Shown here: positions 1 to 64,000 of the stretch, one piece after another
How the letters are laid out: each line of letters starts with the position of its first letter
Numbering within the stretch: the first letter of the stretch is position 1
Source of the DNA: an uncultured delta proteobacterium
GTDB lineage: Bacteria; Desulfobacterota; Desulfobaccia; Desulfobaccales; 0-14-0-80-60-11
Assembly (NCBI GenBank): GCA_963812015.1
Contig: CAWETI010000002.1
Span: 128,001 to 192,000, forward strand
Length of the DNA stretch: 64,000 bases
Direction of reading: 5' to 3'
The notes under the pieces: model-generated
Seen by the model: the letters and a program-made list of their open reading frames with translations, nothing else
Told to the model about the DNA's origin: nothing
Database searches by the model: none
Translations under genes and position numbers: made by a program

Positions 1-658
1 CCCAAAAACGAATCAATTGTCCAAAGAAAAGTTGGAGAAGCGGTATACCTTTTGGGACCGGTGGGTGAGCGGCGACTACCCCCTAAGCTTTGGCGAGATG
101 ATCAGGTACTATCTGGACCAGCACCTTATTGTCATGAACCTGATCAATGATGCCGTGGCCAAATACTTTCCAGGAAAACTCGCTCAAGCGAATCCCTCCT
201 ATTTCCTGGCCTTTCAAGACCGGCCCTGGATCCGGGAGGTCTGGAAGCGGCACTTACAGAACGTGGCCGCCTTGAAAAAACTGGCCGAGGCCAATCATGC
301 CAACCTGCTGATGGTATTGATCCCCACCAATATCCAGGTCTATCCCTTTCTGGCGGCCCACGAGGGCATTGATCTGGAAAAGCCTGATAGAATTCTAACA
401 CGGTTCTTGAGAGCTCAGGGCATTGATTTTATTGATCTGCTGCCTCTCATGCGCACTTACGCCGATGAAACCCCGCGTTCATCCCTGAATCCGGACAAGG
501 ATCTGTACTGGCGACATAATTCTCACTGGAGCATCCAGGGTAATCACCTGGCCGGCCTGCTGGTATCCCGGTACATCCTGGAACATCGCCTGGTACAAGT
601 GCCGGACCGGGATGAGAAACTCAGAAAGATCGAGGATAAATTGGCCAACTGTCATTAA
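1..658 (+). CDS. 5'-partial SGNH/GDSL-like (AlgX/AlgJ-type) hydrolase-family protein, C-terminal part
   Basis: Frame is open from the window start; LLMVLIP..QVY and DLYWRHNSHWSIQGNHLA (D/N-x-H-W-x-x-x-G-x-x-L-A) C-terminal motif typical of SGNH/AlgX-like proteins. Confidence 0.55.
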   Translation, partial: PKTNQLSKEKLEKRYTFWDRWVSGDYPLSFGEMIRYYLDQHLIVMNLINDAVAKYFPGKLAQANPSYFLAFQDRPWIREVWKRHLQNVAALKKLAEANHANLLMVLIPTNIQVYPFLAAHEGIDLEKPDRILTRFLRAQGIDFIDLLPLMRTYADETPRSSLNPDKDLYWRHNSHWSIQGNHLAGLLVSRYILEHRLVQVPDRDEKLRKIEDKLANCH

Positions 659-909
659 CTGCGCGTTGAAGACGGGGCTGACCTGCCCCCACAAAACCAA
701 CCCACAAGCTATGTTAGGGGGCAGACCACCAGCCGGTTGGTTAATTTCACCTTAAACTAGCCTTTCCCATGGACCAGGGGAATATGCCGATTTATCTTTA
801 AAAAGACTCATGCGCCATTCACTCACTTATGAAATCCCGATCCGAGATCGGTAGCGCCTTTCTGAAATCCCATGGGGCGTTCAAGATTACTCGGGGAAGA
901 ATCTAAGCT

Positions 910-3027
910 ATGTCCGCTAACGTCAAACTTTCGAAAATTCCCCGGCATCTTATTTTTATCTTCTCTTTACTATCGGTTGCATTAATAACTACCGGATATT
1001 TTTATTATAAATACCAAGTAGCTTACCTTACAAAGGAAAAACAGGGTGAACTGGCCGCCATCGTTGATCTGAAAGTCAATCAAATTGTCGCCTGGCGTCA
1101 GGAGCGTACTGCGGACGCTGATGTTATTTTGAATGATCAATTTTTTGCCGCTAAGGTTGAAGATTGGCTGGGAGGCGCCAAAGAGCCGGCTCTCAAAGAA
1201 GAGATACACAACTATTTAGCGAGCTTAATAATCCACCAGTATAAAAGTATTGTTCTCTTAGACCCCCAGGGAACGGCGAGATTATCCATTCCAGAGGAGA
1301 ACCGGAGAATATCTTTGCATCCCCAAGAACTGGCCAGGAGGGCCCTGGAGACCAGGCAACCAGTTTTTTCGGATCTTTATCGCAGCGAGGATTCCAAGGC
1401 AATTCAACTCAGCCTCCTAGTGCCCCTCCTGGCAGTCAGGGGCGGTCACAAGAGGGCTGTGGGTGTGGTCTTACTGAGCTTGGACCCGAAACAATTCCTC
1501 TATCCCTTGGTGCAGTCATGGCCTACCCCCAGTCGGACTTCTGAGATTCTATTGGTCCGCCGCCAAGGAAATGAGGTGGCGGTCTTAAATGAACTCCGTT
1601 ACCGGAAAGATACTGCCCTCAACTTGCGCTTCCCCCTCTCGGAGCCCAGGCTGCCCGCCGCTATGGCGGCCCGGGGAGAGAAAGGGGTAGTAGAAGGGAT
1701 CGATTACCAGGGCGTTCCCGTCATCGCCGCCCTGGCCCCGGTTCCAGATTCCCCCTGGTTTCTCGTCGGGAAAGTTAATGCGGGGGAGCTCTATGCTCCC
1801 CTGCGTGAACACTTCCTTTTGGTGGTGATTTTTTTAACCATATCGATTTGGGCTGCCGGTATAAGTGTCGCCTTAATATGGCGCAATCAGCAAGCCCGGT
1901 TCTACCGCCGGCAATATGAAGTGGAGCGGGAAAGGCGTAGCCTGGCGCAACGCTATGAATATTTGACTAGACATGCCAATGATATTATCCTGCTGGCCGA
2001 CCAGGATCAGAAGATTGTGGAAGCCAATGAGCAGGCGGTAGTAGCCTATGGCTATGTGCGGGATGAACTGCTCAAGTTGCACTTCGCCGATTTGCACCCG
2101 CCCGAGACCAGGCCAGCCCTTGAAGGATATCTCCGGGAAGTGGCCCAAAATGGTAGCCGGGTGTTTGAGATCATGCAGCATCACAAGTCTGGGGCCACAT
2201 TTCCTGCAGAAATCAGTTGCTGCATTATGGACATGGAAGGCCAAAAATTTTTCCAAAACATCATTCGGAACATCAGTGAGCGCAAACAATCGGAAGATGC
2301 CCTCCGAGAGTCCGAAAAAAATCTGCGCTACCTCAGCTCTCAGCTGCTTACCAGCCAGGAAACGGAACGCAAGCGCATTGCCGCGGAATTGCACGATGGC
2401 TTGGGGCAAGCTTTGATGGTTGCCAAAATGCGACTGAAGGTTATCGAGCGCAGCTTGCCGGCGGGTGAATCCAAAGAAGAATGTGTGGAATTAATAAAAT
2501 ATATCAATGAGCTTATCGAGAACATACGACGCCTTTCTCATGACTTGATGCCTTCAATCCTGGAAGATTTGGGGCTGCAAGCGGCCTTGCAGCATCTCTT
2601 AGACGAATTTTCCAGGTACACAGGGATACGGTTATCGACTGACTTGGATGACATGCAGGCCTTATTTTCGCCGGAAAAACAACTGATCATGTACCGAATC
2701 TGCCAGGAAAGCCTCAACAACATCACCAAGCACGCCCACGCTACCGAAGTTTCCGTGGCCATGAAAAGGCAGCCCGGAGGTATCTCCTTTCGATTGGAGG
2801 ATAATGGCGAAGGGTTCGATGTCCAGAAGGTCCTGTCCAGCGATTCCAGAAAGCGAGGCATGGGGTTGGCGACTTTGGAGGAACGGGTCCGAATGATGGG
2901 AGGTTCCTTGGAAATATTGAGTCAAATAGGAATCGGCACCAGGATATCCTTCTTTATTTCAACTCAAGAAAATCTGCCCAATAATGAGAATAACCTATCA
3001 ATTTCAGCCAACGTTATGAAGAAATAA
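910..3027 (+). CDS. Membrane sensor histidine kinase: periplasmic Cache-like region, PAS, HisKA_3 and HATPase (NarX/UhpB class)
   Basis: Two TM segments; PAS (ANDIILLADQDQKIVEANEQA); ERKRIAAELHDGLGQAL H-box; QESLNNITKHA N-box; DNGEGF and GMGL G-boxes. Confidence 0.9.
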   Translation: MSANVKLSKIPRHLIFIFSLLSVALITTGYFYYKYQVAYLTKEKQGELAAIVDLKVNQIVAWRQERTADADVILNDQFFAAKVEDWLGGAKEPALKEEIHNYLASLIIHQYKSIVLLDPQGTARLSIPEENRRISLHPQELARRALETRQPVFSDLYRSEDSKAIQLSLLVPLLAVRGGHKRAVGVVLLSLDPKQFLYPLVQSWPTPSRTSEILLVRRQGNEVAVLNELRYRKDTALNLRFPLSEPRLPAAMAARGEKGVVEGIDYQGVPVIAALAPVPDSPWFLVGKVNAGELYAPLREHFLLVVIFLTISIWAAGISVALIWRNQQARFYRRQYEVERERRSLAQRYEYLTRHANDIILLADQDQKIVEANEQAVVAYGYVRDELLKLHFADLHPPETRPALEGYLREVAQNGSRVFEIMQHHKSGATFPAEISCCIMDMEGQKFFQNIIRNISERKQSEDALRESEKNLRYLSSQLLTSQETERKRIAAELHDGLGQALMVAKMRLKVIERSLPAGESKEECVELIKYINELIENIRRLSHDLMPSILEDLGLQAALQHLLDEFSRYTGIRLSTDLDDMQALFSPEKQLIMYRICQESLNNITKHAHATEVSVAMKRQPGGISFRLEDNGEGFDVQKVLSSDSRKRGMGLATLEERVRMMGGSLEILSQIGIGTRISFFISTQENLPNNENNLSISANVMKK

Positions 3028-3490
3028 CTGCGCTAATGCCAATAAAGATATTTTTTTAATAAGGTGTGACTAGCTGCTATAGATCATCGGTTATAAGATC
3101 TATGAAAGTGCTTTGATATCTGTATGATATTTAAACAGCGAACTATTTCAACTGGCGAAGTTCCACATCTAAATGACAGTGAAACAATCCTTAAAGTCTT
3201 GAAGAACGCCTAGCATTACTCCGACCACCTGGTAGCTTTTTTGCCAAGGTGAGAAGCGTTTTTAGCCCCGATTTCGAACGATAAGTCGCCACCCCTACTC
3301 TTACCTTCACCCGCCCATCAGCTCCCCAATTAGGTTAGTTTGACGGCCTACCGTCCATATCGCGCCGACCGTCAGGGAACCCCGTTATGGGGACCATAAC
3401 CCTCTGCTTCACGGATAACGGACGATAAATTTGTGGGCTGGATTTACTGCGGGTTTTAAACTTCCTGGCAGGCAACCCGGTATAAAGAGA

Positions 3491-3937
3491 TCAGAGGTTG
3501 CCGATATTTTGATAAATCTTGTTTAAGGCGGCCTTGATGAGGTCGATTTCCTGCGGGGCCAGGTTTTGGGTGACTCGCTGCCGCAGCGTTTGGGTCAGGG
3601 GGAAGAGGCCTTCGTGCAGCTGCCGGCCTTCTTTGGTGAGGTAAATGCAATATTTGCGGCGGTCCCGGGGATCGGGTTGGCGAAAGACCAGGCGTTTTTT
3701 CTCGAGAGCATCGAGCATCCGGGTGATGTTGGGTTTGTCTTTCGAGGTCTGTTCGGCGATTTCCCTTTGGGACAGGCCATCCGCCTCCCAGAGATGGCGG
3801 ATGATGGCCCATTGCTCACCGGTAATCTCGTAGCCGTGCTCCTTAAAGAAGCGCTGCAAGGCTGACTTTAAGGCCAGGGCAGTCCGGTAGATAATGAAGC
3901 CCAGGGAATCTTTGGTGGAAGCGGAGTCCTCATTCAT
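3491..3937 (-). CDS. MarR family transcriptional regulator
   Basis: LSQREIAEQTSKDKPNITRMLDALEKKRLV..DPRDRR..IYLTKEG winged-helix signature; divergent from efflux operon. Confidence 0.92.
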   Translation of the reverse strand: MNEDSASTKDSLGFIIYRTALALKSALQRFFKEHGYEITGEQWAIIRHLWEADGLSQREIAEQTSKDKPNITRMLDALEKKRLVFRQPDPRDRRKYCIYLTKEGRQLHEGLFPLTQTLRQRVTQNLAPQEIDLIKAALNKIYQNIGNL

Positions 3938-3942
3938 AGCAA

Positions 3943-3961
3943 TAATTGTACTTGATAACTA
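3943..3961. promoter_or_regulatory. Imperfect palindrome, candidate MarR operator
   Basis: TAATTGTACTTGATAACTA just upstream of the marR ATG; minus-strand TTGACA at 3979-3984. Confidence 0.45.
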
Positions 3962-4155
3962 CTAGATATATAATGACTTGTCAAAGAAATTTTCATTTTC
4001 AGCTCGGCCATCCGGTTGGATTCCCTGAGTCTGCTGCAACAGTGAGCGGTAATCTGCAATTCTCGTCATCCTTTTTTTTCAAGGGGGTGATTTTAGCGCG
4101 CCGGCTTTCTCCCTAAAATTGGTTACAATAATAACGATCAGTTTGATCACAAGAT

Positions 4156-4184
4156 TTGACAAGGTGAGGGATTCCATTCATAAT
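4156..4184 (+). promoter_or_regulatory. sigma70 promoter of efflux operon
   Basis: TTGACA-17 bp-CATAAT upstream of the MFP gene. Confidence 0.6.
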
Positions 4185-4231
4185 CTTCTTGAACCGGTTG
4201 ACCTTTTCATCCCCTAAAACCCCTGGAAGCT

Positions 4232-5676
4232 ATGGCCGGAGGCATGAATGGCCATAGAGAGGTTATCCGCCCCCGGGCGGAGGATATTTGGACCCCAAAG
4301 ATGAATCTTAAGATAAAGCTTCATAGTAAGCGGACCATGGTCATCGCCGTGGTGGCGGTGGTTGCCGCCCTGGCTCTCATGGGCTACCTGCTGCGCGGCA
4401 GCGGGAGGTCGGCAGAGTTTCGCACGGTCCAGATGAAGCGGGGCGACCTGCTGGCCACGATTAGCGCCACAGGCACGGTGGAGCCGGAGGAAGTCGTCGA
4501 TATCGGGGCCCAAGTCGCCGGCAGGATAGTGGCCTTCGGTAAAGATAAGAATGGCAAAGAGGTTGATTACGGCTCCGTCGTGGAGGCCGCGATGGTGCTG
4601 GCCCGGATTGACGACGCCTTGTACGCCGCGGATGTAGCCTCTGCTAAGGCCCAACTGGCCCAGAACAAGGCCGGGGTGAAATACGCCGAAGCCAACCTGG
4701 ATCAGCTCAAGGCCAAACTCTACCAGGCGCAGCGAGACTGGGCCCGGGCTGAGAAGCTCGGCCCCTCCGACGCCCTGTCCCAGGCCGACTATGATGCGGC
4801 GCAGTCGGCCTATGAGTCCGCCAAAGCCAACGTGGAAGTGGGACAGGCCGCCATTGTCCAGGCTAAAAGCGCTGTGGACCAGGCCGAAGCCACCTTGAAG
4901 CGGGCCCAGCAAAACCTGGATTATTGCACCATCGTCTCGCCGGTCAAGGGGGTAATTGTCGATCGGCGGGTCAACATCGGCCAGACCGTGGTGTCCAGCC
5001 TCAATGCCCCCAGCCTCTTTTTAATAGCCAAGGACCTGACACGCATACAGGTTTGGGTCTCGGTCAATGAAGCGGATATTGGCCTGATCCATCCGGGCCA
5101 GCCAGCCTCTTTTACCATCGATGCCTTTCCCGGCGAGTTATTCAAAGGCGAAGTGGGGAAGGTGCGGTTCAACGCCACCATGACCCAAAATGTCGTCACC
5201 TACACGGTGGAGGTTAACACCGATAATTCCAGCGGCCAGCTGCTGCCGTATCTGACGGCCAACGTCAAGTTTGTCGTGGGCGAACGCAAAAATGTCCTCC
5301 TCGTTCCCAACGTCGCCCTCCGTTGGGCTCCCCCCCGGAACAGATCGTGTCCGAGTTCCGGAAAACCAAGAAGGGTAAGGGGGCCGAGGCGCCACCCCAG
5401 GGCAAACCGTCTCCCGAGGCCGGCAAGAAGGAGCAAGCCCGGGGGGTCGTTTGGGTTCCACAAGGAAATCTGGTGCGCCCGGTCAAGGTCCGTCATGGCT
5501 TGAGCGATGGCACCATGACGGAGGTGGAGAGCGCCGAGCTTAAGGAAGACACCCCGGTAGCGGTAGGAGTAATGGAAAGCCAGCAGGCCGGTAGCGGCAA
5601 GCCTGCACCCGGCGGCAGCCCCTTTGCGCCCCAAATTTTCCGTGGTGCGGCCCAGCCCAAGGGGGAGGGCCGTTAA
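4232..5676 (+). CDS. MacA-like periplasmic adaptor (MFP), frameshifted at C7 tract 5330-5336
   Basis: IVSPVKGVIVDRRVNIGQTVVSSLNAPSLF motif; C-terminus (VKVRHGLSDGTMTEV) continues in another frame after LRWAPP; one extra C restores the frame. Confidence 0.85.
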
Positions 5677-5719
5677 CGGCCGCATCTGTTTGCCTGAGAA
5701 GTGAGATAGCTAAACCCCT

Positions 5720-7855
5720 ATGGAACTGATCGAACTGCGCGATATTTATAAGACTTATCACCTGGGCGAGATCGATGTGCCGGTGCTGAAAGGCATCTCG
5801 CTGACGGTTTCGCAGGGGGAGTTTGTCGCCCTCATGGGCACCTCGGGGTCAGGTAAGACCACCCTCATGAACATCCTGGGGTGCCTGGACCGGCCCACCT
5901 CCGGGGAATTCTGGCTGGATGGGCAGGATGTGGTGGCCTTGTCACCCGACGAGTGGGCCCAACTGCGCAACGAAAAGATCGGCTTCGTCTTTCAAACTTT
6001 CAACCTGCTGCCCCGGACCAGCGCCCTGGAAAACGTCATCATGCCCCTATCGTACACCGCGGCGCACCTCTCCGACCGGGAGGCGCGCCAGCGGGGCGGA
6101 GACCTGCTTCAGCGCGTAGGCTTGGGGGATCGCCTGGACCACGAACCCTCTCAACTCTCCGGCGGGCAGCAGCAACGGGTGGCCATCGCCCGGGCCCTCG
6201 TCAACCAGCCTTCCATCCTATTCGCGGATGAGCCCACCGGCAACCTCGACTCCCAAACCAGCGAAGAAGTCTTGGAACTATTCCGGAAACTCAACGAAGA
6301 AGAAGGGGTAACCATCATCCTGGTGACGCATGACGCCGCCGTGGCCAAGTATGCCGAACGGACTATCAGGGTTTCCGACGGGGTGGTGGAAGCCGAAGAA
6401 CCCCGTCCTCAAGAAGCCCCGGGCAGACAGCCAGGCACAATCCTGCCGAAGCTACGCTCAGGCTTGGCATGGTTGCGACTCCAGTGGATGGTGCGAACCG
6501 CCCTGCACGGCCTGCGCCGCAACGTCCTCAGGGCCGCCCTGACCACTCTCGGCATTATCATCGGCGTGGCCGCGGTCATCACCATGATGGAGATCGGGCG
6601 CGGCTCTTCCAGGGCTATCCAGTCGACCATTGCCAGCATGGGGGCCAATAATCTGTTAGTCTTACCGGGTACGGCCTCCAGCGGCGGCGTCAGCATGGGG
6701 GCCGGCAGCGTCATGACCCTCACCCCCGAGGACGGCGAGGCGATTCTGAACGAATGTCCGGCAGTTAAGGGCGTGGCGCCCATTGTCCGAGCCCGGACCC
6801 AGGTCATTTATGGCAACCGCAACTGGGTGCCCGTCTTTATTTATGGCACCACCCCCGAATTCCTTGATGTCCGGGAATGGCCCCTGGCCGAGGGCGAGGT
6901 CTTCACGGAGAGGGATGTCCGCAATGCCAGCAAGGTCTGCCTGCTGGGCCAGAGGCTGGTCCGCGAGCTTTTCCAGGGCGAGTCCCCTTTGGGCAAAGAA
7001 GTGCGGGTGCAGAACGTCTCCTTCCGGGTGATCGGGATCCTCAGCAGCAAAGGCGCCAACATGATGGGCATGGATCAGGATGATGTCCTGCTGGCGCCCT
7101 GGACGACGATTAAATTTCGCGTGACCGGCTCCTCCGCGACAACCGCCAACCAGAGCGCCGCCGCCGCCACTTCCTCGTCAAGCACCTCCACGACCGTGAA
7201 CACGCTCAACCAGATCTACCCTAATATTCAAAACCAGCTTTATCCCGTACCAGTTGCTACCCAGGCCGCGGATACTCCCCAACCGGTGCGCTTTGTCAAC
7301 GTGGATCAGCTCCTGACCGCAGGCCGCTCCACCAAGGAAATTCAGGCCGCTATCAATCAAATCACCCAATTGTTGCGGGAGCGGCATCGGATTCGCCCGG
7401 GGGAGGCGGATGACTTCAACATCCGGGATATGACTGAAATGGCCTCAGCCCTCTCTTCCACCAGCACCATGATGACCAAGCTTTTACTCGCCGTGGCCCT
7501 GATCTCCCTGTTGGTGGGGGGCGTCGGGATCATGAATATCATGCTGGTGTCGGTGACGGAGCGTACCCGGGAGATCGGCCTGCGCATGGCCGTGGGGGCC
7601 TGGGCCCGGGATATCCTCCAGCAGTTTCTGGCTGAATCCGTGATTCTCTGTTTCTGCGGAGGAGTGGCGGGCATCATCGTGGGCCGGGGGATTTCCATTT
7701 TGGTCAGGATTTTGATGAAATGGCCGACAGAGTTGTCCCTGGAGGCGATCTTCGCGGCCTTTGCGGTCTCGGTGACCGTGGGCATCGTTTTCGGCTACTA
7801 CCCGGCCTGGAAGGCGGCGCACCTGGACCCGATCATTGCCCTCCGTTACGAATAG
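5720..7855 (+). CDS. macB: MacB-type ABC transporter, fused ATPase/permease
   Basis: GTSGSGKT, LSGGQQQRV, DEPTGNLD; GGVGIMNIMLVSVTERTREIGLR FtsX motif. Confidence 0.9.
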   Translation: MELIELRDIYKTYHLGEIDVPVLKGISLTVSQGEFVALMGTSGSGKTTLMNILGCLDRPTSGEFWLDGQDVVALSPDEWAQLRNEKIGFVFQTFNLLPRTSALENVIMPLSYTAAHLSDREARQRGGDLLQRVGLGDRLDHEPSQLSGGQQQRVAIARALVNQPSILFADEPTGNLDSQTSEEVLELFRKLNEEEGVTIILVTHDAAVAKYAERTIRVSDGVVEAEEPRPQEAPGRQPGTILPKLRSGLAWLRLQWMVRTALHGLRRNVLRAALTTLGIIIGVAAVITMMEIGRGSSRAIQSTIASMGANNLLVLPGTASSGGVSMGAGSVMTLTPEDGEAILNECPAVKGVAPIVRARTQVIYGNRNWVPVFIYGTTPEFLDVREWPLAEGEVFTERDVRNASKVCLLGQRLVRELFQGESPLGKEVRVQNVSFRVIGILSSKGANMMGMDQDDVLLAPWTTIKFRVTGSSATTANQSAAAATSSSSTSTTVNTLNQIYPNIQNQLYPVPVATQAADTPQPVRFVNVDQLLTAGRSTKEIQAAINQITQLLRERHRIRPGEADDFNIRDMTEMASALSSTSTMMTKLLLAVALISLLVGGVGIMNIMLVSVTERTREIGLRMAVGAWARDILQQFLAESVILCFCGGVAGIIVGRGISILVRILMKWPTELSLEAIFAAFAVSVTVGIVFGYYPAWKAAHLDPIIALRYE

Positions 7856-7907
7856 GCGAATACGCCCAGATTATTAAAAGCCGACGATGGTTGAGGAGAT
7901 TTTAAAT

Positions 7908-9436
7908 ATGCAACCTGCGGTAAAGCGGAGCCCCATCAGCCGGAAGATCAGGCATATCGGTTTGGTATGCTTGCCGGCGGTGATCTGGGCGACGCTGGTG
8001 GGCTGTGCCGTGGGCCCGGATTACAAGCGACCGGAGACCAAGGTCCCGGAGAACTGGAATGGCCAGGAGGTCGTCACCCCGGCCACACCCAGCAAAACGA
8101 CCACTGATCCGGCGGCCCTGGTGGAATGGTGGAACGCCTTTAAAGATCCGACCCTATCTTCCCTGGTCGAAATGGCTATCCGGGCCAATCTGGATGTGCG
8201 CCTGGCCGAAGCCCGCATCCGCCAGGCCCGGGCGGCCCAGGGAGTGGCGGGCGCGCCCCTCTTTCCGGAGGTGGATGCTTCAGCGCTTTTCCAAAGGAGC
8301 CAGGGCTCCAGCGAAGTCGGCACCGGCGGCGGTGTCGCTACCATCGGGGGACTCGGGAATTTGTGGCAGGCGGGTCTCGATGCCACCTGGGAAGTGGATA
8401 TTTTCGGGGGACGCGACGCAGCCTCGAGGCCGCCGGGGCCGATCTCAAGGCCGCGGTGGAAGACCGCCGCGATGTCCTGGTGACCCTGGTGGGAGACGTG
8501 GGGAACAACTATATCACCCTGCGGGGATTGCAACAGCAAATCGACATTGCCCGCAGAAACCTTAAGGCGCAGCAGCATACCGCCGCAATCACCCAGAAGC
8601 GACATGACGCCGGCTTTGTGGGCGGGTTGGATGTGGCCAACGCCAATGCCCAGGTAGCCACCACCGAAGCCACGATACCGGTTTTAGAGTCCTCGGCCCG
8701 GGCGGCCATTTACAGCCTGGGGGTGCTCCTGGGGCGGGAGCCGGCCGCGTTGGAAAAAGATTTGGCCAGGCAAGGGCCGATTCCTCCCACCCCCCTGGCA
8801 ATTCCCGTGGGGCTGCCCTCGGACCTGCTGCGGCGCCGCCCGGACATCCGCCGGGCCGAAGCCCAGATCCACGCCGCCACAGCCCGCATCGGGGTGGCCA
8901 CCGCCGACCTGTTCCCCAAGTTTAACCTGGCCGGGTCCTATGGCTTGTCCGCCAGTGACGTAACCAGGCTGGGAAAAATGACCAGTAATTACTGGTCCTG
9001 GGGACCCAGCGTCACCTGGCCGATTTTCGCCGGCGGTCGCTTCTACTATAATATCAAAGTCCAGAACGCCCTCACCGAGCAGGCGCGGCTGACGTATGAA
9101 AAGACCGTGCTCACCGCCTTAAAAGACGTGGAAACCGCGCTGGTGGCTTATGCCAAGGAACAGCAACACCGCAAATCCCTGGCCGAGGCCGTGGTTAACA
9201 ACCGCAAGGCCGTGGACCTGGCCACGACGCTTTACGTCGCCGGCAAGTCGGATTTCTTGAACGTCCTCATCGCCCAGCTCTCTCTATTTGCCACCGAAGA
9301 TGCCCTGGCCCAGAGCACCCGCACCGTGGATACCAACCTGATTGCCCTCTACAAGGCGTTGGGCGGAGGCTGGGAAAAGGAGCCGCAAACCGCTGCGGCC
9401 GGAAAGCCGGAAAATAACCAGGCGGCAAGTAAATAG
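7908..9436 (+). CDS. NodT/OprM-family outer-membrane efflux lipoprotein, frameshifted at G5 tract 8406-8410
   Basis: Lipobox LVGC-AVGPDYKRP; WEVDIFGG|TRRSLEAA needs one extra G; LPSDLLRRRPDIRRAE; LYKALGGGW. Confidence 0.85.
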
Positions 9437-9526
9437 CCCCAAAGCGGTCTTCAATCTTATCCGCAATCACCCGGCCCCCATCGGCCAACATCCGGCATTT
9501 GCCGCCTAATCCCCAGGTCAGCCGGG

Positions 9527-10057
9527 CTACTCCTCAAGGCCGGCATAAGGCAGGGCATGCCCCAGGTGTTTCTGAAAATTCTCCCGGTAGGCCCGGGTGA
9601 TCTCGGGGATGTCCTCCAGGATCAAGAGGTTCTCGGCGTTCTTGTTTTCCGCCGCCGCGGTAAAATTAAAGGAGCCGGTAATCACCACCCGGTTGTCGAT
9701 AATCATGATTTTATTGTGGGCGATGGCGTGCTTGTCGTCGATGAAGACGGGGATTTCCATATTCTTCAAAAACGTCGCGGCGGAATATTTCTGGGTCCGG
9801 TTGGACTTATCCAAGACTGCGGTGATCTTGACGCCGCGCTTTTTCGCCTGAATCAACGCCTGGGCGATGGGCTGACTGGTGAAGGAATAGGCCTGGAGAA
9901 GAATTTCGGTTTTGGCCCGGTTGATCTGGCTGAGGATGGCGTCGGTGCAGCCGCCCTGGGGGGAGAAGTAGACCTTGATGGACCCGGCCTGGGCCAGGCC
10001 GCAGGTTAACCCCAGGAACAGGATCAACCACAGGAGAGCTAAGGCTTTTTTCTTCAT
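9527..10057 (-). CDS. Secreted Nuc-like phospholipase D family endonuclease
   Basis: Signal peptide MKKKALALLWL..AQA; single HKD motif HNKIMIID..VITGSFNFT..NAEN. Confidence 0.88.
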   Translation of the reverse strand: MKKKALALLWLILFLGLTCGLAQAGSIKVYFSPQGGCTDAILSQINRAKTEILLQAYSFTSQPIAQALIQAKKRGVKITAVLDKSNRTQKYSAATFLKNMEIPVFIDDKHAIAHNKIMIIDNRVVITGSFNFTAAAENKNAENLLILEDIPEITRAYRENFQKHLGHALPYAGLEE

Positions 10058-10255
10058 GGCAAATCTCCGTTTTGGCAGGGCGCCTTGAGGCATTTCTTAT
10101 CTGAGTCGTCGGCTTTTGGCAATCCATTTCCCCATTTTCGCCTGGCCATATTGCCGACCCCGGGAACATGGTAAGATGGGGATAAGCTGAGAGGCAGGCC
10201 AGCGGCACCTGGCGTATCCCCAGGCACTAGTTTATCGGGTTATCATTAAGGCGGC

Positions 10256-11332
10256 ATGCGTATCATCGGCCATCTGGATATGGACGCCTTTTTTGCGGCC
10301 ATTGAAGCGCGAGACCACCCGGAACTCCAGGGGCGGCCCCTGGTGGTGGGGGCCGACCCCGGGGGCGGTCAGGGCCGGGGGGTGGTGTCCACCGCCAATT
10401 ATGCGGCCCGGATCTACGGCATCCATTCGGCTATGCCCATTTCCCGGGCCTGGCAACTGGCCGAAGCCGCCCGGCGCCGGGGCCGGCCTGCCACGGTATT
10501 CATTCGAGTCAATCATCGGCGCTACGCCGAGGTCTCGGAGAGAATCATGGCCATCCTGCACCGCTATGCCCCGGTGGTGGAAGAGGCGAGCATCGACGAG
10601 GCCTATTTCGACCTGAGCTTCACCGGCTCCTATGAGCAGGCGGCGGAGTTAGCCCGGCGGATCAAGGCGGCAATCCTGGCCCAAGAAAGGCTCACCGCTT
10701 CCATCGGCATCGGCCCCAATAAATTGGTGGCCAAGATCGCCTCGGACTTTCAGAAGCCCGACGGCCTGACGGTGGTCACCGAGGCTGAGGCCGAAGCCTT
10801 CCTGGCGCCAATGGCGGTGCGCAAAATCCCCGGCATCGGCCCCAAGACGGAACAATCCCTGGCCCGCCTGGGCATTAGGACCGTCAAAGATTTAAAGAGG
10901 TTGACGCCGGAGGAACTGCACGGAAGATTCGGCAAGTGGGGGCCGGAGTTATACGAGCGCCTCCGGGGCCGGCATGACAGCCCCCTGGTGACCGAATGGG
11001 AGCCCAAATCCGTGGGGGAGCAGGAAACCTTTGCCCAAGACACCCGGGACCTGGAGTTCATCTTCACCCGCCTCTGGGCCATGTGCCGGGAAGTGCATCA
11101 GCGCCTCCTCGCCGAAGGCTTTCACACCTTTCGCACCGTGGTGGTCACCGTGCGCTTCGCCGATTTTGCCACCTCCTCCCGCTCCCATACCCTGGCTGAG
11201 CCCGCGGCCTCCCTCCGCACCCTGACGTTCCACGCCATGAAACTCCTGATGCCCTTCCTGGACCGCCGGGAAAACCCCCGACACAAACTCCTCCGCCTCA
11301 TCGGCGTGCGGGTGGAAAAGCTGGGGAAGTGA
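10256..11332 (+). CDS. dinB: DNA polymerase IV
   Basis: HLDMDAFFAAIE, STANYAAR, SIDEAY, AKIASDFQKPDG. Confidence 0.95.
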   Translation: MRIIGHLDMDAFFAAIEARDHPELQGRPLVVGADPGGGQGRGVVSTANYAARIYGIHSAMPISRAWQLAEAARRRGRPATVFIRVNHRRYAEVSERIMAILHRYAPVVEEASIDEAYFDLSFTGSYEQAAELARRIKAAILAQERLTASIGIGPNKLVAKIASDFQKPDGLTVVTEAEAEAFLAPMAVRKIPGIGPKTEQSLARLGIRTVKDLKRLTPEELHGRFGKWGPELYERLRGRHDSPLVTEWEPKSVGEQETFAQDTRDLEFIFTRLWAMCREVHQRLLAEGFHTFRTVVVTVRFADFATSSRSHTLAEPAASLRTLTFHAMKLLMPFLDRRENPRHKLLRLIGVRVEKLGK

Positions 11333-11440
11333 TTTTGGGGGGAGGGCCAGGGGCTTTTCATAAGTGGCCCCTGCCCTCCCCCGGTTGAGTCTTCGCACCA
11401 TCATTGCAGGCAGGCACGGAGGCCTGCCCCACCCAATAAG

Positions 11441-11466
11441 AAGGAGGGCCATTTCTGGCCCTCCTT
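11441..11466. terminator. Hairpin between convergent dinB and nfnB
   Basis: AAGGAGGGCCA-TTTC-TGGCCCTCCTT perfect 11-bp stem. Confidence 0.6.
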
Positions 11467-11549
11467 ATGTTTAAGCTTATGGGATTGGGGGTGGGGTTTG
11501 GGGAGGGGGTAAGGGCCGTCGGCCCTTAGCCCCCTCCCCAAAATCTATC

Positions 11550-12965
11550 TTACCACCCCATGGTCAAATAGTCATGGATGGAGTTGGAGGCCATGCGGCC
11601 GGCGCCCATGGCCAGGATGACGGTGGCGGCGCCGGTGACGATGTCGCCGCCGGCCCAGACCCTCGGTTTCATGGTCTTACCGGTTTTGGGGTCGGCGATG
11701 ATATAGCCCCACTTGTTCAGGGCCAGGCCTGGGGTGCTCTTGGTGAGCAGCGGGTTGGACCCGGAGCCGATGGAGATCACCGCGGTGTCGATTTCTACGG
11801 TGAACTCGGAGCCCGGGATGGGGACGGGACGCCGGCGCCCGGAGGCATCGGGTTCGCCCAGTTCCATCTTCAGGCACTCGACCGCGGTGAGGCGGCCGTC
11901 GCTGTCGCCCAGGAAACGCAGGGGGTTGGACAGGAGCAGGAATTCCACCCCTTCTTCCTCGGCGTGGTGAACCTCCGCCCCACGAGCCGGCAATTCGTCC
12001 CGGGAGCGCCGGTAGATGATATAGGAGTGATCGGCCCCCAGGCGCAGGGCGGTGCGGGCCCCGTCCATGGCGACGTTGCCGCCGCCGAAGGTGGCGACGT
12101 TTTTGCCCTTGACGATGGGGGTGTCGTAGTTGGGGAAGTCGTAGGCCTTCATGAGGTTGGAGCGGGTGAGGTATTCGTTGGCCGAGTACACCCCGATGTG
12201 GTGCTCCCCGGGGATTTTCAGGAACACGGGCAGGCCGGCGCCCACGCCCAGATAGACCACGTCGAAGTGCTCCAGGAGCTCATCCACGGTATCGGAGCGG
12301 CCGATGACGGAGTTGACTTCGACTTTGCAGCCCAGGCGCTCGAGGTAGCGGCACTCCGAGGCGACGATCTCCTTGGGCAGCCGGAACTCGGGGATGCCGT
12401 AGATCAAGACGCCGCCGGGGAGGTGCAGGGCCTCGAAGATGGTGACCTCATGGCCCTTCAAGATCAGGTCGCCGGCCACCGTCAGGCCCGAAGGCCCGGA
12501 GCCCACTACCGCCACCTTCTTGCCGGTGGGTTCGGCCTTGGGGGGCAGGATGTCCCGGCCGTGCTTGCGCTGGTAGTCGGCGGTAAAGGCCTCCAAATTG
12601 CCGATGGCCACCGGGGCGTCCTTTTTGCCCACGACGCACATGCCTTCGCACTGGACTTCCTGGGGGCAGACCCGACCGCACACCGCGGGCAGGGCGTTCT
12701 TTTCCCAGATCTTGCGGATGGCGCCTTCGAAGTCGCCTTCCTTGATCTTGGCGATAAACTGGGGAATATCGATTTCCACCGGGCACCCCTGCTTGCAGCG
12801 GGGGTCCTTGCACTGAATGCAGCGTTCCGCCTCTTGCATGGCCAGTTCGGGGGTGTACCCGAGGGGCACTTCCTCGAAATTATGCCGCCTGACGTTGGCG
12901 GGCTGCTCCGGCATTTTTTGCCTGGGGATCTTTTCTTTTTTGGGGGCTTTGACTTCTTCCGACAT
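11550..12965 (-). CDS. nfnB: NfnB/SudA (GltD-like) large subunit of NADH-dependent ferredoxin:NADP+ oxidoreductase
   Basis: EAERCIQCKDPRCKQGCPV, CGRVCPQEVQCE, GSGPSG, GGGNVAMD; directly downstream of nfnA. Confidence 0.85.
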   Translation of the reverse strand: MSEEVKAPKKEKIPRQKMPEQPANVRRHNFEEVPLGYTPELAMQEAERCIQCKDPRCKQGCPVEIDIPQFIAKIKEGDFEGAIRKIWEKNALPAVCGRVCPQEVQCEGMCVVGKKDAPVAIGNLEAFTADYQRKHGRDILPPKAEPTGKKVAVVGSGPSGLTVAGDLILKGHEVTIFEALHLPGGVLIYGIPEFRLPKEIVASECRYLERLGCKVEVNSVIGRSDTVDELLEHFDVVYLGVGAGLPVFLKIPGEHHIGVYSANEYLTRSNLMKAYDFPNYDTPIVKGKNVATFGGGNVAMDGARTALRLGADHSYIIYRRSRDELPARGAEVHHAEEEGVEFLLLSNPLRFLGDSDGRLTAVECLKMELGEPDASGRRRPVPIPGSEFTVEIDTAVISIGSGSNPLLTKSTPGLALNKWGYIIADPKTGKTMKPRVWAGGDIVTGAATVILAMGAGRMASNSIHDYLTMGW

Positions 12966-13007
12966 TATCCTTCTCCTCCTGGTTTTGAAGCCATCAAGGG
13001 TAATTTC

Positions 13008-13865
13008 TTATTTGCCACAGGAGCATTTTCCAGAGCCGTGGCCTTCCTTGTACTGATCGTAAGAAACCTTCTCCTCGGCACAATAGGACCGCAGCCGGAG
13101 GGTAAGCTCCTCGAAATCGGTGGCGTGGCCGTCAAACTCCGGGCCATCCACGCAGGCGAACTTCATCTCGCCGCCCACCCTCACGCGACAGCAGCCGCAC
13201 ATGCCGGTGCCGTCCACCATGATGGGGTTGAGGCTCACCAGGGTCTTGACCCCGAATTCCTTGGTGACCACGCAGCAGAACTTCATCATGGGCACCGGGC
13301 CGATGCACACCGCCAGCTTGATATCCTTATCCTTGGAGAGGGTTTCCTTGAGCTTGTCGGTGACGAAGCCGTGGTGGCCGTAGGTGCCGTCGTCGGTGCA
13401 GATCATCAGCTCATCGGACGCGGCCTTCATCCGGTCTTCCATAATGAGCAGGTCTTTGGAGCGGGCGCCGATCACCGAGTAGACATAGTTGCCCGCCTGC
13501 TTCAGCCCCCGGGTGATGGGGTGCAGGACCGCGATGCCGGTGCCGCCGCCGACGCAGATCACCTTGCCGACCTTTTCCAGGTGGGTGGGCTGCCCCAGGG
13601 GGCCGATGACGTCCTGGTAGGACTGTCCCACCTGCAGGGTCTTGAAGAGCGCGGTGCTCTTGCCCACCACCATATAAATGATGTTGATCAGCCCTTTGGC
13701 CGGATCGGTGTCCGCCATGGTCAGGGGGATGCGCTCCCCCTTGTCATTGGCGCGCAGAATGACGAACTGCCCCGGTTTGGCCTTGGCCGCAATCTTGGGG
13801 GCTTTTATCCAGTTGCTGACGATGGTGCCCTGGGCCATTTCGCTGCGTTCCACTATCTCAAACAT
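13008..13865 (-). CDS. nfnA: NfnA/SudB small subunit (FAD, 2Fe-2S; PyrK-like)
   Basis: KPGQFVILR..GERIPLT, GGGTG, NPIMVDGTGMCGCCRV..KFACVDGPEFD. Confidence 0.88.
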   Translation of the reverse strand: MFEIVERSEMAQGTIVSNWIKAPKIAAKAKPGQFVILRANDKGERIPLTMADTDPAKGLINIIYMVVGKSTALFKTLQVGQSYQDVIGPLGQPTHLEKVGKVICVGGGTGIAVLHPITRGLKQAGNYVYSVIGARSKDLLIMEDRMKAASDELMICTDDGTYGHHGFVTDKLKETLSKDKDIKLAVCIGPVPMMKFCCVVTKEFGVKTLVSLNPIMVDGTGMCGCCRVRVGGEMKFACVDGPEFDGHATDFEELTLRLRSYCAEEKVSYDQYKEGHGSGKCSCGK

Positions 13866-14051
13866 ACGAAACTCTCCTCACTTCATGAAAATTTATGGCC
13901 GCCGCCGAGGTGGGGTTGGGGCCGGGTAAGGCCGCCTTGCCGGACGCAAAACTCAGGGGAGCTGCCGTCATGCCCCGGCCGACTCCAGTCTGAGCCTGCC
14001 TTGTTCTCTGTTATATCGGATGATTATTACCACGATCGGGGGCAAAGACGC

Positions 14052-14069
14052 AAGTGATAAATATCACAA
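14052..14069. promoter_or_regulatory. Rex-like operator upstream of nfnAB
   Basis: AAGTGATAAATATCACAA (minus strand TTGTGATATTTATCACTT) resembles TTGTGA-W6-TCACAA. Confidence 0.55.
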
Positions 14070-14129
14070 ACAGGGAGAAAAATCACGGGAGCCTCGCAGG
14101 CCGTTAGAACCAGCCCCGGAGGAGTCAGG

Positions 14130-14173
14130 AAAAAAACCGGCTTCCCCGGGCCTTGGCCCCGGGAAGCCGGTTT
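14130..14173 (-). terminator. Rho-independent terminator of fhs
   Basis: CCGGCTTCCC..GGGAAGCCGG stem followed by T7 on the minus strand. Confidence 0.7.
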
Positions 14174-14217
14174 GGGATGCAGATAAGGTGGGCAGCGCCC
14201 ACCCTACATTAGGTCAC

Positions 14218-16002
14218 TTAGAACAGGCCGGTCACTTTGCCGGTCTTGACATCCACGTCGACGCGGCGGTAGGCCGGGTCGGAGGAGGTGCCGGGCATCA
14301 GCGAGATAGCGCCGCACACCGGGCAGATGAACTTGGCGCCGCCGTAAACGAGGAAGTCCCGCACCGGCAGCCGCCAGCCCTTGGGGGTGCCTTTCTTGGT
14401 GGGATCGGCAGTCAAGGATAGGTGGGTCTTAACCATCATGGTGGCGTATTCGTTGAACTTCGGATCCGCCTCGAACTTCTTGGCCTTGGCGTTGGCTTCA
14501 GGAGCGAAGTCCACGCCGTCGGCCCCGTACACTTCCTTGGCGATGAGCTCAACCCGCTTGCGCAGCGGCAGCTCGTTGGGATAGAGGAACTTGAAGTTGT
14601 TCTTCTCTTTGCAGGCGTCCATGACCGCGTCGGCAAATTCCAGGGCGCCTTCGCCGCCGAACTGCCAGTGCTTGGACACCGCTACCCGGGCGCCTTCGGC
14701 CTCGCAGGCCCGACGAATCACATCGTGCTCTTCCTTAGAATCGAAATGGAAGGCATTGATGCAGACCACCGGGTTGATGCCGGCCTTTTTGATGTTGCGG
14801 ACATGGTGCACCGCGTTCTGCACGCCCTCTTCCAGCCATTTCAAGGTCTCTTTCGAGGACGAGAAATATTCTTTGGGGACCGGTTTGCCCGGAGGACACG
14901 GCAGGGCGCCGGCCTTGACCCCGTGGTGCTTCAGGCCCCGGACGGTGGCGGTGAGCACCGCGACATTGGGTTTCAGGCCGCTGAACCGGCATTTGACGTT
15001 CCAGAACTTCTCAAAGCCGATGTCGGCGCCGAAGCCGGACTCGGTGATATGGTAGTCAAAGAGCTTCAGGCCGATCTGGTCGGCGACGATGGAGGACTGG
15101 CCCACCGCGATGTTGGCGAAGGGGCCGGCGTGCACGAAGATGGGCTGCTTCTCCACGCTCTGCATCAGGGTGGGGTTAATGGAGGGCACCATCCAGGCCA
15201 TCATGGCGTTGCCCACTTCCAGGTCGCCGGTGGTGATGGGGTCGCCCTTCATGTTGTAGGCCACCACGATTTCGTTCAACCGCTTCTTGAAGTCCGCCAG
15301 GCCGTTGAAGATGGACAGGATGGCCATGACTTCCGAGGATACCGCGATGCCGAACTTGGAATCCATCAAGAAGCCGTCCATCTTGCCGCCCCGGCCGATG
15401 GTGATATTGCGCAGGGCCTGGGCGCAGAAGTCCAGGATCCAGCCCATCTCGATGTTTTTAGGGTTGATGCCCAGGCGGACCAGTTTCCGTTTGGCCAACT
15501 GGGCGTCGTCATAGTTGAATTCGTGCTGTATCCGGGAGGTCAGCGCCACCATGGCCAGGTTGTGGGCGTTCATGATGTTGTTGATGTCGCCGGTGAGGCC
15601 CAGGGAGAACTCGGTCATGGGGATCAGCAACGAGATGCCGCCGCCGGCCGCGGTGCCCTTGATGTTCATGGTGGGGCCGCCGGAAGGCTGGCGGAGGGCG
15701 CCGCCCACGTTCACGCCCCGCTTGCCCAGGCCCTCGATCAGGCCCAAGGAAGTGGTGGATTTGCCTTCACCGAGGGGGGTGGGGGTGATGGCGGTGACGT
15801 CGATGTAATAGCCGTCGGGTTTGCTTTTCAGGCGCTCCAGGCACTTCATGTAGTCGACGCGGCCGATTTTCTGGCCATGGGGGATGCGCTCGTCTTTGGG
15901 GATTTCCAGCTTATCGCACATTGCGTCAAAGGGAATCATCTCCGCTTCGGCTATTTCAGCAATCTGCCAGTCTGCCTGTTTAACCGGATCATACTTCGCC
16001 AT
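14218..16002 (-). CDS. fhs: Formate--tetrahydrofolate ligase
   Basis: [47 protein letters not shown]. Confidence 0.96.
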
Positions 16003-16148
16003 AAAAACTGCCTCCTTAAGGTATGGTAATTATTGACTGGGTAATGGACATCGCCCGGTGGCCCGGGTGATGATAAAGCAGTCTCCAGCCTTAAGGTCCC
16101 TGGAACGGGGGCCAGCCAGAGCTCATACTTTTTTTCACATAGTCCCGC

Positions 16149-16261
16149 ATTTAATCGAACTCAAGTGCGTTTGTCAATAATTTTTTGATCTCCCATACCA
16201 GATAGCTGAAAATTCTTCTGGATTTTTATATTTGACAATGCCCCTGGTTTCGCCATAAAAT
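16149..16261. promoter_or_regulatory. Divergent sigma70-like promoters between fhs and metV
   Basis: Minus-strand TTGACA at 16172-16177; plus-strand TTGACA(16232)-18-TAAAAT(16256). Confidence 0.45.
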
Positions 16262-16449
16262 TAAGTGAACACTTGTACAAGTTTGCCTTGTAGGTATTTT
16301 CCGTATTGATTTGAGTAAGTTGCCCGCATAATTCGGCAACTGTCCGGCCTTAGTGGGAAAAGTGAATTCAGGGGGGTTCGGATTAGCGACAAGTTGGGAC
16401 CTTAAGGCACTTTTTTTTTGCTCTGGATGCACGGGCGGGGAGGAACGCA

Positions 16450-17121
16450 ATGGTCATCGGGGAATCAAAACCCCTTGCGGAAATCCTGGATATGGTCAAG
16501 GATTTCCAAAAGATCGTCGTGGCCGGCTGTAAAGGCTGCGTGACCATATGTTGCGCGGGTGGGGAAAAAGAGGTGGCCATCCTGTCTTCCGAACTCCGCA
16601 TCGCCCGGCGAGCCTCCGGCAGCGACCTGGAAGTGAAGGAATACACCTGTGAACGGCAGTGTGATCCCGAATATATCGAAGGGCTGGACGACTTGGTGGA
16701 AGACGTTGACGCCGTGGTCTCCATCGCTTGTAGTGTCGGACCCCAGTATATCGTCGCCCGCTACCCCTATCTCAAGGTGTTTCCGGGCCTCAACACCACC
16801 AGCATCGGCGGGGCCGTGGAACCCGGCGTCTGGAGGGAGTTCTGCCAGGCCTGCGGCGACTGCCTGATTCATCATTTCGGGGGGCTGTGCCCCATAACCC
16901 GCTGCGCCAAGCAGCTCTTGAACGGGCCCTGCGGCGGTTCTTCCCAAGGGCTCTGCGAAGTGGGCAAGGGGACCATCCCCTGCGTCTGGCAGCAGATTTA
17001 CGATCGCTTGAAAAATCTCGGGGAGCTGCACAAGCTCACCCAGGTGCATCTCTATAAAAATTGGTCTACCAGCCGTGACGGCGGGTTACGCACCACGATA
17101 CGGGAGGAATTGAAGCAATGA
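16450..17121 (+). CDS. metV: MetV, Fe-S/Zn small subunit of methylene-THF reductase
   Basis: GCKGCVTIC, ERQCDPEY, CQACGDC..GGLCPITRCAKQLLNGPCGGS..CEV; overlaps metF start (ATGA). Confidence 0.88.
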   Translation: MVIGESKPLAEILDMVKDFQKIVVAGCKGCVTICCAGGEKEVAILSSELRIARRASGSDLEVKEYTCERQCDPEYIEGLDDLVEDVDAVVSIACSVGPQYIVARYPYLKVFPGLNTTSIGGAVEPGVWREFCQACGDCLIHHFGGLCPITRCAKQLLNGPCGGSSQGLCEVGKGTIPCVWQQIYDRLKNLGELHKLTQVHLYKNWSTSRDGGLRTTIREELKQ

Positions 17122-18062
17122 CCGCCGAGTATTCCGCTGGAAGCAAACTCGAAAAGGTCCTGAGAAGCGGCCAGAAGGCCGTAACCTGCGAATGTGGCCC
17201 GCCCCGGGGCGCGGATGCCGAACCTTTCCGGCGTAAGGCCGCGTTTCTGAAAAACTGCGGGGACGCAGTGAATGTCACCGACAATCAGACCGCGGTGGTA
17301 CGGTTTTGTTCCCTGGCGGCCTGTCGCATTCTCCTGGACATGGGCATCGAGCCGGTGATGCAGATGGTCACCCGGGACATGAACCGCATCGCGCTCCAGA
17401 GCAACGTTCTGGGGGCCGCGGCCCTGGGGATCAAGAACCTGCTGTGCCTCACCGGCGACCATCAGTCCTTCGGCGACCACCCCCAGGCCAAGAATGTTCA
17501 CGACTTGGATTCCGTCATGTTGGCCCACGCCGTGAAGACCATGCGGGATGAAGGTAAGATGATCAGCGGTAGCGAGGTGACGGGCCGGCCCAAGATCTTC
17601 ATCGGGGCCGCGGCCAACCCCTTCGCCGATCCCCAGGAATTCCGGGTGGTGCGCATGGGCAAGAAGATCGCCGCCGGGGTCCAGTTCATCCAGACCCAGT
17701 GCATTTATAACCTGGAGAAGTTCCGCCAGTTCATGGAGATGGCCAACGACATGGGCCTCACGGAGAAGGCCTACATCATGGCCGGGATTACGCCGTTGAA
17801 ATCCGTCGGGATGGCGAACTATATGAAAAATTTCGTCCCCGGCCTGGACGTGCCCGACTCCTACATCACCCGCTTAAAGGGCCTGCCCAAGGAGAAGGTG
17901 GCCGCGGAGGGCATCAAGATCGCGGTGGAGCAGATCCAGGAGTGCCTGGCGATAAAAGGCGTCGCCGGCATCCACCTCATGGCCATCGAATGGGAAGAAA
18001 AGGCCCCGGAGATCCTCGAAGCCGCCGGCCTCCTGCCCCGCCCCAAGGTGGAAGCGGACTGA
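17118..18062 (+). CDS. metF: Methylenetetrahydrofolate reductase
   Basis: NVTDNQTA, RDMNRIALQS, LCLTGDH, KKIAAGVQFIQTQ. Confidence 0.93.
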   Translation: MTAEYSAGSKLEKVLRSGQKAVTCECGPPRGADAEPFRRKAAFLKNCGDAVNVTDNQTAVVRFCSLAACRILLDMGIEPVMQMVTRDMNRIALQSNVLGAAALGIKNLLCLTGDHQSFGDHPQAKNVHDLDSVMLAHAVKTMRDEGKMISGSEVTGRPKIFIGAAANPFADPQEFRVVRMGKKIAAGVQFIQTQCIYNLEKFRQFMEMANDMGLTEKAYIMAGITPLKSVGMANYMKNFVPGLDVPDSYITRLKGLPKEKVAAEGIKIAVEQIQECLAIKGVAGIHLMAIEWEEKAPEILEAAGLLPRPKVEAD

Positions 18063-18082
18063 GATAGCCCACTGTCTTAAGG

Positions 18083-18114
18083 AAAAGCCCGGTCCTTGAC
18101 CGGGCTTTTTTATT
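18083..18114 (+). terminator. Rho-independent terminator after metF
   Basis: AAAAGCCCGGTC-CTT-GACCGGGCTTTTTT. Confidence 0.8.
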
Positions 18115-18344
18115 GATGACCCCGGCTTCCGGAGGCGGCGGATTGGTCAGTCACCGCCTACCCTCCCCCTGGTCTTGGTCGGCCCACCGGGGAAAAAAGC
18201 CCTCCCATAATCGATAAAAACCACCTTACCGCACCTGAACGTGGCATAATGGCATCACCTGGGAAAACCTGGTGGGCCTAAGATTAAACCCCAGGGCCAC
18301 GTTATCTTTATGCGTCTAAGGCCCCTTTCCTGGAGGAAAACATC

Positions 18345-18959
18345 ATGAAAGTCTCCCTCGGTTTAAGGACTTCGGCGGTTCTGTTAGTCCTGACGCTAAC
18401 GGCCGCGCTATTCTTGCTGCCTGGCTGCCTCGATAATCTCTGCAAGCTCAGGCTCTATCTCTACCGCGATATCGAGCAAAAGAGTCTCCCCCCCACGGAC
18501 ATGGCCTTGCTGATTATTGATCCTGCCATAGTCGCCGCGGTCCTGCCCGAAGCTGCCGCAAAACTACCCTCCGGGCTGCCATGGGCCCCCGAACAACCGA
18601 ACTATGAGAAGGACTATTATCAGCTCTCCATCGACCAACTGGACAACCGGGCGGTTTATCAGGGCCGATGCCTGAATGTCACTCCCACTTACATTTGCGA
18701 GGTCCGGCCGGGAACCCGGCGGGTCATGGCCAGCTTGGGGCTTTTCGGACCCTCGGGCCAGCAGTCCCGCAAGGATAATGCCTCCTTAACCTTAGAACCA
18801 GGCGGGGTCTATTTCTTATATCCTGATTGGTCCGCGGCCGCGCAAAAAACGCTGCGCCTTAAAGCCGAGCGCTTACCGGTCCGTTATGATGCCGAATTAC
18901 GCTCTAAACTGATGGATTGGCTGCACCGCAATACTCAAGGACGTTCCCTGGAAGACTGA
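18345..18959 (+). CDS. Hypothetical lipoprotein
   Basis: GGAGG RBS; signal peptide ending in lipobox LPGC. Confidence 0.7.
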   Translation: MKVSLGLRTSAVLLVLTLTAALFLLPGCLDNLCKLRLYLYRDIEQKSLPPTDMALLIIDPAIVAAVLPEAAAKLPSGLPWAPEQPNYEKDYYQLSIDQLDNRAVYQGRCLNVTPTYICEVRPGTRRVMASLGLFGPSGQQSRKDNASLTLEPGGVYFLYPDWSAAAQKTLRLKAERLPVRYDAELRSKLMDWLHRNTQGRSLED

Positions 18960-19040
18960 CCAGGCTGGCAGACTCTGAGAGCAGAAAGGGGATGAGAACG
19001 GCCCAGGTGAGGATCTTTCACCGGCGAACGGGGTTTCTTT

Positions 19041-19272
19041 ATGGCCCCTAAGAAGGCCGCCACCATCGCCGGCTATGCCGTGGCCTGCGGCATCTGCACG
19101 GTGCTGGGAGTGACACCTGGGCAGCGCCACGGTCACCGACCTCCTGCTCATCGGCCTGGAGGCGCACCTGGGGGCCACCTTCGCAGTGGAGCCGGACCCG
19201 GCCAAAGCGGCGGACCTCATCATCAACCATGTGGAGGGCAAGCGCCGGTCCCTGGGCCTGGAGGCCCGCTGA
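19041..19272 (+). pseudogene. cooS: C-terminal relic of Ni-CO dehydrogenase catalytic subunit (CooS), frameshifted
   Basis: KAATIAGYAVACGICTVLGV + (other frame) LGSATVTDLLLIGLEAHLGATFAVEPDPAKAADLIINHVEGKRRSLGL* matches the CooS C-terminal pattern. Confidence 0.8.
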
Positions 19273-19373
19273 GTAAGAAGGTAAGCTCTAGAGTTGCGCC
19301 CCCGCAATCCGGTGGCCAGGCGCGATGGGAACGCCACGGGGAATACGTTACTCGATAGCTGGGGGAAATACTT

Positions 19374-19610
19374 ATGGCAAACGAAATCGACAAGCTGGGA
19401 CCAAAAGACTTCATCACGGGTTGCGTGGTAATTATTGTGGCCATAGTTGTGGTTCCCCTGCTGGTACTGATGTTTAAAATAAGTATCTACCTCGCCATAG
19501 CAGCAGGAGTAATTATTGCCATTATTTTAGGAATCGCACTGTTGGGCAAGGCAATAAGACTCATTTTTTTCGGAACCAAGTCAGAAGATCAGCGTAACAA
19601 CGACGCATAA
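19374..19610 (+). CDS. Small two-TM membrane protein
   Basis: GGGGGA RBS, two hydrophobic helices, lower GC. Confidence 0.65.
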   Translation: MANEIDKLGPKDFITGCVVIIVAIVVVPLLVLMFKISIYLAIAAGVIIAIILGIALLGKAIRLIFFGTKSEDQRNNDA

Positions 19611-19809
19611 ATTCAAAACTGTTTGTGGGTGGCAGCCAGGGTGGACCCTTGGCGCCGGTCACGTGAGCGCTGCCAGGCTGTCAAAATTCGACCCCGGCTC
19701 GGCATGATCCCGGAACGTGCAGCCCTGGCGAGGCGACTGGACCGGCCGAGCCTCACCGCAAGCTGGCCGGGACTTCGGCAATGCCGGCGAGACAGAAGAG
19801 GAACCCCCA

Positions 19810-19941
19810 TAAGCTCTGTCAAAACCGGGTTTTTCCGTCAGCCGGAACGGCGTGAAGGATAGCAACTTATTAAAAATACTAGAATATTCGCTTCATTCAG
19901 CATGACACTTCCTCTGCAAAACCAGGTTTTGCAAGAGCTTA
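19810..19941. repeat. MITE-like element with terminal inverted repeats
   Basis: TAAGCTCTGTCAAAACC ... GGTTTTGCAAGAGCTTA (15/17 inverted match) around an AT-rich core with internal palindromic arms. Confidence 0.55.
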
Positions 19942-20209
19942 TAGAGTCTTGCCAGCTGCACAACCGATGTTCTTAGTCATCCTGGCTAGAGTGCAGGTCC
20001 TCAATTTATTGGCCACGCGGGATGGGTCGCGCCCCTCAGCCCGACAGCCGGCGATACCGCAAGATTTTGAATAATCAGCAGAATCGAGGCAGATGGAGGC
20101 CTGGGTCGATGCTCCCGGCCGGCCGCGCCCCCGGAAAAGTCATTGACAAAAAGCAGTCAAAAAAGATAGTAATAACAAATTGGTCCCATTATATCTCAGG
20201 AGGAAAGGA

Positions 20210-20533
20210 ATGGCTGAACCTCTTCAGGTAAGTGACGCTGACTTCGAACAGGAAATCCTGAAGTCCGATATTCCGGCCTTGGTGGATTTTTGGGCGGCGT
20301 GGTGCGGCCCCTGCCGGGCCATCGCCCCGGTGGTGGAGGAACTGGCCCGGGATTATACGGGCAAGGTCAAAGTGGCCAAGATGAACGTGGATGAAAACGC
20401 CAAAACCCCGGCAAAGTATGGCATCCGGGCCATCCCGACCCTGATCATCTTCAAAGGGGGCCAGGTGGTGGAGCAGATCACCGGCGCCGTATCCCGTTCC
20501 ATCATTGAGAACGCCCTGAAGAAAGCCCTCTAG
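20210..20533 (+). CDS. trxA: Thioredoxin
   Basis: LVDFWAAWCGPC; AGGAGG upstream; TTGACA at 20143. Confidence 0.96.
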   Translation: MAEPLQVSDADFEQEILKSDIPALVDFWAAWCGPCRAIAPVVEELARDYTGKVKVAKMNVDENAKTPAKYGIRAIPTLIIFKGGQVVEQITGAVSRSIIENALKKAL

Positions 20534-20547
20534 TCCACCGGTCCAGC

Positions 20548-21489
20548 ATGCCATCGTGGGATTATGACCTGATCATCATTGGCGGTGGCCCTGCCGGCCT
20601 CACCGCCGGTATCTATGCCGGCCGGGCGCGTCTGAAAACCCTGCTCCTGGAAAAACTCATCCACGGCGGGCAGATGATGACCACCGATCTGGTGGAGAAC
20701 TACCCGGGCTTCCCCGAGGGGATTACCGGGTTCGAGCTCAGCGACCGGATGCGGCAACAGGCCGAACGCTTCGGCATGGAGATCCGCAGCCAGGAGGTCT
20801 TGGAGCTGAAACCCGGGAAACCGACCCAAACGGTGGTCCTGGAGGATAGCCGGCTCACCGCGGGCGCCGTCATCATCGCCACGGGGGCCCGTTATCGGCG
20901 CCTGGGAGTTCCGGGAGAAGACAAACTGGTCGGCAGGGGGGTAAGTTTCTGCGCCACCTGCGACGGCGCCTTTTTTAAAGATGAGGAAATCGCCATGGTG
21001 GGCGGCGGTGACAACGCCCTCACCGAGACCATTTTCCTGGAGCGCTTTGCCAAGAAAATTCACATAATCCACCGGCGGAATCAATTCCGGGCTGCCAAAT
21101 ACCTCCAGGAAAGGGTCTTCCAACTGGAAAAGCTGGGCAAGGTGGAGATTCATTGGGACAGCGAAGTGGTGGAGTTCCAGGGCCGGGACAACCTGGAAGC
21201 TGCCGAGATTAAGAATGTGAAAACCCTCAAAGACGCCAAGCTCCCGCTGACCGGGGCCTTCATCGCCATCGGCATGCTGCCCAACAGCGGCTGGCTCAAT
21301 GATCTTCTGCCCCTAGACGAATGGGGGTTCATTTTTACCGACGCCATCATGGCCACTGAGTTCCCGGGCATCTTTGCCGCGGGGGACGTGCGCTCCAAAC
21401 TCTGGCGGCAGATCAGCACTGCTGTGGGAGATGGGTCGGTGGCGGCCATCGCCGCCGAAAACTATCTGGAAGAGCTGAAGCGAGGGTAA
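20548..21489 (+). CDS. trxB: Thioredoxin reductase
   Basis: GGGPAGLTAG, GVSFCATCDG, GGGDNA, HRRNQFRA, FAAGDVR. Confidence 0.95.
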   Translation: MPSWDYDLIIIGGGPAGLTAGIYAGRARLKTLLLEKLIHGGQMMTTDLVENYPGFPEGITGFELSDRMRQQAERFGMEIRSQEVLELKPGKPTQTVVLEDSRLTAGAVIIATGARYRRLGVPGEDKLVGRGVSFCATCDGAFFKDEEIAMVGGGDNALTETIFLERFAKKIHIIHRRNQFRAAKYLQERVFQLEKLGKVEIHWDSEVVEFQGRDNLEAAEIKNVKTLKDAKLPLTGAFIAIGMLPNSGWLNDLLPLDEWGFIFTDAIMATEFPGIFAAGDVRSKLWRQISTAVGDGSVAAIAAENYLEELKRG

Positions 21490-21492
21490 CCT

Positions 21493-22224
21493 ATGCCGAA
21501 AAAAGCTGTCATCCGAGGTCTCCTGGCACTGGTTCTGGTGTTCGCCTTTAGCGGTTGCAGCACCGTCAAGGGCTGGTTCGGCAAAAAAGATACAACCGAT
21601 AAGCCCCCGGATGTGTTGGCGGAGGAAGGCATCAAGGATTTGAAGAAGGAGAAATATGTCGATGCCATCGAGACCTTCGAAAAAATCCGGGACCGCTACC
21701 CTTACAGTGAGCAGGCTCTTCTGGCCCAGCTCAAGGTAGCCGACGCCTATTTTTATAAAAAGAAGTACGATGAAGCCTTCAACGCCTACCGGGAATTCGA
21801 AAAACTTCATCCCACCAACAAGGCCGTACCTTACTGTATCTATCGGGAAGGCCTGTCGTGCTATCGCCAGCGCACCACCATTGACCGGGATCAGACCTAT
21901 ACCCAGAAGGCCATAGATGAATTTAAGCGCCTTAAGCAGAAATTTCCGGACAGCGAATACATCCCCAAGGCGGAACAATATCTGTCCCGTTGTCGCATGG
22001 ATCTGGTGGAACACGAATTCTATGTGGCCGAGTTTTACTATAAGACCAAGCGCTACCAGGCCGCCCTTGACCGCTATCAAGCCATTACGCAGGATTATCC
22101 CGATTTCGCCAAGAATGCCGAAGCCAAGGAGCGCATCGGGGAGTGCCAGGAACTCCTGGCCGCCAAGGACAAGCCCAAAGGTATCCTCTCCAAAGTTACC
22201 AGCATTTTCGACGCCAAGTGGTAA
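21493..22224 (+). CDS. bamD: Outer membrane protein assembly factor BamD (lipoprotein, TPR)
   Basis: Lipobox FSGC; RDRYPYSE..A.LKVADAYF; DRDQTYT..A; HEFYVAEFY. Confidence 0.9.
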   Translation: MPKKAVIRGLLALVLVFAFSGCSTVKGWFGKKDTTDKPPDVLAEEGIKDLKKEKYVDAIETFEKIRDRYPYSEQALLAQLKVADAYFYKKKYDEAFNAYREFEKLHPTNKAVPYCIYREGLSCYRQRTTIDRDQTYTQKAIDEFKRLKQKFPDSEYIPKAEQYLSRCRMDLVEHEFYVAEFYYKTKRYQAALDRYQAITQDYPDFAKNAEAKERIGECQELLAAKDKPKGILSKVTSIFDAKW

Positions 22225-22309
22225 CGGCTGCCCAGGGGGCCGGAGCAGTTCCGGCCCTGCCGGCCCGTCCCCGCCTCACCCCTCGTCTCATCCCGGTCGA
22301 GCCGCGCCA

Positions 22310-22711
22310 CCTCCCCTCGCCTCCCGGAAAGGATTCTTCCGCCTCTCCCCGGAGGATCAGGTCCACCTCGGGAACCTCCCGGAGCAGCAGGCGATCAAAG
22401 AGGGTGGCATGGAGGCCGCCCAAAACCGTCGTCAGGCTTGGACGCGCCTGTTTCACTAGCCTGAGAAGTTTGAGGCCCCGGTTAATATTGGCGCTCATCA
22501 CTGATATCCCAAAAATATCCGGTTCAAGGGCGAGGACCCGGGCCGCGGCCTCCTGGGCGTACCGTCCTTCCACGCAGGCATCCACGATCTTGATCTCCAC
22601 CCCGAGCTTTTCCCTGGCGGCCATGGCGATATAAAAGAGACCGAGGGGCGGAGGCGTTCCTGGTCCCAGCACCTCCACCTCCAACGGGGGAGAGGCTAAC
22701 ACGATTTTCAT
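22310..22711 (-). pseudogene. Truncated B12-binding-domain radical SAM protein (N-terminal domain only)
   Basis: PPLGLFYIA..IVDA..PDIFGIS..TVLGGLHAT..VDLILRGEAEESF, then similarity ends; no CxxxCxxC; ORF runs into the 3' end of bamD. Confidence 0.7.
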
Positions 22712-22986
22712 GCACCCCACCTTTGCCGCCATGCTTCGTCCCTAGTAACCCGGGATAATCCGGCAACCGCCGCGGCCCGTATCGGGGGAAGGGGGTGGTT
22801 TAACAGGGGGGAATCTAGGCGATCAGGCTTTTGGCCTCGAGGAGAGGCCGGGGGCCCATCAGGTGGCGGGTGAACCAGCCCGCATAATCCTCCGCCCCCA
22901 GGGTCGAGGTCTGGCGTTGCGATCCAAGAGAGAGGTTTTGTGGCCGCAGACTTCAGCCTGGGCCGCTTGTTTGCCGGGGACTTATG

Positions 22987-23748
22987 TTAACCCCACTTCA
23001 GGGCCTTAAGATCATTCAGATTGCGGTAATCGGTGAGGTCGTGGTGGAGGGGGGTGACGGAGACATAGCCCTGGGCCAGGGCCCCGTAGTCCGTGTCCGG
23101 GTCCAGGGCCGGGCGGGCGTTGATTTCCGCCAGCCAGTAATAGACATGCCGTCGGGGGTCCACCCGGTGCTCGAAGTGCTCCACCAAGGGCCCGGTGTCC
23201 TGGCGGGTGACCCTGACCCCCTGTACCTCTCCCCGGGGCAGGTCCGGCAGGTTGATATTGAGGCAGACCCCGTTGGTCCAGGCGGCCCAGCCTCTGAGCT
23301 GTTCCAGCAGTTCCCGGGCCAGGCGGGCGGCGGCGGCGAAGTCGGCGTTTTTGTCATAGGAGTTCAGGGAAAAGGCCACCCCCTTTACTCCCAGGATGGC
23401 GGCCTCGGTGGCCGCCGAGACGGTCCCGGAGTAGAGCACGTTGATGCCCACGTTGGGTCCCAGGTTGATGCCCGAGACCACCAACTCCGGCGGGTTGGGA
23501 AGCAGCTCCGCCAGGGCGATCTTGACGCAGTCGGCGGGGGTACCGCTCACCGCCCAGCCTTCCACACCGCCATTGATGGACACCTCTTTCACCCTTAGCG
23601 GGGTGATCAGGCTGATGGCATGTCCCACCGCGCTCTGTTCGCTCTCCGGAGCCACCACCGTCACGTCCCCCAGGCGCTTCAATTCCCGGTAGATGGCCGC
23701 CAGCCCCGGGGCGTAAATGCCGTCATCATTGGTCAGCAGTATGGTCAA
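22987..23748 (-). CDS. surE: 5'/3'-nucleotidase SurE
   Basis: ILLTNDDGIYAPG, SGTPADCV, SGINLGPNVG..YSGTVSAA. Confidence 0.96.
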   Translation of the reverse strand: MTILLTNDDGIYAPGLAAIYRELKRLGDVTVVAPESEQSAVGHAISLITPLRVKEVSINGGVEGWAVSGTPADCVKIALAELLPNPPELVVSGINLGPNVGINVLYSGTVSAATEAAILGVKGVAFSLNSYDKNADFAAAARLARELLEQLRGWAAWTNGVCLNINLPDLPRGEVQGVRVTRQDTGPLVEHFEHRVDPRRHVYYWLAEINARPALDPDTDYGALAQGYVSVTPLHHDLTDYRNLNDLKALKWG

Positions 23749-23763
23749 AGGATGCTCTCCCTA

Positions 23764-23789
23764 ATGGCAGAAATGGCAGAAATGGCAGA
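23764..23789. repeat. 9-bp tandem repeat (ATGGCAGAA) about 3 copies, upstream of surE
   Basis: ATGGCAGAAATGGCAGAAATGGCAGA. Confidence 0.7.
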
Positions 23790-23948
23790 TCGTTTGCAAA
23801 GAAACATTTCCCATCGGTTGCAGGCGCCGGCTCACGATAAGGGCGGACACGCAAGTCTGCCCCAACGATTATTTCTTTGAAAGGAGCCCGAGACTTCTTG
23901 AAAATGATGGGCAAGATGAACGGTGGCAGGCGCCAGGGCCTGCCATAA

Positions 23949-25334
23949 TCACTCCTGCTTACCCTTGGCACTCTCACCCTTCTCCGGGGCTGCCCCGGTT
24001 TTCCCGGTAGACGCGGTCAGCCGGTGCATTTCTTCCTGCCACTGGCGGAATGGCGCTTGGGGTATCTGGGTCATCACGGTTTTATCCCCCACCCGGGTGA
24101 GGACCGTGAGACGGTCTTTCCCCGGGACCCCCAACTCCTCCAGGTGGAAGAGGGGTTTGCCGGCCTGGTCCATAAGTTCCAGGACAAAGGCCGGGGGACC
24201 TTTCGGGGCGCCACCCGGGGGCGGGATCTTATCTGCTTCCAGCTTCTGGAAATTCCATAAGGCCATCTCCAGCCGCAACGCGGGCTGCTGGGTGGCTGCC
24301 TGGTCCGGCCCGGTCATCTTCCAGGTATTCTGGTCTTTCCGAGCGGTCCAGGCCTTGCCGGGAGGGCCCCAGACGACCTGGCGGACGGCGAGAATGTCCC
24401 CGGACCACAGGCGGCGGTCCGCCAAAGACGCCAGGGTTTGGTCGATCTCAGCGGGCAGGGCCGCATCCACCAGCGCCACGGGGCCTTCGGCCCCTCTCCG
24501 GGCGTACACCGCGTCGTCTTTTTTGGCCCCCAGGAAGAGGGTCTGGTCTCCGGCCGGCGTTATTACCGTAATTTCGATCTGGCGACCCGGGACCAGGCCC
24601 AGTGCCTCCAGATTGGGAGAGGGGGCTTCCAGAAAGTTTTTGGCCCGGGCAATATGGATGTCCCGCAGGAGTTTTTCCACCCGGTCGCCCCGTACCCGGA
24701 AGTCCGGGTGTCCCACCCAGCTCCAACCCTGGGGGCCGGTTTTCGCCAGGTCCACCGTAGTCTTGCCGCGCTTGATCTTGAGACCCTTGACTTCATCCGA
24801 GAGGAAGGCCAGCAGGGTCTTGTCCCGGAGGGCCAGGAGTTGGCGGTCCAGGGAATCCCCGCTCCCCGTCGTGATCATGAGCAGCTGGGGGTCCCGGTCC
24901 TTGAGGACGTAATAGCTCTGGCCTCCCGGGACCTTGGCGCCGATGGCCAACTGGTGCGGCTGCCCCTGGGCCGTGAATTTCACCAACAGGCCGGGCGAAT
25001 CCAGGCCAAAAGGCTTAAGATCCTTTTCCACGCCGATCTCCCGCTCCTTCCGGAGCCGGGCCAGGGTGGTCAGCATGGAGTCCACGGTAGTCTGGTCGGC
25101 CCTGGTGCTCAGGGGGGCGGCGAGGTACCATTCCTGATTCTTTTTGACCAGGCGCACCTCGTTTTTCCCCCGGACCAGGCTCAGGTCGCTGACGTCGCTT
25201 TCCTTGAGGTGAAAGACTTTTGTGGCCTGTTCTTCCCGGGCGACCTGCTTTTCCTGGCGCCACCGGAGACCGCCATAGGTTCCTACCAGGATGAGGAAAA
25301 TCAACACATAAGGGATCAGCCGCCGGGGAGTCAT
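23949..25334 (-). CDS. DUF4340 domain-containing protein
   Basis: N-terminal TM anchor, repeated DLxxFGL..P / LRDKTLL modules; last gene of Gld-like ABC operon. Confidence 0.8.
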   Translation of the reverse strand: MTPRRLIPYVLIFLILVGTYGGLRWRQEKQVAREEQATKVFHLKESDVSDLSLVRGKNEVRLVKKNQEWYLAAPLSTRADQTTVDSMLTTLARLRKEREIGVEKDLKPFGLDSPGLLVKFTAQGQPHQLAIGAKVPGGQSYYVLKDRDPQLLMITTGSGDSLDRQLLALRDKTLLAFLSDEVKGLKIKRGKTTVDLAKTGPQGWSWVGHPDFRVRGDRVEKLLRDIHIARAKNFLEAPSPNLEALGLVPGRQIEITVITPAGDQTLFLGAKKDDAVYARRGAEGPVALVDAALPAEIDQTLASLADRRLWSGDILAVRQVVWGPPGKAWTARKDQNTWKMTGPDQAATQQPALRLEMALWNFQKLEADKIPPPGGAPKGPPAFVLELMDQAGKPLFHLEELGVPGKDRLTVLTRVGDKTVMTQIPQAPFRQWQEEMHRLTASTGKTGAAPEKGESAKGKQE

Positions 25335-26773
25335 CGCCGGGCCCTCCGGCGCCGGTAAGCCCAGATGCCGGCGATGAGCATCACCAGGGGGGCCCAAACC
25401 AGGCTACCTATAAACAACATCCAGGCCTGCCCGCCCTTAAGGGTCAAGATCTGGGCCTGGCCGGGGCTCCGCACCGTAATCTGCTCCATGGCCCGGGCCA
25501 GGAAGTTCGTGGTATTCAAAAACAGGTCCCCGTTCCCAAACAGGTTGAAAAAGCTGTTGGCCGCGAAGTCCGCATCCCCGAAGACCACCAGGTAGGTTTT
25601 GCTCTCGGCTTGGGGGGCTTTGGGCTGGTTACCGGCCTGACCCTGGTCCCCCTTCCGGGCCGGCTCGCCCTTGGGGGGCGTCAGTTTGATTTCAGCCTGG
25701 GCGGCCACGGTGAAGGGGCCCTTCTTATCGGTCTTGTCATCGAAGGAGGCTTTGTCGGCCTTGATCCACTCCTTCCCCAGCTTCTCGTAGCTGGTGGACA
25801 TGGTGGTGGCCAGGGCCTGCAGGGAGACCTCCGGCTGGTCCTTGGCCAAGATCAGGGGCCGGGCCATGGGAAAAATGGTGACGATGTTCTTGAAATTCTC
25901 GGTAATCTTGGAGGGACCGTAGTCGGAAACCAGGGGCATGACCGCGCTGAGGCGCATGGCCTGGCTCACCTGGTTGACGTCCAGGATGATGCCGTCGTCC
26001 AGGACCACGCCGTAGCCCGCCAGGAATCCTTGGAGGCCGGCATTCTCAAAGGCCTCCAGCATCACCAGGAGACGCCCGCCCTTTTCCAGGTAGGCCTTCA
26101 GGCTCTGCACCTCGGTGGACAGTAGCGGCTTTTTGGGGGCAGCCAGGATAACCACCGCAGCATCCTGGGGGACCGCCCCCTGGCTCACCAGGTTGAGGGG
26201 CTCGATTTCGTAGCCTTCGTTGTCCAGGGCTCGTTTGGCCACCTGGAACCCCCCGGGCTTGGGGTCATTCAGGTCCCGCTCGCCGTGGCCGCCGAGAAAA
26301 TAGACCTTCTGGCGTTCCACCTTCAGGACCTTGCGCAGGGCATTGGTGATGGCGTTCTCGTCGGCCTGATCGGCCATCTGGTGCCGCCCCTGGTAGTCCA
26401 GCAGCACGTTGCCGGGAAAGCGGTACCCCGCCTGTTGGGCCTTAAGAGGTTCCCGCTCGGGGTCCACGAAGCGGTAGCTGACCTCCGGGTGGCGATAGAC
26501 GTAGAGCTGCAAGACCTCTTGGGCGGAATGGCGCTCCCCGGCGCCCTCGGGCAGAAATACCGTCATGGTGAGAGGCTTGGTGACCTCTTTCAGCAGGGCC
26601 TTGCTGGCCGGCGACAACGACTGGGTCTGTCCCCGGGTGGTGTCCCAGCGCATCGGGCGCCAGGTCACCAGCAAGGACGCCAGCAAGAGGATCCCTACCA
26701 CCAGCAGCACCGACAGCACGGAGCCGGCGCCATAAAGCACGTTGCGTCTTTGGAATCGATCTCGCCAACTCAC
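25331..26773 (-). CDS. GldG-family ABC-type uncharacterized transport auxiliary protein
   Basis: RWDTT..SLS..S, VYFLGGHGE, YLEKGGRLLV, VVFGDADF..N..GNGDLFLN, C-terminal TM. Confidence 0.85.
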   Translation of the reverse strand: MSWRDRFQRRNVLYGAGSVLSVLLVVGILLLASLLVTWRPMRWDTTRGQTQSLSPASKALLKEVTKPLTMTVFLPEGAGERHSAQEVLQLYVYRHPEVSYRFVDPEREPLKAQQAGYRFPGNVLLDYQGRHQMADQADENAITNALRKVLKVERQKVYFLGGHGERDLNDPKPGGFQVAKRALDNEGYEIEPLNLVSQGAVPQDAAVVILAAPKKPLLSTEVQSLKAYLEKGGRLLVMLEAFENAGLQGFLAGYGVVLDDGIILDVNQVSQAMRLSAVMPLVSDYGPSKITENFKNIVTIFPMARPLILAKDQPEVSLQALATTMSTSYEKLGKEWIKADKASFDDKTDKKGPFTVAAQAEIKLTPPKGEPARKGDQGQAGNQPKAPQAESKTYLVVFGDADFAANSFFNLFGNGDLFLNTTNFLARAMEQITVRSPGQAQILTLKGGQAWMLFIGSLVWAPLVMLIAGIWAYRRRRARR

Positions 26774-26775
26774 GG

Positions 26776-27564
26776 TTAAGCTCTCCAGCGCCGGGATTCC
26801 AACTGTCTCTTGGTGAGAAAGAGGAAGAAATAGATGAAACCCAGACAGTACACCAGGTCACGGGTATCAATTACCCCTTTGGTGAAGTTTTCGAAGTGGT
26901 CCAACAGGGACAGAGACTGGAGTATCCGGCCCAGGTCGCCGGTTCCCAGTTCCTGGACCCAGCCGATGATCCAGAAAAAGAGCAGCAAAGCAAAGGCCAC
27001 CACCCCGGCCACGATCTGATTTTCAGTGAGGCTGGAGGCGAAGAGCCCCAGGGAGAGGCAGGCGGCCCCCAACAGGACCAGACCCAGGTAGCCGGTCCCC
27101 AGGGCCCCCCAATCCAGCCGGGTGACGAGGCCCAAGACCAGGGGGTAGCTCACCGTAAAGCCCAGCAAGATGAGATAGACCAGCAAGGCGGCGCCAAACT
27201 TTCCCGAGATCACCGCCCAGTCGGTCAACGGGTAGGTGAACAACAGCTCCGCAGTCCCGGAACGCTTCTCTTCGGCCAACAGGCGCATGGTAATAAACGG
27301 CACCAGAAACAGCAGGACGAGGCCCAGAACCGCAAACAGGGGCCGAAAGACCATCTGCAGGGGATTGAGCTGGGCGGCCACCTGGGGGTTCCCGGCTTGC
27401 TGGGCCGCCTGGAGGCTGATAATGCTGTAATAGATGGCATTGGTGTAGAAGAAATATCCCGCCAGGAGCAGGAAGAAAAACCCCGTGATATAAAAAATGG
27501 GGGTGCCGAAGTAGATGGTCAATTCTTTCCGCACCACCGCCAGCCAACCTCTGATCTGTATCAT
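26776..27564 (-). CDS. GldF-like ABC-2 permease
   Basis: RKELTIYFGTP, PFITMRLLAEEKRSGTAELLFTYP, SSLTENQIVA. Confidence 0.88.
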   Translation of the reverse strand: MIQIRGWLAVVRKELTIYFGTPIFYITGFFFLLLAGYFFYTNAIYYSIISLQAAQQAGNPQVAAQLNPLQMVFRPLFAVLGLVLLFLVPFITMRLLAEEKRSGTAELLFTYPLTDWAVISGKFGAALLVYLILLGFTVSYPLVLGLVTRLDWGALGTGYLGLVLLGAACLSLGLFASSLTENQIVAGVVAFALLLFFWIIGWVQELGTGDLGRILQSLSLLDHFENFTKGVIDTRDLVYCLGFIYFFLFLTKRQLESRRWRA

Positions 27565-28496
27565 GACTCTTCTTCCGTTACCAGATTGAGGAACACTTCT
27601 TCCAGGGTGAATTCCTGGGCCTTCAATTCCAGGAGCTGCCACCCCCGCTCCACCACTAGCCGGGCCAGCTCCGAGCGCAGTTCCTTGCCGCTGTCGGCCT
27701 CCACCAGGTATTTCTCCTCCCCCCGGCTGAGGACCTGGTTCACCCCGGCGACGGCCTGCAAGGCGGCTGCCACCTGATCAACCGGTCCGGACACCGTCAT
27801 CAGCACCCGGGACCCATGGCCGAGCTGCCGGGAGAGGTTTTCCGGGGTGTCGCTGGCCACAATCTGGCCCCGGTTGATGATGATCACCCGGTGGCACAAC
27901 TGGCTCACCTCCGGCAGGATGTGGCTGCTCAGGATCACTGTGTGGGCCCCCTCCAGGTTCTTGATCAACTCGCGGATTTCCACGATCTGGGAGGGGTCCA
28001 GCCCGATGGTGGGCTCATCCAGGATGAGCAGCGGCGGCTGGTTCAGCAGGGCCTGGGACAAACCCAGCCGCTGCCGGTAACCCTTGGACAGGGCCGACAC
28101 CATTTTGCCCCGGACCTCTTCTAGGCCGCAGGCCGCCGCCACCCGGTCAACCTCGCCTTTTTCGGCTTTGGACTCCACACCCTTGGCCCGGGCGGCGAAC
28201 CGCAGGAACTGGGTTACGGTGAGGTCCGGGTAAATGGCCACGTTCTCCGGCACGTATCCCAGGGAGCGCCGCACCGGCAGGGAGTCGGTGACGCAGTCGT
28301 AGCCGTTGATCCGGGCCGTGCCCGCCGACGGCGCCAGATACCCCGCCAGGATCTTTAAGGTGGTGGTCTTCCCGGCGCCGTTGGGACCCAGGAAGCCCAC
28401 GATCTCCCCGGCCGCCACCTGGAAATCCAGGCGGCTGACGGCCAGGTTGGGACCATAATACTTGGTCAAGTCCTTCACTTCGATCATTATTTCCAT
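27561..28496 (-). CDS. GldA-like ABC ATP-binding protein
   Basis: GPNGAGKTT, LSKGYRQR, LDEPTIGLDP, LSSHIL. Confidence 0.92.
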   Translation of the reverse strand: MEIMIEVKDLTKYYGPNLAVSRLDFQVAAGEIVGFLGPNGAGKTTTLKILAGYLAPSAGTARINGYDCVTDSLPVRRSLGYVPENVAIYPDLTVTQFLRFAARAKGVESKAEKGEVDRVAAACGLEEVRGKMVSALSKGYRQRLGLSQALLNQPPLLILDEPTIGLDPSQIVEIRELIKNLEGAHTVILSSHILPEVSQLCHRVIIINRGQIVASDTPENLSRQLGHGSRVLMTVSGPVDQVAAALQAVAGVNQVLSRGEEKYLVEADSGKELRSELARLVVERGWQLLELKAQEFTLEEVFLNLVTEEES

Positions 28497-28727
28497 GTTT
28501 CAATCCATCCAATGTCCCTGGCTGACGCGTTATCCCAAGATGCTCTTGAAAAGTAGCCCAGGTGTTGCCGTAAAAACCAAAATCCCCCTCAATCCCCTTT
28601 TAAGGCAGGGGGACTTAAAACATCGGCATTGAGATCATGGCTCGCATTTTATCATATCATTGATGCATCACCGCGCTGGTTCAGCCTGCGACGGCACAGG
28701 CGAGACGTCCGTGCCGTTAAAGACGCA

Positions 28728-29666
28728 TTAGCCGCCCCCGGCCTTCCGGAAGGCCGCCACGGTCTGGGCCAGGCCCTCGGACAGGCTGATGCGGGGCTGC
28801 CAGCCCAGCTCGCTTTGGGCCCGGGAGCTGTCCAGGACGCTCCGGCGCTGCTCTCCGGGCTTGGCGGGGCCGTGCACCGGCCCCAGGGGAGAGCCCAGGA
28901 GTTCCTGGAGCTTCAGGTAAATGGTGAGGATATCGGTCTCTTGGCCGGTGCCGATATTAAAGGCCCCGGCTTTAGGGTAGGTAAGGGCCAACAGATTGGC
29001 GGCCACGATATCCCCCACAAAGACGAAATCCCGGGTTTGCAAACCGTCGCCGTTGATCCGGGGCTGCTCCCCGACCAGGAATTTTTCGATGAAGATGGCT
29101 ACCACCCCGGCTTCTCCCAGGCCGTTCTGGCGAGGCCCATAGACATTGGCATAGCGCAAGGCGATGGGGATAATGCCATGTTCCCGCTGATAGAAGTGGA
29201 GGTAGTGCTCCACCGCCAGCTTGGCAATGCCGTAGGGCGCCTCCGGCCGGGGCCGGTCTTCCTCCCGGGCCGGCAGCGGCGCATCATCCCCGTAAATAGC
29301 GCCGCCGGTGGAGGCGAAGATGATTTTCTCCACTCCCACCTGGGCCGCGGCCTGGAAGAGATTGAGAGATCCCAGGATGTTTTCCTGGGCGTCGAAGATG
29401 GGGTCCTGCACCGAGACCTGGACGCTCATCTGGGCGGCATGGTGCACGATAACCTGGGGCCGCCAGCGGCGGATGAGCTCAGCAGTCTCCCGGGACTTGA
29501 TGTCAAAAGGATAAAACTGGGCCGCGGCCGGCACATATTCCCGCTTGCCGAGGTTCAAATTGTCCACCACTACCACGTCGTGGCCGGTGGCGACCAGATG
29601 CTCCGCCACGTGGGAGGCGATGAAGCCGGCCCCGCCGGTGACCAGAATCCGTTTCGGTGCGGTCAT
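28728..29666 (-). CDS. NAD-dependent epimerase/dehydratase (UDP-glucose 4-epimerase-like)
   Basis: VTGGAGFIAS, STGGAIYG, YGIAK, RYANVYGPRQ. Confidence 0.9.
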   Translation of the reverse strand: MTAPKRILVTGGAGFIASHVAEHLVATGHDVVVVDNLNLGKREYVPAAAQFYPFDIKSRETAELIRRWRPQVIVHHAAQMSVQVSVQDPIFDAQENILGSLNLFQAAAQVGVEKIIFASTGGAIYGDDAPLPAREEDRPRPEAPYGIAKLAVEHYLHFYQREHGIIPIALRYANVYGPRQNGLGEAGVVAIFIEKFLVGEQPRINGDGLQTRDFVFVGDIVAANLLALTYPKAGAFNIGTGQETDILTIYLKLQELLGSPLGPVHGPAKPGEQRRSVLDSSRAQSELGWQPRISLSEGLAQTVAAFRKAGGG

Positions 29667-29748
29667 GGATTCCCCTTCCTTCAGCCTAATATAACATTTT
29701 AACTAATTTATCTTCCTTGATGCAATTGTTTCCCGACCCGGTACTGTC

Positions 29749-30567
29749 CTAATTTGCCAATTCCAAAAGCTCCGAGATGGTCCACAGACGGTTAGTTACC
29801 CCCGCTTCCATAGCTGGGGTAACTCGAAGTGAACTATGAACCCGGACAAAGTTATAATGAGCAAAGTGAAGGGCAACCGCCGCTTTGAGATTGTCCAGCT
29901 TCTTGCTAAAGGCATTGGTTAGCCTGGTGAAGCGACGCATCTGCATCCGCATGGTAAGGTTTTGCCGTTCCACGTATGAGGTTGAGATATTGGATTTCTT
30001 GGGATTGCCGAGAATAACCGTGCGCTCCGCACTAACCACGTGCGGAGGCGAATACCTACCAGCGCCCATCGGCTCCGCTTCGTATGTTTTTACCACTTGT
30101 CCGTAGTCTATCCCTGCCCCAAAAGTGTCCTCCACGGCATCGACATAGGCTTTAAGGCCATCACTGCTTAACTGGACCCGATTATCAAGCCTACCTGAAA
30201 GATCAGAAATGAAAGCATAGACATTATCAATTGTCCGTTTCCCCACTAAATAAGATGGTATCAATTTGCTTTCTGCGTCTAGGGCCACGAACACCCATTG
30301 GTCGCCGAAATCAGGATCATCGGTATCCTTAAGATGGCGCTGTTTCTTCCCGACAAAGCACCAGATTTCGTCAACCTGAACGGTCTGGCATTTCAGGTTC
30401 TTCATATAGGAGTCCATAAGGTTAGCGCAGCCTTGCCCCACTCGATATCCAAGGCGCATGATGGTATCGCGGTGAATCCCGGTCATGCGTTCGACTGAGC
30501 GGATTGAAGCACCTTCCACCAAGGCCGCTATCGCCGTTTCCTGTTTTTCTCGCCTTAAGACATTCAT
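29749..30567 (-). CDS. IS1-family DDE transposase (single ORF, HTH, no N-terminal zinc finger)
   Basis: EGASIRSVERMTGIHRDT HTH; VQVDEIWCFVGKK, SSDG, VERQNLTMR DDE motifs; stop codon lies inside the TIR. Confidence 0.92.
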   Translation of the reverse strand: MNVLRREKQETAIAALVEGASIRSVERMTGIHRDTIMRLGYRVGQGCANLMDSYMKNLKCQTVQVDEIWCFVGKKQRHLKDTDDPDFGDQWVFVALDAESKLIPSYLVGKRTIDNVYAFISDLSGRLDNRVQLSSDGLKAYVDAVEDTFGAGIDYGQVVKTYEAEPMGAGRYSPPHVVSAERTVILGNPKKSNISTSYVERQNLTMRMQMRRFTRLTNAFSKKLDNLKAAVALHFAHYNFVRVHSSLRVTPAMEAGVTNRLWTISELLELAN

Positions 30568-30581
30568 CTCGGAATTTCCTG

Positions 30582-30610
30582 TTGACTAATGGGTAAATAC
30601 TTGCTATCTT
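30582..30610 (+). promoter_or_regulatory. sigma70 promoter antisense to the transposase leader
   Basis: TTGACT-17 bp-TATCTT with TG extension, 15 nt from the transposase ATG and pointing away from it. Confidence 0.65.
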
Positions 30611-30619
30611 GAACGAAAG

Positions 30620-30687
30620 TGGAGCGCCGGGGAATCGAACCCCGCCCGGAATGGGTGTAAGGGCCTCCTGGGAACCAATCGCGCCCC
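30620..30687 (-). ncRNA. tRNA/tmRNA-like domain in the transposase leader
   Basis: GGGGCGC-GATTGGTT-CCCAGGA..TCCGGG-CGGGG TTCGATT CCCCG-GCGCTCC-A: 7-bp acceptor with G3.U70, A73, canonical T-arm, stemless D-region, no standard anticodon loop. Confidence 0.6.
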
Positions 30688-30801
30688 ACGAATCGCCACG
30701 GCCTCATAGCCTAATCGCTGCCAACGACTACCAGGGTATGGGGCCTTGCTTTTGCGGTCCCTGCCAGGGCGATTCAAGGCCGACAGGAACCAAGTCTCTT
30801 C

Positions 30802-31296
30802 TCATATTTCACCTCCTTTTGCGGGCGGAGGCCCAACCTGAGTTGTTCTCTGAATATTCTTCCAAGTCCCCCTGCTAATGTTCTTGAAGAGTTTAGGTTT
30901 CCTTTGTAACGCACTCCTGATTACTTCCTGGGGATGATTTTGGCTTAATTTCCACCCTCTCTCCCGAAATTCAGCGACGATTTCCTTGATCTTCATGGGG
31001 CGCTTATATGTGTCAAAAATCATGGATATTCCCTTTTCGACCGGAATTTCAATGAGCTTGGTCTCCATTTTGGGTGGGATCGCGGCCGATAAATCAATTT
31101 CATCTGCAAATGGATCAATGCCCAGGTAAAGACGGTTATGAATCTGATTAATAAGAGATTTTATCCAATCACAATCGTTTTTTAGGGTCTCAAGTTTTGG
31201 TTCAAGTTCCTTAATTTCATTAAGTTTACTTTCAAGCTCATCCTCTAAGTTAGCGAGAGCCTTTGATAAACTTTGACGGGTAGCTTCTTCAAGCAT
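30802..31296 (-). CDS. Passenger gene: coiled-coil plus C-terminal winged-helix (HARE-HTH-like) protein
   Basis: ATG 31296 with GGGGGG RBS; heptad LANLEDELESKLNEIKELE..; RPMKIKEIVAEFRERGW..VIRSALQR..FKNISRGTW resembles a wHTH. Confidence 0.6.
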   Translation of the reverse strand: MLEEATRQSLSKALANLEDELESKLNEIKELEPKLETLKNDCDWIKSLINQIHNRLYLGIDPFADEIDLSAAIPPKMETKLIEIPVEKGISMIFDTYKRPMKIKEIVAEFRERGWKLSQNHPQEVIRSALQRKPKLFKNISRGTWKNIQRTTQVGPPPAKGGEI

Positions 31297-31465
31297 AAGA
31301 TGCCCCCCTATGCCGCTGTAAACTTCTTGATCTTCAAGAACTTTCCTGATATATACGAGATGCTTAATATTAGGCCATAAAATTTTATTGTCAATAAAAA
31401 AAGCGACTAAAAAAGCGAATATTTTTTTTGCGGATAGTCTATTTTTTTGAAAGCGTGGCCAGCGC

Positions 31466-31762
31466 ATGAGTAAAGGCTTAAAACATATTGTGGAGAAAAT
31501 ATGCGGTTGTCCCGCATCTTTTTTAGAAGATGTGGTTGTTGTTGAGAGCTTCGGGGGGCAAACCGTTTGGAGCGGTGTCGTATCCATTTTTAACCTCCAA
31601 GACCATCCGCAGGCCGATAAATGTTATGCTTGGTCATCTCCGATAGAGAGGAGCAGAAAGCGGAAATATTATGCCGTCCTTCATATCCCACCAATTGATT
31701 CCCCGGAAAAGGCTGTCAGGGCCTCCATTGTCCACGATCATAAGACGGAGAAATTGAATTAG
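31466..31762 (+). CDS. Passenger gene: 98-aa hypothetical protein
   Basis: Globular-looking ORF (GQTVWSGVVSIF..HP..CYAWS..AVLHIPPIDSPEKAVRA) divergent from the wHTH gene. Confidence 0.7.
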   Translation: MSKGLKHIVEKICGCPASFLEDVVVVESFGGQTVWSGVVSIFNLQDHPQADKCYAWSSPIERSRKRKYYAVLHIPPIDSPEKAVRASIVHDHKTEKLN

Positions 31763-31866
31763 CCCTACACCTTGTGATTTCCTTATTGTCAAATTGCATT
31801 GACCTATCTCCAGCGGTAAGGTGATTTTTAGATTTCATAAATATAATCTCGGGGGTTGAGTGCCTT

Positions 31867-32733
31867 ATGTCGGCAAAAAGGATATTCATCGCCCTAATAG
31901 TCTTGATTGCCGTTTCCCTTTGTCTTTCGGCATGGTCAGAACCAAATCCCAAACAGCCCATATCGCAAGGTAAAAGCGGCAAGTTGGCCGCACAGAAAAC
32001 CAGCAATCAAGAAAACCCAACCAAGAATATTGTTACCCTCCAAATACTTATTGACGCTATTTCTCGCGCAATAGACGCAAGCGCCGAGAAAGCTAAGGCT
32101 TACCAAAATCCTCCCCCACCAGATAATTCGTCGTGGTGGTTTTCCTTCTTTCTTGTGACGTTCACCGGAGTACTGGCCGCTGTTGCAATATTCCAATTCT
32201 TTGTCTTGAGAAACACTCTCAGAGAAACCCATAAAGCAGCTAGTGCCGCTAAAGACAGCGCCGATGCTCTTCCAATTATGGAAAGAGCTTATATCTTCTC
32301 CAAAGTTAAGCCTAATAGGGAAATTAACATTGCAGATAGCAGATTTGAGCCGGGTAATGGATTTGAAGCACGCCTTTATTTGAAAAATTACGGGAAAACA
32401 CCGGCTATTATAAAAGAAATTGCTTTCCAGGGGTATAGATATGATTCTCCTGTTAATGGTAAATTGGTCGTGATAAACGTTCATTATCCTCTCAAATCTT
32501 TTATAGGAAGCGGTGAAGAATTTTATGAAGATAGCCAACCCATCCCATTGACAATAGACAAGTGGATGGGTCTTATAACCATCGACCCTGAACTTTTTAT
32601 TTATTGTATTGGTTATATTAAATATGTTACGATTTTTGGTCAAGAACATTGTCATGGTTTTTGTTGGGAGTTCGACGGTCCCTCTGGCACTTTTGTATTG
32701 TCCCCAAATAATGATTTGAATTACAACATATAA
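31867..32733 (+). CDS. Passenger gene: exported/membrane hypothetical protein
   Basis: Signal peptide, one TM (WWFSFFLVTFTGVLAAVAIFQFF), beta-rich C-terminal domain (LKNYGKTPA..GYIKY..FG); low GC. Confidence 0.7.
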   Translation: MSAKRIFIALIVLIAVSLCLSAWSEPNPKQPISQGKSGKLAAQKTSNQENPTKNIVTLQILIDAISRAIDASAEKAKAYQNPPPPDNSSWWFSFFLVTFTGVLAAVAIFQFFVLRNTLRETHKAASAAKDSADALPIMERAYIFSKVKPNREINIADSRFEPGNGFEARLYLKNYGKTPAIIKEIAFQGYRYDSPVNGKLVVINVHYPLKSFIGSGEEFYEDSQPIPLTIDKWMGLITIDPELFIYCIGYIKYVTIFGQEHCHGFCWEFDGPSGTFVLSPNNDLNYNI

Positions 32734-33133
32734 AAAAAATAGAGAGTAGGCGCAGGCTTGTTTCCAGCCAAAGGGAGGGAGTGAAAATTTGCGCGGAAAC
32801 CGGCGGGAGATTTTTTTAGGGAGGGAATTGAGAAAATCCCGAAGTTTTCGGAAACAAATTAGGACAGTACCCCCGACCCCCCTGACTGAGAGATGGCCGT
32901 TAAAAGAAATTGGATGAATTTTCCTTGCTTCCTTGATATTATCGGGGCTAATTTGGTTATGATCAGAAGACCGCGGTTAAAACCCTATCAGGGTGTTGAA
33001 AAATGGGTTTTCTATCATCCTGAACGGAACGCATCTGTAATCTATTGATATAACGATGTTCTTTTCTTTGCTCGGAATGACCATGTGAAGAAATCGCTGA
33101 TTTTATGATCCTTACATAAAAGGAGGGGGGGAT

Positions 33134-34597
33134 ATGGTTCTTTGGGCCCGGATAGGGGGAGCATTGTTGGGCCTGGTCTTCTTGCTGGCGCCCTTGGCGG
33201 CCAGCGGCGCCGAGTCTCCGGTGCTGACCCTGAAACAACTTATCGACATGGCCTTGCGATACAGCCCTGCGGTCAAGGCTAGCTCCAGCGCCGTCACCCT
33301 GGCGACTGAGCAAAAGAATGAAGCCAACAGCTACCGTTGGCCACAATTCGATGCCACCGCCACCGGCGGGGTGGTCCCCAATGCCCGGCGGGGTGAGGTG
33401 CTCCAAGTCGGCCCAGATAAAACCCTCTTCTATCCTGACCCCAAAGATAAGCTCCACGGCGTGAACATCTTTGGCAACCTGACCTTCGCTCTCTATCAGC
33501 CTCTCTACACCTTCGGCAAAATCGCTTTCCGGGAAGAAGCTGCGGCCAAAAACATCGAGGTCAAAAGAGCCGGGGTGGATCTCAAGAAGGGCGAGGTCAT
33601 GATGCAGGTGGCTCAGGCGTACTACGGTCTGATCCTGGCCACCCAGGGCAAGGATGCGGTGCAGGACGCCCGTACCTACCTGGGGGATGCCCGGGAACGG
33701 ATTACCCGCCTCCTCCGCGCCAACTCGCCCAACGTCAGGGAGAGCGACCAGTATCGCCTGGCCATGTATGAGGGCGGGGTGGAAAAATTTGCCGCCCAGG
33801 CGGAAGAAGGCTCCAAGGTGGCCTACCAGGCCTTGAAGGCCCTGGTCGGCTATAACCCCAACCAGGATTTCCGGGTGCCCCAGGACCTTCCGGCCCCCAC
33901 CGCTCCGGCCGGCGGCCTGGACCACTACATCCGCCTGGCCCTGGAGCAGCGGCCCGAATTCACCCAGCTCAAACAGGGCCTGGTGGCCCGGCAATTGCTG
34001 GTGGACGCGGCCAAGGCCGACCGCTATCCGTCGTTCTTCCTGGCGGTGGTGGGCCAAGTGGCCGGGGCCCCGGGCCGGGAGTATAACCCAGACCCTTATG
34101 TTAACGACTTCTTTAATGGTGTTGGGGCCATGCCCATGGCGGGGGCCAAGTGGCACTTCGATTTCGGCATCCTGAATGCGAAAGTCGGCCAAGCCCGGGC
34201 AGAACTCGACCAACTGCGGTACACCGAAAAGCAGGCCCTCATGGGCATCCCGGTGGAAGTGGCCAGGGATTACGGCAAGGTCAAGGAAAATTACCAGGCT
34301 TCCCTGGGCATGCAGAAGGCTTATGTCAATGCCCGGCGCTGGCTGGTCACCTCATTCAGCAACTTCGACATGGGGCTGGGCAAAATGGAAGACATCTTCC
34401 AGGCCTTTGAACGGTACGGGTCCTTCCGGGGCGACTACCTCACGACCCTCTATGAATACAACCTGGCGGTGGCCCAGCTGGACAAGTCCTCCGGCGCCTT
34501 CCGGCAGAATCTGCCGGCTGATGACAAACCGGCAAAAGACATCACGCCGAGCCGGGTCCAGCCCGTGAGCGCCCCGGCCCCTGCTACGGCCAAATAG
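33134..34597 (+). CDS. TolC family outer membrane protein
   Basis: Signal peptide; LTLKQLIDMALRYSP; QPLYTFGK; ALEQRPE; YEYNLAVAQL. Confidence 0.85.
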   Translation: MVLWARIGGALLGLVFLLAPLAASGAESPVLTLKQLIDMALRYSPAVKASSSAVTLATEQKNEANSYRWPQFDATATGGVVPNARRGEVLQVGPDKTLFYPDPKDKLHGVNIFGNLTFALYQPLYTFGKIAFREEAAAKNIEVKRAGVDLKKGEVMMQVAQAYYGLILATQGKDAVQDARTYLGDARERITRLLRANSPNVRESDQYRLAMYEGGVEKFAAQAEEGSKVAYQALKALVGYNPNQDFRVPQDLPAPTAPAGGLDHYIRLALEQRPEFTQLKQGLVARQLLVDAAKADRYPSFFLAVVGQVAGAPGREYNPDPYVNDFFNGVGAMPMAGAKWHFDFGILNAKVGQARAELDQLRYTEKQALMGIPVEVARDYGKVKENYQASLGMQKAYVNARRWLVTSFSNFDMGLGKMEDIFQAFERYGSFRGDYLTTLYEYNLAVAQLDKSSGAFRQNLPADDKPAKDITPSRVQPVSAPAPATAK

Positions 34598-34624
34598 CCT
34601 TGCGTCCTTGCGGATAAGCAAACC

Positions 34625-34653
34625 AGGGCAGGCCTCCGAGCCTGCCCTTTTTT
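34625..34653 (+). terminator. Rho-independent terminator
   Basis: AGGGCAGGC-CTCCGA-GCCTGCCCT-TTTTT. Confidence 0.75.
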
Positions 34654-34734
34654 ATTAATAATACCGTTTTCGGTTTTCAGTTTTCGGAAAAAATATCGCG
34701 TTTGCCAAAAATTCCTCCTGATTGCTGGTTTTTT

Positions 34735-34826
34735 AAATCCCCCTAAATCCCCCTTTTTCAAAGGGGGATTTTCAACGGAATTTCGCTAAGTTCCCCCCTT
34801 TGGAAAAGGGGGGCTAGGGGGGATTT
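34735..34826. repeat. REP-like doublet (CCCCCTTT..AAAGGGGG family)
   Basis: AAATCCCCCTAAATCCCCCTTTTTCAAAGGGGGA and its inverted copy; related copy at 28580-28616. Confidence 0.7.
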
Positions 34827-35000
34827 GGGTTCTTGGAGCATGTGGCATAACGGGAAAAACTTTCGGCATTCGATAGAGATGCAGGGGCGGACCTGCGTGT
34901 CCGCCCGAACTGGGCCCAGCCCTTGTGCGTCCCGAAAAATGTAAGAGGTTGGCGGGGCCGTGAGCTTTGGCGCATGGCCCCGCCCGCTTGGCAAAGAACC

Positions 35001-35825
35001 TTACCAGCCGAGGAGGAAGAGGCGGATGTAGACCAGGGCGGGGGCGGCGAAGAGGAGGCTGTCCAGCCGGTCCAACATGCCGCCGTGGCCCGGGAGGAGT
35101 TCCGAGGTGTCTTTGACCTGCACCTGGCGCTTGAGCATGGATTCGAAGAGGTCCCCCAGGAGCCCCACCAGGGCCAGGAGCAACGCCAGTCCGGCCAGGC
35201 CCGGCAAGCTTAGCCTGGGGATGGCCCAGCGGCCCAGGGCGACGCCGACGAGCCCTGCCGAGGCCATGCCGCCCACGACCCCGGCCCAGGTCTTCCCCGG
35301 GCTCACTTCAGGATAGAGCTTGGTCTTGCCCCAGGTCCGGCCAACGTAAAACGCCCCGGTATCCCCAGCCATGATCACCATCAGGAGCCAGAAGATCCAC
35401 CACTGGCCGTCGCCCAGGTAGCGCAGCCAGACGAAGTGCCCCAGGAGCAGGGGGATATAGAGGAGGCCCAAGATATTGACCATCAAATCCCGGGTCGGGT
35501 CGGGAATGTGGCTGTAGGCGATGAGGTAGAAGAGAAAGAGAATGAAGAGTATCCCCACCAGCACGAAGATGGGGCCGGAGGGGTTGCACAGGGTGGTGGC
35601 CCGCTGGGCGGTGCAGAAGCTCAAAAGGAGCACCGAACCCAGGGTAATGGCTTTCACCCGGCGGAAGACGTCGGCTTCGGGCTGGAACATGCCCAAAAAC
35701 TCCCATTGCGCCAACCCGCTGATCACCAGGAGCAGCAGGACAAAAAAGAAGTGCCCGCCTTTAAAGAGCACCAGCAGCAGTAACGGCAGGAGAATCAGGG
35801 CGGTCAGCCAGCGGCGTGCGTGCAA
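35001..35825 (-). CDS. cdsA: Phosphatidate cytidylyltransferase
   Basis: DTGAFYVG..SPGKTWAG..GDLFESMLKR..KD..LPGHGGMLDRLDS. Confidence 0.95.
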   Translation of the reverse strand: MHARRWLTALILLPLLLLVLFKGGHFFFVLLLLVISGLAQWEFLGMFQPEADVFRRVKAITLGSVLLLSFCTAQRATTLCNPSGPIFVLVGILFILFLFYLIAYSHIPDPTRDLMVNILGLLYIPLLLGHFVWLRYLGDGQWWIFWLLMVIMAGDTGAFYVGRTWGKTKLYPEVSPGKTWAGVVGGMASAGLVGVALGRWAIPRLSLPGLAGLALLLALVGLLGDLFESMLKRQVQVKDTSELLPGHGGMLDRLDSLLFAAPALVYIRLFLLGW

Positions 35826-35979
35826 TGGTCACCCCCTCGGGGAACTGGCGGAGAACCTGGTTTGCGAGGGCGCCGGCCCAGGAAGCCAGGTTCTCCCGTC
35901 ATGTCATAACGCTGAGGCCCCAGGGCCCGCCTTCCCCGATTCTGGCGGCCAAGGCTTGAGCCGGCGGTTCCGGCCCCCG

Positions 35980-36768
35980 TCAATGCTGCGCCGGGGCCCG
36001 GGGTTGGCACCGGGAGCCCCAGAAGAGCAGCAGGCCGCCGCTGACCAAACACAGGCCCAGGGCCATGAGCTGGGTCAAGGGCATCCAGCCGAAAAAGACC
36101 GGGCCCCGGTAGTCCACCGGGCTCCGGAAAAATTCCACCACAAAGCGCACCAGGCCGGCGAGGCAAAAGTACATCAGGATCATCTGGCCAGCGAAGCGCT
36201 TGCGGGGTCGGAACCAATAGAGGAACCCGAAGACCCCCAGGGCCAAAAAGGCCTCGTAAAGCTGGGCGGGATGCAAGGGCACCCGCAGGGGACAGAGGGT
36301 ATTGGGGTTGTTAAAGACCACGGCCCAGGGCAGATCGGATGGAGAGCCATAGCAGCATCCGGCCATAAAGCAGCCGAGGCGCCCGAAAAATTGCCCCAGG
36401 GGCAGGCCTATGGCCAGGGCGTCCAGGGTGAGGCGCCAGGGCAGTTGGTGGCGGCGGATATAAAGGAAGGCCACGATGAGGGCCAGGATGACCCCCCCGT
36501 GGAAGACCAGGCCCCCTTCCCACAGGGCGAAGATTTTCAGGGGATGGGCCGCGAAGGTGCGCAGCTCCAATAAAACATAGAGGAGCCGTGAACCCACCAG
36601 GGCCGCCAGGATAAGATAGAAACAGAGATCAAAAAATTTCCCCGGAGGTAACCCCAGGCGCTTGGCTTCCCGACCGGCCACGAAGATGGCGCTCAAAAAG
36701 GCCAGGGCCAGGAGGAAGCCATAGGTAAAAATCTTGATCGGCCCGATTTCAAACAGGATTGGATGCAT
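35980..36768 (-). CDS. lgt: Prolipoprotein diacylglyceryl transferase
   Basis: MHPILF, WEGGLVFHGG, GRLGCFMAGCCYG, HPAQLYE, RFVVEFFR. Confidence 0.95.
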   Translation of the reverse strand: MHPILFEIGPIKIFTYGFLLALAFLSAIFVAGREAKRLGLPPGKFFDLCFYLILAALVGSRLLYVLLELRTFAAHPLKIFALWEGGLVFHGGVILALIVAFLYIRRHQLPWRLTLDALAIGLPLGQFFGRLGCFMAGCCYGSPSDLPWAVVFNNPNTLCPLRVPLHPAQLYEAFLALGVFGFLYWFRPRKRFAGQMILMYFCLAGLVRFVVEFFRSPVDYRGPVFFGWMPLTQLMALGLCLVSGGLLLFWGSRCQPRAPAQH

Positions 36769-37249
36769 CAGCAGGGTTCTCTTCTCGGATAATGACCCAC
36801 ACCAGGACTGCGGCTCCCAGGCACACCAGGCTGTCGGCCACGTTGAAGGCCGGCCAGTGGTAGCGCCCCCAATAGACGTCGATAAAATCCACTACTTTTC
36901 CCAAGCGGACCCGGTCAATCAGGTTGCCCAGGGCCCCGGTCAGAACCAGGCTGTAGCCCAGGGTCGCCGGCCAGTGGTCTTCGGGCAGCCGCCATAACAT
37001 ATAACCCAGGACCACCAGCACCAAAGCGGTGGTGATCACAAAGAACAGCCAGGCGAATTGCGTCGACCAGCCGGACAACAGCCCAAAAGCCGCGCCCTTG
37101 TTGTGGATGTGCACCAGGTTGAGAAGGTCCGGGATGAGGGGCGCCTGGCTTCCCAGGGGCAGCTTTTGCATGACCAGAACCTTGGTCACCTGATCCAGGG
37201 CCAGCCCCCCCACCAGGATCGGCAGGAGGATGCTTAATTTTCGGGACAC
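36749..37249 (-). CDS. lspA: Signal peptidase II
   Basis: DQVTK, NKGAAFG, GALGNLIDR, VVDFI, WPAFNVAD. Confidence 0.96.
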   Translation of the reverse strand: MSRKLSILLPILVGGLALDQVTKVLVMQKLPLGSQAPLIPDLLNLVHIHNKGAAFGLLSGWSTQFAWLFFVITTALVLVVLGYMLWRLPEDHWPATLGYSLVLTGALGNLIDRVRLGKVVDFIDVYWGRYHWPAFNVADSLVCLGAAVLVWVIIREENPADASNPV

Positions 37250-37252
37250 GTC

Positions 37253-40030
37253 TTATTCCTCCAAGACCTGGCGGCAGCGGGCGCACACTTGAGGATGACG
37301 GGGATCTTCCCCTACCCCTGGGTAACGGAACCAGCAGCGGATGCATTTCTCCCCGGCCGCCGGCGCCACGGTTAGCGAGAGCCCCGGAATCTCTTGCGAT
37401 TCCTGGCCCCCCAGGGTTTGGGCCTCCACCCGGAGTTCCGCCACCTGGGCCAGGGTTTTAAGTTCTGCCGTCTGAGACTTTAGCTTAGCATAAAGTTGGT
37501 CATCCATCGTCCCCAAAATGACCGCGGCCTCCTGGGCCGTGGCCAGGCGCTTCTCCTTCCGGCCCTCTTCCAGCCCCCGGTTGATTTCGCCCCGCACTTT
37601 GAGTAAAAAGTCGTACTTGGCCAGCAAGGCCTCGTCGGGAAAGCCCGGGGGCGGCGAGGGCAAGGCCCCCAGATGCACGCTCTCAGGGCGGCCGGCCCCG
37701 GGGATATGCTCCCAGATCTCGTCGGCGGTAAAGGAAAGGATGGGGGCCATGGCCAGGGTGAGGCCCTGAAGCAGATCGTGTAACGTGCTCTGGGCGCTGC
37801 GGCGTTCCCTGGAATCAGCTTTCGAAATGTAGAGGCGGTCCTTCAAGATGTCCAGATAGATGGCGCTGAGCTCCACCGCGCAGAACTGGTGGAGGCGGTG
37901 GAAGGCCTGGTGGAATTCGTAATCCTCGTAGGCCTTTTTGACCCGGGCCAGCAACTGGGCCAGCCAGGACAGGGCCAGGCGGTCCAGCTCCTCCCGGGAG
38001 CCTGGCTCCAACCAGTGCCGCTCCGGGTCGAAGTCGGAGAGGTTGCCCAGCATGAAACGGGCGGTATTGCGGAAACGCCGGTAGGCGTCGGCCAGTTGCT
38101 TCAGGATGTCAGGCGACAGCCGAACGTCATCCCGATAGTCCTCCGCCGCCACCCAGAGCCGCAGGATCTCGGCGCCGTATTTATCCATGACTTCCTGGGG
38201 GGCGATGACGTTGCCCAGGGACTTGGACATCTTGCGGCCGTCGCCGTCCACCACGAAGCCATGGGTCAGCACCCCTTTATAAGGGGAGTGGCCCCGGGTG
38301 CCCACACAGGTCAGGAGGCTGCTGTGAAACCAGCCCCGGTGCTGGTCCGAGCCCTCCAGGTAGAGATCGGCGGGCAGCGCCAGGTCCGGGTCGGGTTCCA
38401 CCACCGCGGCCCAACTCACCCCGGAATCGAACCAGACGTCCAGGATGTCCGTCTCTTTTTTGAAGTCGGAGGCGCCGCAGGCGCACACCGTTCCCGGAGG
38501 CAGCAGGTCGGAGGCGGGAGTGTCGAACCAAAAATCCGCGCCCTCATGGCGTACCCGCTGGATAATACCCTGAAGAATCTCGGGCGTCAGCAGCACCTTG
38601 CCACATTCCCGGCAGTGAAAGGCCACAATGGGCACGCCCCAGGCCCGCTGGCGGGAGATGCACCAGTCCGGGCGCCGTTCCACCATCTGGTAGATGCGCT
38701 CCCGGCCCCAGCGGGGAATCCAGGTGACCCGGTCGATGGCCGCCAGGGCCTTCTGTCTGAGATCGTTGGCCTCCATGGAGATGAACCACTGCTCCGTGGC
38801 CCTAAAGATGATGGGCTGCTTGCAGCGCCAGCAGTGGGGGTAGCTGTGGGTCAGGTCCGCCGCCGCCAGGAGCTTGCCGCGCTCTTTGAGGAGTGCGATG
38901 ATGCCGGCGTTGGCGTCCAAGACCTTTTGTCCGGCAAATTCCGGCACTTCCTGGGTGAACCGGCCGCCGTCGTCCACCGGCGAATAGGGGGCAAGGTTGT
39001 ACTTGCGACCGCTGTCATAGTCCTCCTGGCCGTGCCCCGGGGCGATGTGCACCAGGCCGGTACCCGCCTCCAGGGTAACGTAGTTCGCCAGGATGACCTG
39101 GGAGTCCCGGTCCAGCCAGGGGTGGCGGCAGACCGCGCCCTCCAGTTGACGCCCCTTGACCTGGAGGATTTCTTGCCCCTTAAGCCCCCAAAGGCTCAGC
39201 AAACCCGGGGCCAAATCCCCGGCCACCACCAAAACTTCGGTCCCCAGGTCCACGGCGACGTACTCCAGGTCCGGGTGGGCCGCGATGGCCAGATTCGCCG
39301 GCAACGTCCAGGGCGTGGTGGTCCAGATCACCAGTGAGATTTTTTCGTAAGTGTCCAACTCCGGCACTTGCTCGGGGGCTTTAGATAGAGGAAACTTGAC
39401 GTAGATGGTGGGGGTGCGGTGGTCCTCATATTCCACCTCGGCCTCGGCCAGGGCAGTGCGGCAGGTGGCGCACCAGTGAATCGGTTTTTTGCTCCGGTGG
39501 ATGGCGCCGCTGAAGAAGAACTGGCCATATTCTTCCAGGATTTCGGCTACGTAGGCGTGGCGCATGGTGAGGTAGGGATGGTCCCAGTTGCCCAGCACCC
39601 CCAGGCGCTTGAATTCGGCGCGCTGGATGTCGACGAACTTTTCGGCGTAGGCCCGGCAGCGCTGACGGACCTCCACTTTGGACAATCTCACGCCTTTGGC
39701 CTTCAGTTCCTTGTCCACCTGGTGCTCGATGGGCAGGCCGTGGCAATCCCACCCCGGCACATAGGGGCTATCGAAGCCCGTCATCTGACGGGACTTGACG
39801 ATGATGTCCTTGAGGATCTTGTTTAAGGCGTGCCCCAGGTGAATGTGGCCGTTGGCATAGGGGGGGCCGTCGTGAAGGATAAACTTGGGGCGCCCCTTAC
39901 TCTGGGCCCTGATCTTGCCGTATAGGTCCATCTCGGCCCAGCGTTTCAGGAACAACGGTTCCCGCCGGGGCAGATCGGCTTTCATGGGAAAATCGGTGCG
40001 GGGCAGGTTTAGGGTCGCTTTATAATCCAT
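37253..40030 (-). CDS. ileS: Isoleucine--tRNA ligase (type 1)
   Basis: [31 protein letters not shown]-terminal KCIRCW..CARC. Confidence 0.98.
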
Positions 40031-40251
40031 CTAACAGCCTCCGAAACACAATTTTATATGTTATCACATCCCATCCCGCCAAGAAATCAATAAGACACGG
40101 GGACGCCGCCCCAAGCCCCAAAGCTGCCGCCGGCCCGCCCCCGAAAAGCCGAGGGAAGGCCGAGATTGCGGGGGCAAGACCGCCCCAGAAAAGCCTCTGC
40201 CGACGCTTCCGCCTCCTTGACCGGAGGGCAGGCTTTGGGATAAGATGAGGC

Positions 40252-40593
40252 ATGCGGCAAGGGCTCAAGGCTTTTCTCCTTTCGGCTTTCGTCTTCCCCG
40301 GGTTGGGGCAACTCTATAAGCAGGACCGCCGGAAGGGCGTCTTTCTGGTGCTGGGGACCAACCTGGTGTTGGGGGTGCTGCTGCTGGCGGGCATGGTGCT
40401 CTTCTCCCAAGAATACCTGTCGGTCTTTTACCCCCGCCCTCTGACCTGGGAACTGGTCAAAGTCCTGCTCATCGATACCATCTCGCATCCGTTGTTCTGG
40501 ATTCCCTTTGGACTGCTCATGGCCCTGTGGGGCTTCGCCATGGTGGACGCGGTTCGGAGCCCCGGGCGGCAAGTGCCGCCGGCGGACCACTAA
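40252..40593 (+). CDS. Small membrane protein
   Basis: LLSAFVFPGLGQLY motif plus two TM segments. Confidence 0.7.
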   Translation: MRQGLKAFLLSAFVFPGLGQLYKQDRRKGVFLVLGTNLVLGVLLLAGMVLFSQEYLSVFYPRPLTWELVKVLLIDTISHPLFWIPFGLLMALWGFAMVDAVRSPGRQVPPADH

Positions 40594-40717
40594 CAGTCAG
40601 CAGTCAGCTTTCAGCCAGGAGCTGTGGATTTGCCGAGGCGAAGCCCTGAGAGGGTGGCGCCGCTCACCATTCCCGGCTTATGGACCCCCTGCGGATAGGC
40701 TTCTGAGGAAAGGCTCT

Positions 40718-41050
40718 ATGAGACAATACCTGCTGGATGAAATCGCCCGGAACGATATCCCCCGGGTCCGGGATTATCTCAACCAACACGCCGTGGCCGC
40801 AAGCCTCGCGGGTATCTGGTGGGTGGATTTGCAAGAGGATTTGCTGAGCCCGGAGCAGTTCTCCCACCGGGACTGCCGGCCCTTCCGGTTCGCCGTGGAG
40901 CTGGGGGACGACTTCGTGCGCTTCGAGTTACTGATTCGCAGCCGTGAGACCATGCGCTGCGCCTGCATCGTCTACGCCACCCGGCAGCAGCGGGACTTCA
41001 TCCTGGCCTTCGCCGACCGGCTGGTGGAGGACCTGGCGCTGAGAACCTGA
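40718..41050 (+). CDS. Hypothetical protein
   Basis: ATG after GAGGAAAGG; MRQYLLDE..Q..H..C.PF..ELLIRS..MRC.C..YAT.QQR, possible metal ligands. Confidence 0.7.
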   Translation: MRQYLLDEIARNDIPRVRDYLNQHAVAASLAGIWWVDLQEDLLSPEQFSHRDCRPFRFAVELGDDFVRFELLIRSRETMRCACIVYATRQQRDFILAFADRLVEDLALRT

Positions 41051-41244
41051 TGATGGCCTCATCAGACCACGGTATGGTTTAAGCTTCCCGAAAAGCGATT
41101 ATTCACCCATCCCTTCCCTTGATAATTCACTCAGCCGATATTTTTTCGAATAATTTTTATCCGCCCCGAGAGCCTTAACATTTTCCTTAGGGGAAACTCT
41201 AAATAATCAAGCAAGGCAAGCAATCCTCAGGGGAGGGAAAAACT

Positions 41245-41634
41245 GTGAACATCTCGAAAAAATTCCTGGGCTTGGGTCTGGGGAAAAAGTTGGTAGTTGT
41301 GACGGTAATGGCCTTGAGTCTGGTAATGGGATGCGCCAGTTCCCAGCCAACTCCCAGTCCTTATATGCTACCCGGTGCAGGTCTGGGCGCGGCCTTGGGG
41401 GCCGGTCTGGGGGCCGCCATCAATAACCGCAATCCCTGGAAGGGTGCGGCCATCGGCGGGTTGCTGGGCGCGGCTGGGGGTGGTGTAGCCGGGGAGGCTT
41501 ACGGACAAGCGAGAGCGCCCTATCAACCGCAAGGCCCGCCGCCGCAACAACAAGGTTATTACCAGCCCCAGCCGCAGCAGCAACAGCAGGGCTATGGTCA
41601 GCAACAGCCCGCTTATGGGCAACCCCCCGGTTGA
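41245..41634 (+). CDS. Glycine-zipper lipoprotein with Gln/Pro-rich tail
   Basis: Lipobox VMGC; GAGLGAALGAGLGA..GAAIGGLLGAAGG; QQQGYY repeats. Confidence 0.75.
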   Translation: MNISKKFLGLGLGKKLVVVTVMALSLVMGCASSQPTPSPYMLPGAGLGAALGAGLGAAINNRNPWKGAAIGGLLGAAGGGVAGEAYGQARAPYQPQGPPPQQQGYYQPQPQQQQQGYGQQQPAYGQPPG

Positions 41635-41687
41635 CCGGTGGGCGGTTAATCAATCCTGATTCCCGTGGCGGCCAGGTTCACGGATAA

Positions 41688-41722
41688 GCCCCGGTGAGGG
41701 ATCTCACCGGGGCGATTTTTTT
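41688..41722 (+). terminator. Rho-independent terminator
   Basis: GCCCCGGTGAG-GGAT-CTCACCGGGGC-GATTTTTTT. Confidence 0.7.
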
Positions 41723-41819
41723 GAGCACCCGGCATAACTCGACGTCTTGCCAGGCGCAGGGCCTGGAGCTATCGCCGCGATTCCCGGAAACCCGCTTAAA
41801 TTTTGTGAACCGGACCTCA

Positions 41820-43622
41820 CTAGGGGTTCATGGTGTACTTCTGTTCCCCCTTGGGGACGTACCATTTAATGAAGTCATAGTCGATGCCGGCTGGCGCCGG
41901 TTTGATGCCCCGGAAGCGCCGGGAGATGGCAGGCAGGGCGTCGGGCACGAAGAGGAAGGTGTAGGGCTGGTCCTCGGCCAGGATTTGCTGGAAACGGAAG
42001 TAAGCCTGGCGCCGTTTTTCCCGGTCGAAGGTGTGGCGACCCTCGGCCAACAAGGCGTCCACTTCGGGGTTCTTATAGCCGATGACATTGAGCTCGCCGG
42101 GCTTGGTCTTGGTGGAACTCCAGATGTCGAACTGGTCCGGGTCCAGGCCGGTGTTCCAGCCCAACAGGATCGCCTCGAACCGCCCCTTTTGGATGAATTC
42201 CTTGATGAAGGCGGCCCACTCTACGGTGCGGATCTTCACCACGATACCGATCTGCCGCAGACGGCGCTGGATGATTTCGGCGGTGCGCTGCCGGATGTCG
42301 TTGCCCTGGTTGGTGAGGATGGTGAACTCAAAGGGGCGGCCGTCTTTAGTGAGGATCCCCTCGGCATTAGGCTGCCAGCCGACTGCGGCCAGGAGGGCCT
42401 TGGCCCTGGCCGGATCGTAGGCAAATTTGGGCACGTCGGGATTGTAGTACCAGATGCCGGGCTTATAAGGACCATAGGCTTCCTCGCCCAGGCCCATGAG
42501 CACTCCCTCGATGATCTCCTTTTTGTTGATGGCCAGGGTCATGGCCTGGCGCACCCGCCGGTCGGCGAACCGCGAATCGTTCAGGTTGTATCCCAGATAG
42601 ATGTAAGAGAAGGGCATGTAGCGATACTTTTTAAACAGACGATGGAACTTGGGATACTCCGTCTGCCGGGAATATTGCAGGGGGGCGAGGTTCATGCGGT
42701 CGAGGTTGCCGGCCTTCAACTCCAGAAACATGGTGGCCAGGTCGGGCTTCACCAGATAGAGGTAGCCGTTGAGATAGGGGCGGCCTTCGAAGTAGTTGGG
42801 GTTGTAAGCCAGGGCGATCTTCTCTCCGGCCCGCCACTCCTTGAAGATATAGGGGCCGGTGCCGACCGGGTGCCGCCCCAGGGGGGACTTGGTGATGTCC
42901 TGGCCCGCTAACAGGTGCTGGGGCAGGATGGACAGGCCCCAGGAGCCCAGGGCGGGGGCGAAGGGCTGGGGATAGGTGACCCGGAAGGTATAGTCGTCCG
43001 GGGCCTCAGCCTTTTTCACCTGGAGATAGTCTCCGGAATAGGCGGTGGGGGTTTTGGGGTCCACCATCACCTGGTAGGTGAACAACACGTCTTTGGCCGT
43101 GAAGGGGGCGCCGTCGTGCCATTTGACCCCATGGCGCAGGTGGAAGGTGATGGTGAGCCCGTCCGGGGAGATGTCCCAGCTCTCGGCCAGGTCTCCCACC
43201 AGGTTGAGGTCGCCGTCATATTTGACCAGACCGTTGTAGATCAGGCCGATGATGCTGGCCGAGGACGAATCCATGGCCAGGGGCGGGATTAAGGTGCTGG
43301 CGTCGCCGATGGAGGCGTCAAGAAAGAGGTCGCCGTAAGCCGGGCCGGTGTCCGGGCCGCCGTAGATCGGTTCGTCTTTCTCGGACTTGCAGCCGGCGGA
43401 TAGCAGGGCGAAGACGATCAGGCAGATGATGAGATATCGCCAATCGAGATACGGCGACTGGCTGATTCGGGTTGACCTGATGGTGCGGCATGCGGGAAGC
43501 CTCCCCCTCCCCTCGGTGGGAGGGGGTTGGGGGGAGGGGGATTCTTTCTTCAGACAATTCCATGCCAATTTTGTTTCACCCCCACCCTGACTCTCCCCCA
43601 TCCAGGGGGAGGGAATGGTCAC
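41820..43622 (-). CDS. ABC peptide-binding lipoprotein (SBP family 5, AppA-like); start uncertain
   Basis: Lipobox LSAGC; LAESWDISPDGLTITFHLRHGVKWHDG; PVGTGPY; the called start 43700 overlaps the tRNA, so the real start must be lower. Confidence 0.85.
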   Translation of the reverse strand: MTIPSPWMGESQGGGETKLAWNCLKKESPSPQPPPTEGRGRLPACRTIRSTRISQSPYLDWRYLIICLIVFALLSAGCKSEKDEPIYGGPDTGPAYGDLFLDASIGDASTLIPPLAMDSSSASIIGLIYNGLVKYDGDLNLVGDLAESWDISPDGLTITFHLRHGVKWHDGAPFTAKDVLFTYQVMVDPKTPTAYSGDYLQVKKAEAPDDYTFRVTYPQPFAPALGSWGLSILPQHLLAGQDITKSPLGRHPVGTGPYIFKEWRAGEKIALAYNPNYFEGRPYLNGYLYLVKPDLATMFLELKAGNLDRMNLAPLQYSRQTEYPKFHRLFKKYRYMPFSYIYLGYNLNDSRFADRRVRQAMTLAINKKEIIEGVLMGLGEEAYGPYKPGIWYYNPDVPKFAYDPARAKALLAAVGWQPNAEGILTKDGRPFEFTILTNQGNDIRQRTAEIIQRRLRQIGIVVKIRTVEWAAFIKEFIQKGRFEAILLGWNTGLDPDQFDIWSSTKTKPGELNVIGYKNPEVDALLAEGRHTFDREKRRQAYFRFQQILAEDQPYTFLFVPDALPAISRRFRGIKPAPAGIDYDFIKWYVPKGEQKYTMNP

Positions 43623-43672
43623 GTTGTCTTTTCTCTTGCCCCGGCTGTCGGTTTTGGATACATTTAACAAGT

Positions 43673-43749
43673 CGGGACGTGGCTCAGCCTGGTAGAGCAC
43701 AGCGTTCGGGACGCTGGGGTCGGAGGTTCAAATCCTCTCGTCCCGACCA
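43673..43749 (+). tRNA. tRNA-Pro(CGG)
   Basis: CGGGACG acceptor, GCTC-AGCCTGGTA-GAGC D-arm, CAGCG-TTCGGGA-CGCTG anticodon arm, GGAGG-TTCAAAT-CCTCT T-arm, encoded ACCA. Confidence 0.97.
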
Positions 43750-43823
43750 TCTTCCCGGGGCGGTAAGCAAAAAATTACCACTCAATCCTCCCTGAAACCA
43801 GCTTTTTCCCCCAGCCGGAGCCT

Positions 43824-44069
43824 TCATCTCAGAATATCCTGTTTCATCCGCTCGAACTCGTCTTGGCTGATCTCCCCTTTGGCATAGCGCTTTTTCAGGA
43901 TATCCAGGGCGGTCTCGTTCTCAGGACCGGGGCCGGGTGGCCAGGTGCGACCGGAGCGATTGCGGCCGAAGATGCGGTAGAGGACGAAGATAATGACCCC
44001 GAGCCAGAAGATGGGCATGATGATGGGGAAGAACCACAGGTGCCATTGCCAGTAATGTTCGGGGTACAT
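43824..44069 (-). CDS. SHOCT domain membrane protein
   Basis: TM followed by ALDILKKRYAKGEISQDEFERMK. Confidence 0.88.
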   Translation of the reverse strand: MYPEHYWQWHLWFFPIIMPIFWLGVIIFVLYRIFGRNRSGRTWPPGPGPENETALDILKKRYAKGEISQDEFERMKQDILR

Positions 44070-44194
44070 GACTGACCTCTTATGGCCACAGGCGAGACGC
44101 CTATGCTACCATTCTTAAAGGGTTGGGAGGGGGTGCGGGGGAGGGCAGGGACTCGCGTCCCTGGCCCTTCCCCGCAATCACCCTGATCTTCCCC

Positions 44195-46507
44195 TCAACT
44201 CCGCCGGCGCCAGCGGGGGCCCCCGGGGGAATCGGTGATATCGATGCCCCGGGCGGCCAGTTCATTCCGGATCTGATCCGCGGTCTGCCAGTCCCGGCCC
44301 CTCCGGGCCTCTTCCCGGGCCCGCAGCGCCGCCTCGATGGTCTCATCCCCGGCCTCCGCCGCCGGCGCCAGGTTCATGATCCCCAAGACTTCGTCCAGTT
44401 CCTGGAAGCGGGCCAGGATGGCGGCCGCGCCGGCATGCCCCAGCTGGCCGTGGTCGAGGTCGGTGTGAAATTCCCCCACCGCCCCAAAGAGGGCCGACAG
44501 GGCCCGGGAGATGTTGAGGTCGTCGTCCAGGGCGGTGATAAACTCTTTTTTCAGCAGGAAGAGACGTTCTTCCACGGCCGGGGTGACGGGGGCCTCGCCG
44601 GTTGCCAGGGCGAGGCGTTCCAGGAAGTGGTCCAGGCGGGCCCGGGCCACGGCTGCGGCCTTGAGGTTGGTGTCGCTGAGGGCCAGGGGCTTGCGGTAGT
44701 GGGCCGCCAGCAGGAAGTGGCGCACCTCTTCCCCCTGGTAGCCCTGGGACATCAGGTCCCGCACCGTCACGACGCCCGCCTCTTTCAAGGGCCGGCCGTC
44801 CCTCAGGACCCGCTCGCAGTGGAGCCAGACGTTGGCCATGGGTTTGCCCGTGGCCGCGGTGAAGATGGCGTTTTCGTTCTCATCGTGGGGAAAGAGCGAT
44901 TCCACGCTGCCCACGTGGAAATCCACGGAGGTGCCCGGGTGTTTCAGGGCCATGGCGGCGGACTCCAGGTGCCAGCTGGGGCGCACCTGACCCCAGGGGG
45001 TGGTGTAGTAGAGCCCTTTTTTCAGTTCCGCCAGCTTGGCGCGTTTCAACAGGGTGAAATCCCGGGGATTGTCCTTGGCGTACTCGTCCAGGTCCACGGT
45101 TTTGCCCACCCGGATCTTGCTCAGGTCCACCCCGGAGAGACGCCCGTAGTCCTTGAAGCGGGAGATGTCGAAATAAACGGAGCGCAGTTTTTCATAGGCG
45201 TAGCCCCGCTCCAGGAGCTTCCGGGTGAGGTCGACCATGTCGTCGATGTGTTCGGACGCCAGGGGATAGAGGACGCCCCCCTGGAGGCGCAGGTCTTCGG
45301 CGTCCCGGAAGAATTCCTGCCGGAAGTGCCCGGTGAAGGCTGCCAAGTCCTGGCCCGCGGCCGCGGCCCCGGCCAGGGCCCGGTCGTCCAGGTCGATGAG
45401 GCTCACCACCTGGCGGACCTTGAAGCCCCGGAAGTTGAGGTAGCGGTGGAGCAGGTCGGCCACCACCAGGCGGCGGGCCACCCCCAGGGAGAGATGGCCG
45501 TAGAGGGCCGGACCGTCGGCGAAAATCGCAGCCTCACCAACGCGCCGGGGCTCGAAGGCCTCCTTGCTCCGGGCCAGGGTGTTGTAAAAGCGGAGGGTGG
45601 GGGCCTCCTTTTCGGTGAACAGGGTAGTGGAGAGGTAGCGTTCGCCGCCATCAGGGGCGATAACCACGATGAGGCCGCTTTCTAACTCCCGGGCCTTGCG
45701 GATGGCCACGGCCACCGCGGCGCCGGAGCTCATGCCCAGGAACAGGCCTTCCTGGCGGGCCAGGCGCCGTGCGGTCTCGTAACCCTCTTCGTCCTCGATG
45801 TTGACAATCTCGTCGGCCTTGGTCTTGTCGAAGATCCCCGGCTTATAGGACTCCTTCATATTTTTCAGGCCCTGGAGGGCATGGCCCAGGAACGGCTCCA
45901 CGCCCACGATGCGGATGTCGGCATTGAACCGCTTCATGCCCGCATACAGGCCCATGAGGGTGCCGGTGGTGCCCATGGTGGCCACCACCATGGTGACCTT
46001 GCCTTCGGTCTGGTCCCAGATCTCCCGGCAGGTGGACTCGTGGGACCGGGGGTTGACGGGGTTGTTGAACTGGTCCGCCAGGAAATACTTGTCCGGATGT
46101 TCCCGGGCCATCCGGTAGACCTCTTCGATGGCGCCGTCGGTGCCCAGGTGGGCCGGGGTCAGGAGGAGTTCAGCCCCCATGCCCTTGAGGATGCGTTTCC
46201 GCTCCAGGCTGGCGGACTCGGGCATGGTCAGGAGCAGGCGGTAGCCCTTGACCGCGCAGACCATGGCCAGACCGATGCCGGTATTGCCGCTGGTGGCCTC
46301 GATGATGGTCTTCTCCGGGGTCAGTTCCCCGGAGGCTTCCGCGGCCTCGATCATGGCCAGGGCCGGGCGATCCTTGACGGAGCCCCCAGGATTGAAATAC
46401 TCCAGTTTGAGGTAAATCTTCACCTGGGGATGGGGGTTGAGACGGTTCAGGCGGACAATGGGGGTCTGCCCGACGAGCTCCAGTATGTTATTGGCCTTGC
46501 GTGACAT
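44195..46507 (-). CDS. Cysteine synthase (CysK/M) fused to a degenerate cysteinyl-tRNA synthetase domain
   Basis: N-half: NPGGSVKDR (PLP Lys), ATSGNTG, GTTGT, GMSSGA; C-half collinear with CysRS but C28>D, HIGH>SLGV, C209>S, KMSKS>PLKEA. Confidence 0.9.
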   Translation of the reverse strand: MSRKANNILELVGQTPIVRLNRLNPHPQVKIYLKLEYFNPGGSVKDRPALAMIEAAEASGELTPEKTIIEATSGNTGIGLAMVCAVKGYRLLLTMPESASLERKRILKGMGAELLLTPAHLGTDGAIEEVYRMAREHPDKYFLADQFNNPVNPRSHESTCREIWDQTEGKVTMVVATMGTTGTLMGLYAGMKRFNADIRIVGVEPFLGHALQGLKNMKESYKPGIFDKTKADEIVNIEDEEGYETARRLARQEGLFLGMSSGAAVAVAIRKARELESGLIVVIAPDGGERYLSTTLFTEKEAPTLRFYNTLARSKEAFEPRRVGEAAIFADGPALYGHLSLGVARRLVVADLLHRYLNFRGFKVRQVVSLIDLDDRALAGAAAAGQDLAAFTGHFRQEFFRDAEDLRLQGGVLYPLASEHIDDMVDLTRKLLERGYAYEKLRSVYFDISRFKDYGRLSGVDLSKIRVGKTVDLDEYAKDNPRDFTLLKRAKLAELKKGLYYTTPWGQVRPSWHLESAAMALKHPGTSVDFHVGSVESLFPHDENENAIFTAATGKPMANVWLHCERVLRDGRPLKEAGVVTVRDLMSQGYQGEEVRHFLLAAHYRKPLALSDTNLKAAAVARARLDHFLERLALATGEAPVTPAVEERLFLLKKEFITALDDDLNISRALSALFGAVGEFHTDLDHGQLGHAGAAAILARFQELDEVLGIMNLAPAAEAGDETIEAALRAREEARRGRDWQTADQIRNELAARGIDITDSPGGPRWRRRS

Positions 46508-46548
46508 AGCGGCATCCAAACTCCTGGCTTTGGCGGTGAAGCAAAGGA

Positions 46549-46839
46549 TTAAGCCCCTTCCTCCTTACCCGTGGCGCCGCACTCCTCCTGGTTCTCCATT
46601 TCTTCGGCCAGGTAATTATTGATCAGGTTAATCAGGGTGAGGACGAAAAACCGGCGGGCCTCGGGCTCGTCATGCATCACTTCCATGAGGCGGTAAACCA
46701 GGGACAGGACTACCAGCCCCGCCTGGGAAGGTGACACATCTTCCTGGTTGAAGCGCTCCAGAATCTCATTCACCAGGGGACGGACGCTCTCCTCCAACGC
46801 GGCATCGCTGGTGAAGGCGGCGGTATCGATTTTGGTCAT
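46549..46839 (-). CDS. Small acidic helical hypothetical protein, probably cotranscribed with the CysK-CysRS fusion
   Basis: AAGGA RBS; 96 aa; stop lies about 40 nt upstream of the fusion start. Confidence 0.65.
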   Translation of the reverse strand: MTKIDTAAFTSDAALEESVRPLVNEILERFNQEDVSPSQAGLVVLSLVYRLMEVMHDEPEARRFFVLTLINLINNYLAEEMENQEECGATGKEEGA

Positions 46840-47119
46840 GGCTTGATCCTTGGGGTTTCCTAAAACTCTTTAATTATAAGGAAAAACCTACCATATTCCC
46901 CGGCGGTTTGCAAACTTCGGGGGCAGGGTCCGGCGCGGGAAGCCGGGGCAGAGGGCGCAGGGCGAGGACCACCCACCTGCCAGACCGGCCAGGGGCCAAA
47001 ATGCTGTTTAATTTTCCCGCCAGGACGTTTATCAATCTTTACCCGCGTTCATAAAAAAATAATGCAAGTTAAATAATAAGAGCCTTAATTAATTAGATTA
47101 ATGTGAACAATTCTCTCAA

Positions 47120-47135
47120 TGGTACGGTCTTTGCT
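47120..47135 (+). promoter_or_regulatory. sigma54 (-24/-12) promoter
   Basis: TGGTAC-GGTCT-TTGCT matches TGGYAC-N5-TTGCW; AT-rich upstream region. Confidence 0.65.
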
Positions 47136-47243
47136 TTTATTAATAACGTGAGTCGCGCCCGGTGGGGCGCCTGGCTGTCTGTCACGAAACCGGAACGACC
47201 ACAATGCTTTTGCGAGCCCCCCAATTGATCATGTTGAGGTTTG

Positions 47244-47510
47244 ATGATGAAAGATAAATCGGACACCCCCCCGAGTTTTCTCAAGATGGAGCAGGCCCGG
47301 AAGTTGATGGATCAAGGTCATCATCATGAGTCCCTGGTCCTGGCTTTGGAGGTGCTGCTACAAGAATTGGACTCCCTGCGGGATTCTCTCCTGGCCCTGC
47401 AGATGGCGACCCGGTCGGAATACCAGACCTTTACCCCAGATATCCCGGAAGAACATCCCCAACCCGACCATTACTGGCTGCCGGCAGTCAAACCTCGAGT
47501 TTTGCATTGA
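47244..47510 (+). CDS. Small hypothetical protein
   Basis: GAGG RBS; helical or coiled-coil core. Confidence 0.55.
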   Translation: MMKDKSDTPPSFLKMEQARKLMDQGHHHESLVLALEVLLQELDSLRDSLLALQMATRSEYQTFTPDIPEEHPQPDHYWLPAVKPRVLH

Positions 47511-47877
47511 GTCAGGGCAGTGATCACGGCTCTTGCGCCTGCCTCGGCCAAGCTCCCGCCCCGGATTATTTTCAAGAAAATAGGACTGTTGCTCTCCCCC
47601 GGGAGGCGCCTCGGGGTTAGTTGATGGTCGGGGCCACCGCGGCGGGGGGAACAGCCCCGGACCGCCGGCATGGCCAGGCCGCCCCACCCGGATCACGGGA
47701 GCCGGTACCACCCGCCTTATCAGGCCAGCATCACCCTGCAAGGGATGGCGGGGCTCTGAACTCCTCTCAGTGCCGCGGGCTCCGGAGATTGCCTCCCGCT
47801 TCCCTTTTTGTTAAACTAAAACGGCCTGCCGTTCCTGTCGGGGCGGAAGGCCTAATTTCTTTTCGGGACCCCTGGCC

Positions 47878-49095
47878 TTGTCTCCTGATCTCGAGAAACT
47901 CCGCATTCAACGCCCGGAGGGAGAGCGCCCAGTGGCGTCCTCCTCCCGAAGCCGGATTATCATCATGGTCCTGGGGGCAGCCCTCTTGGGCTTCGTAGGG
48001 CTCTACCTCTGGGGTCCACTCCAACCGGCGGCGGAAATTACCACCGCGGTGGCGGCCCGCCTCTATCCGGCCCAGGCCTACACGGTTTTAAACGCCAGCG
48101 GCTATGTGGTGGCCCAACGCAAGGCGGCGGTTTCCTCCAAGAGCACCGGCCGGTTATCTTTCCTGGGGGTGGAGGAAGGCAGCCGGGTCAAGAAGGGGCA
48201 GATTCTGGCCTCCCTGGAGAATGAGGACCTGATCGCCTCCCGGAACCAAGCCATCGCCCAGGTGAAGCAGGCCGAGGCCGACCTGGGCACCGCCCAGGCG
48301 GAGCTGGTGGACGCCGCCCTCCAGTATCGCCGTTATAAAACCCTGGTGGCTCAGGACCTCATTCCCAAGCAGGACTTTGACTCCGCCGACGCCCGGGACA
48401 AGAAGGCCAAGGCCGGGGTGGCCGCGGCCCAGGCCCGGATCAAGGTGGCCCGGGCCGGCCTGGCCAATACCCAGGCGGGCCTGGAATACACCTACATCCG
48501 CGGCCCCTTCGACGGGGTGGTGACCACCAAATATGCCGAGGTGGGGGAAGTGGTGGCCCCCTTCGGCGCCGCGGCCAATGCCCGGGCCGCGGTGGTGACC
48601 ATGGCCGACCTGAACTCCCTGATGGTGGAAGTGGATGTGGCGGAGTCCAACCTGGATAAGGTGCGCCTGGGTCAACCCGGTGAAATCTCCCTGGACGCCA
48701 TTCCCGACCGGCGCTTTGCCGGCGAGGTGCACATGATTGTGCCCACCGCCGACCGGACCAAGGCCACTGTGCTCACCAAGGTGAAATTTCTGGAGACGGA
48801 TGACCGCATCCTCCCGGAAATGAGCGCCAAGGTGGCCTTTCTCAGCAAATCCCTGGAGCCTGGGGCCCGCCAGCCCCGCCTGACCATCCCCAAGGGCGCC
48901 CTCCTCACCCGGGACGGCCGCGCCGAGACCTCCCTGGTGGCCGGCAACCGGGTGAAACTGGTCCCCATTACCCCGGGCCTCACCATGAACGACCTGGTGG
49001 AGGTCGCCGGCGGCCTCAAGGAAGGGGACCGGGTGGTCTTGAACCCGCCCGCCTCCTTGAAGGACGGCTCTCGGGTGAAAGTCAAAGAGTCATGA
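47878..49095 (+). CDS. Periplasmic adaptor (MFP) of ABC exporter
   Basis: LNASGYVVAQRKAAVSSK.TGRL, IRGPFDGVV, IVPTADRTKATV. Confidence 0.9.
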   Translation: MSPDLEKLRIQRPEGERPVASSSRSRIIIMVLGAALLGFVGLYLWGPLQPAAEITTAVAARLYPAQAYTVLNASGYVVAQRKAAVSSKSTGRLSFLGVEEGSRVKKGQILASLENEDLIASRNQAIAQVKQAEADLGTAQAELVDAALQYRRYKTLVAQDLIPKQDFDSADARDKKAKAGVAAAQARIKVARAGLANTQAGLEYTYIRGPFDGVVTTKYAEVGEVVAPFGAAANARAAVVTMADLNSLMVEVDVAESNLDKVRLGQPGEISLDAIPDRRFAGEVHMIVPTADRTKATVLTKVKFLETDDRILPEMSAKVAFLSKSLEPGARQPRLTIPKGALLTRDGRAETSLVAGNRVKLVPITPGLTMNDLVEVAGGLKEGDRVVLNPPASLKDGSRVKVKES

Positions 49096-49811
49096 GCGAC
49101 AATTCGGTCCTCGCCCCGGCCCCGGTGGTGGAGATCACCCACCTGAATAAATCCTATCGCCGGGGCGGCCAGGTGCTGCCGGTCCTCCAGGACATCAACC
49201 TCACCATCCAGACCGGGGAATTTTTGGCCCTCATGGGCCCTTCCGGCTCCGGGAAAACCACCCTCCTCAACCTCATTGCCGGATTGGACCGCCCGGACTC
49301 CGGCCGCCTCACGGTGCACGGCATCGACCTGCCGAGCCTCACCGAAGCCCAACTGGCGGATTGGCGGGCCGCCAACGTGGGCTTCGTCTTCCAGTTCTAT
49401 CACCTCATCCCGGTGCTCACGGCCTTTGAAAACGTGGAACTGCCCCTCCTCCTCACCAAGCTGCGCCGCCGGGAGCGCCGGGAGCATGTGGACCTGGTCC
49501 TGGAGTTGGTGGACCTGAGCGATCGCCAGCACCACTACCCGGGCCAGCTCTCCGGCGGCCAGCAGCAGCGGGTGGCCATCGCCCGGGCCCTGGTCACCGA
49601 CCCCACCCTGATCGCCGCGGATGAGCCCACCGGTGACCTGGACAAGAAATCCGCCGGATAAATCATGGACCTGTTGACCCGGCTGAACGAAGCGTATCGG
49701 AAGACCATCATCATCGTCACCCACGACCCGGAGGCGACGCACCACGCCGGCCATATCCGCCGCCTGATCAAGGGGCAGCTCTTGAACAACCAGGAGCGGC
49801 AGGCGGATTGA
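49092..49811 (+). pseudogene. LolD/MacB-type ABC ATPase with in-frame TAA at 49659-49661
   Basis: GPSGSGKTT, LSGGQQQR, DEPTGDLD then SAG*IMDLL..KTIIIVTHD continues in frame to TGA 49811. Confidence 0.8.
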
Positions 49812-49991
49812 TTGAACAGAAATTTTCAGGGGGCAGGGGCCGGGGATGCGCGCCCCTGCCCTCACAAAAGACTTCCCCTGAACCCCCTCCCCCAATCGCT
49901 TATGCGAGATGGGTGGAAAGCGTAGGGGCGGTTCTTTTCTCAGATCAGTGGCCTAATGGGCCCAGGAAATCGAGCTAAGCAGGGCGGTGAT

Positions 49992-50804
49992 ATGGACATC
50001 AGCAGTCCCATTCCGAAAAATGCTCAAGGCCGCTTTTATCATATCGATTGCGCCCCCGGGGACCTGGCCCCCTACATCCTGACCTGCGGCGATCCCTTCC
50101 GGGCCAAAAGGATTGCCCGGCTTCTTGACCGGGTGGAGATGCGCCGCAAAAACCGGGAGTTTCTCACCTATACCGGCATCTATCAAAACATCCCGATCTC
50201 GGTCATGGCCACCGGCATCGGCGCCGCGGCCAGCGCCATCGCCATCGTGGAAGCGGCCAACTGCGTCACCCCCGTGACCTTTATCCGCCTGGGCACCTGC
50301 GGGGCGCTTCAAGAGTATATCGAGGTGGGGGACCTGGTCATCACCGAGTCGGCCCGGTGCGGTGAGTGCACCAGCCAGTGCTATATTCCAGACGGCATTG
50401 TCCCCCGGGCCGCCCCCGGGATCGTGGCGGCCCTGACAGAGGCGGCCGAGGCTTTGAAAGTGCGCCATCACCTGGGCCTCACCCTCACCACGGCGGATTT
50501 TTACGCCGGCCAGGGCCGGTCGGCGCCGGGCTTTCCCAACCCGGACCCCGAAATGCTGGAAGCCCTGAGCCAAAGCGGCGTCCTCAACCTGGAGATGGAG
50601 ATGTCCACCTACCTGGCCCTGGCCGCGGTCTCCACCTTGCCGATCAGGGCCGGGGGCGTCTGCCTGGTCCTCAACAACCGGGTGACCGGCCGGGGCCTCA
50701 CTGCCGCCCAGGCCCGGCGCCGGGCGGAGCGCCGCCTCATCGACGTGGGTTTGCGGGCCTTGGAAATTCTGGCGGCCGGAGATCAGCAAGAGCAAAAATT
50801 CTAG
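49992..50804 (+). CDS. Nucleoside (uridine) phosphorylase
   Basis: FYHI..GDLAPYILTCGDPFRA, NREF, ATGIG, IRLGTCG, DFYAGQGR, NLEME. Confidence 0.88.
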   Translation: MDISSPIPKNAQGRFYHIDCAPGDLAPYILTCGDPFRAKRIARLLDRVEMRRKNREFLTYTGIYQNIPISVMATGIGAAASAIAIVEAANCVTPVTFIRLGTCGALQEYIEVGDLVITESARCGECTSQCYIPDGIVPRAAPGIVAALTEAAEALKVRHHLGLTLTTADFYAGQGRSAPGFPNPDPEMLEALSQSGVLNLEMEMSTYLALAAVSTLPIRAGGVCLVLNNRVTGRGLTAAQARRRAERRLIDVGLRALEILAAGDQQEQKF

Positions 50805-50941
50805 GGGCACAGGCGTCTCGCCGATGATCTCCCAGGCTGAAAGCTACGGCTACCAAGACCTTTGGTTCCCCGGCGGAGTCGGGGGACCGAATGAGATAAA
50901 GCCGCCATCGACTGACCCCTGACCACTGGGAACTGGCAACT

Positions 50942-52093
50942 GTGTTAAAATTCACCTGGCGCAATACCGTCCGGCACCCTCTCCGGGCCACCCTCACCAT
51001 CCTGGGGATGGCGGTGGCGGTGCTGGCCTTCTGTCTGCTGCGCACCGTGGTGGCGGCCTGGTATTCCGGGGTGACCGCCGCCTCCCCGACCCGCCTGATA
51101 ACCCGCAACGCCATCTCTTTTATCAATCCCCTGCCCATGGCCTATCTGCCCAAGATCCAGGCCGTGCCCGGCATCACCAATGTGGCTTATTGCAACTGGT
51201 TCGGCGGCATCTATATTGACGAACGGCACTTCTTCCCCACGTTCGCCGTGAATGCGCGCCGCTATCTCCCTATCTATCCGGAGTATGTCCTGCCCGAGGA
51301 CCAAAAACTGGCGTTTATTCAGGATCGCCGGGGGGTCGCGGTGGGCCGGACCCTGGCGGCCCGGTACGGCTGGAAGATGGGGGACCCCATCGTCCTCAAA
51401 GGCAATATCTATCCAGGGGAGTGGCAGTTCATCATCCGGGCCATTTATACCGGCGCCGAACCTACCACCGACGAGTCCCGGTTTTTGCTCCATTGGGATT
51501 ATCTGAATGAGAGCCTGAAGAAGAGCGCCCCCAGCCGGGCCGATAGCGTGGGCTGGTACGTCATCAAGGTGGCCCGGCCGGAGTTGGCCCCCCTGGTGGC
51601 GGACCAGGTGGATGCCCTGTTTAAAAACAGCCTGGCCGAGACCCTGACCGAGACGGAAAAAGCCTTTTTCCTGGGCTTCGTCTCCATGACCTCAGCCATT
51701 CTCCTGGCCATCCAGGTGGTGTCCTGGGTGGTCATCGGGGTGATCCTGATGGTGCTGGCCAACACCATGGCCATGACCGCCCGGGAGCGCCAGGGGGAAT
51801 ATGCCGTCCTCAAGACCATGGGGTTCAAAGCCCGGCACCTGGTGGGCCTCATTTTGGGGGAATCCCTGATCCTGGCCCTGGCCGGGGGCCTGGTGGGGGA
51901 GGCCCTGACCTTCCCGGCGGTGCATTTCTTCAAGACCACTCTGGGGCAATATTTCCGGGTCTTTCCCCTCACCCGGGCCACCCTGGCCCTGGGGCTGGCG
52001 GTGGCCCTGCTGGTGGGCTTTCTGGCGGCGTTGCTGCCGTCCTGGCGGGCTGCCCGGGTGAGCATCGCCGAGGCGCTACGGAAAGTTGGCTGA
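50942..52093 (+). CDS. MacB/FtsX-like ABC permease
   Basis: RHPLRATLT, DALFKNSLAETLTETEKAF, ANTMAMTARER..EYAVLKTMGF. Confidence 0.88.
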   Translation: MLKFTWRNTVRHPLRATLTILGMAVAVLAFCLLRTVVAAWYSGVTAASPTRLITRNAISFINPLPMAYLPKIQAVPGITNVAYCNWFGGIYIDERHFFPTFAVNARRYLPIYPEYVLPEDQKLAFIQDRRGVAVGRTLAARYGWKMGDPIVLKGNIYPGEWQFIIRAIYTGAEPTTDESRFLLHWDYLNESLKKSAPSRADSVGWYVIKVARPELAPLVADQVDALFKNSLAETLTETEKAFFLGFVSMTSAILLAIQVVSWVVIGVILMVLANTMAMTARERQGEYAVLKTMGFKARHLVGLILGESLILALAGGLVGEALTFPAVHFFKTTLGQYFRVFPLTRATLALGLAVALLVGFLAALLPSWRAARVSIAEALRKVG

Positions 52094-52267
52094 GTTCTTT
52101 AATTAAATTGAATAATTGACCTTGGCAGCTCAGGTTTTTATTTTCAAGACCTTGACAGAGAAATAATGTTGTAAAATTGGCAAACATCTTTATAAATGCT
52201 TATTAAAAGGTGCGAGAGGAAATTTTAATCTGCTGGAACACCCATCTCTTGGGGAGAGGATCAAGAC

Positions 52268-53623
52268 ATGGCTAAGGACAAGAAATATATCGTAACCGCC
52301 AGCAGTGAGCTCAATATCCGCTCCGGTCCGGGAACCGATTACGAGAGCGTGGGAACCGTGCCACACGGGGAGAAGATCATATCTCCCGACACCGAGGGTT
52401 GGGTGCCCATTCTTTTGGAAGACGACACCATCGGGTGGGTATCCGCTGACTATCTTCAGGAGGCCCCGGCAGGGGAGCCCGAGCCGGAACCGGAGATAGG
52501 TGCACCCAAAGTCCCCCAGGTCGGTTTTCCCATCTTTCAAAAGGACCTGACCGATACTTTTGGAATCCCCGACTACCAACAGTTTGCCCGGAAAAATCTG
52601 ACCACGATTGACCTGAGCGAGTTTGCCGGCCCCCTGGCTCATGTGCGGAGCTTTGACGGCAAGCCCTTCACCTCAATTTATGGCCATAAGCTCCTGGCAG
52701 GGCCGCTCAAAATGGCCCTGCGTCTAATCTGTGAACGGGGTCTGGCCTGGGAATTGAAGACCTATGACGGCTGTTTTAACATCCGCCCGATGAAATCCGG
52801 TAGCTCCCCTTCGGTGCATTCCTGGGGATTGGCCCTGGATTTTAATTGTGCCACGAACCCTTTTCAATCTGAAAATTCTCGGACCTGGCCGGATTTGGTT
52901 ACCGATTTCTCGGATGACTTTATCAAGTGTTTCGCAGAGGCCGGCTTTGAATGGGGCGGCCTCTGGACCTCGGTCCATGATGCCATGCATTTCCAGTTGC
53001 CCTGGACCCAGGATTGGCGGGAATCATCGGCACCATTGCGGCCTAAGGTTTATTCCCAGGAGGCGCCGGCGGCAGAGGAACCTAAACCGGAAAAGACCCC
53101 TTCGGTTCCTGGTGAGTTCGATTTTTCCACCAAGGACGGCACGATCGCCGCGATCAAAGCCGAGTGCCAAAAACAAGGCATTGGCCTGCCCCCCCAGAGC
53201 GCCTACGTTCTGGCCACGGTGGATTGGGAGACGGGCCATACCTTCAAGCCAATCCCAGAGGAGGGGCCGGACTCCTACTTTGACAGATATGAGGGGCGTG
53301 AGGACTTGGGAAATGTCCAACCGGGAGAAGGCCTGCGTTTTAAGGGCCGGGGCTTCGTGCAAATCACCGGCAGGGATAACTACCAGCATTATGCAAGGCT
53401 CCTGGGTATCGACTTGGTGAACCACCCTGACCTGGCCCTGGAGCCCCAAAACGCCTTGTTCATCCTGGTGGATGGGTTCAAGACCGGGGCATTCACCGGC
53501 AAAAAGATTACCGATTATATCAACGCCGGAGAGACCGATTTCATTAATGCCCGGCGCTGTATCAATGCTTTAGACAAGGCTGAGGAAATCGCCGCAATTG
53601 CGGAGAAATTCCTTAAGGCCTGA
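52268..53623 (+). CDS. Modular peptidoglycan hydrolase: SH3b + M15 metallopeptidase + GH19-like lysozyme
   Basis: LNIRSGPGTDY..GWVSADYL; FNIR..SVHSWGLALD..WGG.W..DAMHFQ; YVLATVDWETG..FKGRGFVQITGRDNY..ARRCIN; no signal peptide. Confidence 0.85.
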   Translation: MAKDKKYIVTASSELNIRSGPGTDYESVGTVPHGEKIISPDTEGWVPILLEDDTIGWVSADYLQEAPAGEPEPEPEIGAPKVPQVGFPIFQKDLTDTFGIPDYQQFARKNLTTIDLSEFAGPLAHVRSFDGKPFTSIYGHKLLAGPLKMALRLICERGLAWELKTYDGCFNIRPMKSGSSPSVHSWGLALDFNCATNPFQSENSRTWPDLVTDFSDDFIKCFAEAGFEWGGLWTSVHDAMHFQLPWTQDWRESSAPLRPKVYSQEAPAAEEPKPEKTPSVPGEFDFSTKDGTIAAIKAECQKQGIGLPPQSAYVLATVDWETGHTFKPIPEEGPDSYFDRYEGREDLGNVQPGEGLRFKGRGFVQITGRDNYQHYARLLGIDLVNHPDLALEPQNALFILVDGFKTGAFTGKKITDYINAGETDFINARRCINALDKAEEIAAIAEKFLKA

Positions 53624-53740
53624 TAGACTGGCTGCGTAAATTCTTCTCGGCCGACCATGCGGAGATTGACCTCAAGCCCGGGTTGTCGGCCGGGGCCTGT
53701 ATCATAATCAATCCAGTTACCAGATCACTGTTGAACCCTA

Positions 53741-54895
53741 TTGCCCATTCCGATTTCCTATAGCTACCGCAACCTCCTGGCCCGGCGGCTGACCACGTTC
53801 TTGACCGCCGGAGGCATGGCCCTGGTGGTGTTCGTCTTTGCGGCGGTGCTCATGCTTTCCGAGGGCTTGCGGCGCACCCTGGTGGCCACCGGCTCCTTTG
53901 ACAACGTGGTGGTGCTCCGGGCCGGCTCCGAGTCCGAGGTCCAGAGCGCCGTGGACTGTACCCAGGCCGGGATCATCAATGCCCAGCCCGAAGTGGCCCT
54001 GGACCAGGAGGGCCGCCGCCTGGTGGCGGACGAGGCCATCGTGCTCATCAACCTGCCCAAGCGGGGCAGCGGCATGCCGGGCAATGTCATCATCCGGGGG
54101 GTGCAGTCGCTGTCGCCGGAGTTAAGGCGGGAGGTGCGCCTGGGCGCCGGACGGTTCCTGAAGCCCGGCTCCACCGAAATCGTGGCCGGGGCCCAGATCG
54201 CCCGGCGGTTTCAAGGGGCGGGGCTGGGGGAGACCCTGCGCTTCGCCATGCGTCAGTGGCAGGTGGTGGGTATTCTGGAGGCGGGCAACACCGGCTTTTC
54301 CTCCGAGCTCTGGGGCGACGTGGAAACTCTCCTCGCCGCCTTCCGGCGCACGGGGTTTTCCTCGGTGACCCTGCGCCTCAGGGAACCCGGGGCCTTCGAC
54401 GCCCTCAAGACCCGCCTGGAGAGCGACCCCCGCCTGCCGGTGCAGGTGCTCCGGGAGGTGGAATTCTACGAAAACCAGTCCCGACGCCTGGCCACCTTCA
54501 TCCGCCTCCTGGGGCTGGTGCTCACCGGCATCTTCGGCCTGGGGGCCATGGTCACCATGTACGCCCAGGTGGGGGCCCGGGTCTCGGAGATCGGCACCCT
54601 CCGGGCCCTGGGGTTCAAGCGACATCACATCCTGGCCGCTTTTCTGCTGGAGTCCATGTTTCTGGGGTTTCTGGGCTGGCTTCTGGGCCTGGCGCCGGCC
54701 TCCCTCCTCAACTTCTTTACGCTCTCCACCATCAACTGGTCCAGCTTCGCCGAACTCACCTTCAAGTTCGCCCTGACCCCGGGGATCGTGCTCAAAAGCC
54801 TGCTCTTCGGGGTGGGCATGGGCCTGGTGGGGGGCTTTCTCCCCTCCCTCAAGGCGGCCCGCCTGCCCCTGCTGGAAGCCCTGCGGGCGGCTTAA
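53741..54895 (+). CDS. Second MacB/FtsX-like ABC permease
   Basis: YSYRNLLARRLTT, SELWGD, TMYAQV..R..EIGTLRALGF. Confidence 0.85.
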   Translation: MPIPISYSYRNLLARRLTTFLTAGGMALVVFVFAAVLMLSEGLRRTLVATGSFDNVVVLRAGSESEVQSAVDCTQAGIINAQPEVALDQEGRRLVADEAIVLINLPKRGSGMPGNVIIRGVQSLSPELRREVRLGAGRFLKPGSTEIVAGAQIARRFQGAGLGETLRFAMRQWQVVGILEAGNTGFSSELWGDVETLLAAFRRTGFSSVTLRLREPGAFDALKTRLESDPRLPVQVLREVEFYENQSRRLATFIRLLGLVLTGIFGLGAMVTMYAQVGARVSEIGTLRALGFKRHHILAAFLLESMFLGFLGWLLGLAPASLLNFFTLSTINWSSFAELTFKFALTPGIVLKSLLFGVGMGLVGGFLPSLKAARLPLLEALRAA

Positions 54896-54999
54896 GGTAT
54901 CGACGGGAGGAGACAGGTAACTCCCGCTCCTACGCCTCATTCCTGGCCCAAATCTAGACTTAATAAAAAAGGCGGCCCGGGCCTCCCCGGGGACGCGGG

Positions 55000-55590
55000 T
55001 CACGGCTCGACTTTGTCGGCAAAGCCGCTGGGGGAGGTCTTTTTCAAGCCCGGGGGCAGGTTGAACAGCCGGTCGGGGACCTTTTCCTCTTTGATGCTCT
55101 TGTATTCCAGGGAAAAATGCCGCTCGCGGCATTCCATCTTGATGGGGAGATCCAATTTAGACGCCACCCAGAAGGTCTGTCTTTCCCGGCCGCCACCCAC
55201 GGGCACGCTGACCTCATACTTTTCGGTGTCGTAGCCGTTCAGCGGTTCTTTGCCCACCAGGCGCTTTTCCAGAGCCGAGAGGGGCATCTGGATGAACTGC
55301 CCGGGCAGCTTTTTCGTAAAGGGCATCTCCATGTAGATCCCCTCCCGGGGGAGGATCACCCAGACCACTTTCAGGTCCGAGCGCACGATAGTAATGGTCT
55401 GCCCCCTCTCATCCACAAATTCCTGGCGCATTTTGCCATCCTGGACATAAATCTTCCCCGGCATGACTTTGGCGTCATCCTTGACCATCATCTGGGCGGA
55501 AAACTCCGCCCCCCCAGCCAGGCCCGGGACCAGCGCCAGCCAACACCAGAGTCCCAGCAGGGTTCCAACGGTCTTTCTGGATCGTTCCAT
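55000..55590 (-). CDS. Exported DUF4412-like protein
   Basis: Signal peptide ..AEFSAQM; GKIYV..KMRQE; GKEPLNGYDTEKYEV; LFNLPPG. Confidence 0.75.
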   Translation of the reverse strand: MERSRKTVGTLLGLWCWLALVPGLAGGAEFSAQMMVKDDAKVMPGKIYVQDGKMRQEFVDERGQTITIVRSDLKVVWVILPREGIYMEMPFTKKLPGQFIQMPLSALEKRLVGKEPLNGYDTEKYEVSVPVGGGRERQTFWVASKLDLPIKMECRERHFSLEYKSIKEEKVPDRLFNLPPGLKKTSPSGFADKVEP

Positions 55591-55782
55591 AACTGCACCT
55601 CCACCTGGAGCGATTGCTTGAGGATTAGATGCTGATGCCGGGCTGCAGGTTAAGCACATGGCGGCTCGCTCCCTGCCGGGGCGCAAGGTATGGCCCCGCC
55701 GGGGCGGAATACCTCACGACCCGACCAGAAGCACATACTCCCTGGAAGGCAACTGCGGAGTATGGAACCGGCGGCGCCGGTC

Positions 55783-56490
55783 TCAAATTTCCCGGCTAAT
55801 GCCGATCCCCTGGCCGGTGAGTTGATAGTATTCCTCCCCGGCGCAGGCCAGGCAGACCTTCTGGCCGGCCTGCACCCGGATGCGGGGTTCCATCACCCCC
55901 TCACCGCAACGGGCGCATACCTCCGTGGCAAAAATCGGGGCATAGGTCGGCATGTGGATGGTGAGGGTCTCGATCAGGAACTGCTCCGCCAGGTCCACCT
56001 CTTCCAACTCCCGCCGGGCCACGGCCCCCCACAGGTGGTGGAAGCGGTGGTGGTCCTCGGCGTTCCCCTGGCGCTGCACCACCACTTTCTCAAACAACGG
56101 CCCCGCGGCCGGATAGCGGGCAAACATGCGCTCCCGGAAATCGGCCTGCACCACCAGGCGCACCGCGGAGCCGTCATGGCGCCGGGCCACGGTGACCGCG
56201 GTCTTGCCCAGGTCTTTATAAATCAGGCCGTTGTTGCCGAAGGTGCAGCCGGTCACCGCCTGGATGCCGTCGGTGAAGCAGTTGTTGCACTCCACGATGG
56301 CCACCACCTCCTCCATGCCGGTGTTCTCCTGGTCCAGGTAGGCCATGGCGTACTGCCCGGCCTTGACCCCCAGGGTGAGGCCGGGACAGAGGTGCCCGTG
56401 CAGGATCTCGGCATGGCGCAACAACCCTTGCAGGTCCTTACTGCGAATCATGGTTTCCACGGCCTGACGGGCCGACGCGTGTTCGTGCAT
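55783..56490 (-). CDS. FmdE family protein with C-terminal zinc finger
   Basis: HGHLCPG, ECNNCFTDGIQAVTGCTFG, CARCGE..CLAC. Confidence 0.9.
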   Translation of the reverse strand: MHEHASARQAVETMIRSKDLQGLLRHAEILHGHLCPGLTLGVKAGQYAMAYLDQENTGMEEVVAIVECNNCFTDGIQAVTGCTFGNNGLIYKDLGKTAVTVARRHDGSAVRLVVQADFRERMFARYPAAGPLFEKVVVQRQGNAEDHHRFHHLWGAVARRELEEVDLAEQFLIETLTIHMPTYAPIFATEVCARCGEGVMEPRIRVQAGQKVCLACAGEEYYQLTGQGIGISREI

Positions 56491-56584
56491 GAAGGCGGTC
56501 CTCTCTTTAGGCAGTAATTTGGGGGAAAGGGGCCAGGGGCTTTTTCGTCAGTGGCCCCCTACCCTCAACGCCTCTTGCTTCACT

Positions 56585-58384
56585 TTACCAGATAATCCGC
56601 ACTCCCCCCAGGTCTTGAATGGAAAAGCTCTGGGTATACGTCAACGAGCCCATGAACATCATGTTGTGAGGGATGTCCAATTCCCGGGACAGGGCGTCCA
56701 CGGTCGCAGGGTTGAACTGGCCTTTCCGGGCCTGGTACTCGATTTTCAGGTCCGGATGCAATTCCCGGATGATTCCCAGGTTTCGGTGAATGTTTAATTC
56801 AGCCGTGGGGTCGTCTTCGGTGTAGAGACGGAAAATTAAGACATTCTGACAGTCTTCATTGCGGCTCAAGTAATTGAAGGCCTTGATCATGCGGTTCAGG
56901 CTGCCCAGACCCACGAACACCACGGCCCGGATATTGGCGATCGCCGCGATTTTCTTTTCCACCCCTAGCCGCCAATTCGAAAAGCGCGTCAGGACCCGGT
57001 CGATGAGGGTCAGAATCCATTTGAGGATGGGGATGCGCATGTACATGGCGATGCCGCCCAGCACCGCGGGGATGAAGTAGATGGCAAAATACCCCAGGAA
57101 GACGAAATTGATGGCCAGGTTTCCCAGGATTCCCAGGGAGGTGGCGATCACTCCAAGGATAACCACCACCCACCCGGCCCTGTAGGTGCGCTTCAATTCG
57201 GGCCGGTTGACCTTGAGCAAAATATTGCCGATGCCGAACAGGGTCATGACCCCGAGGAAGGAGATGGTGTAAACCCCCGCCAGGGACAAGAGCTCCCCCT
57301 TGGTGAGGTAGAGGATGGAGATGCACAGGATCATGAACCCCACGATGATCAGGGGAAAGCTGCCCCGCCGGGTCTGCTTGAGGAGGAACTGGGGAAAACA
57401 CTGGTCCAGGGTCATGCGGTGCACCAGGCCGCTCACGCCCACGTAACTGGTGAGCACCGCGCCGGAGAGCACCAGGAAGGCGTCCACCACGATGAGGGTG
57501 TGCAGTGGTTCGCCGCCCACCATCAACCCCATGCGGCTCACCAGGTCGTTCTGGGCCCCGACGATCTCCGGCACCGGCAGGAGCCCCAGGGCCAGCAGCG
57601 CGATGAGGGGATTAAAAATGGCCACCGCCAGCCACATGTTGCGCAGGGTAAGGCGGAACACCCCGGGCCGCTGCTGCTCCACGTAATTGGCGGAGCTCTC
57701 GAAGCCGCTCACCCCCAGCATGGCCGCGGAAAAACCCAGGAACAGGGCCTTGGGCCAATAGACTTCCTGGTGCAGGAGAGAGAAATTGGACCACCACAGG
57801 GTGGTGAGATTGGTGGTGGAAAAAATCCAGACGACGAACAGGCTCAGGGTCACCAGGTGAAGAATAAAAATAGCCAGGGCCACCCGGGCCGAATCCGTGA
57901 TTCCCAGGATGGTCAGCCCCGCGAAGACCAGGAGCACCACTGCCGTGGCCTCCATGGACGGCAGGATCGGCACCAGGGTTTTTAGATATTCCACCGCGGT
58001 CTTGGCCGAGATTACCGCGGTGGCCAGGTAGGATAGCAGGGTAAGGCAGGCGGCGAAGGAGGCGTCGAACTTCCGGGTGCAGTTGAGCAGGCAGTTGTAG
58101 GCGCCGCCGTCCAGGGGCAGGGCCTCCACCACCTCGGTATAGATCCGGCGATAGAGGTAGAGCACCCCGGCGGCCAGGAGCAGGGCCAGGGGCGCCAGGG
58201 CGTGGGCATAGACGATGGCGATGGCCGACACATAGAGGCAGGAGGAGGTAATGTCATTGCCGCAGATGGCCGTGGCATACCAGGGGCCCAGGCGTTCCTT
58301 TTTCTTGACCGCCCCTTCCAGGAGCTCCTCCGGGGTAGGTCCTCTTTGGTTAATTGTGAAGCCTGCTGAAGAATCCTCGCTCAT
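56585..58384 (-). CDS. APC family permease
   Basis: ATAICGNDITSSCLY, SGFESSAN, multiple TMs and cytoplasmic C-terminal domain. Confidence 0.88.
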   Translation of the reverse strand: MSEDSSAGFTINQRGPTPEELLEGAVKKKERLGPWYATAICGNDITSSCLYVSAIAIVYAHALAPLALLLAAGVLYLYRRIYTEVVEALPLDGGAYNCLLNCTRKFDASFAACLTLLSYLATAVISAKTAVEYLKTLVPILPSMEATAVVLLVFAGLTILGITDSARVALAIFILHLVTLSLFVVWIFSTTNLTTLWWSNFSLLHQEVYWPKALFLGFSAAMLGVSGFESSANYVEQQRPGVFRLTLRNMWLAVAIFNPLIALLALGLLPVPEIVGAQNDLVSRMGLMVGGEPLHTLIVVDAFLVLSGAVLTSYVGVSGLVHRMTLDQCFPQFLLKQTRRGSFPLIIVGFMILCISILYLTKGELLSLAGVYTISFLGVMTLFGIGNILLKVNRPELKRTYRAGWVVVILGVIATSLGILGNLAINFVFLGYFAIYFIPAVLGGIAMYMRIPILKWILTLIDRVLTRFSNWRLGVEKKIAAIANIRAVVFVGLGSLNRMIKAFNYLSRNEDCQNVLIFRLYTEDDPTAELNIHRNLGIIRELHPDLKIEYQARKGQFNPATVDALSRELDIPHNMMFMGSLTYTQSFSIQDLGGVRIIW

Positions 58385-58501
58385 GTGGCTTTATCCCGTT
58401 GAATTATTCTGTGGGTATCGCTGGTAACTTTATCATCTTTGGGGGTGGTCACCGGAAAAAACCGGATGATGAACTAACCGGAAGCCGATAGCGCCTTAAC
58501 G

Positions 58502-60370
58502 TCAAAACTCCATCTGCACCCCGATTTCCAGGACCTGGGCCGGCGGGATGCCCAAATAGGTCGACCCGCTCACCGCGTTCCGGAGCATAAACGTGAACAA
58601 AAACCTGCGCCATCGGGGCAGGCTTCTCTGGCGCGCCGGCACCAGGGAAATCCGGCCCAGGTAATAGGTGATGTTGTCAAGGTCGATGTCCAGGCCTTGT
58701 CGCCGGGCTTGGGACAATACTTGCGGCACATCCGGGGTTTCCATGAACCCGGTATGGACGGTCAGCCGGTACACCCCGTGTCCCATTGCTATGGTTTCAA
58801 ACCGCTGCGACTCCTCGACTTCCGGGACATCGGCGGTTAGGACCGAGAGGATCACCAACCGCTCGGGCAAAGCGCTGGTCTGGGTGAGGAAGCGGAGCAG
58901 CATGGGCGGCACTTCCTTGTGGAAGGTGGAGAGAAATATCCCGGTGCCGGGAGAGCGTAGCGGTTTTTCGGCCGCCACCCTTTCGATGAACTTGTCACTG
59001 GACATGGTCATGCCCATCACCTTCAGGGCCAGCCTCTTCCAGCCATCCCACCAGGTGACCATCACGAACACGATAACCAGGGCGATGGCCAGAGGAAACC
59101 AGCCGCCGGTGGTGATTTTTCCCAGGCAGGCCCCGAAGTAGGTCAGGTCCAGGCCCCAAAACAACAGGCAGAGGGGCACGGTTTTTACCAGACTCCAGCC
59201 CCAGATTCGCCGGGTGATGAAATAAAACACCACCGAGGTGATGAACATGGTGCCGGTAACCGCGATGCCGTAAGCATCGGCCAGATTATCCGAGGCCTTG
59301 AAGTAAAGGGTAAGGGCGATGGCGGCCAACAGCATCATCAGGTTGACGTCCGGGGCGTACACCTGCCCTTCGGCCATTTTAGAGGTGTGCAGGACCCGCA
59401 TGCGCGGCAGGAAACCCAGTTGAATGGCCTGCCGGGTCAAGGAAAAGACGCCGGAAATAATCGCCTGGGAGGCGATGATGGTGGCCAGCGTGGCGAGCCC
59501 CACCATGGGATAAAGCAGGCTGTGGGGGACCAGATGGTAAAAGGAATCGGTGGCGGTTTTGGGATCTTGCAAAACCAGGGCGCCCTGGCCGAAGTAGTTG
59601 CAGAGGAGAGCCGGCAACGCCACCAGATACCAGGAGATGCGGATGGACTTCACCCCGAAATGCCCCATGTCCGCATAGAGGGCTTCGCAGCCGGTGATGC
59701 AGAGCACTACGGCCCCCAGGATGAAAAAGCCGTGCAAACCGTTATGGAGGAAAAATTGCTCGGCGTGCACCGGATTGACCGCGGTCAGAATCTCGGGGTT
59801 TTTGGCAATGGCCATGAGGCCGAGCCAGGCAATGACCCCGAACCAGACAATCATGACGGGCCCGAACAGTTTGCCCATGAAGCCGGTGCCATGGCTTTGG
59901 GCCGCAAACAGGAGAAACAGGACCACGCAGGTCAAGGGCAGGACCAGGGGCTTGGCCTGGGTGGTGGCCACTTCCAGCCCCTCCAGGGCGGAGAGGACGG
60001 AAATGACCGGGGTGATGAGGCCATCCCCGTAGAGCAGGGCGGAGCCGAAGAGCCCCCCCAGGACCAGTCCCCGGCTCAAGCCGGGGCCCAGGTTTTTATG
60101 GAGCGAGGCCAGCATGGCGAAGACACCGCCTTCGCCTGCGTCGTCGGCGCGCATGATGAAAAGGGCGTACTTGAAGCTGACCACCAACATCAATGACCAA
60201 AAAATCAGGGAAACCACCCCGAGGACGTTTGCGGGCGAAGGGGTAATGGAGGATTGGCCGGAAAAGCATACCTTGATGGCATACAGGGGGCTGGTGCCGA
60301 TGTCGCCGAAGACAACTCCCAGGGCGCCGATCACCAGGATATGGGTTTTTTCTTTGAGCTTGTGGCTCAT
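58502..60370 (-). CDS. kup: KUP/HAK/KT potassium transporter
   Basis: GALGVVFGDIGTSPLY, GEGG, LLYGDGLITP, GCEALYADMGHF. Confidence 0.96.
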   Translation of the reverse strand: MSHKLKEKTHILVIGALGVVFGDIGTSPLYAIKVCFSGQSSITPSPANVLGVVSLIFWSLMLVVSFKYALFIMRADDAGEGGVFAMLASLHKNLGPGLSRGLVLGGLFGSALLYGDGLITPVISVLSALEGLEVATTQAKPLVLPLTCVVLFLLFAAQSHGTGFMGKLFGPVMIVWFGVIAWLGLMAIAKNPEILTAVNPVHAEQFFLHNGLHGFFILGAVVLCITGCEALYADMGHFGVKSIRISWYLVALPALLCNYFGQGALVLQDPKTATDSFYHLVPHSLLYPMVGLATLATIIASQAIISGVFSLTRQAIQLGFLPRMRVLHTSKMAEGQVYAPDVNLMMLLAAIALTLYFKASDNLADAYGIAVTGTMFITSVVFYFITRRIWGWSLVKTVPLCLLFWGLDLTYFGACLGKITTGGWFPLAIALVIVFVMVTWWDGWKRLALKVMGMTMSSDKFIERVAAEKPLRSPGTGIFLSTFHKEVPPMLLRFLTQTSALPERLVILSVLTADVPEVEESQRFETIAMGHGVYRLTVHTGFMETPDVPQVLSQARRQGLDIDLDNITYYLGRISLVPARQRSLPRWRRFLFTFMLRNAVSGSTYLGIPPAQVLEIGVQMEF

Positions 60371-60417
60371 GCGGTGCTATTCCTTGGCGGGCTCATAAAC
60401 CGCGTCACAACCCACGA

Positions 60418-61080
60418 TCATTTCTGTTTATTGGAACCCTCCCACCACACCGGGGTCATCTCCATCCGCGCCGCTTCCACCAGGCTGTCGATGGCCTCCT
60501 GGGATTGGGGCGTGGTTTGGAAACCCGGTATTTCCAGGGCATGGCTGATGAGGCTCACCGCGTCGTCCACCGAGATGGTTTTAAGGTGGATGACCAGGTC
60601 ATACAGGGTGGCATCCCAGGCGTCGGCCCCATACAGATAGAGGGCCCATTTGCGGCGCTCCTCATCATCCCGCGTGATGATCTCCCGGGCTTTGTCGGCG
60701 GAGATGCCCTCGCGCTTCACTTCGTCCGCCACCCGGGCCTCCAGGTCGCCCACGATGCGCACCTTGAGCACATGCGGGATGTCCTGGAGAAAAAAATGCC
60801 CGAACAAGCCATGGTAGACCACGTTGTCTTTCTGAACATGCCTCAACAAGGCAGCCCGGATGAACGCTACGTACTTTTCTTTCTGGCGGGTGAACCGCTC
60901 CAGGATGGAGGGGGCGTCTTGAATGGCCCGGATCAGCTTGATCTCCGGGATATTGAATTCTGCCGAGGCCTCCAGGAGAATTTCCCGGGAGATACACTGA
61001 TACCCGAGCTTTTGGGCCAATTTTTCCGCCACTTCCTTGCCACGATAATAGGAGCCCCTGGAAATAGTGATAATGGCCAT
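60418..61080 (-). CDS. Cytidylate kinase-like family protein
   Basis: MAIITISRGSY..GKEVAEKLA; D.ERR.W..LYG..YDLVI. Confidence 0.85.
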   Translation of the reverse strand: MAIITISRGSYYRGKEVAEKLAQKLGYQCISREILLEASAEFNIPEIKLIRAIQDAPSILERFTRQKEKYVAFIRAALLRHVQKDNVVYHGLFGHFFLQDIPHVLKVRIVGDLEARVADEVKREGISADKAREIITRDDEERRKWALYLYGADAWDATLYDLVIHLKTISVDDAVSLISHALEIPGFQTTPQSQEAIDSLVEAARMEMTPVWWEGSNKQK

Positions 61081-61287
61081 CTCTGATCCTTTCTTGGTTG
61101 GGTCAGTTGGGCCCCTTCCCCCTGGCCAAGGCACGCCAGGCTGAGTGGGACGCCAAGCCACAGACGCATGGCCAGGCGCGCCTCCGGAAGGAGTCCTTTC
61201 GTTTGCCGGTGATAGAGGTTAACACAGTTACCTGAGATTTCAAGATTTTCCGATGCGGCCTGACCACGGGCGGCCCAGCCTGACGGG

Positions 61288-61962
61288 TCATGGCCGCCAC
61301 AGGAGAAACGGCGCGCCGGTGCGGTTCAGCCACCGGCGGCGGGCGGCGTAGTCCGGCAAGACCTTGGCCACCTGGCCCCAGAAGCGGGGGTTGTGCCCCG
61401 GGACCTTAAGGTGCGCCAGTTCATGGACGATCACGTAGTCGATGACCTCCGGGGGGCACATGATCAGGCGCCAGTTGAATTTGAGGGTGCCGTCGGGATG
61501 GCATTCGCCCCAGCGCCGCTTCCACTCCTTGAGCGTAACCGGGCCCGGCGTCAGGCCCATGGAGGTCCCGAAATGGCTTACCCGCTCCTGAAGCAGCCGA
61601 AAGGCGCGCTCCGCGTACCAGGCGACCAAACGGGACCAGAGATCGGCCCCTTCCGGCAGAGGCACCCGGATCTCTTTACCGTTTAAGGTCACGGCTCCCT
61701 GCCCGCCCCTAAGTACCGTGAGCCGGAACGGCTGTCCCAGGAAGTAGGCCTCCCCCTCCTTGAGGCGGTTCCAGGCCGCTTGCCTTTCCGCCACCTTGGC
61801 CTCGATCCAGGCCCGGTGTTTGGAGAGGGCTAGGGCGAGGCTCTCTTGGGAGGTTCCCCGGGGTAGGCTGACCACCACCCGGCCCTCGTTGGTGACCATG
61901 AGGCCGATGCTTTTCCGCCGGGGGCTGAGGCGGTATTCGATGTCCAGGTCGTCGAATTTCAT
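61288..61962 (-). CDS. YgjP/DUF45 SprT-like zinc metallohydrolase
   Basis: RWGEC, FNWRLI, IDYVIVHELAHL..HNPRFW. Confidence 0.9.
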   Translation of the reverse strand: MKFDDLDIEYRLSPRRKSIGLMVTNEGRVVVSLPRGTSQESLALALSKHRAWIEAKVAERQAAWNRLKEGEAYFLGQPFRLTVLRGGQGAVTLNGKEIRVPLPEGADLWSRLVAWYAERAFRLLQERVSHFGTSMGLTPGPVTLKEWKRRWGECHPDGTLKFNWRLIMCPPEVIDYVIVHELAHLKVPGHNPRFWGQVAKVLPDYAARRRWLNRTGAPFLLWRP

Positions 61963-62215
61963 TATTTTATTATCGCATAGAAAGTTATCGCAGGGGCGAA
62001 CCCAGGTGGGCCCATTTTACGGCGGACACGCTTAAATCCGCCCCTTCATCCCTAATCCCGTCGAACAGCCAAATAAAAAGGGCGGATTCAGTCTGGGCTG
62101 AAAGCCCGGGCTCAATCCGCCCCGTAAGGGGTTGGGAGGGGGGCTAAGAGGGGGGCAGGGACACTTACGAAAAATACGAAAAACTCCCTGGCCCTCCCCC
62201 TTAATCTCTTCGCTC

Positions 62216-64000
62216 TTACAACCTATACCGCTCCTCCACGATCTTTTCCACTTCCTCTTCCGAGGGCATGTTGTCCCGGTAGCCAGCCATGTACTGGTTC
62301 CGGAGCCACCGGAAGAGGCTGACGGTTTCGTTGATCCGGACGATCTCCGGGATGTCGCCGCTTTTCACGGTCTTGATGTGCTGGTTGTACTGGCCCAGCA
62401 TAGACACCACGTCGTAGAAGGTGGCGGCCTCCCGCTTGATGCCCCGCTTGAAGGACTTGCCCTCCTTGGGATAGATCAGGTCGGGGGCCGGGTTGCCCGA
62501 GATGTCGATGCGCTGGAAGGGCCGCCGCACCGCCACCTGCCATTTCCGGGACTCCACCATCATCCGGGAGATCATCGGCCCGGCCCAGTCGCTGGTCACA
62601 TGGCCCGTGGGGCAGGCGGAGAAGAACTCCACCAGGGAGGGGCCGTTGTAGGCGATGGCTTCCTTGAGGATCTTGATGGCGTAGAAGGGGTTGTCGATGG
62701 TGAGCTTGGCGGCGTAAACGTGGGAGATGGCCATGGCCTGGCTGATGATCCGGCGGTGGAGGGTAGTCTTGCCGGCTAACTTCCTGCCGATGGGGGAGGT
62801 GGAGCGGTCGGTCCCGAAACGGGTGGCCCCGGACTTCTGCATCCCGGTGTTCATGTAGCCTTCGTTGTTGAAGATGACCCAGGTGATGTCGAAATTTTCC
62901 CCCAGGGCATGGTTGAAGGGACCGTTGCCGATGTCGTAGATGGCGCCATCCCCGGCAAAGACGATGATCTTGGTCAGCACGCTGTTGTAGCGGTTCTGGT
63001 AGGCCTGGTCCAGGCTGAACTTGGCCCCCAGGGCGGCGGCGGAGGCGGTGCCGAAGCCGTAGTGGCCCGAGGGGTACATCCGGGTATTGAAGGGGTTCAC
63101 CAGTTCGGACACCTGGTCGCAGCCGGTGGCGTTGATGGAATAGATATTGAAGCCGTGGTCCAGCATGTGTTCGATGGCCCGCTTGTTCTTTTCCGACAGG
63201 ATCTTCAGGCCCTGGTAGAAGGTGGCGATGCCCTGGGGATTGTTGCGCAGGGACTCCGCCGCAAAGAAGGTCAGGAGGTTGATGACCCCCTCGGAGCAGC
63301 CCGGGCACAGGGTGTGCTTGCCGGGGAAGAGCTTGGAAAAAACGAAGAGCACCTGGTGGTTGAGGGAGAGCTTGTCCACGTAGGGAGCCAGGTTGACCGT
63401 GTTGTCCCACTCCCGGCAAGCCTGGGGGAGAAAGTCCTCGTCTTGCACCGCGTGTTTGTCCGCCATTTTCAAGGCGTCGGTGGGGCAGACCTGGGCGCAC
63501 ACGCCGCAGCCCTTGCAGGCGGCGGGATCGGCGTTGATATTCAAGGCGAAGCGCTCCCAGGGGATGCCCTTAGGCGGGTTCTTAAACTTCTTGAAATACC
63601 GGGCCGCCTCGTCCACCGGCCGGTCGGTGACCGTGGAAATGAGGGCCGAATCGGGGCACGAGGCGGTGCACACCCCGCAGGCGATGCACTTGGCGGCGTC
63701 ATAAACCGGCAGTTGGGCGCCGATAAAGCTCATATCCCGGTAGCGGCTGGTGCCGGCGGGCACGATGGGCAGGAAATGGTCCCAGGGGACCTTCTTGCCA
63801 TCCAGGATGGGCTTGATCATATCCTGGTAGAAGACCTCCTGGTAGTTCTCCGTCATATTCACCGGCCGGATGATGCCCATTTGGTCTTTGTCGCTGAGGA
63901 CCACCGGCAGCCCTGCGGTCCTGGGGCCCTGGCCGAAGTTCTCCGGCAGCGGCGGGGTGTAGGCCGGGGTGGTGGCGTCCAGGGCTAGGGCTCCGGGGGC
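62216..64000 (-). CDS. 5'-partial 2-oxoacid:ferredoxin oxidoreductase (ferredoxin domain + TPP-binding beta domain)
   Basis: Frame open to window end; CIACGVCTASCP, CKGCGVCAQVCP, LCPGC, NATGC, GDGAIYDIG..NNEGYMNTG.QKS, ACP. Confidence 0.88.
   Translation of the reverse strand, partial: APGALALDATTPAYTPPLPENFGQGPRTAGLPVVLSDKDQMGIIRPVNMTENYQEVFYQDMIKPILDGKKVPWDHFLPIVPAGTSRYRDMSFIGAQLPVYDAAKCIACGVCTASCPDSALISTVTDRPVDEAARYFKKFKNPPKGIPWERFALNINADPAACKGCGVCAQVCPTDALKMADKHAVQDEDFLPQACREWDNTVNLAPYVDKLSLNHQVLFVFSKLFPGKHTLCPGCSEGVINLLTFFAAESLRNNPQGIATFYQGLKILSEKNKRAIEHMLDHGFNIYSINATGCDQVSELVNPFNTRMYPSGHYGFGTASAAALGAKFSLDQAYQNRYNSVLTKIIVFAGDGAIYDIGNGPFNHALGENFDITWVIFNNEGYMNTGMQKSGATRFGTDRSTSPIGRKLAGKTTLHRRIISQAMAISHVYAAKLTIDNPFYAIKILKEAIAYNGPSLVEFFSACPTGHVTSDWAGPMISRMMVESRKWQVAVRRPFQRIDISGNPAPDLIYPKEGKSFKRGIKREAATFYDVVSMLGQYNQHIKTVKSGDIPEIVRINETVSLFRWLRNQYMAGYRDNMPSEEEVEKIVEERYRL

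What the first reader, a model, noticed from the sequence alone, without database searches (positions are those of the whole stretch)
30568..30801. tRNA/tmRNA-mimic domain directly upstream of an IS1-family transposase
Seen: on the transposase strand, 30687->30620 reads GGGGCGC-GATTGGTT-[CCCAGGAGGCCCTTACACCCATTCCGGG]-CGGGG TTCGATT CCCCG-GCGCTCC-A. This gives a 7-bp acceptor stem stacked on a perfect 5-bp/7-nt T-arm, a stemless D-like segment containing GG, a long irregular hairpin instead of an anticodon arm, and no encoded CCA. Further upstream are a GAATCGCC/GGCGATTC stem (30690-97/30768-75) and a nested 9-bp stem (30700-08/30737-45). Established: G3.U70 with A73 is the AlaRS identity element, this architecture is that of the tmRNA tRNA-like domain, and a 12-bp acceptor/T helix is an RNase P/RNase Z substrate. 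Inference: the element encodes a tRNA mimic about 50 nt before the transposase ATG that could process the transposase mRNA, be alanylated or recruit SmpB/EF-Tu, or act as a released ncRNA. I know of no described IS1-family regulator of this kind.
Basis: partly seen in the sequence, partly recalled or inferred. Interest (0 to 1): 0.85.

Follow-up and report, generated by a model that had tools for sequence, protein, structure and literature searches.

The report
tRNA-like leader RNA in IS1 transposons
A family of jumping-gene elements carries, just ahead of its transposase gene, a conserved folded RNA that ends in a transfer-RNA look-alike and is faced by its own antisense promoter, a kind of transposon control element that has not been described.

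Summary
Window 30620-30687 (minus strand) is a 68-nt tRNA-like domain (TLS) with a 7-bp acceptor stem, G3.U70, A73, a canonical T-arm and no CCA. It copies no host tRNA or tmRNA and no Rfam family reaches threshold.

It is the 3' domain of a ~190-nt RNA (P1, pseudoknot P2, P3, TLS) inside a 3132-bp IS1-family cargo transposon (29740-32871). The transposon has 17-bp inverted repeats, an 8-bp target duplication, and empty sites in same-genus genomes.

Homologous TLSs lie 24-69 nt upstream of 24 of 81 related transposase genes. Covariation is strong, and presence clusters in one transposase clade.

New here:
- No sense promoter lies between TLS and the transposase gene.
- A conserved antisense promoter would start transcription at the TLS 3' edge, and the upstream hairpin would end that transcript.
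- The central loop carries the tRNA-Val(UAC) anticodon-loop heptamer.

Most likely this is an RNA-level control module for transposase expression, combining tRNA-type processing with an antisense RNA. The strictly kept charging identity suggests a further role for the released RNA. Function is untested.

The parts
29740..32871 (-). whole IS1-family cargo transposon (3132 bp), low G+C
   Evidence: Perfect 17-bp terminal inverted repeats and an 8-bp direct repeat. G+C 35-52% against about 62% in the flanks. The flanks abut with an 8-nt overlap in same-genus genomes G017, G021 and G018.
29732..29739 (.). target-site duplication CCCGACCC, copy 1
32872..32879 (.). target-site duplication CCCGACCC, copy 2
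29740..29756 (+). right inverted repeat GGTACTGTCCTAATTTG; holds the transposase stop codon
32855..32871 (-). left inverted repeat GGTACTGTCCTAATTTG
29749..30567 (-). IS1-family DDE transposase, 272 aa, single ORF
   Evidence: Pfam DDE_Tnp_IS1, 36.4 bits. NCBIfam IS1 model 62 bits, below its cut-off of 100. Homologues at 45-49% identity are annotated as IS1 family transposase.
30568..30619 (-). transposase 5' leader with the ribosome-binding site; unstructured
   Evidence: Fold -10 kcal/mol, z +1.45. No sense promoter above chance.
30582..30610 (+). antisense sigma-70-type promoter TTGACT-17-TATCTT with TG; the predicted start is at the TLS 3' edge
   Evidence: Scan tool. A counterpart scoring at least 8 of 12 is present in 22 of 24 loci. 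Summed score 209 against 159 +/- 7.9 in shuffles.
30620..30687 (-). tRNA-like domain (TLS): acceptor 30681-30687/30621-30627 with G3.U70, A73 at 30620, D-like 30673-30680, central arm 30645-30672, T-arm 30628-30644
30651..30665 (-). central loop GGCCCUUACACCCAU holding the conserved YUUACA motif (tRNA-Val(UAC)-type heptamer CUUACAC)
   Evidence: Invariant T, A, C, A columns. The host tRNA-Val(tac) loop is CUUACAA.
30690..30697 (-). P2 3' strand GGCGAUUC (pseudoknot)
   Evidence: 8 pairs, 4 changed on both sides, 94.2% paired
30700..30745 (-). P3 hairpin (13 positions) with conserved loop UCGUUGGC. Read on the + strand it is a hairpin followed by a U-rich tract, the likely terminator of the antisense transcript.
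   Evidence: 11 of 13 pairs changed on both sides. A.C (8) outnumbers G.U (4) on the sense strand. Fold of the + strand.
30746..30755 (-). A-rich linker GCAAAAGCAA (the U-rich tail on the antisense strand)
30756..30791 (-). P1 helix (12 bp); its loop holds the P2 5' strand GAAUCGCC (30768-30775)
   Evidence: 10 of 12 pairs changed on both sides. G.U 18 against A.C 4. Also predicted.
30796..30816 (-). conserved Shine-Dalgarno-like GGAGGUG and AUG AGA AGA G at the 5' end of the RNA; the AUG overlaps the stop codon of the upstream ORF (AUGA)
   Evidence: AGA is the rarest Arg codon of the host, 2.4 per 1000.
30802..31587 (-). upstream ORF on the same strand, weak HARE-HTH match; the probable true start is MLEEATRQ... 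near 31296, since the 5' part overlaps g1
   Evidence: Homologue in L118 matches HARE-HTH at 6.7e-7. Promoter-like site at 31394-31367.
31466..31762 (+). g1, a 98-aa protein of no known family, present in all 8 delimited transposons and beside the RNA-less relative L011
31867..32733 (+). cargo ORF, 288 aa, no family match

Best explanation
The tRNA-like piece is the 3' domain of a ~190-nt structured RNA. From the 5' end the RNA has a ribosome-binding site, AUG AGA AGA, helix P1, pseudoknot P2, hairpin P3 and the TLS. It is an inherited part of one clade of IS1-family cargo transposons.

What the sequences show:
- The RNA lies in the 5' untranslated part of the transposase transcript. There is no sense promoter between the TLS and the transposase gene, and consensus promoters or a co-oriented gene lie upstream of the RNA.
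- A conserved promoter points the other way. Its -35 box sits on the transposase start region and its -10 box ends 2-20 nt from the TLS 3' end.
- The hairpin just 5' of the TLS, followed by a U-rich tract on that strand, would end this antisense transcript. The antisense RNA would therefore cover the TLS almost exactly.

Inferred mechanism:
- Host tRNA-maturation enzymes (RNase P at the 5' side, an endonuclease at the AU-rich 3' side) cut the folded TLS out of the primary transcript. This uncouples the transposase message from upstream transcription and leaves it short-lived.
- The anti-TLS RNA, and convergent transcription from its promoter, tune this step.
- In the long form, translation of the short leader ORF, which starts with the host's rarest Arg codons just before P1, decides whether the RNA folds.
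- G1-C72, G2-C71, G3.U70, A73 and a tRNA-Val(UAC)-type loop are strictly kept. Processing alone does not need them, so the released TLS is probably also recognised by an aminoacyl-tRNA synthetase. That second role is unknown.
For: It is a real RNA that belongs to the element:
- Covariation.
- G.U far outnumbers A.C in P1 (18 to 4) and the acceptor stem (15 to 0), so the sense strand folds.
- It lies inside 17-bp inverted repeats with 8-bp target duplications in 8 of 8 delimited elements of 3.1-5.6 kb with different cargo.
- Empty sites exist in 3 same-genus genomes.

It is tied to the transposase:
- 24 of 81 related loci carry it, 24-69 nt before the ATG.
- Its presence needs only 4 changes on the transposase tree, against 21.0 in shuffles (0 of 500); a 22-row clade holds 21 carriers.
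- RNA-first searches: 6 of 6 hits in five other genomes are beside the gene. In the class scan 8 of 12 are. In the phylum scan one of the 2 hits is, and the other keeps only the first 10 transposase codons.

It is a leader of the transposase message:
- The best sense-promoter scores between TLS and ATG are at chance (sum 169 against 158.7 +/- 8.1).
- A 12 of 12 consensus promoter lies upstream of the hairpin and TLS in L014, and an 11 of 12 one in L121.

The antisense unit:
- Score sum 209 against 159.4 +/- 7.9, maximum 182 in 300 shuffles.
- 22 of 24 loci score at least 8 of 12.
- The scan tool finds the promoter in 4 of 4 loci scanned, and a 14-bp terminator on that strand in L014.
- In P3, A.C (8) outnumbers G.U (4) on the sense strand.

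Position: in the sister clade without the RNA, the same position holds a promoter flanked by a palindrome and a divergent small gene (read by eye).
Against: - No RNA data exist: no transcript, end or cleavage has been seen.
- Processing needs only the acceptor/T helix, so this model does not explain the invariant G3.U70, A73 or the loop motif.
- CCA is encoded in only 6 of 24 copies. The host's RNase Z candidate is below the family cut-off (70.9 and 37.9 bits against 293).
- The strict terminator scan flagged the antisense terminator in only 1 of 4 loci. In the long form the hairpin has a 20-nt loop and a weak U-tract.
- The loci are related, so the promoter statistics overstate independence.
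- One relative, L011, has the transposase without the RNA.
- Two copies keep the RNA after losing the transposase gene (L105, L239), so neither part strictly needs the other.
Confidence: 0.42

Rival explanations
1. The released TLS is the point. It gets CCA, is charged (alanine through G3.U70, or valine through the UAC-type loop and A73) and acts in trans on the translation machinery. Possible roles are a tmRNA-TLD-like or suppressor-like tRNA mimic, or a synthetase decoy. The exactly matching antisense RNA would be its antidote or regulator. Its position next to the transposase gene would then mainly secure co-inheritance.
For: - G1-C72 and G2-C71 are invariant and G3.U70 is kept in 25 of 26 distinct sequences, while positions 4-7 covary. 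The one exception is a mis-registered row; see the full report.
- A73 is present in 23 of 24 copies.
- The GG of the D region and the T-loop consensus are kept.
- The loop letters U-A-C-A are invariant, while the arm that carries them changes shape between subtypes.
- ARAGORN reads two relatives as tRNA-Stop(tta) and tRNA(cta).
- The heptamer equals the host tRNA-Val(UAC) loop.
- The host has a CCA-type nucleotidyltransferase and SmpB.
- The antisense unit spans just the TLS.
- L105 and L239 keep the RNA without the transposase gene.
Against: - CCA is mostly not encoded.
- The D-arm is absent in the window's subtype.
- In the stop-anticodon register position 37 is C. In the Val register U33 is C in 5 copies and the stem register is off by one.
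- No gene in the element has an in-frame stop codon to suppress.
- Read-through fusion of the leader ORF to the transposase is in frame in only 3 of 6 close copies (from coordinates).
- Nothing here tests charging.
Confidence: 0.22
2. Only the antisense transcript is functional, as an RNA-OUT-like regulator. The tRNA likeness of the opposite strand would be ancestry without present function.
For: - Conserved antisense promoter and terminator.
- The hairpin pairs better on that strand.
Against: - G3.U70 would be a conserved C.A mismatch on that strand.
- G.U far outnumbers A.C in the acceptor stem and P1.
- The T-loop, the GG and A73 are conserved in the sense reading.
- The 5' domain P1/P2 lies beyond the antisense terminator and still covaries.
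Confidence: 0.1
3. The RNA is a cofactor or guide of the transposase, analogous to IS110 bridge RNA or TnpB omega RNA, used for target choice or transpososome assembly.
For: - It is a structured RNA encoded next to the recombinase gene and co-inherited with it.
- Its loops are conserved.
Against: - Eight insertions with near-identical RNAs have unrelated 8-bp target duplications and flanks.
- By eye, the conserved loops show no complementarity to the inverted repeats.
- DDE IS1 transposases with inverted repeats need no guide.
- L011 lacks the RNA.
Confidence: 0.08
4. It is a captured fragment or att-like remnant of a host tRNA or tmRNA gene, or the conservation is that of a small protein-coding ORF.
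For: - tRNA and tmRNA 3' ends are common integration sites.
- An SD and AUG precede the region, and ORFs of 24-76 codons can be read through it.
Against: - Both acceptor strands are present.
- It copies no host gene.
- It travels inside the transposon in several phyla, with compensatory changes.
- The leader ORFs differ in frame, length and stop codon, and compensatory changes alter both peptide segments.
Confidence: 0.03

Closest known systems
tmRNA tRNA-like domain (Rfam RF00023), including the TLD-only mitochondrial forms (recalled)
   Same: GGG...UCC-A acceptor end with G3.U70 and A73, a canonical T-arm, and a D region without a stem in the window's subtype. Sub-threshold matches to the tmRNA model.
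   Different: A contiguous 68-71 nt with no mRNA-like domain, tag frame or pseudoknot ring. CCA is mostly not encoded. It sits in a transposon leader. Some relatives have a D-stem and an anticodon-like arm. The score is below the gathering score, and ordinary tRNAs score as high in the same search.
mascRNA / MEN-beta tRNA-like RNAs of MALAT1 and NEAT1 (Rfam RF01684)
   Same: A tRNA-like fold embedded in a longer transcript and, from recall, excised by RNase P and RNase Z. It is the best Rfam match here (23.6 bits, E 0.09; L012 30.3 bits). This is the working model for the processing step.
   Different: Those are vertebrate nuclear RNAs. The score here is below the gathering score of 42.5. There is no relation by descent. 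Here an alanine-type acceptor end and an anticodon-loop motif are conserved.
Antisense and leader control of transposases: IS10 RNA-OUT/RNA-IN (recalled); IS200 5' UTR and its processed sRNAs (PMC5435999, search listing and start of the abstract only)
   Same: An antisense promoter inside the element beside the transposase start. A structured 5' UTR. A processed leader-derived RNA.
   Different: None of these has a tRNA mimic. Here the antisense RNA would not cover the ribosome-binding site, only the TLS.
Aminoacylatable viral tRNA-like structures, e.g. the TYMV valine-accepting TLS (recalled)
   Same: A tRNA mimic in a selfish genetic element, combining an acceptor/T limb with an anticodon-loop mimic. 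A Val-type loop.
   Different: Those sit at the 3' end of RNA virus genomes and have a pseudoknotted acceptor. This one is internal, in a DNA transposon transcript, with a plain 7-bp acceptor stem.
Element-encoded RNAs of other IS families: IS110 bridge RNA, IS200/IS605 omega RNA (recalled)
   Same: A structured non-coding RNA encoded next to the recombinase gene and inherited with it.
   Different: There is no sign of guide function, since the targets of 8 insertions are unrelated. The enzyme class (DDE) and the RNA fold are different.

Membership tests
tRNA (Rfam RF00005 / ARAGORN) | Full cloverleaf recognised by tRNA detectors | tested here: not met
   ARAGORN makes no call in the window's copy and of 23 related loci (L053 tta, L034 cta). 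No RF00005 match was listed for the TLS at E up to 10 (lower-scoring matches of the same clan are hidden) or up to 1 in 18 loci.
tRNA (Rfam RF00005 / ARAGORN) | Acceptor stem stacked on a T-arm with the GTTCRAnYC loop, and GG in the D region | tested here: met
tmRNA (RF00023 and permuted forms) | Score at or above the gathering score | tested here: not met
   25.7 bits against 47. 17.6-32 bits in six relatives. Permuted and beta forms match only the T-arm.
tmRNA (RF00023 and permuted forms) | mRNA-like domain with a tag reading frame, and pseudoknots between the two halves of the tRNA-like domain | tested here: not met
   The two halves are joined by a 28-nt arm only. The host's true tmRNA lies elsewhere.
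tmRNA (RF00023 and permuted forms) | Alanine identity: G3.U70 and A73 | tested here: met
   The sequence feature only; charging is not testable with these tools.
mascRNA-menRNA (RF01684) | Score at or above the gathering score of 42.5 | tested here: not met
   23.6 bits; 30.3 bits in L012
IS1 family (the transposase and its element) | DDE_Tnp_IS1 catalytic domain | tested here: met
   Pfam 36.4 bits against a cut-off of 24.1. The NCBIfam IS1 equivalog scores 62 bits against a cut-off of 100, so that model is not met. PGAP names homologues at 45-49% identity IS1 family transposase.
IS1 family (the transposase and its element) | Short terminal inverted repeats starting GGT, and a target duplication of 8-9 bp (recalled as typical of IS1) | tested here: met
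   17-bp inverted repeats and 8-bp duplications in 8 of 8 elements
IS1 family (the transposase and its element) | Two ORFs joined by a -1 frameshift (classical IS1; recalled) | tested here: not met
   A single 272-aa ORF, as in single-ORF IS1 subgroups (recalled)
Antisense-RNA control of a transposase (IS10 type) | Inward or outward convergent promoter giving an RNA complementary to the transposase transcript | tested here: inconclusive
   Promoter and terminator consensus matches are conserved. No transcript data exist.

The most novel reading that the evidence does not exclude
A DNA transposon encodes its own chargeable tRNA mimic, with an alanine-type acceptor end and a tRNA-Val(UAC)-like (or stop-reading YUA) anticodon loop, together with a precisely matching antisense RNA. 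The pair would form an RNA-only module that acts on the host translation apparatus, for instance as a suppressor or rescue-type tRNA, or as a synthetase decoy held in check by its antidote. It could couple transposase output or host fitness to the charging state of the cell. That would be a new class of mobile-element RNA function.
Probability: 0.15. Interest if true: 0.9.

Novelty: new variant of a known kind. Interest (0 to 1): 0.74.

Why it matters
tRNA mimicry is known from RNA viruses, tmRNA and a few processed eukaryotic transcripts. Transposase control by antisense RNAs and structured leaders is known from IS10 and IS200.

Here the two are combined. A covariation-supported RNA of about 190 nt, with a pseudoknot and a complete tRNA-like domain that keeps aminoacylation identity nucleotides, is built into the leader of a DDE transposase gene. 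It has been co-inherited with that gene across several phyla, in transposons that ferry restriction-modification and other defence genes.

If the processing and antisense model holds, it is a new way for a transposon to insulate and throttle its transposase using the host's tRNA-maturation machinery. If the released RNA is charged, it would be the first tRNA mimic of a bacterial DNA transposon acting on translation.

The family is well delimited, with a covariance model, element borders and empty sites. It is therefore directly testable with standard RNA mapping and reporter assays.

Tried and rejected
1. Host origin. The TLS was compared with all 51 tRNAs and the tmRNA of the genome. The best match is 19 of 25 over the 3' part. 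Rejected.

2. IS insertion beside a pre-existing host TLS gene. I first suspected this because L011 lacks the TLS and because L041 and L067 share a leader but differ in TLS. It was rejected once the true inverted repeats were found 2.3-4.7 kb upstream of the transposase gene and no orphan copies turned up in five carrier genomes.

3. Internal GATAGCAAG as the left IS end. Rejected: it is the antisense -10 region.

4. Protein-coding leader. The ORFs from the conserved AUG run 24-76 codons, with different frames and stops. Rejected as a conserved peptide.

5. Read-through fusion of the leader ORF to the transposase. It is in frame in L007, L008 and L009 but not in the window, L006 or L010 (from coordinates). 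Rejected.

6. RNA-guided targeting. The target duplications are unrelated. By eye, the loops show no complementarity to the inverted repeats.

7. Metagenome pattern scan. The pattern was too generic: 117 stretches matched and 80 were fetched. Only 3 match the TLS model. ARAGORN found 73 tRNA-Val(tac) genes in the 80. This cost the single scan, but it revealed that the loop heptamer is that of tRNA-Val(UAC).

8. Expression data. No RNA holder was listed for this DNA.

9. Literature. Searches found no description. The passages of PMC8265657 that I read concern ssrA as a qPCR reference and are irrelevant. One search failed on a badly formed term.

10. The g1 protein has no Pfam or NCBIfam family. 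The Atlas gives only unnamed clusters.

11. The careful tree search did not finish, so the quick IQ-TREE tree was used.
Full report
**1. The observation**

- The acceptor stem has 7 pairs with G3.U70.
- The discriminator is A and is followed by CTT, so CCA is not encoded.
- The transposase ATG (30567) lies 52 nt downstream.

- GAATCGCC/GGCGATTC.
- GGCCCCATA/TATGAGGCC, which in this copy has 8 Watson-Crick pairs and one C.A mismatch.

Taken alone the region is unremarkable:
- The fold z-score is -0.48.
- ARAGORN finds only a tRNA-Pro elsewhere in the window.
- No Rfam family reaches its gathering score.
- With loose thresholds the best match is mascRNA at 23.6 bits, E 0.09.
- The tmRNA model gives 25.7 bits, but ordinary tRNAs of the genome reach up to 41.6 bits in that same search.

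**2. Not a host fragment**

The RNA region and the transposase gene each occur once in the 3.96-Mb genome. The genome has 51 tRNA genes and a tmRNA, which is assembled twice. The closest 3' ends are two tRNA-Ala genes at 19 of 25 identical positions, and the tmRNA differs in both the acceptor stem and the T-arm. Every one of the 12 host tRNA genes listed encodes CCA. The TLS does not.

**3. The element**

G+C falls from about 62% to 35-52% between about 29700 and 33100.
- A perfect 17-bp inverted repeat, GGTACTGTCCTAATTTG, lies at 29740-29756 and 32871-32855.
- It is flanked by the 8-bp direct repeat CCCGACCC.
- In three same-genus genomes (G017, G021, G018) the two flanks abut and overlap by exactly 8 nt. 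These are empty sites.

I fetched more DNA around relatives. Of the 11 fetched loci that hold a transposase gene, 7 more show the same 17-bp repeats and 8-bp duplications, at unrelated sites and with element lengths of 3.3-5.6 kb. For the other 4, more distant, no repeat was found with exact-word matching.

The window's element is therefore a 3132-bp IS1-family transposon. In transposase orientation it holds:
- the left repeat;
- a 288-aa cargo ORF and the 98-aa gene g1, both on the other strand;
- a HARE-HTH-like ORF;
- the RNA;
- the transposase;
- the right repeat.

All 8 delimited elements hold g1, the RNA and the transposase. Their other cargo differs:
- Eco57I/N6-type restriction-modification.
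- HNH endonuclease, C5 methylase and Vsr.
- N4/N6 methylase and Tsp45I.
- dCTP-deaminase-like protein, C5 methylase and Vsr.
- HARE-HTH proteins.

In further relatives the genes next to the RNA are a Gp49/HigB-like and HTH pair, or a P63C protein. A right-repeat motif is present in 16 of 18 other TLS loci, sometimes 0.3-1 kb beyond the transposase stop.

**4. Conservation and structure**

A scan of one genome per species found 553 relatives of the transposase, and the best 80 were kept. In 23 of these 80, as in the window, a homologous TLS lies 24-69 nt upstream of the ATG. A covariance model built from 11 of them (R1) recovers all 24, at E from 1.5e-23 to 0.19 (22 of them below 1e-5). It adds only four weak hits elsewhere, at E 0.08-0.6.

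On 26 distinct TLS sequences aligned to the model:
- 95.6% of cells pair, against 50-65% when partners are slid.
- 9 of 14 pairs change on both sides.
- G1-C72 and G2-C71 never vary.
- G3.U70 is kept in 25 of 26. The exception is a mis-registered row, L034, which has G3.U70 in my manual parse.

In 15 'long-form' copies the RNA extends about 120 nt further 5'. For a structure I wrote from the window's copy:
- 47 pairs are 93.3% paired; slid controls give 40-52%.
- 30 pairs change on both sides; slid controls give 4-7.
- 0 of 500 shuffles reach the observed values.
- Pairs changed on both sides, by helix: P1 10 of 12, the pseudoknot P2 4 of 8, P3 11 of 13.

RNAalifold, which does not know my structure, predicts P1, P3, the acceptor stem and the T-arm: 38 pairs, 25 with compensatory changes.

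G.U outnumbers A.C in P1 (18 to 4) and in the acceptor stem (15 to 0). These helices therefore fold on the transposase strand. In P3 the ratio is reversed, 4 to 8.

'Short-form' copies have only an A-rich tract and a hairpin in front of the TLS.

**5. Linkage to the transposase**

On a quick maximum-likelihood tree of 81 transposases, TLS presence needs 4 changes, against 21.0 in shuffles (0 of 500). A clade of 22 rows (support 84) holds 21 carriers. These come from Thermodesulfobacteriota, Nitrospirota, Aminicenantes and Myxococcota MAGs. The one exception, L011, is nested among close relatives of the window. The careful tree search did not finish.

RNA-first searches agree:

| Search | TLS hits | Beside a transposase gene |
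|---|---|---|
| Five other carrier genomes | 6 | 6 |
| Class scan, 83 genomes | 12 genomes (none of the 17 other genomes of the same genus) | 8 |
| Phylum sample, 151 genomes | 3 genomes, including the window's own | 1 of the 2 others |
| 80 metagenome loci | 3 | 2 |

Notes on the table:
- Class scan. Two of the 8 are judged from identical records. One further hit, L105, keeps the whole RNA and the start of the leader but has lost the gene. Three hits (L106-L108, 40-46 bits) have a different middle part and no transposase gene.
- Phylum scan. One hit is beside the gene. The other, L239, keeps only the first 10 transposase codons.
- Metagenome. No transposase gene was found in the 1.7 kb held for the third hit, L173.

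**6. What is new about the anatomy**

(a) The TLS is part of the transposase transcript. Between the TLS and the ATG, the best sense-strand promoter scores are at chance (sum over 24 loci 169, against 158.7 +/- 8.1 in shuffles). Upstream of the RNA there are consensus promoters: 12 of 12 in L014 and 11 of 12 in L121. Others were read by eye in L007, L009, L012, L015 and L044. Alternatively there is a co-oriented gene whose stop overlaps the leader AUG, as in the window (AUGA at 30805-30802).

(b) A conserved antisense promoter faces the TLS.
- The same spacer holds a sigma-70-type promoter on the opposite strand in 22 of 24 loci (at least 8 of 12 matches, often with an extended TG).
- The -10 box ends 2-20 nt from the TLS 3' end, mostly 6-9 nt, and the -35 box overlaps the transposase start region.
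- The score sum is 209 against 159.4 +/- 7.9, with a maximum of 182 in 300 shuffles.
- The scan tool reports it in all four loci I scanned (window 30582-30610 with TG; L014, L030, L121).
- The loci are related, so these numbers overstate independence, although the spacers differ widely between subgroups.

(c) The hairpin 5' of the TLS looks like the antisense terminator.
- On the sense strand it is always preceded by an A/purine-rich tract, so on the antisense strand it is followed by a U-rich tract.
- In L014 the tool calls a 14-bp terminator there. In the other three scanned loci the strict rule does not.
- Together with the A.C excess in P3, this suggests that the hairpin ends an antisense RNA of about 120-150 nt that covers the TLS almost exactly.

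(d) The central loop sequence is fixed although the arm carrying it changes shape.
- It is conserved as N-Y-Y-U-A-C-A, with U, A, C, A invariant.
- The carrying arm differs: a bulged 8-bp arm without a D-stem in the window's subtype, and a 4-bp D-stem plus a 5-bp/7-nt arm in others.
- The loop can be read in two registers.
  - As Y-U-A (UUA, or CUA in L010, L105, L013, L034 and L084). ARAGORN reads it this way in L053 and L034. Position 37 is then C.
  - As the heptamer CUUACA(A/C). This is exactly the anticodon loop of tRNA-Val(UAC): the host gene has CUUACAA, and my loop-based metagenome pattern pulled out 73 tRNA-Val(tac) genes. In this register A37 is a purine, but U33 is C in five copies and the stem register is off by one in the D-stem subtype.
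- I therefore do not call it a suppressor.

(e) The long form starts with a conserved SD-like GGAGG and AUG AGA AGA G.
- Other copies have AGG AGG, or AGA CUA CUA CGA, at this position.
- AGA is the rarest Arg codon of the host, 2.4 per 1000 and 3.7% of Arg codons.
- P1 begins 4 codons after the AUG.
- The ORFs that follow differ in frame, length (24-76 codons) and stop, so no peptide is conserved. Initiation at this site may still matter.

**7. Mechanism**

What the sequences show:
- The RNA is a structured, element-borne, co-inherited leader of the transposase gene.
- It has a tRNA-shaped 3' domain and a facing antisense transcription unit.

What is inferred:
- The folded TLS is recognised by RNase P and a 3' endonuclease, as tRNA precursors and mascRNA are. 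This severs the transposase message, whose remaining 52-nt leader is unstructured, from strong upstream transcription.
- The anti-TLS RNA and convergent transcription modulate this.
- Ribosomes on the rare-codon leader ORF would control folding of P1 and P2.

Support from position: in the sister clade without the RNA, the same place is taken by a promoter within a palindrome next to a divergent small gene (by eye).

What this model does not explain is the invariance of the alanine-type acceptor end, A73 and the Val-type loop. These point to recognition by a synthetase or by the ribosome after release. The host has a CCA-type nucleotidyltransferase and SmpB. Its RNase Z candidate is below the family cut-off.

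My odds are:

| Reading | Odds |
|---|---|
| cis processing plus antisense control | about 0.4 |
| mainly a trans-acting chargeable mimic | about 0.2 |
| antisense RNA only | about 0.1 |
| transposase cofactor or guide | under 0.1 |
| remnant or coding artefact | about 0.03 |

The guide reading is weak because eight insertions with near-identical RNAs have unrelated targets.

**8. Comparison and novelty**

No Rfam family fits. Five full-text searches found no paper describing a tRNA-like RNA in an IS1-type or other DNA transposon. Subscription journals and recent work may be missing from that library.

The closest known things:
- the tmRNA tRNA-like domain (the same acceptor end);
- mascRNA (a processed embedded tRNA mimic);
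- IS10 and IS200 antisense and leader control;
- viral aminoacylatable TLSs.

My results agree and add:
- the element borders and empty sites;
- the pseudoknot counts;
- the antisense unit;
- the two readings of the loop;
- the rare-codon leader;
- the tree.

I rate it a new variant of known kinds (tRNA mimicry, and RNA control of transposases). It is real and well delimited, but its function is unproven.

Noticed in passing
L106:1501-1571, L107:1501-1570, L108 (reverse strand, same place): Weaker relatives of the TLS (40-46 bits with R1) that keep G3.U70, A73 and the T-arm but have a different middle part and no transposase gene nearby. L106 follows two ordinary tRNA genes and encodes CCA. 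L107 and L108 are preceded by an A-rich tract and a hairpin; L108 lies after an HTH/ImmA-type gene. They may be free-standing tRNA-like genes and the source of the transposon's TLS.
   Followed up: partly
window 32982-33105: A stretch of about 100 nt just outside the transposon matches many places in this genome and in same-genus genomes at 70-75% identity. It is a dispersed host repeat.
   Followed up: no
genome contig C3:1704362-1704457 (outside the window): ARAGORN reports a 96-nt tRNA of undetermined type with a four-letter anticodon (ggtg).
   Followed up: no
genome contigs C3:1901-2247 and C5:25265-25611: Two tmRNA genes with identical scores and tags (ADNYGYALAA) lie on different contigs. 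With tRNA-Glu(ctc) also present on C4 and C5, this looks like an assembly duplication (contamination is given as 5.72%).
   Followed up: no
window 31466-31762 (+) and homologues in L007, L009, L011-L013, L015, L020, L026, L028, L044, L084: g1, a protein of about 100 aa and no known family (conserved CYAWSSPIEGS.KR.YYAVLH.PP.DSPEKAVRA), accompanies this transposase clade even where the RNA is missing (L011). It usually heads the operon of the restriction-modification cargo, so it may be a controller or accessory protein.
   Followed up: partly
L029, L039, L042, L043, L045, L046, L049, L052, L057, L060 etc., 1-120 nt upstream of the transposase ATG: The alphaproteobacterial sister clade has no TLS. 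Between a divergent small gene and the transposase it has a near-consensus promoter embedded in a palindrome of the type TGTATGCA...TGCATACA, a likely operator.
   Followed up: no
L040, L050, L068, L071, L073, L075, L077, L082, L083, upstream of the transposase ATG: The acidobacterial clade carries a different conserved hairpin pair upstream of the transposase gene (GGCAAGCCG...CGGCTTGCC, preceded by another GC-rich hairpin). This may be another leader RNA.
   Followed up: no
L013, L015, L020, L021, L026, L028, L041, L067, L084: In these relatives the right inverted-repeat motif lies 0.3-1 kb beyond the transposase stop. Further genes therefore sit between the transposase and the element's end.
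   Followed up: no

Follow-up and report, generated by a model that had tools for sequence, protein, structure and literature searches.

A cysteine synthase fused to an apparently non-catalytic cysteinyl-tRNA synthetase paralogue in Desulfobaccales

Introduction

To our knowledge, pseudo-synthetases that regulate metabolism are few, with HisZ and the GCN2 domain as the textbook cases. HisZ has no anticodon-binding domain; it senses a free amino acid, and GCN2 is a eukaryotic protein in which a class II-derived domain binds many tRNAs and the effector is a kinase. According to the available excerpts of a 2022 review, HisZ is a paralogue of HisRS that acts as the regulatory subunit of the ATP phosphoribosyltransferase HisG and exerts allosteric control (PMC9437257), and the accessible text of a second source describes a HisRS-like pseudo-synthetase domain in GCN2 that binds uncharged tRNA and switches the fused kinase (PMC4335047). 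For cysteinyl-tRNA synthetase (CysRS), the excerpts of the review name two other paralogues, MshC and the CysRS* of Desulfobacterales, the latter being active, without an anticodon-binding domain and coupled to SelC*/SelB*, and they list no CysRS-derived metabolic regulator (PMC9437257). A fusion of CysK and CysRS goes unmentioned in the available parts of PMC2922099, PMC8762117, PMC5424206, PMC5388404 and PMC9437257, and no paper on one was found in literature searches whose coverage excluded subscription journals. Here we describe such a fusion, encoded in a 64,000-nucleotide stretch of DNA (the window) from an uncultured delta proteobacterium of the Desulfobaccales, together with its relatives in the Thermodesulfobacteriota.

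Results

The fusion gene and its two adjoining features lie on the minus strand of the window and comprise the following parts:

46549..46839, minus strand: conserved 96-aa ORF directly upstream of the fusion on the same strand, given no function by family search (no Pfam or NCBIfam family)
44195..46507, minus strand: complete fusion gene, with 770 codons counted from the ATG at 46507 and a stop codon at 44195-44197
45608..46507, minus strand: CysK/CysM-type cysteine synthase half, residues 1-300 (Pfam PALP, TIGR01136, CysM fold)
45203..45595, minus strand: first half of the CysRS-like Rossmann fold, residues 305-435, bearing the replaced Cys28, HIGH, Thr68 and KIIK
44993..45202, minus strand: connective polypeptide (CP) domain, residues 436-505, bearing a conserved, family-specific insert L-x-E-L-K-K-G
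44588..44992, minus strand: second half of the CysRS-like Rossmann fold and SC fold, residues 506-640 (WHLES, FPHDENE, PLKEA)
44363..44587, minus strand: helical bundle/DALR_2 domain including the DDDLN motif, residues 641-715 (Pfam DALR_2, 4.6e-08)
44198..44362, minus strand: anticodon-binding domain, residues 716-770 (Pfam CysS_C, 1.4e-09), with R731, R735, D744, R747 and D759
44115..44198, minus strand: G+C-rich hairpin right after the stop codon (RNA fold of -56.9 kcal/mol; z of -4.0 relative to 200 shuffles)

A sequence-only reading of this DNA had claimed an unbroken ORF, which was confirmed (protein P0001; 0 internal stops over 770 aa); a longer frame from a TTG at 46519 (44195..46519, minus strand, 774 aa) offers an alternative start. 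The same reading had placed the CysRS half from about 45600, in agreement with its beginning at residue 305 (nucleotide 45595), and had called the CysK/M half intact, as the GGSVKDR, TSGNT and GTTGT motifs indeed indicate. Pfam domains were found at residues 9-286 (PALP, 2.4e-71), 320-618 (tRNA-synt_1e, 4.4e-63), 655-711 (DALR_2) and 721-767 (CysS_C). Close homologues are full-length, at 767-771 aa, and the CysRS domain set is complete in 120 of the 120 close homologues listed.

The N-terminal half looks like a working CysM-like, PLP-dependent cysteine synthase. The PLP lysine, Lys45, lies within GGSVKDR at residues 41-47, and the S-x-K-D-R lysine is found in all 79 related loci covering the region; the carboxylate-binding TSGNT loop (residues 72-76) is likewise invariant in all 79 loci covering it, and the GTTGT loop occupies residues 179-183. 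The protein scored 362.6 bits with the NCBIfam model cysKM (TIGR01136), above the cut-off of 344.15, and its predicted model gave a TMt of 0.95 to the CysM structures 2jc3, 2v03 and 2bhs. Across eight genome pairs, omega of this half was 0.04-0.20.

The CysRS-like half was aligned residue by residue to the solved CysRS structures 8qhp, 3tqo and E. coli 1li5, and aligns end to end with 8qhp (E 4e-81). Every replacement of a CysRS element claimed earlier was recovered in these alignments: YVCG reads FADG (Cys28 to D331), HIGH reads SLGV (residues 340-343), KIIK reads RALA (residues 376-379), WHIEC reads WHLES (Cys209 to S516, Trp205 being kept), PHHENE reads PHDENE (with His234 and Glu238 kept as H541 and E545) and KMSKS reads PLKEA. 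In addition, N-x-T68 is replaced by S-L-I (Thr68 to I371), and the GGxD ribose motif is also replaced. Two of the four residues that we take to be zinc ligands (Cys28, Cys209, His234 and Glu238) are lost, and so is Thr68, which we take to belong to the cysteine pocket. Among 120 Desulfobaccales homologues the replacements D331 (99%), I371 (100%) and S369 (99%) are fixed, and S340 is present in 87%; the change of Cys209 to Ser is peculiar to the present lineage, Cys being kept at this position in 70% of the 120. The fusion scored 296.8 bits with the NCBIfam model cysS (TIGR00435), below its cut-off of 340, and 130 bits with the MshC model TIGR03447 (cut-off 485). With the ATP-site signatures as well as Cys28, Thr68 and Cys209 replaced, the earlier claim of a pseudo-synthetase is borne out, and on sequence grounds the C-terminal 60% of the protein is a cysteinyl-tRNA synthetase paralogue that is no longer an enzyme.

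The genome, which is 99.9% complete, contains the separate canonical cysS that the sequence-only reading had proposed to check for (G000:C3:1801989-1803455; 541.9 bits), with the motifs YACG, HLGH, KIIR, WHIEC, PHHENE and KMSKS intact; judging from these, cysteine charging of tRNA is done by this genuine cysS. The fusion is the genome's only CysK/M, as no second one was found there and the sole other PALP match is ilvA. Searches of the same genome found no cysE (best match 24.8 bits, cut-off 210), no SepRS (best sepS match 24.6 bits, cut-off 380.65), no SepCysS (best match 36 bits, cut-off 365.25) and no serC_1-type gene over cut-off (best 37 bits against 443.6). Two tRNA-Cys(GCA) genes are present, differing at 10 of 75 positions. 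A BLAST search of 151 genomes for tRNA-Cys matched 136 of them, of which only 10 gave a second match. A dedicated second tRNA-Cys was considered as a partner of the fusion and rejected: four of the ten genomes with two matches lack the fusion, and two genomes of the same genus have one copy each. No extra tRNA-Cys gene, as envisaged in the earlier reading, tracks the fusion among the 151 genomes.

In a phylum sample of 301 Thermodesulfobacteriota genomes, the fusion was found in 122 (about 40%) and a cysS over cut-off in 298; at least two cysS-like matches were present in 121 of the 122 fusion genomes when two tables were compared. Of these 122 genomes, 59 contain no CysK/M besides the fused one and no cysE-like gene, 56 combine an extra cysK with a cysE-like gene, and seven are mixed. 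Trees were constructed with FastTree and, for 39 rows, with IQ-TREE. The fusion family is of single origin, with 20 of 21 fusions and three stand-alone paralogues forming a clade in the 39-row IQ-TREE (SH-aLRT 99). HxGx and KMSRS-like motifs persist in P0122 and in basal stand-alone relatives (P0136, P0138, P0149). The pocket is preserved in 63 other fusions (C28, T68 and H234 100%, E238 98%, C209 97%, W205 95%), which have already lost HIGH and, within KMSKS, the second Lys. Most members of the family have lost the ATP motifs alone, and the Desulfobaccales form has lost the cysteine/zinc pocket too; by its motifs, the present protein represents the branch in which a phylum-wide family has decayed furthest. 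The row names of homologues ("cysteinyl-tRNA synthetase" for JGI; "cysteine synthase" or "cysteine--tRNA ligase" for NCBI and UniRef) agree with the earlier remark that relatives are annotated as active synthetases; one UniRef protein is named under Desulfobacca acetoxidans. For the Desulfobaccales form, the label "cysteine--tRNA ligase" is almost certainly wrong.

The predicted model of the fusion (pLDDT 88.8) gave a TMt of 0.91 to 8qhp and, for the CysRS chain in the 1u0b tRNA complex, of 0.84; its pTM is only 0.61, and the model does not fix how the two halves touch. In the alignment to 1li5, residues R731, R735, D744, R747 and D759 correspond to E. coli R423, R427, D436, R439 and D451, which are presumably the GCA anticodon contacts in the E. 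coli CysRS-tRNA complex. All 67 fusions examined carry R731, D744, R747 and D759; R735 occurs in 65 of them, with Lys in the remaining two. The set takes in P0126 (WP_126381224.1, named Desulfovibrio ferrophilus) and P0127, both without three of the four zinc ligands. The same five residues are conserved in canonical CysRS as well as in the fusions. Retained recognition of tRNA-Cys by the CysRS-like half is plausible from these residues. The pI of the dead half is 6.6, against 5.8 for the real CysRS, an uninformative difference in net charge.

Values of dN and omega were calculated per segment for the eight genome pairs, with genuine cysS from those genomes as the comparison. The CysRS-like half is under purifying selection and evolves about as slowly as genuine cysS (dN 0.074-0.225 versus 0.061-0.192; omega 0.15-0.32 versus 0.09-0.22). 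Since its omega lies close to that of genuine cysS, neutral decay of the CysRS half, which the sequence-only reading had held to be incompatible with its view, is refuted. No part of the whole protein is more conserved than the CP domain, in which 74% of positions are at least 95% conserved and dN is 0.006-0.09, versus 0.04-0.19 for the CP domain of genuine cysS; residues D447, T470, L473, R489, L492, L495, K496 and G498, plus the insert, are conserved in a family-specific manner. The extreme conservation of the CP domain would be equally compatible with a protein-protein surface. In the anticodon-binding domain omega was 0.12-0.71, the highest of all segments, a pattern that genuine cysS shares. 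Of the earlier description of the CP segment and anticodon tail as well preserved, the part on the CP domain and the key tail residues, which are invariant, stands; the tail overall is the fastest-evolving segment. The relic pocket segments VSLIDLDDRA, VRPSWHLE and FPH[DE]ENE are highly conserved within the Desulfobaccales clade.

Homologues of the small upstream ORF occupy the same position in six related loci (38-61% identity), and its product is a possible Desulfobaccales-confined partner of the fusion; in Desulfobaccales loci this unclassified ORF is the sole conserved neighbour. A Pfam survey of 150 flanking ORFs at 38 loci (from 159 ORFs at 40 loci) found no gene neighbour common to the 38 loci and none pointing to tRNA biology, neighbours being clade-wise instead: one clade has glmS and DUF3786, and others have DciA and glnA or NrfD. 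The G+C-rich hairpin likely marks the end of the transcription unit. No riboswitch or T-box was found by Rfam in 43000-48000, and a promoter and terminator scan at the locus gave results at chance level. Contigs from RNA libraries (67-338 nt, four runs, 95-99% identical) cover 20-26 of 30 bins of 43700-47000 and span both halves of the fusion and the small ORF; they stem from close relatives, with DNA carry-over possible, and are a weak hint of expression.

Discussion

Our tentative interpretation, to which we assign a probability of roughly 45%, is that the CysRS-like half is a non-catalytic, tRNA-Cys-binding regulatory module, HisZ- or GCN2-like, on a CysE-independent cysteine synthase. The dead domain would still bind tRNA-Cys via its GCA anticodon, and the relic active site would read, at the CCA end, how much tRNA-Cys is present or whether it is charged; this reading would set the activity of the attached cysteine synthase, making the fusion a built-in sensor. 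The fused synthase would catalyse the committed step of cysteine formation, because without CysE no feedback-controlled serine acetyltransferase step precedes it. The absence of cysE also makes O-acetylserine doubtful as the donor, and O-phosphoserine or serine would be expected in its place, a suggestion drawn from the missing cysE alone. That the Desulfobaccales form is without the ATP site and the cysteine pocket, yet has the anticodon residues, points to tRNA and not the amino acid as the ligand common to the whole family. The function shared by the family may differ from that of the present member, because the cysteine pocket kept by most relatives is lost here. Counting against a sensor are the omega of the anticodon-binding domain, which is the highest of all segments (as in genuine cysS), the lack of a tRNA-Cys gene that tracks the fusion, and the lack of a conserved neighbour that points to tRNA biology.

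It appears rather unlikely that the CysRS-like body no longer binds RNA and is a structural or docking relic, kept for synthase folding, oligomer assembly or the docking of a partner, for example via the CP domain or with the small upstream protein as the contact. Such a role would fit the CP domain as the most constrained segment (dN 0.006-0.09) with family-specific residues and an insert, the fast evolution of the anticodon domain, the conserved small ORF adjoining the gene in Desulfobaccales and the outcome that no tRNA partner gene was found. A scaffold would not, however, need the four anticodon-domain residues that stay invariant in 67 of 67 fusions even where the active site has become unrecognisable, and the complete CysRS domain set in 120 of the 120 close homologues listed speaks against it as well.

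Decidedly unlikely is a metabolite sensor of the HisZ type, in which the relic pocket would bind free cysteine or a related thiol and feedback-inhibit the synthase with no role for tRNA. HisZ itself works in this manner according to the available excerpts of the review (PMC9437257), the pocket is intact in the 63 other fusions that have lost HIGH, and the relic pocket segments stay highly conserved in the Desulfobaccales clade. In the present protein, however, Asp, Ile and Ser stand in place of Cys28, Thr68 and Cys209, and thiolate-zinc recognition of cysteine is therefore unlikely; the branch of P0126 and P0127 is without three of the four zinc ligands, and the invariant anticodon-domain residues would be left unexplained.

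The sequence-only reading had also raised SepCysS-like conversion or editing on the tRNA, in which the pseudo-CysRS would hold tRNA-Cys while the PLP domain converts Sep- or Ser-tRNA-Cys to Cys-tRNA-Cys or edits it. The fusion of a PLP enzyme to a tRNA-Cys-reading body, the lack of cysE in the genome and the conservation of the relic active site, the expected position of the CCA end, are in keeping with such chemistry, which we nevertheless consider highly improbable: no SepRS or SepCysS match came near its cut-off, so that there is no known mischarger of tRNA-Cys, the TSGNT loop for free amino acids is invariant in all 79 loci covering it, a genuine CysRS is present, and the supply of free cysteine falls to the fusion because it is the genome's only CysK/M. 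We give an equally small chance to a third cysteine route on or near the tRNA, whereby the PLP domain would form or repair the cysteinyl group on seryl-, phosphoseryl- or persulfidated Cys-tRNA. The dead body would then grip the anticodon and present the 3' end of tRNA-Cys to the PLP domain, in sulfide-rich anaerobes without CysE. The missing mischarging enzyme, the intact loops for free amino acids in the PLP domain and the genuine CysRS speak against this route as well. The channelling to a canonical CysRS suggested earlier found no support. That the fusion is a still working, unconventional second CysRS and the ligase label right can be dismissed almost entirely, despite the end-to-end CysRS homology (E 4e-81 to 8qhp) and the HxGx and KMSRS-like motifs of P0136, P0138, P0149 and P0122, given that HIGH, KMSKS, GGxD, Cys28, Thr68 and Cys209 are all replaced, that the score lies below the family cut-off and that 298 of the 301 sampled genomes have a canonical cysS.

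Carried by about 40% of the genomes sampled from a sulfate- and sulfur-cycling phylum, the fusion is no single-genome curiosity. About half of its carriers have no other recognisable cysteine synthase, and no serine acetyltransferase was found in them; the fusion is the place to look for the way in which cysteine is made and controlled there. The Desulfobaccales form is an informative extreme of the family. For annotation, the databases split the fusion between "cysteine synthase" and "cysteine--tRNA ligase".

Comparison with known systems

Canonical CysRS (TIGR00435; E. coli 1li5/1u0b, archaeal-type 8qhp) has the same order of domains as the CysRS-like half (Rossmann fold, CP, SC fold, helical bundle, anticodon-binding domain), with 34% identity and a TMt of 0.84-0.91, and shares with it His234, Glu238, Trp205 and the conserved anticodon-domain residues. 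The fusion differs in that HIGH, KMSKS, KIIK, Cys28, Thr68 and Cys209 are replaced and that it scores below the family cut-off, and it is a second copy beside a real cysS, sitting behind a cysteine synthase. The N-terminal half has the PLP lysine, asparagine loop and glycine loop in common with the CysM/CysK O-acetylserine sulfhydrylases (TIGR01136; 2jc3, 2bhs); unlike these, the fusion bears a 470-aa C-terminal CysRS-like body and sits in a genome in which no serine acetyltransferase was found.

With the SepRS/SepCysS system the fusion shares a tie between cysteine formation and tRNA-Cys, whereas its PLP enzyme comes from another family (Pfam PALP/CysK-CysM) and has PLP motifs that fit free amino-acid substrates. 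CysRS* differs from the fusion, in which the CysS_C anticodon-binding domain is present (residues 721-767), MshC is an ATP-dependent ligase, and neither of the two is fused to CysK. HisZ, on the other hand, is likewise an aminoacyl-tRNA synthetase paralogue without catalytic motifs that is joined to the enzyme synthesising its own amino acid; it is a separate subunit, whereas the CysRS-like domain described here is fused, keeps its anticodon-binding domain and has an altered amino-acid pocket. GCN2 likewise joins a pseudo-synthetase domain to an effector enzyme, and the conserved anticodon-domain residues of the fusion make a likeness in tRNA binding conceivable; a difference is that the present domain is class I-derived and presumably specific for tRNA-Cys, with the amino acid's own synthase as the effector.

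Architecture and active sites of the fusion

The fusion is encoded by a single open reading frame with a TTG start, directly preceded by a conserved small ORF and otherwise set among ordinary neighbours:

37253-40030, minus strand: ileS-lspA-lgt cluster, ordinary neighbours
43673-43749, plus strand: tRNA-Pro(CGG), ordinary neighbour
43824-44069, minus strand: small SHOCT-domain membrane protein, ordinary neighbour
44195..46519, minus strand: fusion ORF
46549-46839, minus strand: conserved small ORF (96 aa, acidic, helical), 30-40 nt upstream of the fusion

Counted from the ATG at 46507, the product (P0001) comprises 770 aa, with Pfam matches to a PLP-dependent enzyme domain (residues 9-286), a CysRS catalytic domain (320-618), DALR_2 (655-711) and a CysRS anticodon-binding domain (721-767). 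The sequence-only reading had described an intact CysK/M half joined to a half aligning end to end with CysRS, and both descriptions held. The N-terminal half carries the PLP lysine in GGSVKDR (41-47) as well as the TSGNT and GTTGT loops, scores above the curated cysKM threshold (362.6 bits vs 344) and is, judged by these motifs, an intact-looking cysteine synthase. The C-terminal half covers positions 1-465 of the 466 in the cysS model and scores 296.8 bits, under the cut-off of 340. The predicted AlphaFold model has high confidence (pLDDT 88.8); in it, the N-terminal half superposes on CysM (TMt 0.95) and the CysRS-like half on the CysRS chain of a tRNA complex (TMt 0.84). With a pTM of 0.61 and a low-confidence linker at 300-302, how the two halves are placed relative to each other is tentative.

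Alignments to three solved CysRS structures (8qhp, 3tqo and E. coli 1li5) bore out every CysRS replacement listed in the sequence-only reading. In E. coli numbering, taken from the printed alignment, Cys28 is replaced by Asp331, HIGH by SLGV, Asn66-x-Thr68 by Ser-Leu-Ile, K73-I-I-K76 by RALA, Cys209 by Ser516, His235 by Asp and KMSKS by PLKEA, and Trp205, His206, His234 and Glu238 are retained. The zinc ligands of CysRS are Cys28, Cys209, His234 and Glu238, and its Thr68 contacts the substrate.

Relatives and stepwise loss of catalytic residues

A word-indexed search returned at least 120 clusters of close relatives (72-97% identity); the 120 listed were all fusions of 687-782 aa with PF00291 and PF01406, and their named members were all from Desulfobaccales. 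A scan of one genome per species brought up 582 relative-encoding stretches; 80 loci were retained. The CysK/M motifs were present in all 79 loci covering them; among the 79 covering the Cys28 position, 66 encode Cys and 13, all from Desulfobaccales and close kin, encode Asp.

The 120 Desulfobaccales fusions were compared with 50 canonical CysRS and with 63 fusions from elsewhere. In the two sets of fusions alike, HIGH is without its first His, KMSKS is without its second Lys and its final Ser, and Gln548 is lost; the two sets also have the derived residues T470, V508, S418 and L487 in common. Loss of Cys28 (Asp in 99%), Asn66 (Ser in 99%), Thr68 (Ile in 100%), His235 and the K-M of KMSKS is confined to the Desulfobaccales set, and the cysteine/zinc pocket is intact in the 63 other fusions (95-100% per position). 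The CysRS-derived body of P0001 lacks an ATP site and, as a trait of the Desulfobaccales clade, a cysteine pocket as well. Because 70% of the Desulfobaccales set keep Cys209, Ser516 of P0001 marks a recent change. Two proteins, P0126 (named Desulfovibrio ferrophilus) and P0127, form a still more decayed branch in which three of the four zinc ligands are gone.

Trees of the CysRS-like part (FastTree, 75 rows; IQ-TREE LG+G4, 39 rows) recovered a clade, supported at 99% and nested among canonical CysRS of the HIGN type, that holds all fusions but one and the genuine stand-alone paralogues P0136, P0138 and P0149. The remaining fusion, P0125 from a Nanoarchaeota MAG, is a 768-aa CysK-CysRS protein with fully canonical CysRS motifs. 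As it groups with canonical CysRS outside the fusion clade, and as a single clade of all fusions was rejected by the AU test (p 6e-54, for a group defined post hoc from the tree), CysK and CysRS must have been fused at least twice, P0125 being independent. The bacterial fusion itself arose once and then lost its catalytic site stepwise.

Distribution and relation to the classical cysteine pathway

The phylum sample comprised 301 genomes of at least 90% completeness, our own included. A cysS match over the cut-off was found in 298 of these, CysK/M (E <= 1e-60) in 297, a cysE-like gene (E <= 1e-30) in 197 and the fusion (E <= 1e-120) in 122, including 12/12 genomes of the own order; in four genomes (G239, G066, G012 and G193) the fusion match is incomplete or split. 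Two tables read side by side gave at least two cysS-like matches in 121/122 fusion genomes (the exception, G146, is 95% complete), so that throughout the sample the fused domain is a paralogue beside the housekeeping CysRS. The fused CysK/M is the only one, and a cysE-like gene is absent, in 59/122 fusion genomes; a second cysK accompanies a cysE-like gene in 56/122, and 7/122 have mixed content. These counts are descriptive only, as the genomes are akin to one another.

The genome carrying the window (3.96 Mb, 6 contigs, 99.86% complete) contains the separate canonical cysS that the sequence-only reading had advised looking for (C3:1801989-1803455, 541.9 bits), intact in Cys28, HLGH, KIIR, WHIEC, PHHENE and KMSKS. 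Its sole match over the cysKM cut-off is the fused protein, the second-best PALP match being threonine ammonia-lyase, and no serine acetyltransferase was found in it (top cysE match 24.8 bits vs a cut-off of 210.65). In the own family, stand-alone cysK adjoins a cysE-like gene (e.g. G046:C28:61651-63137), and a further adjacent pair lies at G251:C9:27360-28847. The pair occurs in the two same-genus genomes and three more of the family, and our genome is without both genes; it looks as if the classical pathway was lost or gained recently. With the two genes side by side, the classical pair is present or absent as a whole and the fusion persists either way; its synthase evidently has no need of CysE.

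Neighbourhood and tRNA genes

No functionally telling neighbour common to the whole family was found among the genes flanking the loci. At Desulfobaccales loci a small ORF of ~85-120 aa lies directly upstream of the fusion; six related copies in the same position are 38-61% identical to the window copy, which matched no Pfam or NCBIfam family and whose relatives in the protein atlas are only 'hypothetical protein' clusters of the same phylum. Its product could be a partner of the fusion specific to this clade. In a fusion clade 56% identical, the upstream ORF encodes a different, Cys-rich, zinc-ribbon-like protein (CPDC..CQGC..C..C; L022:3714-3989, L025:3650-3994, L026:3632-3976 and L028:2839-3120), with glmS before it and a DUF3786 gene directly after the fusion. 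Further downstream of the window fusion, a family 5 solute-binding protein is encoded, as in three related loci. Positions 1-4000 and 30001-34000 of the window have a G+C of 0.46-0.51 vs ~0.60 elsewhere and may be islands of foreign DNA.

A strong hairpin directly follows the fusion stop codon, and a search for a riboswitch or T-box around the gene found none. RNA libraries from four runs yielded short contigs (95-99% identity) that together take in most of the fusion gene as well as the small ORF, which weakly suggests that close relatives express them.

The own genome has a pair of tRNA-Cys(GCA) genes (C2:1262187-1262261 and C3:882330-882404, complement). Each has U73, and their mismatches, at 10/75 positions, fall in the variable loop and the anticodon stem. 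No counterpart of the second copy turned up in the two same-genus genomes; it shows no linkage to the fusion and was rejected as its partner. A single tRNA-Sec gene (C4:18351-18448) sits right where contig C4 ends. ARAGORN also reported a 96-nt tRNA-like gene (1704362-1704457, complement, on contig C2 or C3) with the four-base anticodon ggtg and no amino acid assigned.

Selection on the CysRS-like half and its proposed role

The sequence-only reading had proposed a per-domain dN/dS comparison; once run, it revealed strong purifying selection on the dead half and excluded neutral decay. Constraint on this half almost equals that on the essential CysRS.

Selection on the fusion and on genuine cysS from the same genomes (Nei-Gojobori, 8 pairs among six own-family genomes)
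Segment and measure: fusion; genuine cysS
CysK/M half, omega: 0.04-0.20; n/a
CysRS(-like) part, omega: 0.15-0.32; 0.09-0.22
CysRS(-like) part, dN: 0.074-0.225; 0.061-0.192
CP domain, dN: 0.006-0.09; 0.04-0.19
KMSKS-loop segment, dN: 0.05-0.20; 0.03-0.13
Anticodon-binding domain, dN: 0.16-0.42; 0.095-0.32

In both proteins, evolution is fastest in the anticodon-binding domain, and the KMSKS-loop segment of the fusion is somewhat relaxed. In an alignment of 67 fusions, taking in the most decayed members and the archaeal fusion, the invariant columns of the CysRS-like half fall in the CP domain, a few Rossmann-fold core positions and the anticodon-binding domain. In the last of these, R731, D744, R747 and D759 (E. 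coli R423, D436, R439 and D451 in the 1li5 alignment) are kept in 67/67 and R735 (R427) in 65/67, with Lys in the other two; all five are 88-100% conserved in canonical CysRS too, and several are reported to touch the GCA anticodon in the complex structure 1u0b. According to a review, tRNA-Cys owes its identity mainly to U73 and the anticodon (PMC9976931).

We propose that the CysRS-derived body still binds tRNA-Cys and would thereby serve the attached cysteine synthase as its sensor or regulator; where CysE is missing, this synthase would catalyse the committed step of cysteine synthesis, a step otherwise free of regulation. In the main rival reading, the body serves as a scaffold with the CP domain at its centre. 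In the fusion this domain is far more constrained than in genuine cysS, and it has conserved residues peculiar to the family as well as an insert of four residues (L-x-E-L-K-K-G). Cysteine sensing may apply to the majority of the family, which keep the pocket, and is unlikely for P0001. Chemistry on tRNA by the fusion is likewise improbable; neither SepRS (24.6 bits vs a cut-off of 380.65) nor SepCysS (36 bits vs 365.25) was found in the own genome. Residual synthetase activity is hardly to be expected of a protein with PLKEA in place of KMSKS beside an intact cysS.

We class the CysRS-like domain as a putative regulatory pseudo-synthetase. No CysK-CysRS fusion was found in the mostly open-access literature searched, and passages of a review name only CysRS* and MshC as CysRS paralogues (PMC9437257). 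The same passages describe HisZ as a dead HisRS mediating feedback on histidine synthesis, and the fusion would match this logic of a dead synthetase paralogue regulating the synthesis of its own amino acid. In GCN2, a HisRS-like domain binds uncharged tRNA, and the same logic may apply to the fusion.
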